A stretch of 64,000 nt of DNA, taken from Eledone cirrhosa. Lineage: Eukaryota. A model generated the notes under the pieces. That model saw nothing but the letters and a program-made list of their open reading frames with translations, was not told where the DNA came from and searched no databases. Of the stretch, positions 1-64,000 are shown in pieces. Numbering within the stretch: the stretch's first letter is position 1; each line of letters starts with the position of its first letter. Both the position numbers and the translations under genes were made by a program. The stretch is taken from contig OZ024740.1 in assembly GCA_964016885.1 (NCBI GenBank), forward strand, positions 74,586,001 through 74,650,000. Direction: 5' to 3'.

Positions 1-233
1 GGTGAAAAAACTATGCTGTGTGTGAGTGCATGTGTATGTGTGTGCGCTTGTGTGAATGTATGTCTGTGAGTGTGCATTTTTGTAAGTGTGTTTGCGCGTT
101 TATATTTATATACTCATACATATAAATGTATGCATATGCACATACACACATGCACACACATATACACATACTCGTCAGTGTATGGAAAAAAATTCTAGTT
201 ACCAAAATTATTGTAAAGAAACATCATACTAAC

Positions 234-401
234 TTCAACTGCTGATAATATAATCAAATGCTGAACATCTCTCCATGTTAGACAGGGTTGTATTTCCAGC
301 AATAATGCAATCATTCCTGCTGCAATTGGGGCTGCAGCACTTGTTCCTGTATGAAATTTGGTGCAGCCATTCCCTGTGTTTTTATACCAGTCAGTAGTCA
401 C
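234..401 (-). CDS. PCSK7: PCSK7 exon with catalytic Ser (VTTDW...[32 protein letters not shown]); gene continues off the window
   Basis: AG/GT boundaries, 168 nt; GTSAAAP and LTWRDVQH motifs. Confidence 0.95.
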
Positions 402-2008
402 CTGTCATAAATTAATACAGCGAGAAATGTTTTAATGATCAAAATGAAGTTCATATATTAAAACTTTTTTTTGTTATCACATTTAAAATGAAATACACTG
501 ACAATGATTTTCAAATAATAAAAGAATTGGGTTTGATTTAATAATTAAGTTTCTCATTATTAAACTGGTATTTTTTTCAACCCTGGAGCCCAGTAAATAA
601 ATCATTATTAAACTGGTGTTTGGAACATAAACTTAAAGGTTCTAGTATAAAATTATGGTGTAAGACTTTTAGATAAATATAAACATCTTAAAACAAAGTT
701 TTGTTTTAGAGCCAAGGCCAGTTTCAGGCAGTTTGGTATGAAGTGTTAATCTATGCAAATTATTCATTAATTGAAATAACTATTATCTTCTTTGCCCACT
801 TTTCCTGAGAGAGTCATGGGAGCAGAGTCCTCAAACACTCCTTCCAGCAGGTCCTGTCAGAAGCAAACCTCTCCAACTGATTTGGCAGGATACCCAAGTG
901 AGACTAGCCAAGCTCATGGATGTTATCCAACCATCTTGCTCGGAGTCTCCTGTCAGTTGGTTTTGCCTGTAAAATCTGTTCAATGATTCTTTTCTGAGGC
1001 ATTCTAACCACATGCCCATACTATTGGAGCTGTGATCTCTCAATTCGGAGTAGTAGCGGCTCTACCTGGAGTGACTCTCTGATCTCCAAGCTACTATTAT
1101 CTATAACAAATTTACATCATAATCTCATTAACATAAAGGCTACCAAATACTATATTCATAAGATGTTAATATCTTATGAAAGCACATATGCACTCACATA
1201 CAATATGTTTATGTATAATAAACATACTGATAGTTTTACTCTGAGTATTCAAATTGTGGACATTTTAGATGCATTTAAATGCCTTTACACATCGTTAACA
1301 GACACACCTACTTCTGACTGTTGAAGTGTGGAAGATAATGTCTTCTTATAGACTTTATAAACAAAATATTTGTGATGAAGATACATTAATATTTAGTGCA
1401 AGCTTGTGTATCAATGTTTGCAATAAGAGCATGATGATGATATGTAAAAGCATAAATGATCCCACATACGAATTGAAATGCATCTGCTGCTCTTACTCTA
1501 GTTGCTGAGACTGCTGCAGCATGTTCATACATGTGAGACTAAATTAATGTTTAATATATATGAACATATGTAAATCCATGCTAGTATGGAAAAAGTGAAC
1601 TTTAGATGAATAATAAAAATGATGATATATATAGGTCCATATACACACTGTGTTAGTACTATCACTCCATCCTAGATGCTCACTCCGCCTGTTGTAGACT
1701 GCGCATCAACATGAGATATTCTTCTCCACAACGTTTGATCACCAACAGCAGAGTTTAAAGAGCAAAGGTCAAGTCCAGTCCATAAGTTGCCAGTGTTTTT
1801 GGCTGACAACCTTAATGGCTAACTTTCCTTCTAGGCATAACTTACTCACACCAATCACATCAGTTATCAAGTCAAGAGTACTTAAACTATATGGTCATAT
1901 CAGAAAACCAACTGTCACTAATTAAAACTAAAAACTTGCACTAAATATAAATAAGCTTTTACCATGATTAGTTATGATAAAGTCATTCTCAAGGCTTAAA
2001 ATACTTAC

Positions 2009-2109
2009 AATACTGCGGGTTCCGCTTTTACCACTGCTAAATGTCACAGCTAGCATGGCAGCACATTCTTCAGCATAATAGGGCATTTGGCCATTTTCAT
2101 CAACAGCAC
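2009..2109 (-). CDS. PCSK7: PCSK7 exon (GAVDENGQMPYYAEECAAMLAVTFSSGKSGTRSI)
   Basis: AG/GTAAGT boundaries, 101 nt; YAEECA.MLAVTFS is PC7-type. Confidence 0.94.
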
Positions 2110-2485
2110 CTAAATATTGGAAAGGAAAAATTGTATTTGACAAAGATTGATGTGATGTTTTTACAAATAACAGTTTCTACTTTTTGGCACAAGGCCAGCA
2201 ATTTCGGAGGGGAAGGGAAAGTCAGTTATATCAACACCAGTGTGTTACTGGTAGTTTATTTTATTGATCCCAGAAGGATGAAAGGCAAAGTTAACCTCGG
2301 CAAGATTTGAAACCAGAATGTAGAGGGTTGTAATGAAATGCTGCAATGCATTTCATCAATTGGAGATAGTTGCTTCTGATAGAACTCACTGGAAAGCATG
2401 CTTGAGGACTCTGCTCTCATGACCCTCAAAGGAGGAGGAAGGAGAAGGAGCAGAAAAAGGAGGAGAAGAAAAAGAAGAAGCTTAC

Positions 2486-2624
2486 CTATTGTCACTGTAT
2501 AAATAGAATTTGCATATCCATCATAATTACAATTGTCAAAATTGCTGCCACCGTTACCACTGGCAACAACATAAATAGTTCCATACCCATTACGACCATT
2601 AGTTATACCATGCTTCATAGCTTG
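2486..2624 (-). CDS. PCSK7: PCSK7 exon with oxyanion-hole Asn ([46 protein letters not shown])
   Basis: AG/GT boundaries, 139 nt; ASGNGG and [14 protein letters not shown] motifs. Confidence 0.95.
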
Positions 2625-2657
2625 CTACCAAAAGAGAAAGAGGGATTGAAATAATAT

Positions 2658-2925
2658 TGTTTGCATGTATATGTGCATTTGTATGCATGTATAGGTATGT
2701 GCATGTGCAAGCATGCATGTGTATGTGTGCATGTGCACTGGCACGCATGTATAGGTATATGCATGTGCAAGCATGTATGTTTGCATGTATGTATGTGCAT
2801 GTGCACTGCCATGCATGTATAGGTATGTGCACGTTTGCATGTATGAGTATGTGTGTGCATGTATAGGTATGTACACGTGCGAGCACGTATGTGTATGTGT
2901 GCATTTTCATGCATGTGTGTATGTA
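2658..2925. repeat. Purine-pyrimidine (TGCA/TGTA) compound satellite next to a PCSK7 acceptor
   Basis: Repeated GCATGTATAGGTATGTGCATGTGCA units. Confidence 0.85.
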
Positions 2926-3459
2926 GTTACAAGTAAGTTAGAAATTATTTCAAAGAGCAAATATTAGATCCATCTGTATCATATATTTCTACATTTACTA
3001 TTTCTATTGAAATTCTATAATCTAAGATCATCATCATGGAAAAATGGATGTAAAAATGATGATGATAATAATAATCTAAACCACACTAGCATAGAAAACA
3101 GATGCAAAACTGATGTGTGTGGGGAAAGGAGTATGTGTGCATTTGTCTCCATATCTTCACATTGACACCACTTGGGCAGTGATGATGTTTGTTCATGTAC
3201 TACATAAACAATATGTTCCACAGCTCAGGAGTTTAACGTGTTAAAAGCAGTGGAAATATGCATCTTATCTAAAAACAAGTGTTGGCATCATGAAAGTTTT
3301 ATCCAACCTACATCAGTATGGAAAAAGCAAGCATAAAAACAATTAAGATGATGATTTCAGTGTCAAACATGGTGCTATATTAGTTTTAATATTAACATCA
3401 AAACTAAGAGTAATCTAATTGTTTTTAAGCTACAACAATTAAAAATATTTCTCTTTTAC

Positions 3460-3514
3460 CAAAGCCAGATTATGAGGTCCATCCACAGTTTTACCATCAT
3501 CATCAGGGCCCCAA
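3460..3514 (-). CDS. PCSK7: PCSK7 exon (SWGPDDDGKTVDGPHNLAL)
   Basis: AG/GT boundaries, 55 nt, phase 2 to 0; SWGPxDDGKTVDGP motif. Confidence 0.94.
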
Positions 3515-3890
3515 CTGAAAAACAATAGCAATAATAATCACATAAATTTGATATAAAAGAATTGGACTAGAGTCAGAAGACATCAATTTTTCAATTTAAA
3601 ATATAAAATGACATGGTAATACACAACAACAAGCATTCTAAGACCATTTTTCCTGCTAAAACAAGGGTCAACCTTGAGGGAACCATGACAAGCTTCATAC
3701 ACATCATGGGATCCTTTCTGAAACAATGTTTTATAGCCAGTTGTCCTTCCTGGTGCCAGCTTTTTCACCCACCTCTTACAATATGCAGGGATACAGTGTG
3801 CCTATTCTAAACTGAATACATACAGAGCATGGTAATATATAGTATACTAAAATGTTGTTATTGTCAAAAAAAATAAATAATAATTCTGAC

Positions 3891-3981
3891 CTGCAGCTGT
3901 ATATGTCATTAATTTGCATATTTTTGTTAAATGCTGTTGCTTCCAGACCATCTGTAAGAGGACCATCCAGGACCCGCAAAC
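3891..3981 (-). CDS. PCSK7: PCSK7 exon ([30 protein letters not shown])
   Basis: AG/GT boundaries, 91 nt, phase 1 to 2; RVLDGPLTD is characteristic of PC7. Confidence 0.94.
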
Positions 3982-4936
3982 CTGCAAATAAGAAATTCAT
4001 TTTTGTTCAACTGTCATCACCATATTTATTCAGTAATTTCTCTAAAAAGTGTAGTGAGTTATACATAGATATGGTTCTAATTATAAATACTTGAACTGAA
4101 TTAGCAGGAGTTAACTCTTAAAGTCCTGTACCACACGAAACCACATTAGCAAGACTTTCCACAAAAGTATAAAACAGCACAATGACTGCATCACATTATA
4201 AATTAAAGTGTTAATTTACTGCAAATTTTCACAACAACCTGCCCACTACTAAAGATATTATAAATATTTGAATTAACAAACACATTTTAGATATTTATTC
4301 ACAGTCATTAATGTTAGCAGTGAAGTGAGCTATGGTCCTAATTGCAAATACTTGAGCTGAGCTAACAAGAATTTAACACATTTGCTAGAGACACAGTTAA
4401 AGCAACAGTGCAGATACAATTTGTCAAATAGCAACAAACTTTGTCTAGCTGTGTGTAGGCCAGATTATGGATTAGGAGAAAACATGTGGACTCAGTTGGC
4501 ATATGACCATGATCTTTAGCAGAGGCTGCTTGCCTCATATTATAGTTTTCTTATTCTCTTCTGTTACTTGTAAATACATCTCCATCATCATTTAACATTC
4601 GTTATCTATATACATAAATCATATTGTTTTGGCACTGGTGACTATAATACTTAATGAACAATTTCAAATAAGGTCTATATAGCTAGTGATATCTATGTAC
4701 TTCCTACATAAACAAAGATCCCACAGTTCAATATTTAAACATGCAAAATTCATGGATGTGGGTCTGTAGCCCTGAGGGAGTCGTAGGAGTGCCATATTGA
4801 CTTACAGTGCTTCTAGAGCTTTTTTTTTTTAACCTGGCAAAGTCCATCTCCTTTCATTCATACTTTACTTCAAAAACAAGAATTCTGCCTCCCAATGTCT
4901 TGTTCATCCCTTGCCAGCATGAAAAAATAGATTTAA

Positions 4937-5145
4937 CCCTTTAGTGTTCAAACCGGCCAGAATTCTCTACCTCTTTCTGTTGAAACTGGCTGTAACTGGT
5001 CGCTCAAACTGATTTTAAGGTATGTTCTCAAAATAAATACTTTCAAAATCTCATAGACTCGATATTATGTGAGATAATTATGTGCAGTAAAGCCTTTACC
5101 ATGAAAATATAATAGTATATATAAAATAATGTGAATGCTAAAGGG
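4937..5145. mobile_element. piggyBac-type MITE family; related copies near 45620-45833, 48370-48530 and 60858-61063
   Basis: TTAA-CCCTTTAG ... CTAAAGGG termini; the internal sequence is shared among the four copies. Confidence 0.7.
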
Positions 5146-5285
5146 TGATGAATGATGATGACAGATGACTGATGGCAATGGATGCTGATGATGAATGATA
5201 ATGATTATGTAGAATGATGATGATGCCATCGCTGATGCCTGAGATATGAAACAGTCACACACTTAATGAGGCAAGAGAAAATGAC

Positions 5286-5381
5286 CTGAAACTTTAGCAC
5301 CATATGCTACACCAACTGCACAAACTGAATTGGGGACAGCAGCAATTTCTCCAGCACATCGTGTTCCATGGTGATTAGTGT
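5286..5381 (-). CDS. PCSK7: PCSK7 exon with catalytic His ([32 protein letters not shown])
   Basis: AG/GT boundaries, 96 nt; HGTRCAGE motif. Confidence 0.95.
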
Positions 5382-5490
5382 CTAGAAAAAAAATTCACAA
5401 CTTATGTTTATATATCAAGGTTCTATAAATACTGGGATAATAAAGTAAATTATCTAATCATTGGTATAAGGTTTAACACGTATAAGCTTG

Positions 5491-5795
5491 TGTGATATAT
5501 TGCACAACTACTCTCAGTTCTTCTACTTGCGTAGAAGACAGCAATGATGTGACATCTCCCAGGCACTGCAACCAACCCATGTCAATGGGATCAGGGTGTG
5601 TGAGGCCCACATCCTCAGGTAGGCATAGATCCAGGCACTCACTCAGCAGGCGTTCAGCTATGCTAATACAACCCTCCCCTCTCGGAAGGAGTGGGTGTCT
5701 CTGAATCAGCTATACACAGGTGTTAGCTGATTCAGTGTGATTGTGTACCACTGGAGCCTGTGTCCATCGGTGACTTGCTCTCAGTTTACATCTCA
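5491..5795. mobile_element. Possible short solo LTR in a PCSK7 intron
   Basis: TGTGAT...ATCTCA termini; GC-richer than the flanks; internal 12-bp perfect inverted repeat CTGAATCAGCTA/TAGCTGATTCAG. Confidence 0.4.
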
Positions 5796-6012
5796 TTTAG
5801 ATCAATTTTGCTTTTCAGCCTTTTGGTGTACCAGTTCAGTGTGGAGGGTTGGTGGAATTATTAGAACAATGGATGAGGTGCCTTGCAGCATTGGTTTTGG
5901 TTCATCGCATTCTGAGTTCAAATCATACTCAGTTTAACAATAACATCACCACCTCTTTAGCACGCACATACACACAAATTCTATTTGAAATAAACAACAT
6001 TATAATACTGAC

Positions 6013-6114
6013 CTGATGAGGCACTAGGCATTGGATCAGGATCATTGTCATTTAAATCCCAGCTTCCTTTAGCACAGTAATTATCCTCAAGATCAGGGTT
6101 GTTCCACTCCACTC
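6013..6114 (-). CDS. PCSK7: PCSK7 exon (GVEWNNPDLEDNYCAKGSWDLNDNDPDPMPSASS)
   Basis: AG/GT boundaries, 102 nt, phase 1 to 1; DxNDNDPDPMP kexin-family motif. Confidence 0.93.
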
Positions 6115-7017
6115 CTAAATGGATTTAACAAAAGAATTCCATTATTTTTGATTTATTATAATCTGAAATAAGTAGTTTATTTACTTATGTAATGTTTTGT
6201 TACATTAGATACAATGACTCAGATGAGAGAAGTGAGGAAACTACCTTGTGTCTCATTTATACATTTCTCTAGAGCATTAGTAATGCAAGTGAAAAAGAAT
6301 TGACTCAAAACTGATCTAACAAATAGTGATTTATTTTCACTATGCACAATAGTCTTATATTTTAGACAATGGAAATAGGCAGTTGTGATATTGGTTTATT
6401 TACTGAAATTAGTAGTATAACTAAATTTTACTCAATCAACGAACAAAACTGATACTAAAATTTAAAAAAAAATGTAATTCTTAACAGGCTTTGTCTTCAT
6501 ATAATATCATCATCATCATTCTTTATTATGTCTGTTTTCTCATGCCTGCATAGGTTAGATAAGTCCTGTGGTATGACCTGGGCTATATAAGACCAAGTAC
6601 CAGACAGTGAAATCAAACCCCAAACACATAGTTGTGGAGTAAACTTTTTAACCATAAAACTAGACATGCATAAGTTAACCTGCTAAGACCTGTTTCACTT
6701 TAGCCTATTGATTTTTGCTAGTAAGGTACAAATAGTAAAGGAAATGAACTGCCACTATGCGGAATTGAACCTGTACCATAGGTTTAGCTTGTCAGAGACA
6801 TATTGCCAACTCTATGGCATTTGAAATCATCATCATCATCATTTAATGCCAGCTTTTCACTGCTAGCAATGGTTGAACAGGTTGTCATCAGCCAAATAAG
6901 TAACTAATCTGTACTACTGACCTCTCAGATGGGCCAAGGAGCAGCATCCCACTTATATACATTCCCATATTCTAGTAAGAGGAAAAAAATAGATAAAAAT
7001 CCAAAATAATTCTTTAC

Positions 7018-7114
7018 CATCATCCACAACAGCCACAACGATGCCTTTACCAGTAACATTGTATTTCCAAACACGCATAACATCAATATCCATATCTTGA
7101 TTCCCCCTGTTGTT
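7018..7114 (-). CDS. PCSK7: PCSK7 exon with catalytic Asp (NNRGNQDMDIDVMRVWKYNVTGKGIVVAVVDDG)
   Basis: AG/GT boundaries, 97 nt, phase 0 to 1; subtilase VAVVDDG motif. Confidence 0.93.
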
Positions 7115-7169
7115 CTAGAATAAATAAACAAGTTAAAAGTTAAAGTCTTCCTTGAGCTTAGAGGCTTGT

Positions 7170-7410
7170 TAAACCAAAGCTTATCCCAGTTGTATGTGGT
7201 ATAAGTCAGGCCATAATATATCCCAGTTTTATGTGGTGTAAGTCAGACCAAAGCTTATCTCAGTTTTATGTGCCATAAGTCAGGCCATAGTATATCCCAG
7301 TTTTATGTAGTGTTTGTCAAACCATAGTATATCCCAGTTTTAGGTGGTATAAGTCTCACCATAGTATATCCTAGTTTTAAGTGGTGCTAAATCAAGCCAA
7401 AGCTTATTCA
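7170..7410. repeat. Minisatellite, ~37-bp unit, about 6 copies
   Basis: Unit approximately CCATAGTATATCCCAGTTTTATGTGGTATAAGTCAGG. Confidence 0.85.
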
Positions 7411-7419
7411 TTGTAACAT

Positions 7420-8960
7420 GCTTAATTTCTTTCCAACTCCTGCATATCCTCTGCATTTACTTCCCATGTTTCCCTTCACATGCAGGCATTACACAGCCAG
7501 TCTTTTGTTTGTAGAGAGAAATCTTTGTTGTCAACAAGGATAGTAGTGCCCTGAACTTTTTCCAACCTATTCTTATTCTAGCTACTATACTTTCATAGCA
7601 ACCCTTTTCAATGCTAATTTGGTCACCTAGGGAACAAAAGTTATCAACTACTTTTCTGGAGCTTTCCAGAGATTAGGGAAAGGTTATTACACTGAGGCTC
7701 TTACTACTGACTACCCCTGTGTATTGCTTACATACAAAGTCTACCTTTTCAGTTAATCTGCCTATAACTCCACAACATCTCTTTTGTAACCACTGTATAC
7801 AGTTTCCATCTGTTTTTTTTTTTCGCTAATGAGAACAGAGTCCTGTCTTTTTTCCTACTTCCTAAAACTTTTGCCGTTACTAGGTTTACTCTGAGTGCTT
7901 TTGATTTTGAGTTTTGTTCACAGTAAGAACATTTCTAACTCTTATACAGATTCAGCAATAAGGACCAGGTCATCAGCATATAGAAGTTCTTATGGACAGC
8001 TAATCTTAAACTCCTCCTGGAGGACTATAATAAATAGGAGCTGAGGACTGAGCCTTGATGAACACCAACCCATACATTGAATTCCTCAGTAAACTCATTA
8101 CCTACACATACTTTGTTAACTGCACTTATGTGCATGGCTTGCACTGCTCTCATAAGCCACTCTTCTACCTACCAATTTCCTTAAGGACCACCTGATAAAC
8201 AGATTGTGGAACTGTCAAAGGCTTTCTCCAGATCAACAAAAACTAGATATAGTGGCTAGAAACTTCTCTTATAGTTATCTCACTAGGAAGAGAGCATCTT
8301 TGGTGCTCCTTTTTGGCACAAAACCAAACTGCATTTCATATAATTTGACCCTTTCTCTAATTAGTTGTGCCAACACTCTTTTCAACACTTTCATCACTTG
8401 GTCCAGTTTTATGCTTCTGTAGTTGCTCCTTTCTAGAGCATCACCTTTCCCTTTGTAGCAATTATTATACTGCTGTGCCAGTCAATGAGTATGACCCCAT
8501 CCTGTATTACCTGATTGAATATGCATATGACTATCTCAACCTCTACTTCACCAGATGACTTCAGCATCTCAGGAACTATCTCTGATGGTCCAGCTGCTTC
8601 TCCATTTATCCTTTTCTTGATTACTTCTTTGACCTCGTAACTGTCCACTTTGATAGATAGCCCCTTCTATTAAGTCAACTGGGCGTACTCCCTCTTCCTT
8701 CCACACATTCTCCAGATTTATCAACTCTCATAATATTTGCAAGCCTCTTTCTTCTGAGCATCAATGAGGCTAAGCACACCAGAGTCATTTTAAACATACT
8801 TTTCCTCAACAACAGCTTGGTTCACAATGGCATACTGCTTTGCTATGCAGAAGCCTTCATACTTCTGGTCCTCCCATTGCAAACTTCCTGCTTTCAGCTT
8901 CTTTACATGCTATGTAAACCTGTTGTCTAGCTTCTCTTTTAGCTATTTGATATTGTAAAT
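7420..8960 (-). mobile_element. Degenerate RTE LINE in a PCSK7 intron
   Basis: Fragments such as AAGPSEIVPEMLKSSGE; nucleotide similarity to 57350-59116 with many stops and indels. Confidence 0.82.
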
Positions 8961-9191
8961 GTGGTTATGATTGTTTTGGAAAAACTAGTACAATACAAAT
9001 TAGAAATACAAGAGTGAAAACTAAAGTAGAGTAAAGTAAGAAAAACAAAACAAAAAATATATATTTAATTAAATATTTCATACCTTTCCTAACTAAACAG
9101 TAAAAAACAAAACAAAAAAAACATGATCTCGTCACATTTTTTGTTATAGCAGATGAATAAATAGATAAAATATTATCAAAATAACACGTAC

Positions 9192-9695
9192 CAGGTGCCA
9201 TTGATTTGGAAAGGCGCTATCTGAAAACCTCACCTTCCAACGTTTAGATCTTTTACGAATTATCTCTCGGCTGTATGACTCAACATCTTGGTGTTTGTCG
9301 AGTTTCAATTCAATAATTTCCTGCTTCTTTCTCAAGATATCCTTAGGCAGACCTAAATGCTTTTTGTGAAAGAAGTTTGTAGAATAATTAACTGCACCAT
9401 CATGGTCTGGAGATAGATAGGCAAATAAGTAATAACTATCTATATCACCTATTCGATGAAGTGACACCAGAGATACATCATTAGCTAAGCGTTTAAAAGC
9501 ATTGTTAACATTTGAGGTATGTCCCCAGTAAGATTTTCTTAGCTTCACTGCCCATAGCAATGTCTCTTCATAGTCTGCAAGTGAGATGATGGAAGAAGTC
9601 GTTCGTTTGTTGAAAACTAGTGGTCTGGATGAACAGGACATCATGTAAAGACTCCATTGTAGATAGATTAGTATAATGCCAGTCACTAGTGGCAT
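9192..9695 (-). CDS. PCSK7: PCSK7-like proprotein convertase, first coding exon (signal peptide, prodomain, RKRSKR maturation site)
   Basis: ORF MPLVTGIILIYLQWSL...WAVKL...IIRKRSKRWKVRFSDSAFPNQWHL. Polypyrimidine tract and AG lie 1 nt before the ATG (acceptor 9697-9698). GTACGT donor; 504 nt, phase 0. Confidence 0.88.
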
Positions 9696-10136
9696 ACTAG
9701 AGGAAATAGAAGAAAAATGTTCATTAAAAAATATTTTTTTGCAGAGTAAGAAAATACAAAAAGGAAACCTGAATCAGAATTACTCAATAAAAATTTTATT
9801 GAACAGCTGTTGTGTATATTTGTGAGTGATTAAGTGAAAAATAGTCCTGCTGATTGTATGGATTTTTTTTCTTTTAAGCTAGTGAGTTTGTGGGTGCAAG
9901 AATGGCTGGATGGTTAAGAAATTTCCTTCACAATCATGAGGTTCTGTATTTAATCCAACTACATGACGTCTTGGAAAAGAGTCTTTTATCCATAGCCTCA
10001 GATCAACTCAAGCTTTGGAGGTTTATTGAATGTACTGTAACCTATAATTTGAATGTCTAGCCTTGTCACAAACTGATTTGCTCTAAAATTAGGTTAAGAG
10101 TACATGTGTATGTATACTCAGTCACATACATGCTAA

Positions 10137-10507
10137 TCTAATGTAATTTCTGCAATTCTGTCGCAACACATAGAGAGAGAGAGGGGTAGTTTGACTACCT
10201 CATACTACTCCTCTCTCTTTATGTCTGCTGCCTGCGTATGCGTGTGTAAAAACAAGGAAGGGGTGGTGAAAGAACTATAGTAAAATAGCAGCTGGCATTC
10301 TATTTGTTATGCTATGTATGTGTGTATGTGCTTGTGTGAATGTATGTGTGTGTTTGTGTGAATGTATGTCTTGAGTGTGTATTTCTGTAAGCATGTCTGC
10401 GTTTGCACATTTATATTTATATACTCATACATATAAATGTATGCATATGCACATACACACATGCACACAAATACATGTACGCATCAGCATATGGAAAAAA
10501 ATTCTAG
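10137..10507 (+). mobile_element. Non-autonomous Helitron; the 3' part of a second copy is at 1-198
   Basis: A|TC 5' end and CTAG|T 3' end. Both copies stop at GGAAAAAA(A)TTCTAG, with a subterminal hairpin (two-copy consensus CATACGC-GTCA-GCGTATG) ~11 nt upstream. Confidence 0.72.
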
Positions 10508-13209
10508 TTCTCAAAAAGTATAAAACAGCATTATGACTGCATCACATGATGAAAGACACCTGCAACTTATCTACTAAACCTTGCTCAGGGATTGAAATTC
10601 GCAACAGAGCCACACTGGCAAATGATCATGTATGTATGGCAAATTGGTCATTTCATGACATAATCTACATGAATATTGGCATTGTAAACAAACACAGGTT
10701 GATGATATTACATATACATGACCACTTATGGGGGGATTTGATTTTGCTACAAAACAAAGGTATCTGCGATGATAAATATGTTATAGCATTCATATTTGTC
10801 TAAACCTTTTGTCAGTATATGTACAGATTTATTAACAGAGATAATTTAAAAATTAATAGTACTTCTGATAGAAAAAGGTGACTGAAAACTAAACGATGAG
10901 CATTAAAGGCAAAAGATCAACTTAGGAAGTTGGTTTTAAGGTTACTAGAGCATGGCAATCAAGAGAGAGAGAGAGTTTTGTGTTTTGGAAAAATTAGTGA
11001 GGAACTGGCAGAAGCAACATGAAAGATTCAAGAAAATGATCCAAAACAAAACATGCTTGACAGTCTTCTCATATGAGAAATTGGAGAAAGATTTACATAT
11101 TTGAGTGTGTGAATTACACGTGAATAGATTTGTCACATACATGGCTAAGAGAACAAAAGCTAATAGATGGCTTACAAGTATGCATGAATAGTTTATATCT
11201 TTCCATAGATACAAGTAAATATATTACTCAAAAGTTCCCCATTTTAAAGTGTAGTGTACAACAGCATTAGTGTAGTGTACAACAGCACTGTGTCAATAAA
11301 CTGATAGTTACAACTGATTTCATAAATCAGTTGTAACTTTTTAGTGCTTTTCAATAATGTTCATTCAAATCAATTTGTAAATGTTTTTTTCATTCTAGTA
11401 TAGTCCCATGAGTTTATATAAAGTTACAGATTTGTATAGCTCATTGGAAAGTTTGTATATTTTCTTAACCATTTAGTTAGGGAGGGAAAAGCAACACATG
11501 ACCTTTTTCAGGGCTTCTGGGACTGGCAGGAGTAAAGAGAGGAAAGTATCTTCAGACTGGAGTCCTGACTTGAATGTTTGCAACAGATTGGGCTCTACTA
11601 AAGGCACCCAAGGGTCAGATGGTGATGTTAGACTGGGCAATGCATCCCATCCAATTTTCTAATGATTTTGCATGTCCATCGCCTTAGATTGGTACTTTAT
11701 CAATCTCAGAAGGATTAAAAGCAAAGATGACCATAGCAATATTCAACTGTCTCTGCCAATATTCATTGATTCTGGTCAAATACTTGCAAATGTGGGGTGG
11801 CCAGCACGTGGGACCCCATTTGCTCACTATACAGAGAAATGGGGAGGGCGAGAGAGATGGGGGCAATGATGGTGGGAGTTCGGCTCTTCCGTGTTCGGAC
11901 ACATTTCAGGCATAGAATATGTATGTCCTATGCTTGTTGAAGTTGGAAACCTTAGGTAGCATACAAATACTTATAAAGGTAGTAGTAGAAGTAGCTGTTT
12001 TCTGGACACATGTTAACACCATTATAGTAAAACTAGTATATTCAAGAAAAGCTTGCCCAAAATGTAAGTCTAGACATTTCACAACACACATACCAACCTT
12101 AATTGACTAGTGCTGACCTCGACCATCACAAGATCACTAGCTTAACAATTTTACTGACTATCCCAATATAACTATAGTCTTTTCTCAAACATTCTTTGTG
12201 TCCCCTTTCTTATAAACCAATCCTTTCTTAGATGTTATGCTGAAAGAAATAGAGATTTGTCTTACACAATGCCTATGTGTTTTTGACAGAAATATAAATC
12301 TTAACTATTTAAAATGTACAATGGTTATTTAGAATAATATAAAAATCCCCACAAAGTCAATGTAGGTTTGTACAAATGTTTAAGAAATTCACTCCAGAAT
12401 CATGAGCTCCTAAGGTCAGTCCCACTCTGTAGCATCTTTGGCATCTTTTACCATAGACTCAGGTCAACAAAAGCTGTGTCATTGGGTAGACAGAAACTGT
12501 ATGGAAGCCTGTCAGATGAATTGTGCCTGTATTTCAATGAGCCAACCATGTCACACACTGTGTCATACTGAATCTCTGTGAAAATTGCATTAAGGTGACT
12601 GTGGAATACACAGTCACATATACCTTAAATTAATAAGTGAACCATTTCATTGATTAAACAACTGGAACTCTCAGACAGGTCAGGGGTGTGCATCTCACTT
12701 ATACAGTGTTACATTTTGTCTTACAAAATTCTTCCGAATTATCCGCTACCAGCAATAATTTCGAATGGAAGAATTATCATATGATTTATGGTCAATAGAA
12801 GGGCTGCGGTAGGTGAACAATGGCAAGTAACAGGGCTGCTAGAAGAAGCAGCCTAATTCAGCCAAATTTAATACTCTACCAAAAAGCACCAGCCCACACT
12901 GTAAAGTGGTCATGTAGGCACCACGGAAAAAAAGCACCCAGCACTCACTGTAAATGAGGTTGGTGTTAGGAAGGGCATCCAGCTGTAGAAATCAAGCCAG
13001 AATCAGTTCCCGTATGAGCAAGACAAGGTCAGCCGACCGGACACTGCCCACAACAGGACAACCCGTCTAGCCCATGCTAGCATGGAAGAATGGACATAAA
13101 ACGGTGATGATGATGAAGGGAACACACAAGCCAGATTAACTTCTTACTTGTCAGAAAACAAGAAAGACGTACTGTTGTAAATGCTAAGATCTTGCCTGGA
13201 GAAGAATGC

Positions 13210-14980
13210 ATCATCCAACAAGAAGTTTCTAGCTAAAAGTAAGCTTCTATATCTAGCTTTTGTTGATCTAAAGAAAGCCTTTGGCAGAGTACCCCAATCT
13301 GTCATCTGGTGGTCCTTAAGGAAACTAGGTGTAAATAAGTGGCTTGTGAGATCAGTGTGAGCCATGTACAGAAGAGCTGTCTATAATGGAAGTGAGTTTA
13401 GTCCAGAATTCAGTACTTCAGAGCTTGGTCTTCAGCTCACTTCTGTTTATTATAATCCTTCAGACCATAACAGGATTATCCAAGGGAACTTCTGTATGCT
13501 GATGAGATGGCCTTCATAGCTGAATCTGTGGAAGAACTAGAGAATAAATTCCAACAGTGCAAACAGAACTTAGAATTAAAAGGACTAAGAGTAAACTTAG
13601 CAAAAAGTAAAGTGTTAATATGTAGGAAATTAGACAAGGCCCTGATCCCATCAGGGAAGTGGCTGTGCTTGAAAAGAGGTAGGTAAAAACTATATATGAT
13701 AAAAATAAGCCACTATACTTAGCCTTTGTTGACCTAGAGAAGGCCTTTGATAGGGTACCCCGATCTGTCATCTGGTGGTCCCTAAGGAAACTAGGTGTTG
13801 AGGAATGGCTTGTGAAGACAGTGCAAACTTTGTACAGAGATACTGTCAGTAAAGTCAGGGTAAGAATGGAGTTTAGTGAGGAATTCCAGATACAAGTAGG
13901 AGTACATCAAGGTTCGGTCCTCAGCCCGCTCTTGTTCATTAGAGTCCTCCAAGCCATAACAGAGGAGTTTAAGACTGGCTGTCCATGGGAACTTCTCTAT
14001 GCTGATGATCTGGTTCTTATAGCAGAATCAGTAGAGGAGCTAGAGAATAAATTCTGGCTATGGAAACAGCAGTTGGAAGCAAGAGGACTGATAGTGAACC
14101 TAGCTAAGACAAAAGTGTTGATGAGTAGAAAAGAGGACAAAACTCTGATTCTGTCAGGGAAATGGCCATGTTCGATATGCAGAAAAGGAACTGGCATAAA
14201 TTCTATAAAATGCACACAATGCAGATCCTGGGTACACAAGAGATGTAGCAGGATAGCAGGCAAACTAACAGGTAGGGAGAAATACGTATGCAGTAGATGT
14301 ACAGGGAAATTAGACAGTAGAAGTCGCATTGATAGACACATTTTTCAAATGCAGGCGGGTGCTATAGAAGTGGTGGATAGCTTCCGGTACCTAGGAGATC
14401 AGATTAGCATGAGAGGAGGGTGTTCCGAGGCCAAAGTGTCTAGAATAAGGACGGGTTGGAAGAAGTTTAGCGAGCTGCTTCCTCTGCTGACGAAGAAGGG
14501 TTTCTCCCTGCGTACGAAAGGCCGGTTATATGATGCCTGTGTGATGTGTGAGGAGCACGATGCTGCATGGTAGTGAGACATGGGCAGCAACTGCAGAGGA
14601 TATGCGACAGCTGGAGAGAAATGAGGCAAGCATGCTCCGTTGGATGTGCAATGTCAATGTGCATGAACGGCCCAGCATGAATGTGTTGAGAGAGTAACTG
14701 TGTCTGAGAGGGATAGAATGTAGTGTGCGAGAGAGGAGACTGAGGTGGTGTGGACATGTGATGCGCATGGAGGATGACCGATGGGTGAAGAAATGCCAGG
14801 AAATGCCAGTTGAAGGGAGATGTGGTAGAGAGGTGGTGAGATCAGACCTCAGATTGCTGAAGCTCACGGTGGAGATGACAAAGGACCGTGACAAGTGGAG
14901 AGATGCTGTGCTGAATAAGACCCGTCCCACCCTTGCAAGCAGGGAAAAGCGGACGTATGATGATGATGATGATGATGATA
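13210..14980 (+). mobile_element. RTE LINE fragments (old piece 13210-13690; younger 5'-truncated copy 13705-14980 with (GAT)n tail)
   Basis: ORF 13812-14573 with YADD and Cys finger; C-terminal RRLRWCGHVMRM...DRDKWR; (TGA)n tail at 14957-14979. Confidence 0.9.
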
Positions 14981-15252
14981 ATGCAAGTCTTGGGTACACA
15001 AGAGGTGTAGTGGGATTGCAGGCAGACTAACAGAAAAGGAAGACCTTGTATATAGTAGATGATCAGGGGCAATTCATACATCTAAACTATAATTGTTTCT
15101 ACTTTTGGCACAAGGCCAGCCATTAACCAGTGCATTACTGGTACTTTATTTGATCGACCCCCATAAGGGAAGGAAGGTCTGCGGGACTGCGTACGGTTTA
15201 TTTTTTTTTTATCCCGTTAGTAAAATAAGTTGGATTACTTTGAATAAATAAT

Positions 15253-15441
15253 TGTTTCTACTTTAGGCACAAGGCCAGCAATTACCCAGTGCATTACTGG
15301 TACTTTATTTTATCGACCCCGTAAGGATGAAAGGCAAAGTCAACCTCGGCGGGATTTGAACTCAGATTGTAAAGGGACGTGTACAATGCTCAGGGAAAGC
15401 ATGGCGTCCGACCCTTTACCGATACTGCCAATCCACCGCCA
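15253..15441 (-). mobile_element. Young tRNA-derived SINE (Meta/MESC-type core) with 19-bp TSD
   Basis: B-box-like GAGTTCAAATCC and core GCCTTTCATCCTTACGGGGTCGATAAAATAAAGTACCAG. TSD ATTACTTTGAATAAATAAT at 15234-15252 and 15442-15460. Confidence 0.88.
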
Positions 15442-15699
15442 ATTACTTTGAATAAATAATGAATGAATATTACATAATTTATCTACTAAATTTCGTAAAC
15501 AAAAATAATTTCGTAAAAATATATAATTTAAAATTGACATCTTTTCAAAGTTGCACTTCATGGATTACGTTACTGATTACATAAGACAGTGTAACAATGT
15601 CTTCGTTCAATTTCTGTTTATATTGTCAATTACGATTTTATTTGATTGTATGTATTTTTCTCATGTATATGTGTGTGTGAATGTATTTATATGTTTTTC

Positions 15700-18545
15700 G
15701 ATATATGTATATTCACCTACATTTATATAATATACATCTATTGAGATGAAAGAATGGTATTTAACTAATGTATTGGTACGCGATGGGGCCCACCCACAAC
15801 CCCGGCGGACAGAATGGAGAAGGCGCTTCCCCGGAGGACGGCAAGGGAGACGCGCTGGAAAAGCCACCCCAACTCGTGGGGCTCACACCTATGGCTGGCC
15901 AGCTCAGCGCCTATGGTGGTCAGTAAGGAGGGAGCCCTGGGGCCGAGGACACCAGAAGTCTCCACTGCCAGGGGTACGACCGCAAACCTATCGGTGAGCG
16001 ACCGGTATTTGAGGAGTTTGGACCCCTCAGCCCGACGTGCAGCAGAACCTGGGTCCAGTCGCAGACTACACCAGGTTGCGGCTAAAGAAAGTGTTGGTGC
16101 AAGTCGCATCCCAGACGAGGGGTTTTCCACTGCGGAACGGGAAGATGGTCATGCCATCTAGCCTTTTGCCGTCCCCTCGATCCAGCCCCACCGGAAGGGA
16201 AGGGAAGCCTGCAGCGTCCAAGCCATGTTTAATGACCTCATTGAGGGCAGTATGGCGTGGAATGCGGCCGGCACTGTGGCGACAGGAAAGCGGGTGGAGG
16301 CCGAAAGAGTCCACGGTGGAACCGCAGCGACATTGGTGTGGCTGGCAGATCCGGAGGCCGAGCCTCAGAGAAACGCCGATTCGCAGGCTATGGTTGTCTA
16401 GCTGCATGCCAGTGGAGAAGGAGGGCAGAGCATGGAGCCAGGCACCACTGTGGGGTTTGGAGGCTGCACGAAAACAAGCAAGGTGGTGCTGGTCGAGCTG
16501 GCGCGTGAGCCTGTGTGAGGCCAGGCTGCACTGGATGGCATCCCAAGTGCGTTGAGGGACTTGACGTCAACAGGAGGAGAAGGAGGAGGGACGTCTACTG
16601 GGCTAATTCCCAGCCGGTACCACGTCTCACAGGCGGCCTCACGTTCTCTGAACACAGAGGGTTCTATTGTGTTTTGAAGAACCCTGCTGACGAGGATGCT
16701 GCATGAGGTTACCAATGAAAGATACGCCGGCAAAGCTAGTGAGATCGGGGACCGGAGGCCTAGGCCGCCATACTTGACCGGTAAAGTGGCCTGTTGCCAC
16801 CCTATGTCGTCAAACTTGACGTTGCATATCCCCTCGGCTGCTGCTCGGATACAAGTATCGAGGTCAGCAAGGAGAGATGTCTGGGTGTAGCATGGAGCGC
16901 TGCGGAGTGTATAGAGGAGCTTCGGCATGGCAAAGCAGTTCCTCAGCAGAAAGAGAGCTGGGTGGCCGTCAATCAAGCCCAGTCGGCTCGTGAGAGTCTG
17001 GAGCTGTTGAAGCCTGGACCTGGTGGTGGGGCGGATGGCTGGCGGGTGGATCGGTGACCCGAGGATGAGGACATCCTCTTTGGGGGTCACCTGAACTTGG
17101 CGGAGAATGGACCGCACGTCCAAGACGGAGGCTGCAAAGCTCACAGCATCGAGGCTGACGTTCACCACCTCCGACTTGGCCAAGTTGACCTGGAGGCCGA
17201 TTCCCTCCAAGGCAGGAATCACCAATTGAAGGTCTTGGCAGACCGTCCGTACGGGCCCGCCCAACATAGCATCATCCAGATACCAAACATTGAGAGGGGC
17301 CGTGATACTCCGGGCGATGTGGTCAATACCAAGGGCGAACAGGACAGGTCCCAAAGGGTCGCCCTGTTGGACCCCAGTAGCCGAGAGTATGACCGTATCA
17401 GCAGCTAGGAGCATGCTCGGGGCTCCATATGATAGGTAGGCCAGCCGGTAGGCCAGCCGGTAGGCAGAGGGGGCTCGGCCGAGGCAGGCCTCGAGCAGAT
17501 GATCCCGGCATAAAGAGTTAAAGGCATTCCTCATGTCAAGCTTGACAATGAGGTGCCTGGAGTCACTGGATGCCGGTACCGATGGACAGCTGCTGAAGAA
17601 CTGCCTGATTGCATGAGAGGCTCCCTCACAGCCACCAGACACGCCGACACCCAGTTGCACTGGACTAAACTCCTCACCCAGTTCGTGTGTGACGGACTTG
17701 CGGGGGTATGGGTCTGAGATCAGTGGGTGGCTCAGGGTGTTTGAGCCGCAGAGCAGCCAGGATCTCCTCGGTGGGTTGGAGGACAGTGTCCTCTGAGGCA
17801 ACAACTCTGACTGCGGCCAAGACATCACCCATGATAAGCTTTGCGTTTACCTGGTCACGCAAACGCTTGGCGCTGGCCTCGGGGGTAGAGGATAGGGGGT
17901 ACCTGAGGGTGGGGTGTGTGGCGTGCCTGGGCACACTTGGTATGGGCGCTCGCCCAAATGACGAGACATTGGCCTTGACGAAGGCTGCTGCTGACCGGCC
18001 ACCCCAGTCAGCGCCAGAGCTGGGGAGGCCGAGGGCGAGTGGGGCGAAATAGAACAGCCGCTCCCAGTCACTGGCTCGATTGGAGTCCAGGGCGCTCTCA
18101 ATCAAGGAAGCGAGGGCATCGGCTACCGGCACCCGTGCCGCTCTCGGGATCCTGAGTGGGATCTTCCAGAGCCGCCTGAGCCGAGCGATGTTGACCAGCA
18201 AGGCTCGGGCGTCAGGCAAGCTCGCTGTCCCATCTGGTGGTGTGCCAGACGGCCGTGAAGACGTGGGGGAAGAGGCAGCTCCTGCACCTCCACGCTGCGA
18301 GGGCATTGGAAGCTCGACGGGTCAAGCCAACGCAGGTGAGGTGGTGGAAGGAGCCGCACCCCAAACAGTTCAGGCCCCTCTTCCATTTGTTAGTGGTGCC
18401 GCAAGTGCTGCAGGTGTCGATTTGGAGGGGTGGGGGATGGGCGTGGGGCCGGAGACTGGGGCACCGAGCGGCATCAGGGGTGGGTGGCTGGGGCGTGTGG
18501 TCGGAAGGGAAAGTGCTGGTAACAGGGCAGCATAGCTCACCTATA
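15700..18545 (-). mobile_element. CRE-clade-like non-LTR retrotransposon (PHD finger, RT, CCHC knuckle, restriction-like endonuclease); frameshifted and internally deleted
   Basis: Stitched minus-strand frames give CxxC...CxxCxxxxHxxC...WxCxxC; QLGVG..GGCE, KLDMRNAFN, GVQQGDPLGP, WYLDD, LPVKYGGLGL; CRC..H...C; RH, KRLDG, WDAT, E..K..KY, PLAVETSG. Visibly far more GC-rich than the flanks. Boundaries are approximate. Confidence 0.88.
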
Positions 18546-19579
18546 TATATGGAGGTGCCAGAAAACGAGAGCGAAAAGGCGCTGCATGGAAGTGGAGACA
18601 CAGGAAGGTAGAATGGCAGTAAATGAATGAGTGAATGGATGTACACAAAAAAAGGGGGGAGGGGGAACAAGGGGTTGTTCCCAGTAGAAAGACCCAGAAT
18701 TCAGCACGCACACATGCGAGCAACTGAGCAGTTTGTCAAAGACGATATTCTCAATGGACGCGCTTACAATATTTGAATATAACTGAACCGTCGTGTCATT
18801 TAATTTGAAAAGTGAAGCAAAGTAAAAGGAAAATAGTGAATTTGTGATTTTTTTTTTCTTTTTTTTTTCCCCCAATACCGGACTTACAGTTTTCCAGGAT
18901 TTATACTCAATTTTTTTTTTCCTTCAAAAGGATGGAGGCGTTTTTTCTCCTCATGAACTTAATGATGTTCATCATCTATGGCTTATTCATATGTATTATT
19001 TCATAACTCTATAGAACTATTAGAATGTTTGTGCAGTGTTCTGTGTTCAGCCAGGTTTGTACAACAGGTAAGAAAAATGATGATTTGGTGACGGTTTCTT
19101 CTGATAGGAGCCTCTTCCACGTCGGAAGATCGAAGTGTGTTTTCTTGTCTTCTTCAATACTTTCATAAACAGCTTCGGAGATTTAAAACTTATGTTTCAA
19201 TTGGTGCTTCCATTTCCACACGGTTCTATTGTCTTATTTACAAAAATATATATTTCTATATATTTCTTTATTTATTTCTCTTCTTTTGGTATAATATAGC
19301 GAGTTGTCACCAGTGATGTTTGAAGTTCCTTGGAGTTGGTCAGAGTATCGCTTAAAGCTTTCTTTGTAGCACCTATCCTTTAATTTATCTTTTTCAAAAC
19401 AATTTGATGTATCATATCTACATGTATATATACTTGCGTATAACATCAATATACACACTACACATGCTAGCAGAAAACCACCTGAAGGGTGGTTTTTCTG
19501 GTAGTGTATGTAATTGATGTTCAGGAAAATTGATAGTAAAGATTTTCCCCTACAAACAAAAGATCAGTCGTATGATACT

Positions 19580-20025
19580 TGTCTGTAATGTGCAATGAAT
19601 ACAAAGGATATGCAACAGCTGGACAAAAGTGAATACGGAGGATATAAAATAACTGGACAAAAGGTGGATATCATGCAATGTTAATGTGCATAAGTGACAA
19701 AATATGGAGGAACTGAAAGAGAAACTGGGTATAAGAGGAATCAGATGTGGTGAGCAGGATAGAAGACCATGTTAGTATGGACATGTAATTCACATGAATG
19801 ATGATTGCTGGTTGAAGAAGTGCCAAGAAATCCCAGTGGAAAAAAGTTGCAGTAAAGGAAGACCAAGGAAGATGTTGGTGGAGGTGGTGAGAGGTGATCT
19901 CAAATTGTGGAAGTTCACAGAGGAGATGACAAAGGATTGTGATGAGTGGAGAGATGCTGTGCTGAAAAAGACACATCGATACCCATACAAGCATGGGAAA
20001 GTAGACATAAAATGATGATGATGAT
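19580..20025 (+). mobile_element. Degenerate RTE 3' fragment
   Basis: KKCQEIPVE..GRPRK...WRDAVLKKT; (GAT)n tail. Confidence 0.78.
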
Positions 20026-20532
20026 AGTGATATATGTGTGTGTCAATGCATTTTTATATCAACACCATTATAAGTAAGTGGTTCCATTTGTTTATATCTT
20101 GCATAACAATATATCCCGCAGCTAACCAGCTTCATGAAGATGAAACTTATATACCATATATCATATGGGATGGCATCAGAAATAGCATTGGTCCACAATC
20201 CCTAGGATACTGCCTCAAAAAGTCTTGTGCAACCCATGCCAGCATGGAAAAGTGGATATAAAAACAATGATGATGATATATGTTGATATTCCCTTTTATA
20301 TTCAAAGCTGTCTAAAGAATGGTGTTTCTTAAGCTGTCTCTTTATATCCTGTTTGACAAATAGAGAGTGATGAAATAAGTCCCAGTCTTGAATAAGTACG
20401 GGAGTCAATATGATTAACTAAATGCATGAAGGCAGTGCTCCAGCATGATCAAAGGCCAATAATTGAAACTAGTAAAAGAATAATATAACTCTATTAAATA
20501 ATCAATTGTATACTTTTGAATATTTTAAACTT

Positions 20533-21275
20533 TTCTTCTTCTTTGCCCACTTATTTCTGAGAGGGTCGTGGGAACAAATCCTCAAACACTCCTTCCAGCG
20601 GGTCTCATCAGAAGCAACAGTCTCCTACTGATCCAGCTGGAACCCAAGAATGACCAGCCAAGCTCATGGATGTTATCCATCTTGCTCAGGGTCTACCTCT
20701 GGGTCTCCTGCCAGTTGGTTTTGCCCATAAAATCTGTCCAGCAATTCTTTCCTGAGATATTCTAACCACATGTCCATAGTATCGAAGCTGTGGTCTCTCA
20801 ATTCAAAGAAGTAGTGACTCTGCCTGAAGTGACTCTCTGATCTCCGAGCTATGCACTTTATCAAGTAATATTACTCCAAAGACCCTTCATTTTGGCCGAT
20901 TGTATTCACGATCATATTCTTTTAGACATTACCCAAGATATATGACCATAGGTAAGGGTTGGCACAAAAACTGAATTGAATATAGCAAGTTTGGCTTTTA
21001 TGCCTACCTCCCTTTTTTCTGATTACTGAATGCTGAAGCTGGTGCATTTCTGCACCAGCTTTTGTAATTCTTGCACTTTATTCAGCCTCCTGCCTTCCAT
21101 CACTCGTGAACACAGCCTCGAGATACTTGAACTTCCCTGCCAGCTTCAGTGGAACTCCATTCACATGTAGCGTGCACTGAGCAGGCTTCCTTGAGAAGAC
21201 AAGTGTCCCAGTTTTTGCAGCACTGATTTTCATTCCAGCCATGCAGCACTCGGCATCAAACCTATCAGGAAGAAG
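20533..21275 (-). mobile_element. Rex3/Expander-like RTE fragment; related 3' ends at 785-1090 (-) and 59500-59745 (+)
   Basis: RFDAECCMAGMKISAAKT..VFSRK...FKYL..VFTSDGRQ; (GAA)n-like tail. Confidence 0.75.
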
Positions 21276-21324
21276 TATAACTTCTGGCAATCTTGGTCAA
21301 CATACCACCTCCTTACTCACTGCT

Positions 21325-21445
21325 ACCAGTGTGGAATTGGGCATTCACATGAGTGAGCCCCATGAGTTAGAATGCCTATTTCAATGCATCTCCCTTGTTA
21401 TTTTCCAGGGCAATGCTTTCTCCATTCTATTTGCTGCGGCCATGA
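21325..21445 (+). mobile_element. Degenerate CRE-like 3' fragment
   Basis: EPHELECLFQCISLVIFQGNAFSIL parallels EPHELGWLFQRVSLAVLRGSAFSIL of the large copy. Confidence 0.65.
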
Positions 21446-22584
21446 AGTATCTCGTGCCTGGGATTTTGCATGCCAGAGAGCATTCTCTCACACTGTCTGG
21501 GCTCACATCATTGGGGTAATGATAATTGAGTATTCTTCCTCATATCTTTGTTGTATTTAGACTCACTGTTGTTATTATTATTTACTTTCTTCTGTGATCC
21601 TGAAAGGTTAAGAACACGACCAACTTATTTTATTTAATATAATAGATATTGAGCTTAAAAAACAAATTAATTGAATGAACTCCAATTGTCTTGTAATTAT
21701 TTTTACAACCCGAGTGAGATGAATTGCAAAGTTGGCTCCAAAATGATTTGAACTCAGTACAAAAAGGAAAGAAATCAAATACCACAAGGCATTTAGTCTT
21801 ATACTCAATTATTTCTGTTACTTTAATGCTCTTTCAATAGATAATTAATAGATGATAATGTGCTTAAGAAGTTCACTTTGCAACTTCATAGCTTTAGGTT
21901 TGAGCCCACTGTATGGCACCTCAGGGATGTCTCTTTTTCTAAAGTTTTGGACTGACTAATATCTTGTTTTGGACTGACAAATGAAATTTGGTAGATGGAA
22001 ACTGTATGGAAGTTTGTTGTTTATATACACACACATATATATGTTTCTGAGTGTGTCTTCATATCGTCACTATTAAAGCTAGTGGTGACATTTGTTTATG
22101 TCCCACAGTTCAGTGGAACAAGTACCTTACTTGAAAGACAAGTAAGAGATAGCATCAAAAGGAATGAATACACAGCTGTAGAATACTATCCCAAGAAATT
22201 TCATTCAACCCATGCCAACATGGAAAATGTGGACATTATAACAATGATGATGAATGTTACATGCCAAACAACTTTAGAAAACTTGCATCAGACTACATAT
22301 AAATTTCAGATATAATGGAAGATAACATTAAGATTAATGATAGATATTCTAAGAGTAGAATAAATATGTATGCTTATTTTGGAATTGATAAAAATATCAA
22401 ATATCATTAATAGCTTGAAATAACTAATTCTGTAATAGGCTTTAGCCAACATTGTATATATATAGACAAACACCTTATCTGTATCTACAGTATTTTTATG
22501 CTTTGGGAAGAGAATTTTTAATTTTAGATATATTCACATGCATCTACTGATGTGCCATGAGCAGGCCTGAGCAAAGCCAGTAAC

Positions 22585-22780
22585 AGGCCAAGCCCTCCTA
22601 AAGTTGGGAACAGATCTAGACCAGATGTGAAATGCAGCCCTCTCAAAGTTGTTAATGGGTCTAGACAAGATGTGAAATGTAGCCCACTCAAAGTTGGTAA
22701 TAGGCAATGGCCAGATGTGAAATGCAGACCCTAAAGCTGGTAATAAGCATAGGCTAGATTGAAATGTAGGCCACATTTCA
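22585..22780. repeat. Minisatellite, ~45-bp unit, about 4 copies
   Basis: Recurring AGATGTGAAATG(C/T)AGCCC..TCAAAGTTG.TAAT. Confidence 0.75.
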
Positions 22781-23897
22781 AACTGCTCATTAAGTATTTT
22801 AGTAATCAGTACTAAATGTATGGGTTATGATGTACTTGAGATGGTGAATTGGCAGAGTCATTAGAATGTTGGATAGAATGCTTTGCAATATTCATTCCAG
22901 CTCTGTTCTCTGAGTTCAAATCCTGCCAAAGTCAACTTTGCTTTTCATGCTTTTGAGGTCGATAAAAAAAAGTACCAGTCTAGTACTGGGGTTGATTCTT
23001 CCTCTATATCTCTTTCTTACTTCTTCTCTCTCACTTTCTATCCTTCTCTGGAAGAAATCTGTTGTGTTTAAACCTGGAGAGGGATGGGCTCTGTCAAGCT
23101 TAAAATGTTCAAGAAATACCAATAGTCACTATGGCACCCCTACAATTCCACCAGAAGTTACGGAACCATACCATACCATGATGACACTAGCTAGCTGACA
23201 CAGATTCATTAATAATTCACAGTGGAGTTGTTAGCATTTAAGTGATTCCAATGAACTATAAGAAAATACATTTTTTTTTTACAGTTTGGTCAAGGCAGGA
23301 AGGACAATAACCATGACTTTTTTCAGGAGTCAGAGACAAATGAGAGAGAGAAAGGTATCCTTAAATCAGAGACTTGTTTGAATGCTTACAACAAAATGGA
23401 ACCCAATAAAGACAACAAATGGTCAGAAAAGGTTGTAAAATTTGGAAAAAAATGAAATTTAGTGGGATTTGGAATCAAGAAACTAGAACAAATTCTGCAA
23501 GGTATCTCATCCAATGCTCTATTGATTCTGCCAATCCATCATTCTGGACAGGTACTTTATTATATCGACCCCACAAGGATGAAAGGTAAATTTAATTTCA
23601 ATGGCATTTGAACTTACAGAGAACTGGAAGAAATACTACAAGGAATTTGTAGGAAAATATTGCTGCTACAATAAACAAACTTTTTCACAAATTCCTAAAA
23701 ACCATCGCAACACAGTTCACATAAAGGACAATTAAAAATAAATGGAATATATAAAACAATAAAGTGCTTCATAGTTAAAAGGTAATACACTATGTTTATA
23801 ATTGGTGAAATTATTGTTCAAAAGGTAATAAGTAATATAGAAATATATTTGTAGCCTAGCAGCAGCATTATTTAGTGTTTACTTTTCTGTGCTGGCA

Positions 23898-24220
23898 GGT
23901 GGCTTAGTGGTTAGAGCGTTGGACTCGCAATTGTGAACTCGATTCCTGGACTGGGCGATATATTGTGACCTTGAGCAAGACACTTTATTTCATATTGTTC
24001 CAGTTCATTCATCTGTAGAAATGAGTTGTGACGACACTGGTGCCAAACTGTATCAACCTTTGCCTTTCCTTTGGACAACATCGGTGGCATGATGAGGGGA
24101 AATTGGTATGCATGGTTGACTTCTGGTCTTCCACCAAAACACTTTTCTCAGATTTGTACCACAGAGGAGAACTTTCTAGGTGCAAATCTCATGGCCATTC
24201 AAGATTGAAAGGGGTCTTTA
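23898..24220 (+). mobile_element. tRNA-derived SINE with CORE-like domain
   Basis: A box TGGCTTAGTGG, B-box-like CTCGATTCC, then TGTGACCTTGAGCAAGACACTTT. Confidence 0.7.
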
Positions 24221-24355
24221 CTTCTATGTTGGCTTGAATTGGATGGGTTTACAGGAGCAGTGTTTTATGGCTGGTTTCCTTCCTGTGTCTCTTATGACAT
24301 ACAGGAATATAGTGGACCTATTCTAAAACCAGCTAATGGTTGTAATTTGTCTTAA

Positions 24356-24593
24356 CCCTTTTAATACAAACCTGCCAGAGACTGTCTATATTAAAGTGCT
24401 TGTATTTAAAGTAAAATCTCCATTTAAATCTCATTACAACATAAATGTTAACAAGAGATTTCAGTAGGTCAATAACAGCATAATATAACAAAATATAAAG
24501 TTACAAACTAAAACTTCTACAATATTTTGTTTACATTGAAAATTATTTTAACACATAGGCAGTCTGCTTATTAGAAATATAGTCATGAAAGGG
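24356..24593. mobile_element. piggyBac-type MITE
   Basis: TTAA-CCCTTT ... AAAGGG-TTAA termini. Confidence 0.72.
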
Positions 24594-27500
24594 TTAAATT
24601 TCTCAAAATTCACAACCAATGCACTAAGAGACTGTGACAGTATTTGGTACTTAACTTATAAATTCACAAGTTGAATCATATCAGTCATTAACTGAAGAAT
24701 AATAATTTCCTGCGGGAACAGAAAGTCCTGTTGTAGAAATTGAATTAAGTCTAGTACATAACTAGTACTTATTTTGTTGAACTCAAAATGCAAAATAGAC
24801 GTAAACTAAATACCACAAGAATTATTATCTGGAGTTCTAAACTATCTGTCATCATCCTCATCATTTTACATCTGCTTTTCCATGTTTGCATGGGTTGGAT
24901 GGGCCCTTTTCAGTACAGCATCTCTCCGTTTGTCACATTTCTACATCATCATCTCTGTGATCTTCAACAATTTGAAATCAGCTCTCACAACTTACGCCCA
25001 GATTTTCCTTAGTCTTCCTCTACTGCAGCTTCCTTCCACTGGGATTTCTTGGCACTTCTTCCATGCGAATCACATGTCCATACCAGCACAGTCTTCTCTC
25101 CTGCATATAACATCTGATTCTTCTTATACTCTTATATTCAGTTTCTTTTTCAGTTCATCCATGCTTTGTCGTTCACGCACCATAATAAAAGTAGTAATAA
25201 TAATTGTTTCTACTTTAGGCACAAGGCCAGCAATTACCCAGTACATTACTGGTACTTTATTTTATCGACCTCGTAAGGATGAAAGGCAAAGTTAACCACG
25301 GCGGGATTTGAACTCAGACTGTAAAGGGATGTAGCTATGCTAGAAAGCATGGCGTCCAACCCTCTACCAGTACTGCCAATTCACCACCCTCTGTAGTAAT
25401 AATAATGGCTTCTGATTTAGGGAGAAGGCCGACAATTTGGAGGGAGGGGAAAGTTGATATATCGCACTGAGGTTCACAACCTTGTTTTTCTGACATCATA
25501 AGGTGTCAGAGGTTCGCATTATCCGGACATGTGAAATGTCACAATGAACCTGTTGGTAGAGTTCTTTTCTGGAAACCAGATGTATGTAGACAAATTGAGA
25601 GACCAAACATCACACTGAAAGATATTCTTGAAGATGACACCAGATTGGACAGGATGAGCTGGAGGAGGAACTTTGTTATGGCACCAATAATGGATATGTA
25701 AAAGACAAATTTAGGCACAAATACACCAAGGTATTTCGTTTGAAATTCTAACAATTCTACCAATCTAATCGACCATCCTAATAAATATAATATTTCTTTC
25801 AAATACTGGCACAAGGCCAGCAATTTAGAGGAAAATGAATATCGATTATATGAACCCGCGTATTTGACAGATTTTTTATTTAATCAACCCTGGAAGAATG
25901 AAAGGCAAAGTTGACCATGGCAGAATTTTAATTCAGAATGTAGAAAGTCGTAACTAAATGCTGCAAAGTATTTGCCTGACATTTTTGGAGGGTGGGGGCC
26001 AAAGACATTGGAGACTGTACAACCCAGATACTGTGGGATTATTTACATTAAGTAAAAGGAGAGTGGGTAGCAAATAATAATAATTGTTTCTACTTTAGGC
26101 ACAAGGCCAACAATTACCCAGTGCATTACTGGTACTTTATTTTATCGACCCCGTAAGGATGAAAGGCAAAATCAACCTCGGCAGGGTAGCAAATAATAAT
26201 AATGGTTTCTAATTTAGGTACAAGGCCAGCAAATTGGGAGGAGTGAAGGGAAAATTCAGTTAGTTCAGCCCTAGAATTTAACTGGTACTCTATTTTATCA
26301 ACACCAGAAGGATCAAAAGAGAAGTTGACCTGAGCAAGATTTGAACTCAGAATATAATTAAATACTGTAACGCATCCTGCCTGATGCTTTAATGACTGCT
26401 AATCCTATGTCTTTATTAAGGGTGGGTGGTGGTTGTTGTTTAGCCCTGATTGAGAAGACCTGTTATCAAAGGTAGGTGGTGATTGTTTAGCCCTGATTGA
26501 GGAGACCCATTAACATAAGTGGGTGGTGGTTGTTGTTTTACCGAAGATCAACTCTGACTGAGAGACTTGTTATCAAAGGTGATCGTCCCCTTCTTATTTT
26601 CAGAAAGAACATATCTAGGACTATGTTTTACAATGTGCCTATTTTATAAAGTATTAAAATGTGAATTGAGGGAGATTTGATAGTTATTCCTAGCAGGTCA
26701 AGTGACCACATAGAGATTTTCTTGTTGGTTCATAATCATAATTGTTTCTACTTTAGGCACAAGGCCAGCAAATTACCCAGTACATTACTGGTACTTTATT
26801 TTATCGACCCCGTAAGGATGAAAGGCAAAGTTAACCGCGATAATGGTTTCTTATATTGACACATGTTTATTCATTTTTAAGGAATAGCAGTTGATATGTT
26901 TTATTGACCCTGAAGGAATTTGAGCTCAGAACCTAAAGGGACTAAATACCATAATAAATTCTGACTGCTGTTTAACTGATTCCGGTATCGATCATCTTAA
27001 TAATATATTTAACCAGAAGATTGATCAATCACTTTACAGTCACCCTGCTAAAAATAGCAGCAAAATTTCTATAAAATCATCTATTGTTTTAAAAAACAAA
27101 AACATAAGGGACACTAAATAATGTAATTCTAGATATACAATATCTGAATAAGAGATGTGATGGTCATGTTAGACAACCTTTAATCATAGAATTGCTCATT
27201 GTGGCTGATCTGGGGTCAAACATTTTCTTTTTTTTTTATGTGATAGGTGATCTCCATTTTTCTTCCATAATGTTTTCAGCATAATACAATGTTACAGAAA
27301 TACTGTAGATTCCATTTCCAAAATTATTTTGTAAATATTGATTGTTGTTGAGATTTTAACCTTAGTTACCTGTATCAAAACAATCATTTCCCTCCCCATT
27401 AGAATATCTAAAAGAATATAAAATTTTAATTTCATACACATTTGAAAATTGACCTCTGTCTCTTTTGACAACGAATGTTCCAGTTGTTTGGTCAATGGAA

Positions 27501-27869
27501 TGACAAAATGGCTGAGTATTCTTAGAAAGACCCAGCATATGACAAGTTTGGACCTTTAAATTACAGACACAGTCCATCTGACAGGCTTCCAATTTCACTC
27601 CCAAAGCTTAGGTTGATCTGAAATTATGGTAAGAAATCCTTGCCCAAGGTGCCATGTAATGGTGTCAGACACAAGTATTCATTGTGTTTCAACAGAAAGA
27701 CTTCTCAGCCCAAGAAACCACAACTTATATTGCTAAATGCAGATTTACATTACTCTTTTCTCATATCAACATATAATCAATACTGAATAACCTATTAAAT
27801 TCAAGTTGGTGTTTTCGTGATGTTTAAATGGTCTGTCATGCTGAAAAGGGGGTGATAAGAATGTGTGCC

Positions 27870-27913
<44 letters not shown>

Positions 27914-27974
27914 GGGGAGAGAGAAAGGGAGAGAGAGAGAGATGGGGGGAGGGAGAAAGGGAGAGAGAGAGAAC

Positions 27975-28530
27975 TGACAGAAGCAGCTTTTGCTACCAAG
28001 GTGATCAAATTAGTAGAGGGGGAGAATACACTAAAAGTGTGTTAGCTAGGGTAAGAACTGGCTGGAAGAAATTTAGAGACCTATTACCATTGCTAACAAC
28101 AAAATTCGTTTCTCTCAGAGTGAAGAGTATACTGTATGATGCCTGTGAGTCAACTGCAATGTTACATGGCAGTGAAACATGGGCTTTGACTGCAGAAAAC
28201 ATGCTGAGGCTAGAACAAAACGAGTCAAGTATGCTCCGATGGATGTGCAATATTAGTGTGTATGAGTGACATAGCATAAGCAAACGGAGGGAAAAACTTG
28301 GCATTAGAGGAGTGTGCAAGAGAGAAGATTTCATTGGTATGGCCATATGATGTGTATGGAAGATGACAGCTGCATAAAGAAATACAGAGAAATCCCAGTA
28401 GCTGGGACCCATGGAAGAGGCTGACCCAGGAAGACATGACATGTGGTTGTAATGACTGACCGTACAAAGTTAAAGACCTTGAGGGATGGCACTGTGTGGG
28501 CGCTGAAGAAGACCCAACCTGCAGGTTAAA
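27975..28530 (+). mobile_element. Degenerate RTE 3' fragment following a (GA)n microsatellite
   Basis: ARVRTGWKKFRDLLPLL...LYDAC..MLHGSETW...LRWMCN. Confidence 0.8.
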
Positions 28531-29069
28531 ATATGACCTAACCAACCTTTCCCTAAGTTATTCTCAACTTCACAACTTCACCCCAACCCCCTGCACACAC
28601 ACACATTCCTGGCAGCAGCAGCCCCTCCCCATGTACTCATGAAGTGATTGGTGACAGGAAAGGCTTCCAGCCATGGAGAGCTTGCCAAGCAAACAAAAGG
28701 TCAGGAGGACCCTTCAGTCGTGTCATGGACATGATGACCTCCCTACTGCTGGTGATCTACACAATAAACTCACCCAGTACACATTGTCAAGTGGTTGGTG
28801 ATAGGAAGGGCATCCATCCATAGAAATCTTACCAAACAAAGGGTTGGGAGGACCTTCAGTTGTGTCAAAGGCATACCAACCTCTCCTGAGCACAATGGAA
28901 TGTGAGACTATACATAAGCACACATGTCCCTGGCCTGCCTGGGAGATCAGTGGCTCCACTTCAGTACTGACTTGGTCTATATAGACCCTTGCTAGCAGAG
29001 AAAGCAGGCGTTAAAATGATAACGATAATGATGATGTCAATATAATCTATATAATGAATAGGACTATGC

Positions 29070-29100
<31 letters not shown>

Positions 29101-29218
29101 TACTTCGTGGGGGTCATGCTGCCAATAAAAACACACACACCTGTTGGTTTTAACTTCAATTTATTATAAATTTCCAGTTGTAGGACAAAACAAAGGAGTG
29201 ACACAAAATAAAAATCTA

Positions 29219-29261
29219 GTCACTGAGGAAGTCACATAGTATGTGACGAAAGAGCTTTGAC
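29219..29261 (+). ncRNA. Minimal type I hammerhead (Penelope pLTR-like)
   Basis: GUCA-CUGAGGA-A-GUCACAU(AGU)AUGUGAC-GAAA-GAG-CUU-UGAC: 4-bp stem I, 7-bp stem II and a very short stem III. Confidence 0.7.
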
Positions 29262-29570
29262 AATATATAAACAACCATCTGTTTCAACACACGTTTTCAG
29301 ATAAGTAAACTTGCAGAACAACAAATTAAAAAACGAAGGCAAACAGAAACAACAAAGCAAACGACACAGTACAATGAAGAAATATATTATTAGCTTTACG
29401 CTTGATATAGTAGGAAAAGAGTCTTAATGCTTCGGACACTAATCCTTTCCCGGAAAAGAGAATGAGAAATTAAAGTAATAGAAAGATTGAGGTGACGGGC
29501 AGTAACAGAAATGGAAAAAATGTTTTTTTAGAGAAAAATAACTGGTCCATTAATGTCATCTCTTTCTCTT

Positions 29571-29574
29571 TATA

Positions 29575-29642
<68 letters not shown>

Positions 29643-29665
29643 TATAAATATATATATATATATAT
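29571..29665. repeat. (TA)n microsatellite; further tracts at 29070-29096, 31783-31795 and 32181-32207
   Basis: Directly visible. Confidence 0.95.
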
Positions 29666-29954
29666 TTAAGTAAGAATATTTTCGAAACAGCGAGTGGGTT
29701 TGAAATTATTAGAAATGTAAGCTATCGCCGTATTTTAACTAAAGATGAGTATTTACGTAAATACACATCTTTTTCCATTTCTCCGAGGGTTCTTAACCCC
29801 ACTATCAGGCTAAATAATTTCTTTAATTTCTTTAGTCAAAATACGGCGATAGCTTACATTTCTAAAATATATATATTTATTTGTGTGGTACGGAACCAGA
29901 TGGACCATAACGCACCAGAGTACTCAATACTTAGGGTAGTAGAATGGGAAATAG

Positions 29955-30068
29955 GAAAAAGTATGACCCCGACAGCAGATCTCAAGCCGTTTCGACGGCT
30001 ATTTCTGGACTAAATTAGAATTTTTAGCCTGGTGAATAAATAGCCGAACTTGTCAAGGGGGTACTTCC
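29955..30068 (-). ncRNA. Second copy of the U3-A8 type I hammerhead, opposite strand
   Basis: Reverse complement of 32067-32180. The substitutions in stems II and III keep pairing (U-A vs U-G, G-U vs G-C). Confidence 0.8.
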
Positions 30069-31176
30069 TTATATGGGAAGATTGTAGTTGTCAAGAGGAT
30101 TGGTTAAATTTTGTTGTAAACACAAATAAATCTATCATGGCATTTGGTGGGAGGTAAGGGTGGCTGAACTTGCCTATAGAACAATAGGGGGGTGAGTGGA
30201 GTCGGTCAAGCGTTGAAAGTGATATGTATACAGCAGATTCTAAGGATAGTGTATGAAATGGAGGAGGGAGGTTATAGAATAGGTAATTCGAACGAGAGTA
30301 GGAGACAATAAAAGATAATAGAAAGAAAAAAAAAAAATTATATATAAATTAATATATAAATATATAAATTAATAGTACTCGTTTGGTATAACGATGGCCT
30401 AACGACGATGGCTGACTTCCCACTAGCACACCCGAAGCCTAGAACAGTTACATTCCTTGAGTGTTCTGAAAAATTGATTTCCATATCTTTCGCTATACAA
30501 TTTCACTCGGAATGGCTGACACGTGGTTAGGATGGGCTGGCCGGAGTCTGCAGTCGTCGCGTGCTGTTTGACTGCTAAACAAGGACTTAATCTTTACTCT
30601 ATAGCCCACCCTGAAAACTTATCGAGGATCTCTATAATACACTTAAAATGTTTTCATAAAAGATCCTCTCTGTAAATTCTTTAACTAAATCTCGCAACAC
30701 AAACCATAAATTTTTTTAAACAGTTTAATTTTAATTTTCTAATTTTTTTTAATTTTATAATTATAATTTTAATTTAATTTAATTTTTTTTATTTCATCCT
30801 ATAAATCTAAACAAAAATTTAACGTCCAATTTTCTGTTCACACATTATACCATGCAGACGCCCACTATATATACCCCTGTTATAATATATACCTCTGTTA
30901 AGATATAGGTTCTTTAGAATAACTTTTTCGCAGCAATTCCTAGTCTGATTGTAGCATGACATTAACGCTGACTTCTCTTCTTTCTTTCTGTCTTTTTTTT
31001 CTCTTTGACCAGGAGGATAGTAGCACATTATAAGCTTTCGCCCCGTCACCAGATAGCCTTAAGTAGACCGAATAGCCAGCACTTGAGGGCGACCGGCTAA
31101 AGTGGAAGATGCTAGATGGTCGGTTGTCCTCGGGTCTATGATTTTCAGCCCCAAGGATTTTATCTGTTACATTCAT

Positions 31177-31253
31177 TTATTATATTTCGAATACCTGATG
31201 ATATCACCGGATTCATACGGAACCTGGTCATTGAAATGATCATAGTATAATAA
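31177..31253 (+). ncRNA. Minimal type I hammerhead with palindromic stem III
   Basis: AUAC-CUGAUGA 31195-31201; stem II ACCGG/CUGGU with mismatches at the base; GAAA 31233-31236; palindrome AUGAUCAU; AUA triplet; GUAU closes stem I. Confidence 0.65.
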
Positions 31254-31312
31254 ACCTTTCAAGGATTTACACAAGTCCAGCCTCCTGTTATTTTATTATA
31301 ATATTATATATA

Positions 31313-31782
31313 TGTACAGCCACCGGAAATAACACCTGTGAAATATACAGCGCCATCTACCTGTTAGCTAGCTACCTCAACGTGAAACAAAAGAACCCTT
31401 AGAACCTACCAGAATAAACGCCTACACACCGGCTAAACATCAAACGATTATTTCTGTATAAATAGAGTGGTTCCAAACACTTCAGCAGTCGACTTTTGGC
31501 AGAGTCAGCTAGCGTATCGTTGTTCCTCGCCTCTGCCACACTTTGTCACTCACACGCCTTGTACCTCGTATCGTCGCTTCATGTGAAAATAAATAGCTGA
31601 TCGAATTTACATCTCGCCTTTCAACTTGTGCTTTCGTCTGTCCATCCTCAACAGTTCTTTTAAGGGCTATATGCGACAACAGTCCTTTTAAGGACTATCT
31701 TCAGATCTGATCAGACCGTATGCGATAAGTATCTCGGATCTGATCAGAAGTAGTGACCAGACTGACTAACCACGTCGCTACA
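31313..31782 (+). mobile_element. Solo LTR inserted in (TA)n
   Basis: TGTA...TACA termini flanked by TATATA on both sides; TATAAATA near 31457; AATAAA near 31588; CpGs retained. Confidence 0.72.
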
Positions 31783-32066
31783 TATATATATATATTTTTT
31801 TTTTTTCAATTATCTTTTATTGTCTCCTACTCTCGTTCGAATTACCTATTCTATAACCTCCCTCCTCCATTTCATACACTATCCTTAGAATCTGCTGTAT
31901 ACATATCACTTTCAACGCTTGACCGACCCCCCCCCCCCCCCCCACCCCATTTGTTCTACAGGCAAGTTCAGCCACCCCTACCTCCCACCAAATGCCATGA
32001 TAGATTTATTTGTGTTTACAACAAATGTTAACCAATCCTCCTGACAACTACAATCTTCCCATATAA

Positions 32067-32176
32067 GGAAGTACCCCCTTGACAAGTTCGGCTATTTATT
32101 CACCAGGCTACAAATTCTAATTTAGTCCAGAAATGGCCGTCGAAACGGCTTGAGCTCTGCCGTCGGGGTCATACTT

Positions 32177-32180
<4 letters not shown>
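32067..32180 (+). ncRNA. Type I hammerhead ribozyme, U3-A8 core variant, GUC cleavage triplet
   Basis: Core UUGACAA 32079-32085 and GAAA 32142-32145. Stem II CGGCUAUUU/AAAUGGCCG closed by G-C. Stem III ACGGC/GCCGU; GUC 32162-32164. Stem I CCCC/GGGG, internal loop, GGAAGUA/UACUUUU. Confidence 0.8.
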
Positions 32181-32211
<31 letters not shown>

Positions 32212-33407
32212 TGTAATAAACAACATAAGATAATTATTTCATTTACCAGTGGTTTCTTGAAGACAGATATTTATATAACTAAAAACCTCTGTAGAGCACT
32301 CTCTTTTCCTGTACCTTTCTTACGGAAATACTTCATTTAAACAGCTCCCACCGGGAATGATCGAAGTATATTCTATATTACATATATGATTAGAGAGGTT
32401 GCCCAGTACTCGCGACGTTGCTTGTCTTTTGCTCTGGTTCACCCCTTCCTTTACATTTTCTTTAATATTGTAACATTAAAAGAATACATCTTTCTGAAAG
32501 AATCGCGAGCTATTTATAATGTTGTCTAAGCATTTGTAATGCTATTTATGTATATATTTAAAACATATTTGTTATGTTATTCTACTATAAATTTATTTAT
32601 ATGCTCTGTTTATATTTTCATTCTGAAAGAATTGCAAACGATTTGTAATGTATATTTATGAAATAAATGAAAAATATATATATATAAAACATTGGCACCT
32701 ATATATATATATATATAGTACTAAAAAAAAAATAGAAAAAGGAGAATGATAAGGAAGAAAGAGAAGACCAGCACACTTAATCATACACACAGAGGCGTTG
32801 GAACTTACTTAAAAATGCCATATTGATCTTTAATGCTTGGAGGTTGTTTGTAATTAAACCAGGGAATTGCCACAGGGTCAGCTACTATATAATTAAAACT
32901 TTTTGTCCTGTTGCAAACTTGATTGTTTAATGTCACGGACTTGTTTTTGAATAGTAATATGTTCTTTTTGAGTACTGCCTAGCTATCTTTTATTGAAAAT
33001 CAGTATATCTATCAGCTTTCACAACCTCCACTTACTAATAAGTACCCTTTGATTTCAAGCTTTTCCATCATGATTGATAACTTAATTAGAACAAAGAAAA
33101 TATAACAGTAACAAAACTTTTATTCCAATTAAATTACATAATGTTTATGATTGCAAAAACCACAAATCAAAACAAATGTCAGAAATAGTACTAATTTAGG
33201 GTTTTACAGTAATTTGTTAAGATAAACGACATCTGCATTGATTATTTTTTTTAAATAAAAAATACTTCTCTAATGCAAATATTTCTGGGTGCAAACTATG
33301 TAATAGAAGTTGCGAAATATTTTACGCATCGATCAATAACAAAACAAAAACGTAACTTTTATGAAATTCTCTATCTAAACTTTTTGTTCTGAAAAATTGA
33401 AAATGAT

Positions 33408-33585
33408 CAAGCCTGGATTAAGACCTATGGAGGCCCTAAGCAGATAAATACGTGGTTCCCTTTTAATGGTGCCTGGTTCAGTTGCAATGTAAATCTGGCA
33501 CTGAAAAAAAAACCTTATGTGAGGAGTGCCTTTTACTTGAGGTCCCATACGGATGCTTATTTGGCTTAATAGTTAACCCAGGCTG
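33408..33585. mobile_element. Short MITE with imperfect TIRs (hAT-like)
   Basis: GCCTGGATTAA ... TTAACCCAGGC inverted termini; no TSD recognised. Confidence 0.45.
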
Positions 33586-34547
33586 ACCATAATGATTTTA
33601 TGAGTGTCCGGAGAATTAAAACGGGAAATAGGAGACCGTACATCGTGGATTTCCGAAGTCTATTAGTTTACTAATAACAGTAATTAGATAAGTACTTAAG
33701 CAAATTACATACATACAAACAAATAAACATTATGCATGCTTATATAAGACCGATGCAAAAGTCTACTTAATTAATTGATAATGATTTCCTTATTTAACTG
33801 TAATAACAAATGGAATAATTAAGTGTTAATAGATCAGACTATTATACGACTATAAATCACCGACCAAGTTAGAATAGTAGGAAATATTTTTAATTTAGCA
33901 AGACAGCTGACACGATTTATTCTATGTCAATAAAATATCCGTAGGTTTCAGCTTTCTTAAGATTCTAGTAGGAAATAATAGCGGCCATACAAAATAGGAA
34001 ACATGCATGATGGAAATATAAATATATATATATTATATATCAAAATTAAAATGGTGAGTTAAAAGCTCACAATATTCCCTTATAATCAAATACGCTCAAG
34101 GAAGAAATTCCGAGCTGTTTATAACACAGTAAAGAAAGAAACACACACACACATATGTGTGTGTGTCCAAATCTTAAGGTGGTTTTATTATCCCTTATGA
34201 TTTGAACACACACCCATAAACATATATATATATACACCCACACACAAACATTATATATATATATATATAATCTTATGCAGATCAAGTGACTGATTTTATT
34301 GAGAAGTTAATTAATCAGAAATGGACCATTTTTTCCTAAACTTTATGTAAACAGTATTCATGTATGTATAAAACACGGTGTTTGAAAAAAAAACTTTTTC
34401 GTACATGTTTTCGATAATTATTAGTTAAATAAAAGAAAAAAATAATTTACTCGCCGTCCCAATAAGCTGGCTGTTGATAATGGGCTTTTATATATATACA
34501 TGTATATGTGTGAGTGTGTGCGAGAAAGAGAGTATGTAAACGCATAC

Positions 34548-35100
34548 CTTAATTCAGCGGCATTTGAGGAGGATCTTTTGACAAAACAAAGAAAATCACT
34601 TTAAGTTCAAGTAGGCGGATAGCGGAAAAACTTCTTTTAAGTAACTTCTCGCAGAAAATTTTGAAAAGTCTCTTGTAATAAAAAATGTTTAAAAAAATAA
34701 TATTTTCGAAACGTCTTATGTCAATTTCTGAGAAATAAAGTTCACTTGAAATCTTGTTTAAAAATGTCAATAGGGAATGTTTCTTTTATATATATATATA
34801 TATATAATATACATACACACGAATTAAATGAAAACAAACTAGTTTACCCACTACACGTTTGTCTTCCGAAAATAGATTTCGATTGTTTTTCTGAAACAAA
34901 ACTATTTGCTCGAGTCCAAAATTATTTGCTCGTTGCAAAAGTTTAGAAGTGGTATTGAATAAAGTTTTAATCTACCCGAGGCCCACCCTGTTGACGTAAC
35001 ATACACAATGTGTGACCCTACAACCACTCCTCTCCAATGTACCCACATTGCCGTTCAGTAACCTAATTACAGACGGCAATCGAGATTGGATCATTATTTT
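34548..35100 (-). promoter_or_regulatory. Candidate promoter and non-coding first exon (possibly bidirectional)
   Basis: CpG-retaining unique sequence; TGACGT near 34992; CCAAT near 35034 and ATTGG near 35086; minus-strand donor AAG|GTATGC at 34548/34547. Confidence 0.4.
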
Positions 35101-36380
35101 AAAGCATATAATCGAGGATAAAAGAAAGAGTAAGGTAATTTTTTAAGAGAGTTCATCTTTAAAATATACCAGTATTTTTTATATATTTGTCAATAAACTC
35201 AAGTTATTTCATTTCATCGAAAAAAAGCGATATAGGCACACACTGCAACATATAAACAGGTAATGTTCTTAACAGTTGACGTTTCACCTGACATAGCAAC
35301 TTCGGTGTTTCGGTGTTAGTTTATGGGAGTTAGTGAGAAAAATAATTTCCTGGCAAGTTAATCCAAAGCGGATAATATTGTTTTAACAGTTTTGTGTGTT
35401 TTTTTATACGTAAAATTTGTTTTTTGCTTTGAATAAAAGCTCTGTTTCACAAAAGAATGTCTTGAGAAAAACAAGGCATTTGATAATATTAATTTACCTT
35501 GAATATATATACTTTTAAAAAACGACAATTAAAACGTAATTAATTCAATAAAGGAAATGTGGAAAATTTTAAATAAAAAAAATATCGGTTGAACACTCTC
35601 CTAAAGGTAAATAACAGATGAATATGAATATTAAAAAATACATAGAATATAAAAATTAATACACTAAAACAAAACAAAATAATAATTTTAAAAAAACACT
35701 TATTAACTTTTTAAGTTGTAAAAACTTGAAGAAATTTATTTAAACAAAGAAGAGGAGTGGGATTGCTTTCCAATCCGTAAAACTAAAGACATACGTGCGT
35801 ACACATACGTCTATTACGCTCTTTCTCCTTTTGCAGGTACGTAAGTGAGTTTTTATTGAAGCAAATTGATTTTAGAGTTCATTGCGATTCTAAATTCTCA
35901 TCCGTTGAGGTATGAAGAATTAGTTGTTAGCCCAGCAAACTGACATAAGCTGAGTGACGTACCTTGTTCTCATGTTAACGTTCATAATTATGAAAGTTCA
36001 CAGTAGAAATGAATATGATCTACAAAAGGAAGAAATCAATTTTTAAAAAAAAAGAGAAAATTGTAGGTATGATCTGCAAACAGGACAAATCAATGAATTT
36101 TTTTTAATAGTCAGAAAGGAAAGAAAAAAAAGAAGAAAAAAAAAAGGGAGAAGGCATACTACAACAGAGAATGTCAGTGTTGCCTTCTAAAAATGTTTGA
36201 GGCCAGCCAAGATAGTCACAGCATTACCATGGGTGATAGCGGGGCTATGATGCTGGAACAGCCAAGTACCCTCACAAGCTTCAATTGATACTCCAGTAAG
36301 GCAAGCCACTAACAATTACAAAATCCTTATTGTCAGGGGTCCAGCTACCCCAAACCTCTCAAATACCATAGGCTAAAAAA

Positions 36381-37101
36381 TGTAGTTTACAGATAATGGT
36401 ATTTCAGTTTGTGGCAGATAGGTGGTATTCTTTGTATAGTAGTTTTGATGAAAAGAGTAATGCCATGATTGAGTTGTTAACAATGTTTATTTTATAACAA
36501 TATTCGATTTGAACATCGAATGATAAAATTTATGACATGAATATATCCGTACAGTAGTATATAAGTTGTGTTGTGTCTTGAAGATACAATATGGCAGGAA
36601 GAATAGGATGAGAGTATAATATAACAATATGAACTTACTATGTGTGTGTGTGTGCCTATTCTTAGTTTATCTTATTCTCATAGTAGTAATGGTCAATCTG
36701 TCAGGCAGGCATGGCTGAGAAGGTAAGCCAGGAGAAAGATAGGGTTAAAGGTCTACTGATGCTACATAGTTATCTTCTTGACTGCTGCTTTGATTCTCCT
36801 TTTCTGGTTCCCTAAGTCCTTGTATTTATAATAAGTGCTAACGTTAGGCTGGATATATGAGGTTGATCTATGGTCTGACCTGTGGTTAGCATCTCCCAAA
36901 GGGTTGAGGTCACAGGTCAAATAGAATGTACATTTATCATCGTTGACAGGACAAAGGCAAGAACTTCCAGCGATAGATTGTCCCAGAGGCGGGAAAGGTC
37001 AGATTCAGTTTCGAATCTTCACCGTTAAAATATAGGAGTATTCCGTTATAAGTTGTTTATTCCATTTATCTGTGGTTGTAGTGACTCCCATCTCTGCTAC
37101 A
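36381..37101 (-). mobile_element. Possible solo LTR
   Basis: TGTAG...CTACA termini with TATA-like and AATAAA signals on the minus strand; no TSD seen. Confidence 0.4.
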
Positions 37102-37701
37102 GCATCTAGGATGTGAAAAAAGGCATGAGTCATTAACTGTAGTATTCTCTATGAAACATCTAACTCTAACCTAAGTGCAAAGAGTGAAACCTCTTCTCAT
37201 TGGCCTTGGAGGCTAGCTCCAGAATTGAGGAGGTATTATTTCTAGTTAGGACCTGTTTAATTATTAGGTTCAACTCAGTGCGGCAAGCAAATTGATCTAC
37301 ATTCAGTTGGCACAACAATTCTTGAAGACCCGTGGAGCTTGACATATCAACATTTCACTCTCCCACAAACATCAGCGCCCATCTCTGGAAGTTGTGCCTC
37401 AATCGTAGATACAAGATGCAGAATATGGTTAAGTCCCACTTCATGTCATCTTGCGCAAGTGTCTTCTACAATAGCCTTGGCTTAACCAATGCCTTGTAAG
37501 TGAAATTTGGTAAACGTAAATGGCATGGAAACCCTTCATAAATATATGTATTTAACGACAGTTGATACGAGTTGTACTCATTTGTTGTGGTGTGAAGTGA
37601 TATTACTATGGGGAAAATGATTTTCCTATATCACATGGATAAGAGTAAACAAATGAACAAGTCATCGTTAATTTTAATATTTTTATTGATAATATGATTT
37701 A

Positions 37702-38062
37702 CCGTATATGTCGGCATACAAGTCGATCTGGCACATAGGTCGACCCCTAAATTTCTGAGGTCTAATTCAGATTTAGGCCTATATTCTCTGGATAAGACGA
37801 CCCCCCCCCCCCCAAATAAGGCAGTACCATCTCCCCAGTCCTAGATGCACTTGCCATTCTTAAATATTACGTTAAATAGACATAACAAATACAAGATTCA
37901 GTAGGAAATGATTGTGGTGGTTTGCTAGAGTTATTGTAAGTGGAGTACAATGAGTGTTAGACAGGCAGTTTCACATTTTATATTCGGCGGACAAGTCGAC
38001 CCCTGGTTTTGGAAAGATATTTTTAGGCTCCAAATGTCAACTTGTACAATCATGTGCAGCAA
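37702..38062. mobile_element. pogo/Tc2-like MITE with decayed right end
   Basis: TA-CCGTATAT terminus and repeated (C/T)AAGTCGACC subterminal motifs. Confidence 0.55.
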
Positions 38063-38319
38063 TGAACAATGGCAAAAGAATATATGTATAGTTGTAGTGT
38101 GTCATGTGCATAAATGTAGTAATATATAACTGAGCGGCGTTGCTAAACTTTTCTCAGTGTTGACCCCAGTAAGGCTAGCTAGTGAGAGTGTGTACTGTAT
38201 ATGTTGCTGTATTGCAAGCGAGACAAAACCGTTATCTCTCTGTTGCTGAGTCGGAAAGCCGACTGACTTTGCAGATTTGAGAAACTGACTGATTTTACCA
38301 AAGGGAAATTTATCTATTG

Positions 38320-38850
38320 TTCTGGACATGTGATGTGTATGACAGCTGCATAAAAAGGTGCAGAGCACTAGAAGTCGATGGAAACCGCGGAGTGGGGAGA
38401 TCCAAGAAGACGTGGGATGAGGTGATAAAAGCCGGCCCAATTACACCTCTCAAAGGCGATGACACATGACCGTGACCTCTGGCGTCACACATTAATACAG
38501 AAGACCCGACCCCCCCCCCACGGGTACAAGCCGAAGCTGAAGCATATAGACAATATGCCCCCATACCCTCCCACTGCAAAGTGGTCGTGGAAGTGCCATG
38601 GCAAAAAAGCACCCAGCCCACAATGTAAAGTGGACGTGTAGGCGCCACGGAAAAAAAGCACCCAGCACTCATTGTAAACGAGGTTGGTGTTAGGAAGGGC
38701 ATCCAGCTGTAGAAATCAAGCCAGAATCAGTTCCCGTATGAGCAAGACAAGGTCAGCCGACCGGACACTGCCCACAACAGGACAACCCGTCTAACCCATG
38801 CTAGCGTGGAAGAACGGACGTAAAACGGTGATGATGATGATGATGATGTT
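38320..38850 (+). mobile_element. RTE 3' end plus 3' UTR module with (GAT)n tail; the module is nearly identical to 12880-13115
   Basis: DRDLWR..KTRP followed by GGTGTTAGGAAGGGCATCCAGCTGTAGAAA...CCCATGCTAGC.TGGAA and (GAT)n. Confidence 0.78.
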
Positions 38851-40234
38851 CTCCCTGCATACAACTGGAACGGTTAGTCCTTCCCCCAGAGAACATTATC
38901 TAAGTTATGGGGCTCTGACGTTATAGGTGAGTATTATGGTGGTTGTGTGTGGCTGACTAAGAAAAACCATTGTGGGAAAATGTGTCGAGATCTCACTACA
39001 TTATTTCTTTAAAAGTGGTGGACTGGCAGTATCGGTAGAGGGTCAGACGCCATGCTTTGCAGTATAGAGTCACAGCCCTTTACGGGCCGAGGTTAACTTT
39101 ACCTTTCATCCTTACGGGGGTCAATAAAATAAAGCACTAGTAATGCACTGGGATAATTTGGGTTTTGCACATACAGTAATGTTCAACAAATTCTAATAAA
39201 GTTTATAAAACATTAAAGTTTGGGTTTTGAGTTGGTCATGATTTTCATCGTCTTCATCAATATTTTCCAAGCTGGAATGAGATGGGTTGTCACAGTCTGA
39301 GTTTAGACAGGTCAGATGACCGAGGCTACCATTGAGTGCGTGAGGCAGGTGGTGCATGGCAATCATCAGCTGACTGACTGATCACAAGTGTGTTGGTCAT
39401 GAACCATGACAGCATTTGCAAGATTACAATGAATGTAAGTTGAATTGAGGTTAGGCTGTAAGTCTCAGGTTCTGTTGCTGCTGTGATAATAACTCTGGAA
39501 AGGATCTTTCCATATCACATTTAAAGGTTATGGCTGTGGTAATAGCATCACAAGACTTTACAATGTTTTTACATAATTTATTTACAAACCGATTACAAAG
39601 GTTGAGCTGGCATGCCAAACAAATGAATAAACAAATTAAGAGTTTAGAAGGTATGGTCAACTGGCTGAAGTGCTGGGCAGGCCGTAGTTATATTGTTGTC
39701 GTTACATGTTGGCTAGTGGTTTCACATCAAAAGAAAAATAGATGTTTACCTTTCCACAGTTGAAGCAACAAGAGATAGAATTTATTGAAAGTAGCGGGAA
39801 AAGCTCAGTTTAGGCAGAAGTTGAAAATACATATCCGTGCGCGGCTCACGATTGGCCTGACTTAGCCAAATCACGCACGAATAGCCTATCAATGCGCCAA
39901 AGGAAAGTAGCTTGCTTCAAGACTATCGCGTTAAACTAGTAACTTGTATTAAAAGGCTTCGCAATAAAAAAACATATGGTAGAATCTCACCAACTTCAAT
40001 TTACTGAGATTATCCATACAAATAGTTGAACAAATCTCTTTTTAGTGGTGTTTAAAATTAAAAAAATAACAAACAAGAGTGATAACGGTTAAATAGATTT
40101 TGGGGGGAAATATAGACAGTGAATAGATCTTCTTTAAACCAACTGGTGAAAGCAATGGGCATATTTCGGGCTTATCAGACACCAGAGAAGCCTATTACAC
40201 TCAGTTGACTGAGTAGTTATCATTATATAGAAAT

Positions 40235-40419
40235 GGGCGGTGGATTGGCAGTATCAGTAGCGAGTCGGACGCCATGCTTTCCAGCATAGTTACGTCCCTT
40301 TACGGTCTGAGTTCAAATCCCGCCGAGGTTTACTTTGCCTTTCATCCTTACGGGGTCGATAAAATAAAGTACCAGTAATGCACTGTGTAATTGCTGGCAT
40401 TGTGCCTAAAGTACAAACA
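40235..40419 (+). mobile_element. Young SINE of the same family with 13-bp TSD; further copies at 2170-2370, 25205-25392, 26085-26183, 26740-26840, 39015-39170 and 43875-44035
   Basis: Same head, core and tail. TSD ATTATATAGAAAT at 40222-40234 and 40420-40432. Confidence 0.88.
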
Positions 40420-41497
40420 ATTATATAGAAATATTTCAAATTAGTGTTTTTAATAATATTAAAAACCACGAGGAAATATTCTCTGAAAAAGCACTTAATA
40501 TATGTCGCACCTCATATGGAAAGATTTAAAACATGTTTTAAAGTTAAAAATTTAGAAAAAAACCCATTAAATTTTGCTCCCTTTTTTTATTTTTTATTAA
40601 TCATTAAAAAATCATGAATAACACATTTTTCAAAACACTCATGCATAACTTTCTAAAGCCTTAAATTGTATCTTTTCAAATTTGTGGAACACCTAGATAC
40701 CCTTTGTGGGGCACCTTTTAAGAACCACCGATTTATGATTGCATTATTCAATGTACCAACATTCCTTTTTTTAAGAGAGTAGGTATGATTTTAGGAAAAT
40801 TTAGCTGCTATTTCTAGCAGATTAAGCAACCATACACAAGCTTGCTTGTACATATATTCATCAGTAACATAGGCAAAAAAACTTGAATTTATATAGAGGT
40901 GATAGGATATTATTATGTCCATACATTTCACATGGACAGTAGTGGTGTAAATGAAAAGAGATAGCAGTTACTAAGAATAGGAACCAGGTCACAGATTTGG
41001 TGAGCTAACAGTTGAAGATTGAACCAATTACTATAGCCCATATTTTTTCTTTTATTCTTTTTCTTGTTGACTGCAGCCATGTTGGGTCACTGTTGTGATT
41101 TATTTGAACATATTGAGTTCAGTACTTACTTTTTTCAAGTCTGGTTCTTATTTCATTGATCTCTTTTTGTTGAACTGCTAAGTTATGGGACCTAAATACA
41201 CACATACACACACATTCACAACAGGCTTCTGCTGTTTCTATCAACCAACTCGTTGAGAAGTGAACTCCTTAACCATTCAGCCAGACCCATGCCTACATTA
41301 ATTTTTTTTCAGTTTATTATCATTTTCATTTATCACCTGGTTAATGGATAATCAAAAATATATCTTTCCAAACATGACTAAATATTCTTTTTAAATTAAT
41401 ATCAAGAAAAACTGCCTGTGTGCAAAGTGCAATACTGCATAGAAGTAAAATGTGAGCCATGAATACAGAGAGAAAAACTGGGCATAACAGGAATCAC

Positions 41498-42070
41498 CTC
41501 TTTTGGTCTCCACCCGCTTTCCTATCGCTACAGTGCCGACTGCCTTCCACGCCATGCTGCTCTCAATGAGGTCATAAAGCATGGCTTGGATGCTGCAGGC
41601 TTCTCCCCCTAGCTCAAGCCGGTGGGGCTGGACCGAGGGGAAGGCAATAGACCAAACGGCATAACCATCTTCCCGTTCCGCAGTGGTAAACCCCTCATCT
41701 GAGATGCCACTTGCAGCGACACATTCTTCAGCGGCAACCTGGTGCAGTCTGCAACTAACCCAGGTTCTGCTGCACTCTGGACTGAGGAAGATAAACTCTC
41801 CAAGTATCAGTCACTCTATGACAGGTTTGCAGTCGAGCCTTCTGGTGTCCTTGGCTCTAGGGCTATCTCCCTACTTAGCCGCAGATGTGAGCCTCGTAAG
41901 ATGGAATGGCACTTCCAGCAGATCTCCCTTACTATCCTCCAGGGACGCCTTCACCATTCTGTCCGCCAGGGCCATAGGACAGCCAGCATGTCGGACCACA
42001 TTTGCTCATAATAGTGAGAGATGGGGAGGGTGAGAGAGAGATGAAGGCGATGACAGTGAGAGTTCGGACC
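41498..42070 (+). mobile_element. 5'-truncated CRE-like copy (RLE domain plus 3' UTR)
   Basis: Nucleotide similarity to the reverse complement of 15800-16310 (RH..LNEVIKHGLDAAGF, NRPNGITIFPFRSGKPL). The 3' part resembles 11794-11885. Confidence 0.8.
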
Positions 42071-45000
42071 AGGTGTATGTGTATGTGCATGCTTACTGTC
42101 TTATATAGACATATTTATGAATGAATGTATTGTTTTTTTTATTAGAATGTTTTTATTTATTTGTTTAGTTGAGATATCATTGGTGTACAAGAGAGAAGAC
42201 TGCATTGATAAGGACATGGGAAGCATAAAGAGGATGATAGCAGTATAAAGAAGTTAAACCTTGCAACAGAGATGACAAAGGAATTCTATGATTGGTGGCA
42301 CATGATGCTGGAGAAAAGCCACCCTCATATATGAGCAGTATGAAACAAGCATGAGAAGGATGGTAGTGTAGATGCTGAAAGATATGTCAACATCTAGATC
42401 CTCTCCTCCCTGCCATAAAGACACTTCATTCATCCCTATTACCCCTTACCTAGATCTGCTTCTCCTCACATCCCTTCTTAACATTTATATTACTTTCACC
42501 TACACTTTCTCATACTCACTGGACCACACTGCCCACATAACTGGGGGTAGCTTGGGATTTGTCAGTCCTACACTACCTTCTGATGCTCTCCTACTTATAT
42601 ACCTCATATTCCCTGCAAGATGCTACAAGTGCCATGATAGTATGCCCCCAGTCCACTCTGTAAAGTGGTAGAGCCAGTGTTATGATAAAATGCATCCAGT
42701 GTATACTCTCAAACGTGGTAGAGCTAGTGCCACAGTAAAATGCACTCGGTCCTCTCTGTAAGAAAAAGTGTTGGTGCCACAATAAAATACACTCAATACT
42801 CTCTCTACAGTGGCTAGCATTAAGAGCATTCAACCATAGAAACCATGCCAAAATGGAATGTATAGGCAAGACATGTTATCTGACCTGTCTAGACTCAGAC
42901 TATGACAACCCATCCAACTCATTCCAGCTTGTAAAATAGATGTAAAATATTGATGATGATGATGATGATGAAAAGCATTCTAACCATGACCAACCCAAAA
43001 CCCAAACTTTGATATGTTTTATAAACTTTACATCTTGCTGCATTTCACACATTTTTTTTGTAAGAAAATGATTGATTTTAAATTAGTGATATAATTTATG
43101 TAGAAAAACTCCTTAAGGGTGCCTTAATATTAGTGAAATTTGCTGAAATTTTGTGAGTAGGCATCATATCTTGCCATTTACCTATGGTTTAAATTTCATA
43201 TAAATCGAAGGGAAAACATTTTCAAGGAACCCTTTGATTAAATTGAATTATACTTATCCAAGTACCCTGGGCAATGTAGTTTCAGAATATATATGGTTAT
43301 GGGGGTCTATCTCCAAAACCATAGAAGTTTGTTAACAAACAAACAGACAGGAACTACAAGTTTATATATAGAGATTAGATTTTGTTGAACATTACTGTAT
43401 GTGCAAACCCCAAATGAATCAGTGTTAATTATATATATGAACATTTCTGGCAATATAGCCCAGGGTTCTTGATTTAACTTCAATGTGGTCACTTTAACTC
43501 AAGGTAAGTATATAAAGTCATTGGAGCGTAGGATTAAATTTCTTGCAATATTTGTTCTAATTCTCTGTGCTTTGAGTTCAAATCTTGCCAAGGTCAACTT
43601 TACCTTTCATCCTGTTGGTGTTGATAAATAAATTACCAGTTTAAGGTGGTGAATTGTTGTAGTTATAGAATTGTTAGAATGTTGTACGGGATGCCCTGTG
43701 GTGTTTGTTCTGATTTTGAGCTTAAATATCACCTCCTGTCACAAATTCGATAATGTATTTCTGCATACTCTTAAAAAGACAGGATGGTCATGGCTGGAAT
43801 GTGTTTGACCATAAGTCTCCTCAATCAAAGCTGACTTATGGCTAAACATCAATTAGCTTGTCATTACTCATTAATTTCTACTTTTGGCACAAGGCCAGCA
43901 ACTATCCCAGTATATTACTGGTGCTTTATTTTATCGACCCTGTAAGGATGAAAGACAAAGTTAGCCTCAGCAGGATTTCGACTCAGACCGTAAAGGGCCG
44001 TGACTCTATGCTGCAAAGCATGGCGTCCAACCCTAAATTCAATTATTTCAAGCTTTATGAGTGATGTCTTAGCTTTGTGAACTATGTGTGCTGACTATAA
44101 AAGGTTATTAGATGATTCAAATCAAGTGGTGTTTTTAATGTGAAAATATTGAGTTGGTGCAGCTAAGAAGAGTGAAGATATAGTGTTTCTTGAAATATGT
44201 AGTACTTGAGTTTTAACACTGTCAAATGCAATAGGTGTAGAATCCTTATTTCAGAATGAGCTAGGGTATCCATGGAAGATGTGCAGCACTAGACAAAGCC
44301 TTGGTGTATAAACATAGATATATGTGTGTGAGAGGTAACATCATCATTGTTTTATATCTTCTTTCCATGCAGATTTATTACCATCAGAGTTACTACCCTC
44401 CTAGACAGGTTGGAGGATTACATTTTGTTTGTATGTTCTAATTTCTGGTATCATTTCTACAGCTGGATGTCATTAATACTAATCTCTTTACAGAGTAAAC
44501 TGGGTAGCACCAGCAGGTTTGATTCCTTCATAACAACACTTGGCCATTGTAAGGATGACCTGTGAGTAGCTGCTGGAACTAGGTTGGGAGGTTCTGCCCC
44601 ACCAGCCATATTCGCTTGGCTTCACACCTACACACTATCACCTTTTTCTCTCAATGAGCAATTTAATGCAGTCAAAGACTAATGAAGACCAGTTAAATCT
44701 GTGGCTGATGGAATTCTTTACATCGCAGCCAGAAAAAATCTATAGGAGTGGAATCATGTACCCTCCTAAACAATGACAGATGTTAATTGCAAATGATGGC
44801 GATTATTTTGACTTGTAAAATTTTCCTAATATTAAAAAACGGCAAAGTCAGTAAAAATTTGAAAAACAGCAAGAACTTTCTGTCCAGCCCAATAGAATTT
44901 GGATGGAAAGTTTTTAGATAAATATAATCACTTTAAAACAAACAACACTCTATTAAGAACCAGGGATAGTTTCAGGCAGTTTGGTATCAAGAGATAATAG

Positions 45001-46109
45001 GTTGGTTGTGTTAGAAGAAATGGTAAATTCTGGTTCAAATGTCACAAAGTATTTACTTTCACTGGAATTAGTTTTACCATTCCTTCCCCAAAGGCAAATA
45101 AAATAACAACCAGGAATATAATGTAATTCAATACAATTTAGAATGATGTCCCTCCCACAAAATTGACCTTGACCTTAGTATAAAGAATTCTATTATTAAA
45201 TTCAACAAATTTCATGTTGCAGTTAAAAGATTTGCTGTGCTTTATTGATGCAGCAATTCTCTTTGCAAAAAGCAATGGAATCGAATTAACTTGTTTTACA
45301 AATGTACCTAATTCTTGTGAAAATATACTAGCAGAAGTACTCTGCCTTGCCTGGGTTTATAAATGTCTAAATTGATCAAAGTATTATCAAGAATATTTAA
45401 CAAGGCAAATAAAGTGTCCAGCCCAGGAAACTGAACAATTCACCAGTGAGCTAAAAGTCTCATTACTATTAATGAGCCTTACAAGAAACATATGGACTAC
45501 TTGCTATCAACCAATTTGTTCAACTGAAAACTTACCCTTGTTTTTTAAATCGTTATGATTCACACGTGTAGGTTTAGCTCGTCTTCTATGAGGCTGCAGT
45601 GCAGGTTTCTTGAATGTTTTAACCCTTTAGCATTTACATTACTCTAATATTTACTATTATATTTTCACGGTAAAGGATTTTATCTTATATATTTATCTCA
45701 CATAATATCGAATCTGAGATTTTGATATTATTTATTTTGAGAACAAAACCTTAACATCAGTATAAGTGGCTGGTTATGGCCAGTTTGAACAGAAAGAGGT
45801 GAGAGAATTTTGGCCGGATTAAATGAGAGTTAATATGAGAGGGCCAAAACCTATTACATGACAAGTTTTCTAGTGACAGGAGGTGATATTTGAGCTCAAA
45901 GCCAGAACAAACACTACAGGGCATCCCGTCCAACATTCTGTCACTCTAACAATTCACCACCTTAAACTGGTACTTTATTTATCAACACCAAAAGGATGAA
46001 AGGTAAAGTTGACCATGGCAAGATTTGAACTCAAAGCACAGAGAATTGGAACAAATATTGCAAAGCATTTAATCCTATGCTCCAATTACTCTATATATTT
46101 ATATTGAGT

Positions 46110-47290
46110 CAAAGATAGATGAGTTAATAAACAGTATTGCATATTAAATTCTCATGATGATCATCAGATTAGTATTTTGACTGATGGCAAACCTTTTAAT
46201 CTTCAAATTTTGTGGCTAACTAATTCTGTCAAATTCCACTTGGCTTAACCAACACTGTTGTACATTTTCAATAAATTATGAACTTCATGAATGAAAAATA
46301 TTTTCACTTATGTGAATAATATCCTAGTCTGTGAGAGAACACAAGTAGAATATGACAGCAATCTCACTAAGTTTCAGCAAACTTCTAAAGAATTTCTTAT
46401 CTTTAATGAATTGAAATCCACCTTTTTCAGTACATTCATCAATTTTCATGGCTATACTAGATATATCATAAGAATGGATTACATATAATCTTGAACTACT
46501 AAAACCTCTACAAAACAAACATTTCTTTTCCAAATAATACAGGCTCTCTTCATAAACAAATTAGTATGTTCTTCAACTTCTAGTGGGTTTTTGATTTCTT
46601 GGACAAAATTAGATCTTTGATGGAGGCAGGTACATTTTGTCAATTCTTTTGTTCAATTGAAGAATATAACATTTTCTGTCATTCATACTGTTATTATATT
46701 ATTCATTGAGATGGATGCTTCAGATTTTGCCATCATTGCTACACTCAATGAATTAAGATGACTCATTGTCTATTTCCCTTGCTCACTATCTTCTGAATAA
46801 AAACACTTGTATCAATAAAAAGGCATATGTAATTGCCAAGGTATTATGTAAGTTGAAATATTTTATTCTTGGCAGACATTTTAACAAATCAGAGTCAGAT
46901 TCAACATTTGCAAGATGTATTTACTAACCCCACTATTACATATAACCTACTTGGCAATAGGGAGTATACAGAGTTATAAAGGGATAGTTCAGAAAATTGT
47001 CTCCCGCTTTGAAAACAAGTAATTTACTGCTAACACAATGTAAGGTTGTTCTGCCCAACATTAAATATAGTTTTTATTGTGAACATCAATCAATCCAATC
47101 CCCATGGATGCCTCATCAGTTATGTAGATCTTCAAGTAGTCATTCCCTTCCAAGTTGGTTAATAAAACCCAACATAGGTTTTACGAAAAGAAAAGTAAAG
47201 CTCAACAAACATAATGGAATGGTCAACAAAGTCAAAATTCTGAATGCTAACTTTCAATACGGTCATGAAACTACCACAAATACTTGCTTC
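46110..47290 (+). mobile_element. Highly decayed Gypsy-type pol relic (RT, RNase H, integrase C-terminus)
   Basis: IPLGLTN, TYVNNILVC (a YxDD remnant), EMDASDFAIIATLN, ILGRHF, LPSWLIKP...VKILNANFQYGH. Confidence 0.65.
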
Positions 47291-50067
47291 AATTGGTTGG
47301 CATACTAGTGCCAAGGGTGTGAATTGGCAGAGTTATTAGAACATTGGATAGAATGCTTTGTGGTAATTGTTCCAGTTTTCTGTGCTATAAGTTATCAAAT
47401 TCTGCCAAGGTCAACTTAGCCTTTCATCCTTTCTAAGTCAATAAAGAGTACCAGTCCAGTATTTGGGTTGATTCTTACTCTATATCTTTCTCACTTCATC
47501 TCTCTCTCTCATTCACTGGAAGACATTGATTGTGCTCAGACCAGGAGAGGGATGGACTCTGCCAAGTTTAAAATGGCCAAGACATGTCATATGTTACTAC
47601 AGCATCCCTACGACCCCATCAGGAATTACAGGTCCATACATACTAATGCCATCAGGTCAGATATAGAATCAGTCCTGGAAGATACAAACAGTTATTTGGA
47701 CCACTTGAAGAAATTGCTCTAATATTGATAGTGCACTCCCACTCTTTCAGGCTGATGACAACAGTATGCTACAATGTGAGCATTCAAAGGGGTTACTCAG
47801 TCATCCAACTGATTCTGAGCTTGAAATAACTCTCTACAAACTGTTTAATACTGAAGAGAGTGATATGCATTTGCTGCTCTTCTAGCCTGGGAGAATGTTG
47901 TATAATATAAGAATAGGGCATAATTAGCTTCCTGATTACAAAGAAACAATGATGTGCTTGCAAATGGGCAACATTTTGAACATTTAATGTAATTCTTATA
48001 AACTTACATCAATCGCCTATGTATTACTTTTGGAATAACATTTATTATTATGGTTTCTTTTTTATTCACATTTAATGGTAAGCTAATTATGGTTCACTCT
48101 GCATATACAAGCAGTAAATGATAGGCATAAATAAAACATGCTTGACATTTCCATCTTCAGAAGTTTTATTGTGCCACTCGGATAACATTTGTGAACTATG
48201 ATACACACTTATGGTGTCATGTAATAGGTGTTTATCATTTTTAAATATATGTCATATTATGTATTTTATCTTTTTCTCTATTTTACATTGTTCTCAGTGA
48301 ATAAAGTTGTGTCTACTTATTTGGTTCAACAAACTTCATGATAACAATATACTGGTAAAAATAAATTTAACTGTTTAGTATTTAAACTGGCTGGAACTGG
48401 CCGCTCATAATTATGTTACGGTATTGTTCTCAAAATAAATTATATCAAAATTTCACAGATTCGATATTATGCGAGGTAAAGCCTTTACCATGAAAATATA
48501 ATAGTAAATATAGAGTATATATATCTTGAGTTAAATAAAGTTTGAAATCAATCAATACTGATTTATCTCACACAAATGTAATGACATAAATTGATTGACT
48601 TTTTCTCATTAGATGTTTTGCTCAACAAGTAATTATTTCTATTAATATGCCTTCAAATTATATGAATCTGAATTCACTACTGTAAATTATCAAAATATAT
48701 GAGAAGTATATTGCCTTTACAATAGACTGCCATTTTACATGGTGCCTATTTATTTACAGCTACTCGCGGGTCCCAAATAATAGGAGTGTTGGAATAAGCG
48801 GGGAGGAAGGGGTTGGTTGGAAAATCGATAATTTGTCTAGGCTGTCTCCCTAGAAACCCGAAAGTAGGTAATCCGGGGTAAATTTTTGTTATTACACCCA
48901 AAACCTTTCAAGGTAATGATGAATGCTAAATATCTAAAGAATTAAAACTATTGTCGTCATCGGCGATATTAAAAAGGGGGAGGGTTATAGAACTTTCACT
49001 AAGTCCATCAAAGTTGTTTCCCATTATACGCTTTTCAGAATACTTATTTTCTTAAGAAAAAAACGAGGATAAATACCAACTTGGCATACACATCAATTTT
49101 TATCAATATTTATATTTTTGCCTATCAGTAAATTTCAAAGCAATGCTATATAATTTAAGTTGTTAAAACAAAGAAGTAGATCTATAATTATGAATTCAAT
49201 TGTAAGAGAAAATAATGCAAATTCTTCAGTCAGATATTTTTCAATGTGGTTTTAGAACTGAATGCAAATAATAGCAAATACCGACACTTATTCCTCTTTT
49301 CCGGCCACTCGGTGATCTCTGAATTCAGCGCCCTAAATACACAAGATACTTTTGTAAATATGATGAGTAAAGTGCTTATACATACTGTTAGGACGTATAG
49401 GTCCCCCAGCTGTAATTTGGAGACATCTCCGATCCCGAATTCATTTCAATGGGTGTTTGCCAGGTTCCTTAAACACCATTCTCTAAATCCTCTAATCCTA
49501 ACTTAGGATACGGAACTCCGGGATCCTCCCCCAAACAGTAAACCATTGATAGATGGAGAAAAGGGACCGAAAACACGGGAATGACAACAAATACTGCAGT
49601 ATTCTACAGCGCTAGAAAATTGTAGCTATTATGAAACCAAAACAGTTCTCACTAATAGAAGCCTATTGTCTATTAGTAAAGTGTTGAATTATTTAAACTA
49701 ACAAGAGCATAACAAAAAGCCAATTAACTAAAAAATGGCAAATATTTTGATTATATATGTGTGTGTGTAACTTTACGTTACTATTGTTTCGCCAGTTTGA
49801 GCGCTCTATGCATATGTGGGTCCGGTTTGGTATGTGGTATTGCACATTTGGTGTTATACTAAGGTCGGTCTCCCTCATCAGCAGAGTATTAATAATAGAG
49901 TAGGAACGAGGTGACAAAATATCATTTTTATATTTTGACACTGCATTCCGACTCCCTATTATTATGTGTGTGTATATATATAATCACAAACATTACTTGT
50001 TTCATAAGTGAGCAGAAAAAAAGAAAATACACTCCTATAAATTACCAATTCAACAAACGTTTACATT

Positions 50068-50775
50068 TTAATCTGCTAATCTTAAAATACTTTTTTTCTC
50101 CAAAGCTTCCATTTCTTTTAAAACATAAGAAACATTGTATCGGAGTTCTTGAAATTTAGTCAATGGTACCTCAAACGTGGAAACTTTACCATTACTAAGA
50201 ATTAGTTCGACAAAAACATACGGTTCTAACACTCGGTTAAGCACGCTAGTAGATATTGTGGTGTCCACACGCCACCTGAATGATTTTAATTTTGGTAAAG
50301 AGGGTCTGCTAGCCAACAAGGCCGTGTCGATATCCGATCTTTTAGCTCCATACACAACAGTTTCTAAATCACTTACAAAGTCAGAAGGAATGCCAAGTTC
50401 AGCTAAATCCTCTTTAAATACATCAACTTTTAAAGCTCCGCTTGGTTTCCTGAAGGCACATAACAACAGAGTGTAAAGTCCTGTGTGGATAATCCGTAAT
50501 CCTTCTTCGTCGATTTTGTTAGAAATTAATTGTTTAAAATCCAACTGGATACGTTCTTTTGATTTTTCTTCCAGAAACAAACATTCAGATTTTAATTCAT
50601 CTGAGATAGCGAAACCTGAAATAACGGAATGTAGGATTTTCCGAAAAATCTTTTTATCGATATCCGATATAATTTTAGTCATAGAACGGATCTCGGGTGG
50701 TATAATAGGACCGACGAACAAGGTTTTGTCGATATTTCCACCCAGCCCTGTCCCTACAACTTTTATAATAGACAT
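50068..50775 (-). CDS. COMMD5: COMM domain-containing protein 5, single coding exon, 235 aa
   Basis: Uninterrupted ORF. The C-terminal COMM domain LPKLKSFRWRVDTTISTSVLNRVLEP...FEVPLTKFQELRYNVSYVLKEM closely resembles vertebrate COMMD5. Confidence 0.93.
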   Translation of the reverse strand: MSIIKVVGTGLGGNIDKTLFVGPIIPPEIRSMTKIISDIDKKIFRKILHSVISGFAISDELKSECLFLEEKSKERIQLDFKQLISNKIDEEGLRIIHTGLYTLLLCAFRKPSGALKVDVFKEDLAELGIPSDFVSDLETVVYGAKRSDIDTALLASRPSLPKLKSFRWRVDTTISTSVLNRVLEPYVFVELILSNGKVSTFEVPLTKFQELRYNVSYVLKEMEALEKKSILRLAD

Positions 50776-50819
50776 ATTTCAAAGAGACGATCGTAATTAG
50801 AAAGATATAAGCATGTCGT

Positions 50820-50890
50820 TTCCACCCCTCAAGTCACGTGATAGACATTTCCGGTTCATATTTAACAATCAGACTTCCGGAAAGTCTCAT
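50820..50890 (-). promoter_or_regulatory. COMMD5 proximal promoter: E-box GTCACGTGA and ETS-type CCGGAA sites
   Basis: GTCACGTGA at 50833-50841, TTCCGG near 50849 and near-palindrome AGACTTCCGGAAAGTCT at 50871-50887. All lie 60-110 bp upstream of the ATG in a CpG-retaining stretch. Confidence 0.6.
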
Positions 50891-51276
50891 AAAATGTTAT
50901 ATAAAAGTCGGTATTTTCTGAAGTGGTTTCCGTGAAATAAAGTATTTCTTTTAGTAATATTTAATATATATATCTTTATATGTTATTATATGAATACATT
51001 CTCTTTCTAAGATGGTTTTTGTTTCATTTAATGTTCTACTAAAATTAGGGTAATGAGAACTGTCCGTAAAATATAGTTATCAGTTTGGAAATCACTATAA
51101 GGGATCCGCAACCAAGTAAGTTTAAGAACCACTGGTATAGGTGGGTGTGTGATTTTGGCGAGCAAAGCTTGTGACTTATTTCAAATTCTCAGTTATAATA
51201 TAACCGTTGCATAGGAAGGGTATGGAAACTACTTTGGTGAGTACTTCCGATTACATGACAAAACAATCTACGCCTA

Positions 51277-51564
51277 CAGTGGAACCTCGGTTCACGAACA
51301 CCTCTCACGAACAATTTTTTCGAACACAAAACGTCTCGGTTGACGAATTGTGTCTCGAGTAACGAACACAAGCTGGGTGTATCTACGGGAAAACGTCACT
51401 TGCCGTGTAGTTAGCTACTATGGTGATATCTATCTATCTTTCACACACAGTCTCTCTCTCACTGTATTTATCAACATTTCATATGGAAAAAATAGTTTTG
51501 GTTTACAAACATTTCGGATGACAAACGGCCTTTGGGAACGAATTTGCGAACCGAGGTTCCACTG
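51277..51564. mobile_element. Tigger/pogo-type MITE
   Basis: Perfect 17-bp TIR CAGTGGAACCTCGGTTC; TA target duplication at 51275-51276 and 51565-51566. Confidence 0.9.
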
Positions 51565-52279
51565 TATTTGATGCACGCATACTAACACGAGACACAGATT
51601 CATTCACTTTAATACACACGCACACATATCATTTGAAAAAGTTTACATTAGCTGTAAGAGCATATTTTTCATAATCTCATCACCGTAGAAGACAATGGAA
51701 TTTTCTTCTTGCCTTCTCCTACCTTTCGTTCCTACTCTCATGTTTTGCTTGTACATCAAATACAATGATCATAGATTTATTGAAAAGTTCCGTCCTTATT
51801 TCATTCACCATAAATGGAGACTGAATATACACTCTACATTTACGATATCAGGCAAATTGCGCACCAACATGACTTAGTTCAATACGAAGTTTCTTATTTT
51901 GCATTGCTTCAATTTGTACATATAAATTTAGGCCAGACCATTTACAGACATTATCTCACAATCGCCTTGTTAGCCTAGCCCTATTTCTTTTACCTTGGAT
52001 CATACCCTCCATACATGTTTTAGAAATACTTTTTTTGTGAATATTTTACGTGACCAAAGAGCTTTAGGACTTTGCTTTTGATGATGCACATTATATGAAC
52101 TAGTTTATCAGCTTCTAGTGGACCACAGTTTTTATATGGTCAAGTAGTAGTAGTTTGTGGTTTGTCATGAACCTCTTACTATGGGTTTGCAAAGTCTCTG
52201 TTTTACTAATCAGGGATGAGATCCAGTTCAACACCATAAAAGATGACATGTAGTACATACCAATTATAGGTTTTACATT

Positions 52280-53121
52280 TGATCATCATCATCATCATCA
52301 AGGTTTAGCGTCCGTGTTCCACGCTTGCATGGGTTTGGACGGGGGTTTTCCCACTTGAGGCAAGAGTGGTTGTCTTGCTCGCATAGGACTGTCTGGGGGG
52401 TTTTCTACAGCTGGATGCCCTTCCTAACACCAACCACATTTACAGTGTGGGGCTGGGAGGTTTTTACCGTGTTGCCTACACGGCCACATTTACAGCGTGG
52501 ACTGTGTGTTTTTTTGTCGTGACACCTACACGATCTCATTTGTTTCGGCCTGGATGTTGTGGCACCAACATAACTTTACATTGAAAGGGGCGGTGTGGAT
52601 GGGGTGGGGGTGGTGGGACGGGGGTGTGTTTTGATAGAGATGCCTACTGACTGTAGTAGGTTTTTACTTTGTATTTAGGTGAGTACCGCCAAAGGTCTCG
52701 GTCCAGTGACATTGTCTTGGAGAGGTGTAAGCGTGTGAGGTCGGAATTTATCATGTCGTCCCAGGTTTTTCTGGGTCTGCCTACTCCGTGGCTACCGTCT
52801 ATCTTTATTGCCCTGCACTTTGTTATACAGCTGTCGTCTTTCATGCGCATCACGTGACCGTACCAATGTAGCCTTCTCTCGAGTAAACAACATCTGATCC
52901 CTCTTATTTCTAATTTTTTCCTTATTTCGTTTATGCTTAGCCGTTCACGTATATTACTATTGCACATCCAGCGGAGTATGCAAGCTTCGTTCCTCTCTAG
53001 TCTGCGTATATCCTCTGCACACAATGCCCAGGTCTCACTGCCATGCAGCACTGCTGTTCGTATGCAGGCATCGTATAACCTACCTTTCATTTTTAGGGAG
53101 AACCCTCTAGCGGCTAATAGT
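52280..53121 (-). mobile_element. 5'-truncated RTE LINE 3' end with long 3' UTR and (GAT)n tail
   Basis: GRLYDACIRTAVLHGSETW...RRLHWYGHVMRM...GRPRKTW...DRDLWR; (CAT)n on the plus strand at 52283-52298. Confidence 0.88.
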
Positions 53122-53779
53122 GAAAGTGGAATCGGTTTTGAAGTTAAAAGTTTCTTATTTTCCTTAAAAGTTGCATAGCTTAAGCTTATGTGACGAACTG
53201 AAACTACCATATATTGAGTCCTTTATTTAACCATAATCCATTTGATTTTATATGTGATGTTATACATCACATATAAGGAGGGTGAGATTTGCTGGCCATT
53301 GTCATCAGTCCTCAAATGAAGCTGCGTCCTCTTTGGTGCTTTGGAAACCTGCACGTGTCTCAAGATGAAGCGGTCGCAGCAAGCTCTCATATCCAGATGT
53401 CATAGCCAAGGATGCTTGTATTCACATTCAGCACCTAGCTACTGCCATGAGCAACATACCCACGTGGAGATCTATCATTGAGTCTATTTTGGCTGAGGCT
53501 GCAGGATGATGATATATGAAACTCTCAAAAGGTGTTTGATCCCCCATGGAAAATGGTTCATTTCCTGTTCTATCTTCTGATGGCCAGACTCTTCTAACAG
53601 ATAAGAATCATGCTTAAAGGACGTTCAAGATGCCATAAATCAAATGTTATCCAATCAGGCCCCAGGAAAATCTGGCATATCACAAAATTTTTAAATATGG
53701 TGGTAAAAAACTTTTTGAGCTCTTTGAAGTCATTTGGAGAGTTGGGCATGTACTACAGGAATACAACGATGCATCTGTC

Positions 53780-54180
53780 AAACATCTCTTCAACAACAAG
53801 GGAAGAAAAGTTGTCTGACAAATCATGTAACTCTCTTGTAGTGCAGGTAAAATCTTGGCAAGAATAATTCTTGACAGGCTAATCAAACAAGTTATTGATG
53901 ACATCTACCGAGAGTCACAATGTGAATTTAGATCGGGCTATATTACCATTTTTTTCCACTTCATTGGATTGCTGAGAAAAATTATGGACTATATATGGTT
54001 TTTATAAATCTAACCAAATATTTCAATGCTGTCAACATAAATGCTCTCTGTACAGTTCTCAAAAAAATTTGTATACCTAATAAAATGCTAATTGTCATAA
54101 TTTCCTATCATGCTCAAATGAAAGTATGCTTTCTCAGGTGACCAACTTTGAAATTTTGAACAGTACAAAACAAGGCTGAG
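53780..54180 (+). mobile_element. Old BovB-type RTE RT fragment
   Basis: Degenerate AGKILARIILDRL...ESQCEFRSG...FINLTKYFNAV. Confidence 0.65.
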
Positions 54181-55835
54181 ACATAATTCTTTATTTATCT
54201 AAACATTTACTCTTGTGGTATATATATATTGTCTGGCTGGATGCTCTTCCTATCACCAACCATTATAGAGTGTGGACTGGGTGCATTTTAACCTGCCACC
54301 AGGGGGTTGTCAAGACTACAGTCCTCTTTACTCGGTATCAGTTTTAATTCAAAGTAACTGCTCTCCTAAATGGGTTGCTTTGGCAACATCTTATTGAGTT
54401 TACATTTACTGTGCAGTTTTATTTATTCAGAGTGACTGCTCTCATAAACAAGTTGTCTTCCCCATGGCTTAGAGTCTCTGCTACACTGCACAGTTTTATT
54501 TATTTGAAATTACTGGTCTCCTAGATAGGCTGCCTTTCCTGCAGCTTACAGAGCCTAAGTCTACCCCCCGATTGAAACAAAAAGGAGGGGGAAATAAGTA
54601 TTGGCAACAAGTTTAATTATATCAGCACTAAATTTACCATAAAATATCTTATATTATTATAAATCTAGCAGTTATCCTTGTATTGAGTACTGTTGCTGTG
54701 CACCTTGAGAGTCAAGATAAAATCCATAGAAGAATTGTCAACATTATCAGTTCTGACATATAAAGTCAGTTTCAATTACTATCACACCATCAAAATATTG
54801 CCTCTCTTTGCCTTTTTAATAAATATTTTCATGGGAATTGTTCTGAAGGGTTTTCGTCTTTGTTTCTTTGTCTTCATTAGTTTAAACAAAGTACCAGATT
54901 GGCAGCTAGGTTTCATTCCTTTACAGTTGGAGTTTCTAAATGTAATTGCAAATTTTATTCTGATAGTTTCTTCCCTCACACATCTCGCCTATGGAATTCT
55001 CTTCGTTTATTGCTTTTCTGACCACTATAATTTGCTAAAATTCAAAAGCAACATCAATCATCTTCTTGCTCTTTGAATTATGTTCTCTCTGTCTTGTACT
55101 TTTCTCTTCTCAGTAACTCCTTGCATTTTAGAGACTTTGCTTTGTGTTAGCACAAAAAAAATGGGGGTGAAAACTGGCAGACTGTTCAATTAATACCTTG
55201 TAATATTTGTTCTGGTACTGTGTGATCTAAGTTTGAATCTTGCCTAGGTGAACTTTGCTTTTCATGAATTCCGGTGTTGATAAATGTTGCTATCATTAAA
55301 ACATAAGAAACCTCCAATGTAATGCAAGTTAATAGAAGGCTACAAAAGGTGGGAGCGGTAACAACAATTTTCCCTTAAAACACACGTTATAGATGATATT
55401 ATCATTAGATATAGCCAATACATATCCTTGGTGACCTAGATATACATTTGTACTAGTGGGCAAAATCAAGGAGCTTAACTGACAAATGGTTGAAGTGTTG
55501 GGCACAAGTCTTCCAGGGTAATTAAACCTGAAAAGGATACTATTATTTCAATCAAGTGACATATAGGTAGAAATATGATCTTGGGAATCAAAGCTGGTAA
55601 CATAGTTTAAATTCCCTGTAATAATCATATTTCACAAAAACCTACTTTAGTGGACCACCATTTCCCAACATTTCATGACATAAAACTAGTTACATGTACA
55701 ACTTGATATGTTACTTAGAAACTTTTTAATTAGGATAATAATATTGACTGGAACAAGATATGTATTAAGCTCGGTCAAGCAAGAAGCACAAATAAAATGA
55801 CACTGTAAATTTGAATTTTATGTGAAGGTCACACT

Positions 55836-56420
55836 TCATCATCATCATCACCATTTTACGTCCACTTTTCCCTGCTTGCAAGGGTGGGACAGGTCTTATT
55901 CAGCACAGCATCTTTCCATTCGTCATCTCCTCCGTGAGCTTCAGCGATCTGAGATCAGCTCTCACCACCTCCGCTCATGATTTTCGTAGTCTTCCTTCTA
56001 CTGGGATTTCTTGGTACTTCTTTACCCAGCGGTCGTCCTCCATGTACATCACATGTCCATACCAACGCAGTCTTCTCTCCCGCACACTACAGCTTATCCC
56101 TCTTATACACAGTTTCTCTCTCAACTCGTCTATGCTTTGACATTGCACATCCAACAGAGCATGCTTGCTTAATTTCTCTCCAACCATTGCATATCCTCCA
56201 CAGTTGCTGCCCATGTCTCTCTACCATGCAGCATCACGCATCTCACACAAGCATCATATAACTGGCCTTTCGTTTGTAGGGAGAAACCCTTCTTTGTCAA
56301 CAGCTCCCTAAACTTGTTCCAACCCGTCCTTATTCTAGATACTATGGCCTCGGAGCACCCCCCCCCCCTCTTTTGCTAATCTGATCACCTAGGTATCAGA
56401 AGCTATCAACCACCTCTATA
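55836..56420 (-). mobile_element. RTE LINE 3' fragment
   Basis: RERRLRWYGHVM; (CAT)n tail; same subfamily as 14380-14980. Confidence 0.85.
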
Positions 56421-56634
56421 ATTAGGATGAAATTATACGTGGCATTATTCTACAGTCAGATATTCTTCCTGATGCCAACTCTTACTAATTCCACATATTT
56501 TCACCTGTCGAATTGCTATGTTGCAGGACAAAAACAAATCGCTGTTTTTAAGCTGTGTTAACATAGAGAGATGGGGAAACAAACACATACAGTGTTTCGA
56601 AGCCCGTTGTATATAAAGGTGTACACACACACAC

Positions 56635-57349
56635 GTGTGAGAAGCGTGATGCTGCATGGTAGTGAGACATGGGTAGCAACTGTGGAGGATATGCGACAGC
56701 TGGAGAGAAATTAAGTAAGCATGCAATGTTGGATGTGCAATGTCAATGTGTGTGAACAACCAAGCATAGACGAGTTGAGAAAGAAACTGTGTATAAGAGG
56801 GATAGGCTGTAGTGTGCGGGAAAGAAGACGGCGTTGGTATGGACATGTGATGCGCATTGAGGATGACTGCTGGGAAAAGATGTGCCAAGAAATCCCAGTA
56901 GAAGGAAGACCATGAAAAACATGGGCAGAGGCAGTAAGAGCAGACCTCAGATCGCTGAAGCTTACGGAGGAGATGACAAAGGACCGTGACGAATGGAGAG
57001 ATGCCGGGCTTAATAGGACCCATCCCACTCTTGCAAGCAGGGAAAAGTGGATGTAAAATGATGACGATATATATATATATAGGGAGAGAGAGAGATGTAG
57101 TGGGATCCAAGTTAAGTTACCTAAGAATGTAGGTTTTACATGTGGCCATTGCACAGGAGCAGTAAACAGCAAACGACCACAAGAAACAAGCGCTATGAAA
57201 TTCTTGAAAGGTTCTATAGAAGCAGTAAGCAGTTTGTTACCTGGGGGACCTAATTAGCAGTGGAGGTGGGTGTTCTGAAAGTATAGTAGCCAGAGTGAGA
57301 ATGGGATGGAAGAAGTTCAGGGAGCTATGGCCACTGCTACCTACAAAAG
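56635..57349 (+). mobile_element. Two adjacent RTE fragments on the plus strand (3' end 56635-57066; internal piece 57090-57349)
   Basis: WMCNVNVCEQPSIDELRKKLCIRGI..RWYGHVMR; the second piece encodes ARVRMGWKKFRELWPLL. Confidence 0.82.
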
Positions 57350-59116
57350 CTTTGTTCCTCTCTAGTCTGCATATATCCTCTGCACACAATGGCCAGGTCT
57401 CACTGCCATGCAGCATTGCTGTTCGTATGCAGGCATCGTATAACCTGCCTTTCATCTTTAGGGAGAACCCTCTAGCGGCTAATAGTGGTATAAGCTCTCT
57501 GACCTTTTTCCATCCAGTTCTGACTCTAGCTACTGTACTTTCAGAGCACCCTCCCCCACTGCTGATTTTGTCACCCAGGTAACGGAAGCTGTCCACTATT
57601 TCTATAGAACCCTCTGCGAAATTGAAAGAGCTAGTATTTTGTGGGCACTTGCTGCTACTTATTGCACCAGAGCACCGGCCACATGTAAAATCTATGTTCT
57701 TAGTTAGCTTACCTGTGATCCCACTACATCTTTTATGCACCCATACTTTGCATTTGGGACATAAAATGGAGTTTCTACCTACGCCTTTCCTACACACTGA
57801 GCATGGCCATTTCCCGGAAGGGACTGCCGCCTTATTTTCTTTCCTACAAACTAGAACTTTAGTCTTAGCCAGGTTAATTTTAAGGCCTTTTGATTCTAGG
57901 CCGTGCTTTCATTGTTTGGAATTTTTTCTCTAGTTCAGCCATTGATTCAGCTATGAGCGTTAGATCATCTGCGTATAGGAGTTCCCATGGGCAGCCGGTC
58001 TTGAACTCATCTGTTATAGCCTGAAGGGCAATAATAAATAGTAGGGGGCTAAGAACAGAGCCCTGATGGACACCAACTTTTATGCTAAACTCTTCACTAT
58101 ATTCGTTAATTCTAACCTTGCTGACTGTTTCTTTATACATGGCTTGTATAGCTCTCACAAGCCATTCGTCAACACCTAGTTTTCTAAGAGCCCACCAGAT
58201 AATGGAACGGGGGACTCTGTCGAAGGCTTTCTCCAAGTCAACAAAAGCTAAGTATAGGGGTTTACTTTTAGCTAGGTACTTCTCCTGTAGTTGTCGTACA
58301 ATGAAAAGAGCGTCTGTGGTACTTTTGCCTGACACAAACCCGAACTGCATTTCATCTAGATCAATTCTCTCTCTGATTAGTTGCGCTATTACTTTTTCCG
58401 TGACCTTCATGACCTGGTCGATTAATTTAATGCCTCTATAGTTACACCTATCTAGGGCATCTCCTTTACCCTTGTAACAGTTAATGATGATGCTGCTATG
58501 CCAGTCCTTCGGAACAACCCCTTTCTGTATGACTTGGTTTACTATCCGGGTGGCCATGGTGTGTCCCACCGTTCCAGAGGCTTTCAGCATCTCAGCAACT
58601 ATTTCCGAAGGCCCAGCCGCCTTACCCGTCTTCATATCTTTGATTGCCTTACTTATTATACTACCTTCAACTAACACTGCTGGTCCCTCTATTGGGTCGA
58701 TGTGGGGGAGACTGTCTTTCTCCCATTTGTTCTCCTCATTTAGAAGCCTTTCGTAGTGACACTTCCAAGCTACCTTCTTATCAGCGTCAGTGATGGCAAG
58801 TATGCCATCATCATTAAGTACACACTTCTCCCCGACAATATCACGGTTTTCCTTGACACATTGCCTAGCAATCCTGAACACCTCACGTTTTTGGTCCTCA
58901 CGTTGTAGAACATGCTTGAACTTTCTTTCCTCTGCTTCCCTTCTTGCGAAGTACACTTGTCTCCTAGCTTCCCTCCTGGCCACTTGATAGTCTTCTCTAC
59001 TTCCCCCATCCCGCCATACTTTCCAAGCCTGCTTTTTGGCCTTAATTGACTCCTCCACCTTACTGTTCCACCACCATGTTACTCTCCTCCTACCTACAGG
59101 CCTGCTCCAGCCACAG
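57350..59116 (-). mobile_element. RTE-clade LINE, truncated at both ends, with a long open RT region and a PHD-like finger after YADD
   Basis: TWWWN, KAAGPS, YKGKGD..NYRGIKL, FVDLEKAFDRV, GVHQGSVLSPLLF, LLYADD, then CSVC..CPKCKVWVHKRC..CGRC and FRYLGD. Frameshift near 57910. Confidence 0.93.
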
Positions 59117-59119
59117 ACT

Positions 59120-59179
59120 AGAATAAACAAGGAGACACAATAACACATTCAGACTATTCAACAAAATGTTTTATTTATT
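59120..59179 (-). terminator. Probable NDUFS2 polyadenylation signal with GU-rich downstream element
   Basis: Two overlapping AATAAA on the minus strand (59170-59179), ~135 nt after the stop, followed by TGTGTTATTGTGTCTCCTTGTTT. Confidence 0.6.
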
Positions 59180-59314
59180 CTTAGAACGGTTGTAATAAAA
59201 GTCTATCAACATACGATAAATATGTGTAAAAACCATTAAGTAAAATAAATTCCCAATATATTGACTGGTCTTCACAGATTTGTGTCACCCAACTGGTAAT
59301 ATCTACACACATTT

Positions 59315-59352
59315 TCATCGATCAACTTCACCAAACACAATGTCCAATGTTC
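59315..59352 (-). CDS. NDUFS2: NDUFS2 last coding exon (GTLDIVFGEVDR*)
   Basis: Acceptor at 59353-59354; canonical DIVFGEVDR C-terminus followed by TGA. Confidence 0.95.
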
Positions 59353-60000
59353 CTGAATTATAATAATAATGAGAAAGATGTACAACTAAATAAATTTGAA
59401 AATATTAGTTTATTGAACATTATCAATCTACAGTATTAGTATATTTAATATTATCAATATATACTATTTGTATATTAGAGTGTTACACATTATATGATAC
59501 TATGGGCAAATGGTTAGAATATCTCAGGAAAGAAAAGAATCGATGGCTAGATTTTACGGGCAAAACGACTGAGCAAGAGACCCAGGAGCAGAGATGGTTG
59601 GATAACATCCATGAGCTTGGTTGGTTTTACTTGGGGATTCAGCCGGATCAGTTGGAGATGGTTGCTTCTGACAGGGCCCACTGGGAGGAGTGTCTGAGGA
59701 CTCTGCCCCCACGACCCTCACAGGAATAAGTGGACGAAGAAGATTTAACACTTTTGCTGTACAGTATTAGTATATTTAACATTATCAATATACAATATTG
59801 AGTTCAAATCTTACAGCCAATGCTTTGCACACCAAGACAAGACACATTACTATGCTTGTCTTATTTTTTCTAACAGTAAAATTAATTCTAATTTAGCTGT
59901 AAGTAATGATGGCACAACAAAGAACATGTAATTATAAAAATATTAGTTTCAATAAATATTGAATACATATAAAAGAATTAATGTAAACCAATTTCCTCAC

Positions 60001-60058
60001 CTATAATGGCAACAACATCAGCAAGCATGTGTTTCTTTGAAACTTTTTCTAGGGCGGC
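60001..60058 (-). CDS. NDUFS2: NDUFS2 penultimate exon (AALEKVSKKHMLADVVAII)
   Basis: TTTTTTCAG acceptor, GTGAGG donor, 58 nt, phase 0 to 1. Confidence 0.95.
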
Positions 60059-62631
60059 CTGAAAAAAGATTTTTTTTAAATGGTAAAAATAATGGAAAAT
60101 ATTCTGATGTTCAATAAATTAATTATTTTTTTAAAAACTCTTTAATTACCATATTTATAATAAAAGATAATGCCTATATTTTCAAATAATTTTGAAAATA
60201 ATCAAGAATTTGGTGAGAATTAGTAATATAACTAACTTTCTCATTATTAAGCTTGGAAAATAACAAAGGTTCTCATAAATTTATGATAGAAGTTTTTATT
60301 TTTTAAAAATAAAACATAAATACTAAAATAAACAGTTGTATCATCAAACCAGAGGTGGTTTAATATCAGGAGGGTTAACACTAGAAATACCAATAGTTTT
60401 GTCTGACTTTAATAATAAAATAATAATTCATAACTGCAATACTGAAACTATATTTATTTTATATCAATTATAATATTGTTTACAACCATATCATGTTAAA
60501 ACCACCAGCTCTTGTCCAATCACTCAAGGTAAGTAACACTGAGCTGCGTTAATACTTAGAAAGGTAACTGCTTGGGGAAACTTAGGTGCTGTAAATATCA
60601 TTAATTTAATATGGAAGCAGCATGGCTGAATGGTAAAGCTGTTTGCTTCACAAGCATGAGGATCTATGTTCATTCCCATCGTATGACATCTTGGGGAAGT
60701 GTCTTTTACCATAGAATTGAGGGAACCCATGCTTCGTGAGTGAAATTGAGTGGTGGGAACTATGTGGAGGTTAGTCAGATGTTACACAAAGGACCTGCCT
60801 TGTCACATACTGAGAATTACATTAAGGGTACATCTGCTTGTCGAATACTCAGCTCCTTAACCCTTTAGCATTCACATTACTCTATATATACTATTGTATT
60901 TTTGTAGTAAACACATTATCTCACATAATATCAAATCTATGAGACTTTGATATTATTTATTTTGAGAACAATACCTTAACATCAGTATAAGCAGCCAGAT
61001 TCAACTGATTTGAACAGAAAGAGGTGAGACATTTCTGGCCAGATACGGCGGTTTAAATGCTAATTTAATGAGTAGACTGTTCCATTGCTTGAACAACTGG
61101 AGAAGGTCCATTTATTTTTAATATTTTTTTTATTAATATGTTATCAGATAAGTTTCATTTGTTTTATTTAAATGCAAAAATACCACAATTAAAGGTGGGG
61201 TTTATCCATCTTGATTTTGGTGGATTATCAGTCCAATCCTCTGGATCTGATGTTTCCATACTATGTGCAAGCATGGAAAATGGACGTTAAATGGTAGTGG
61301 TGATGATGATGATGATGATCCACCCTACGATTCCATTATCACACATATTCTACTATCTTCAATGACCTTTGACTGTTATGAAGCACCAAATAACTCTATA
61401 CATTCCAATGTAGATAACAGAACTTTCAAAAATTTGATGAATCACTAAACATCAGTTATTCTTGTCATTCTATTATGTGACTAGGAAGAAATGAATAACA
61501 GGTGGGAGACAACATGCCTTCCTGAGAAGATGGGTGCTGAAAGATTTGTTGGACCTAGAGTTGACTTGAAGCTCAGGGGCATACATACAATTAGCTACAG
61601 ATGGCAGGCAATGTGCCTTCCTGTAGAGATAGGTGTCAGAAGATATGTTGGAACTCAAGGGCCTACAACTAGCTGTAAAGGAATGAAAACACTTTAAGAA
61701 AACCGTTAGGCTGCTGAAAAAAGGGAGAAAGAAAATTGTGCATTTAATACACTGAGTAGCATCCATCAAATAAGATAAAGAATTGAGGTTTACAAAAATA
61801 TTCTACTCAACTAATTTTGTCACTTGTATCAGTGGGTGGCCCCAGGTAGCTTTGCTGTTGCAGTAAAAGAGGCTGAAACAAGTGGAGCTACTTCACCATC
61901 TGATGAGGCATTAACTCCAAGTACAGCAGTACCCTCAGCAAGTAAGTTTCCCCAAGCACACCATATCAGTTGCTAATATCCCTTTAAATACATATCCTAT
62001 CATTTAAATAACCTTTCCTCAACTTCTACAGTTGTATATATTAAGTGCAATAATCTCTAATCTCTTTTATCATATTTACCTATCTAATTTGGAAGTTACA
62101 GTGAATTGACAGAGTTAATAGTGCATCAGACAAAATGCCTAGCTGTATTTGTTCCAGCTCTCTTTATTTTATCAACCTCTTCCAGGGTTGATAAAATAAA
62201 GTACCAATCCATGGTAGCTGATTGGTGGAATTGTTAGAGCATCAAATGAGATCTCTTACAGTATTTGTCTTGGCTCTTTGAGTTTTGTGTTCAAATCTTG
62301 TTGCAGCCACCTTTAATAGAATTAATATGTAACCTAGTTTAACACCATAACATAGTCCTTAGGTGCATCTAGTCAAATCCAACCTGTTGCAAGCATTCAG
62401 ACTGGGCCTCGGGTTTGAGGACACCTTCCTATGTCCTACCAATCTCAGACACTCTAAAAGGGTCATGGGCAATGCTTTTCTCTCCTTTCCTGATTAAACA
62501 GTGAAAAAAAAAAAAGCTCTGAGCACAGTTCTTTCCCCTTGAAAACAAAAAGAATCCCAGAAAATAATGAAATGATGTATTAGAAAGAGATAATATAAAG
62601 ATAAAGTAACACATTTATTCTAAATACTTAC

Positions 62632-62715
62632 TAAGTGGGCAAATCCTGGAGCCTTAATCTTACATCTATAAGGTTTGTTGGTACCATCTGATACAAGGTA
62701 AACTCCAAATTCACC
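62632..62715 (-). CDS. NDUFS2: NADH:ubiquinone oxidoreductase 49 kDa subunit exon ([28 protein letters not shown]); upstream exons off the window
   Basis: Not in the ORF track; read manually. AG/GTAAGT boundaries, 84 nt; highly conserved NDUFS2 peptide. Confidence 0.95.
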
Positions 62716-62847
62716 CTATAGAATAAAAAGAAAAATGAAACTAAGTAATGAAGTAAATTTCAAACAGCTTAAGGGTCTTCACCCTATTTTATAAGCTATC
62801 TTTATAGCATTACTGCACTTGAGCCATTCTTTATACTTATATATATA

Positions 62848-63707
62848 CAGGGTGTGGACGATATGTGTTTGCAAGATTACTGTCTAGGAAAAAATAACAC
62901 AGTAGTTTTATTTTTTAAGATTTATTTATCAAACTTGGGTCAGTTTGTCTTCATGACTTGTTCTTTCGATCTCACTCGATAAACCCGCCATTGGCTTTGA
63001 TGACGACCTCGGAACCGGCTACAGGCCTTCGTCACTGTCCCCCGACTTAGGCCCCTAAAGGCATTTGTGATCCTGGCCTTTAGATCGTCTTTCGTATTGC
63101 AGCTAGATCTGTTGGTGTCTCGTTCCACTGCGCCGCCCCACACAAAGAAGTCGAGGGGGTTGCAGTCAGGTGAAGTGTGGTCGACGAAGTTCTCTGACAG
63201 CCAGGCTTGGGTCTTTCGGCTGGTATGGCAGGGTGCTGAGTCTTGCTGCCACGCGTACGGCCTAGCTGCAGCTACCTGGTCGATCCAGAGCCTTACAACC
63301 TCGCTCAGAACGCGGATGTAGCCATCAGTGTTCAGCTTGAGGCCCTCAGGGAAGAAGTGAGGTGGCATGACGTCACCTTGACTGCTGATGACACCTAAGA
63401 CCAATGTTGTCGCTGGAAACTTTGTCTGCATGACTCTGGGCATGTCTTTGGATGAGACAGCGAGCCACCTGTTGTTCTGGGAGTTGATCTTCTGGTCATA
63501 TTTGTCCTCCCGGCACGGATTCCAAGAAGAACTCTGAGTCTCTTCCATAAATTTGGAGGTCCAAAATTATTAATAATCAATTATTCTGAAAATAAATAAT
63601 GGAAATATAGTCACTGTTTTTATGAAGACAAGAGTGACAACGGAAGTAAAAAAAATTTGCATAAAATTAGCAGTTGAAAATTGCGAAGAAATATCGTCCG
63701 CACCCTG
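62848..63707 (-). mobile_element. Tc1/mariner (DD37D/maT-type) DNA transposon, internally deleted
   Basis: ~27-bp TIRs CAGGGTG(T/C)GGACGATAT at both ends, flanked by TA within (TA)n. Transposase remnant GVISSQGDVMPPHFF...WQQDSAPCH...SPDCNPLD. Confidence 0.92.
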
Positions 63708-63724
63708 TATATATATGTATATAT

Positions 63725-64000
63725 ATCATCATCATTTTACATCCGCTCTTCCCTGCTTGTAAGGGTGAGATGGGTCTTATTCAGCACAGCATCTCTCCAC
63801 TCGTCACGGTCCTTCGTCATCTCCACCGTGAGCTTCAACAATCTGAGGTCTGTTCTCACCACCTCCGCCCATGTTTTTCGTGGTCTACCTCTACCACGTC
63901 TTCCTTCAACTGGCATTTCCTGGCACTTCTTCACCCATCGGTCATCCTCCATGCGCATCACATGTCCATACCACCTCAGTCTCCTCTCCCGTACACTACA
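63725..64000 (-). mobile_element. RTE LINE 3' end in an NDUFS2 intron
   Basis: MRMEDDRWVKKCQEMPVEGRRGRGRPRKTW...DRDEWR; (CAT)n tail. Confidence 0.88.

Follow-up and report, generated by a model that had tools for sequence, protein, structure and literature searches.

Hammerhead motifs in a (TA)n-rich island of the Eledone cirrhosa genome: probable 3' ends of Penelope-like elements with non-coding hitchhikers and a solo LTR

Layout and hammerhead content of the island

We analysed a 64-kb stretch of the Eledone cirrhosa genome (contig OZ024740.1, positions 74,586,001 to 74,650,000), referred to here as the window, which contains a 3.1-kb island of short modules and (TA)n tracts. The features of the island, with module identities as assigned from sequence, are listed below.

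29070..29096: (TA)n tract at the left edge, 13.5 copies (TRF)
29097..29335, plus strand: module A1, 3' UTR of a Neptune/Nematis-type Penelope-like element (PLE)
29219-29261, plus strand: minimal type I hammerhead in A1, C3-G8 core, 2-bp stem III
29336..29570, minus strand: module A2, 3' UTR of a second Neptune/Nematis-type PLE
29422-29457, minus strand: degenerate minimal hammerhead of A2, core and GAAA mutated in this copy
29571..29665: (TA)n tract, 47.5 copies (TRF)
29666..29866, plus strand: module B, piece of a 272-bp tRNA-headed unit without a hammerhead
29884..30338, minus strand: module D', 3' UTR of a Hydra-clade PLE, including a 67-nt tail (29884-29950)
29967-30060, minus strand: type I hammerhead in D', U3-A8 core, long stem II, 5-bp stem III
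30375..31305, plus strand: module EF, final 930 bp of a 2.07-kb non-coding unit
31191-31248, plus strand: type I hammerhead in EF, C3-G8 core, palindromic stem III
31313..31782, plus strand: module G, 470-bp solo LTR (TG...CA) of Gypsy type, inside a TA tract
31790..32184, plus strand: module D, 3' UTR of the same Hydra-clade PLE as D', with the short 3' end
32075-32168, plus strand: type I hammerhead in D, U3-A8 core
32181..32207: (TA)n tract at the right edge (TRF)

A first-pass annotation had described the island as CpG-retaining ribozyme modules without a recognisable ORF, each bounded by TA-rich sequence. No frame longer than 121 aa stop-to-stop lies inside the region, in agreement with that description. 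The CpG observed/expected ratio is 0.91 against 0.44 for the window, but evenly spaced genome samples give 0.66 and the value varies between 0.58 and 1.66 from module to module, so that CpG retention holds only in part. TA boundaries are likewise not a feature of every module, since A1 abuts A2 directly with no TA between them, and G is an LTR without a ribozyme.

All four proposed type I hammerhead folds, of three designs and on both strands, were found by a descriptor scan; the position given for the first (29219) was exact, while the other three lay 8-14 nt off. When the region was shuffled 300 times with its dinucleotides preserved, no shuffle held four motifs (mean 0.04, maximum 1), and at a stricter stem II setting these four were the only matches across the window. 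The motifs at 29967 and 32075 belong to one family and form an inverted pair with 94-95% identity. Two degenerate hammerheads had also been proposed. One was recovered at 29422-29457 on the minus strand, where relatives keep an intact core that this copy lacks; no second one was found, and module B has neither a C3-G8 nor a U3-A8 core in most of its full units. Rfam scans of the region gave no hammerhead match at gathering score or at E<=5, nor a match to twister or any other ribozyme; the EF unit and the B arrays were equally negative for all of these. Rfam matches of miRNA type were hairpin or (TA)n artefacts.

The hammerhead core is intact in 25/30 aligned A1 copies and in 35 of 36 distinct D copies (GAAA and GUC in 32/36), and the exact core is present in 23 of the 28 aligned EF copies. 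Folds recover stems I-III for D and D', but the folding energy of the five motifs was no better than that of shuffles (z -0.3 to -1.9) and was not counted as evidence. Stem covariation within families was not demonstrable because the copies are young; support for the hammerheads comes instead from many families with different paired stems. With its 2-bp stem III, the A1 hammerhead is probably of the dimer type.

Families represented in the island

We searched the genome for relatives of each module, giving scores to the best 40 candidates, which biases the results towards young, complete copies. The families of D/D', A1 and A2 encode PLE protein elsewhere in the genome, whereas those of EF and B do not. 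The first-pass annotation had suggested a search for an autonomous Penelope element with the same termini; coding PLE partners were found for D and A1, and for A2 through relatives.

Modules D and D' are assigned by motifs as 3' UTRs of a protein-coding Hydra-clade PLE. Coverage of D copies (2820 first-look candidates) decays upstream into the ORF, in which the RT is followed by a C-terminal GIY-YIG domain, the order of the single Hydra ORF. One translated copy (L111) carries the Hydra motifs RWR and DKT with no match to GxKF/Y, a CNCPDRSIC linker (CxCX5C), and a nuclease with CNLC (CxxC) and CKH (CxH) that is without CCHH, no cysteine pair lying between GIY and YIG. The protein itself gave no direct Pfam match, the RT included, and no PDB relative; in its look-alike protein clusters, 16-48% of members carry RVT_1 and 64% carry GIY-YIG. 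The tail and hammerhead of D' are 86.5% identical to a young sister subfamily, which has a 784-aa open frame (717 aa from the first Met) with YRDD and VIY...YIG. All 115 scored matches to this subfamily are 98-100% identical, many with 784-aa open frames, and its 3531-bp tandem unit has a U3-A8 hammerhead in each of five array positions. Family D also shows the Hydra combination of a hammerhead in the pseudo-LTR and (TA)n insertion, with a variant core. Its unit of about 3.0 kb, like the sister unit, does not follow the Hydra tendency of <3 kb, which is not diagnostic.

A1 and A2 are, by motifs, truncated 3' ends of coding PLEs of Neptune/Nematis type, a label that covers either clade. A1 consists of an inverted short 3' end (29097-29180, minus strand), then a 5'-truncated sense piece with the hammerhead (29181-29279) and, after 29279, the family tail, reached via an internal jump. 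Longer A1 copies, among 3272-3523 first-look genome candidates, run into an RT thumb, a CX4CxxC linker (CADRKCIVC) and a GIY-YIG domain (Pfam E=0.0011, below the curated cut-off) with complete CCHH. For A2, the connection to coding sequence, a GIY-YIG ORF whose CX4CxxC linker reads CSRPRCSTC, passes through relatives at 66-74% identity, the loci L065 and L110 (L065-L110, 74% over 724 nt; A2 against L110, 66.5%, E=5e-17). In the one A2-linked copy translated, the first CCHH cysteine is changed and the frame is broken. Both partners share the CX2-5CxxC linker that precedes the C-terminal GIY-YIG of Neptune/Nematis PLEs; CCHH was seen complete in the A1 partner only.

EF is the end of a 2.07-kb unit that is permuted head to tail in the PLE style, and it is the only unit both non-coding and hammerhead-bearing. 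Its own 3' end or tail lies just upstream of the unit start in 12/20 loci, and its 5' junction in the island shares a 6-nt microhomology with D'. No conserved ORF was found. The longest sense frame is 87-134 aa in 19 of 20 loci, the 197-aa frame in the other resulting from an extracted segment that ran past a truncated copy, and stops are numerous throughout the translated alignments with a subfamily at 82%. The upstream DNA of 52 truncated copies contained no autonomous partner.

We also found that module G has the full structure of a Gypsy-type solo LTR, with TG...CA termini. It has 662 first-look candidates; its relatives include paired LTRs, 99% identical and 5 kb apart, around RT, RNase H and integrase in that order, and 4-bp target duplications are visible at several copies. 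Only 4/16 copies have (TA)n downstream.

The copy of B in the island comprises an inverted arm and tail and a 5'-truncated sense piece that keeps no more than the final few bases of the tRNA-like head. The head scores 42.4 bits against the Rfam tRNA model, above the gathering score, and is called by ARAGORN with a lowered threshold in 29/30 loci; the commonest A-box word occurs in 24/30 units and the commonest B-box word in 19/30. An anticodon GGA without a long variable arm suggests a pseudo-tRNA. In 11/30 copies the 5' end falls no more than 4 nt from the head, compared with 0/30 for a control query with its start displaced 77 nt upstream (p=3e-4). Two thirds of the copies begin upstream of the head, so that multimeric templates or template jumps would be needed, and a T5 run about 9 nt past the head in 28/30 units means that Pol III read-through would be required. 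The 3' ends fall into two clusters about 37 nt apart, at +176-185 (14 copies) and +209-220 (16 copies). An abutting inverted arm is present in 17/30 copies, partial tandems occur, and one tandem array holds 10.2 copies of 272 bp. Two 3' ends, inverted duplicated ends and partial tandems all depart from LINE-type insertion; target-site duplications are unreadable inside (TA)n.

There is no C3-G8 or U3-A8 core in 28/30 full B units, and two single-copy words resemble point mutations. An antisense A3-U8-like word was rejected, since no matching stem I could be seen by eye. A hairpin shared with the D hammerhead arm was dropped as not significant (local score 50; shuffles mean 44+-7, maximum 78), and at this score the 3' end of B is not significantly matched by that of any autonomous partner. 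No RNA holder was listed for the unit. Taken together, B is likely to be a Pol III-driven PLE hitchhiker.

Targeting of (TA)n and the probable mode of insertion

The proposal in the first-pass annotation that several unrelated high-copy families target (TA)n and stack into each other is supported by the family searches. A (TA)n tract follows the 3' end in 35/37 tailed D ends, 12/18 A2 copies and 28/30 B copies, compared with a background of 11%. Another of the six families was found within 1.5 kb at 44 of 181 loci but at only 15 of 120 control tiles (p=0.012). In 399.8 kb of evenly spaced genome sample we found 27 hammerheads (0-3 in shuffles), 26 of which have (TA)5 within 300 nt downstream compared with 22% for background, and these included one cluster of four in 3.1 kb. 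Extrapolation suggests a load of roughly 200,000 hammerheads per genome, in dozens of designs. Hammerhead pile-ups are common in this genome, and the cluster does not stand out. Targeting by the ribozyme, also suggested earlier, is better ascribed to the element endonuclease because B, which has no hammerhead, still ends in (TA)n.

We consider it very probable that the region was built up from separate, 5'-truncated PLE insertions and non-coding hitchhikers stacked on one another. In the D, A1, EF and B families, the 3' end is fixed and either short or tailed, the 5' end varies and inverted arms occur, and the stacked placement would arise because PLE GIY-YIG endonucleases likely cut the same (TA)n tract. 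By analogy with the mechanism described for a lizard PLE, in which hammerhead cleavage was dispensable in vitro (PMC11167929), a PLE protein would nick AT-rich DNA on both strands, and reverse transcription may then start at two internal RNA sites, giving two 3' ends and inverted copies. Each insertion would leave TA tracts open to further hits. The hammerheads, about 20-200 nt from the 3' end, probably survive as cargo because this part is copied first, and would not be the homing device.

The first-pass annotation had regarded the modules as unrelated non-autonomous ribozyme elements. That all of them are non-autonomous retrozymes, which as hammerhead-processed circular RNAs home to (TA)n, is very unlikely. 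A link between retrozymes and PLEs is published, EF is non-coding, permuted and hammerhead-bearing, and B forms a tandem array. However, coding sequence for RT/GIY-YIG lies upstream in three of the four hammerhead families, and these coding partners mean that D and A1, and largely also A2, are not retrozymes. B has no hammerhead, G is an LTR, and EF is five or more times the 150-400 nt of animal retrozymes. In all likelihood, therefore, the island consists mostly of 5'-truncated PLE 3' ends, hitchhikers and an LTR. It is still harder to accept D' and D as terminal inverted repeats of one composite DNA element (a MITE or foldback element) with EF and G inside. They form a 390-bp inverted pair, 94-95% identical, on either side of the interior, and the two arms have a break at one shared internal TA site. 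Nevertheless, the interior is absent from all 28 other D loci. D copies extend upstream into the ORF, the inverted partial copies paired with them lie at differing distances, and EF copies have other neighbours. D and D' differ by 15 substitutions and are no closer to each other than to other copies, from which they differ by 11-22, so that they may stem from one event or from two.

For B, the alternative is a tRNA SINE of the usual LINE-dependent kind, or a tRNA pseudogene satellite that spread at the DNA level and happens to lie in TA tracts. The tRNA-like head with A and B boxes, the 5' ends piled at the head, the tandem arrays, the lack of a PLE partner with a common 3' end and the abundance of SINEs in octopus all speak for it. 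LINE twin priming inverts the 5' part of a copy without duplicating its 3' end. The two 3' ends of B, its inverted 3' duplicates and its partial tandems correspond to published PLE anatomy, which makes the alternative rather unlikely. On balance, we lean towards B as a PLE-world SINE, a Pol III-transcribed, ribozyme-free 272-nt unit inserted in trans by PLE proteins into (TA)n. Most likely, a Pol III transcript from the tRNA-like head would be inserted by a TA-targeting protein of a Hydra, Neptune-type or Naiad PLE. If this is so, a natural genome shows that PLE-type insertion can do without the hammerhead, and the spread of B would bear on the role of hammerheads in PLEs.

Relation to known systems

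Hydra PLEs that carry hammerheads and target (TA)n have been published, including Octopus elements (Craig et al. 2021, PMC8557442). The first-pass annotation held that a microsatellite-homing ribozyme family might be undescribed in cephalopods, but Hydra-1_Obim of Octopus bimaculoides is already listed with both features. Compared by eye, its protein resembles the D protein motif by motif. Family D agrees with the published Hydra PLEs in diagnostic motifs, 3' hammerhead, partial tandems, inverted 5' copies, tail and (TA)n, but its unit is 3.0-3.5 kb rather than under 3 kb and its tail 67 nt rather than 30-40 (PMC8557442). The core of its hammerhead is U3-A8, where the table of that paper gives C3-G8 in all Hydra rows; the stem II arm measures about 55 nt, and stem III has 5 bp. 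D is therefore a family distinct from Hydra-1_Obim. The young sister subfamily, with more than 100 near-identical copies and many intact frames, makes microsatellite targeting and trans-mobilisation testable in vitro, and an intact-protein Hydra family with a putative monomer-type U3-A8 ribozyme is a ready test system.

The U3-A8 core is known from schistosome PLEs (Schistosoma Cercyon, PMC4209133). The minimal PLE hammerheads of Cervera and de la Pena (2014, PMC4209133) resemble those found here in being dispersed single motifs of truncated PLEs, in opposite-strand pairs 100-700 bp apart and in U3-A8 covariation. That study quotes 2,000-9,000 hammerheads per genome against about 2x10^5 here, figures that are not strictly comparable because the descriptors differ; the 235 Rfam matches in giant squid also come from descriptors different from ours. 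The extrapolated load is nonetheless far above these counts for other animals, and the four hammerheads in the window were missed by Rfam.

Animal non-LTR retrozymes (PMC7229834; bioRxiv 10.64898/2026.07.22.740005) are non-coding units thought to be moved by PLEs, and resemble B in size and tandem arrays and EF in its hammerhead. They carry a type I hammerhead in tandem units of 150-400 bp, whereas B has no hammerhead and EF is 2.07 kb and dispersed. Only EF and B share their lack of coding capacity; D, A1 and A2 belong to coding families.

The SINE-like SM-alpha and Sj-alpha elements of Schistosoma, as far as the review PMC6765202 describes them, resemble B in being short, non-autonomous and often tandem, with a Pol III-type promoter. 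SM-alpha has a hammerhead, which B does not, and the review's account of it names no partner. The tRNA-bearing TRIM Helenus (PMC10886601) is also short, non-autonomous and often in tandem, with a Pol III-type promoter, and depends on LTR elements. B differs from both in combining PLE-type junctions with the absence of a ribozyme, and we found no published description of a tRNA-headed PLE hitchhiker like it in the literature. The hammerhead island as such illustrates biology that is already published; the novel part is B. SINEs are parasites of LINEs and tRNA-bearing TRIMs are parasites of LTR elements; a tRNA-headed parasite of PLEs would complete the set.

Hammerhead folds in the island and across the genome

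Using our own type I descriptor, we identified four hammerhead folds in the island at 29070-32207 of the window, so that the folds claimed there by the first-pass annotation are largely real.

Type I hammerhead folds of the island (type I descriptor)
29219, plus strand: hammerhead
29967-30060, minus strand: hammerhead with U3-A8 core pair
31191, plus strand: hammerhead
32075, plus strand: hammerhead with U3-A8 core pair

Every one of 300 shuffles held at most one fold, against four in the island, and an Rfam scan recovered none of the four. The motifs at 29967 and 32075 belong to one family, share the U3-A8 variant as their core and together form a 390-bp inverted pair. The annotation had read the island as unrelated non-autonomous ribozyme elements targeting (TA)n. 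This reading is partly right: the (TA)n association was seen, but most hammerhead modules are ends of coding Penelope-like element (PLE) families.

As a background sample, we drew 40 stretches of 10 kb at even spacing from eight large contigs (399.8 kb in all). The descriptor found 27 hammerheads (0-3 in ten shuffles), one stretch having four within 3.1 kb, and (TA)5 lay within 300 nt downstream of 26 of the 27, compared with a background of 22%. Extrapolation gives about 2x10^5 hammerheads per 3.0-Gb genome, with a wide range since the hits are clumped. Published counts are 2,000-9,000 minimal hammerheads per genome (PMC4209133), about 5,000 in a mussel (PMC7229834) and 235 in the giant squid (PMC6962438). 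In addition, 731 kb of family loci held 112 C3-G8 and 37 U3-A8 sites (shuffles 0-1 and 1-3), while mismatched 3/8 pairs occurred at only 7 and 6 sites. These fall into 50 and 13 "designs", numbers inflated by mutated copies; modules D, A1 and EF had been selected for in this set. Six families co-occur about twofold over control (44/181 loci versus 15/120 control tiles).

Each module was also searched against its own genome, first-look candidate counts being lower bounds; in DNA searches, scoring covered only the best 40 candidates each and 15-30 loci were taken per search. There were at least 7604 candidates for 29097-29570 (A1 plus A2), 3818 for the 30375-31780 block, 3272-3523 for A1, 2820 for D, 1331-1855 for B and 662 for G.

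Coding families and non-coding modules

Family D, present in the island as D and its minus-strand relative D', is classified from its sequence as a coding Hydra-clade PLE. Across 30 loci the 3' 400 bp is common to all copies and sharing falls off upstream, and its features are the Hydra diagnostics of Craig et al. 2021 (PMC8557442). For a sister subfamily with 85% DNA identity, 115/115 scored matches reached 98-100% protein identity, many with 784-aa open frames; in one array, a 3531-bp repeat carries a U3-A8 hammerhead ahead of each ORF, and the array as a whole ends in (TA)n. Between D and its sister, the hammerhead varies at position 7 as well as in its loops and stems, with the catalytic core unchanged. 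Hydra-1_Obim of Octopus bimaculoides is listed as preferring (TA)n and as carrying a canonical hammerhead (PMC8557442 supplement), and the U3-A8 core was previously reported for schistosome PLEs (PMC4209133).

Elsewhere in the genome, a very young Hydra subfamily, its 784-aa frames looking identical, forms tandem arrays at L234-L235 (G000:C1:437198500-437217000) and other places, and the Hydra RT half has at least 31,254 first-look candidates. In the flanks of unrelated loci (L010, L063, L104, L108, L123, L164), at least five more Hydra-like families are represented by nuclease domains that share 30-45% identity with D's sister. Several further U3-A8 hammerhead families with quite different stems were found at L072, L082, L110, L125, L257 and L264, so the variant is widespread in this genome.

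A1 and A2 are likewise assigned as ends of coding families, both of Neptune/Nematis type by published linker and nuclease criteria. Of 30 A1 loci, roughly one third continue upstream, and the longest copies read as an RT thumb, a CX4CxxC linker and a GIY-YIG with CCHH (Pfam E=0.0011, sub-threshold). A2, whose minimal hammerhead is intact in relatives but mutated in the window copy, is connected less directly than A1, through two relatives, to a second linker-plus-GIY-YIG ORF.

EF is best described as a non-coding, non-autonomous PLE-style element with a predicted hammerhead. At 2.07 kb, full copies exceed the size of the animal retrozymes described so far (PMC7761336, PMC7229834, bioRxiv 10.64898/2026.07.22.740005), and in 12/20 loci EF's own 3' end or tail lies just upstream of the unit start. 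In the loci examined, no frame was long or conserved and nothing resembled the Hydra protein, and no autonomous partner turned up in DNA upstream of EF copies. G is a solo LTR of a Gypsy-type element; its family's 3' end meets TA in only 4/16, which marks it as a passenger in the tract.

Other features of the window include an open frame of 236 aa that contains a COMM domain (50071-50778, minus; Pfam E=2e-15), a COMMD-family host gene or retrocopy, and a 5S rRNA-like stretch (60478-60597, plus) that passes Rfam's gathering score despite many mismatches and is either a pseudogene or a repeat derived from 5S. A 482-aa RT frame (16401-17846, minus; Pfam E=3e-8) inside GC-rich 16000-19000 resembles a CRE-type non-LTR element. 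LINE-type fragments lie at 13683-14570 (plus) and 57240-59148 (minus), both with RT matches and the former with a PHD-like finger, and at about 27990-28480 (plus); one such fragment adjoins the island on its left.

The tRNA-headed module B

The full B unit is 272 bp, opens with a tRNA-like fold (the head), and is dispersed as well as found in one 10.2-copy array; it contains neither a hammerhead core nor an Rfam ribozyme. In 30 loci chosen only for presence of head and body, 3' ends form two clusters, +176-185 (14 copies) and +209-220 (16), (TA)n directly follows 28/30 copies and an inverted arm abuts the 5' end in 17/30. This is the tail-and-inversion anatomy characteristic of PLEs (PMC8557442), which has been attributed to RT initiation at two internal sites (PMC11167929).

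The 5' start lies within 4 nt of the head in 11/30 copies, compared with 0/30 for a control query beginning 77 nt further upstream (Fisher p=3e-4). This gathering of ends points to copies derived from a transcript begun at the head, which is what Pol III would produce. Three observations speak against this: a T5 run comes after the head, the remaining 19/30 copies start 8-213 nt upstream, and no partner with B's 3' end was found. Hammerhead-free spread of B is in line with lizard PLE hammerhead mutants that still inserted in vitro (PMC11167929) and with Naiads lacking canonical hammerheads (PMC8557442).

Diverged relatives of B exist at about 70-80% identity. At six loci (L013, L117, L121, L125, L133, L140), a diverged sister family has the word GAAA close to its short 3' end, possibly the trace of a lost hammerhead; no conserved 5' hammerhead core was found in it.

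Proposed assembly of the stack and comparison with known elements

Family identities, end structures and the TA association were observed. PLE endonucleases would cut the TA tract, and reverse transcription from two internal sites would yield short and tailed ends with inverted arms. Early termination would leave only 3' ends, where hammerheads sit, and new TA flanks may invite further insertions. The break in D' and in D falls at a TA site internal to the family, and the EF-D' join is a 6-nt microhomology. EF was probably inserted there with loss of intervening DNA, and G probably entered EF's TA flank later.

In conclusion, the hammerhead modules are, as judged here, new members of known PLE clades, and B is probably a variant not described before. 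In the openly accessible literature covered, no PLE-dependent element that is tRNA-headed and hammerhead-free came to light. The 2026 repeat annotation of Octopus vulgaris includes Penelope along with many SINE families left unclassified, the word ribozyme being absent from its available text (PMC13282606). TA-targeting, hammerhead-bearing PLEs are already published in octopus (PMC8557442). Related precedents are the short non-autonomous Penelope elements mentioned in butterflies (PMC6685494), Pol III elements with hammerheads in schistosomes (PMC6765202) and tRNA-bearing TRIMs that depend on LTR elements (PMC10886601).
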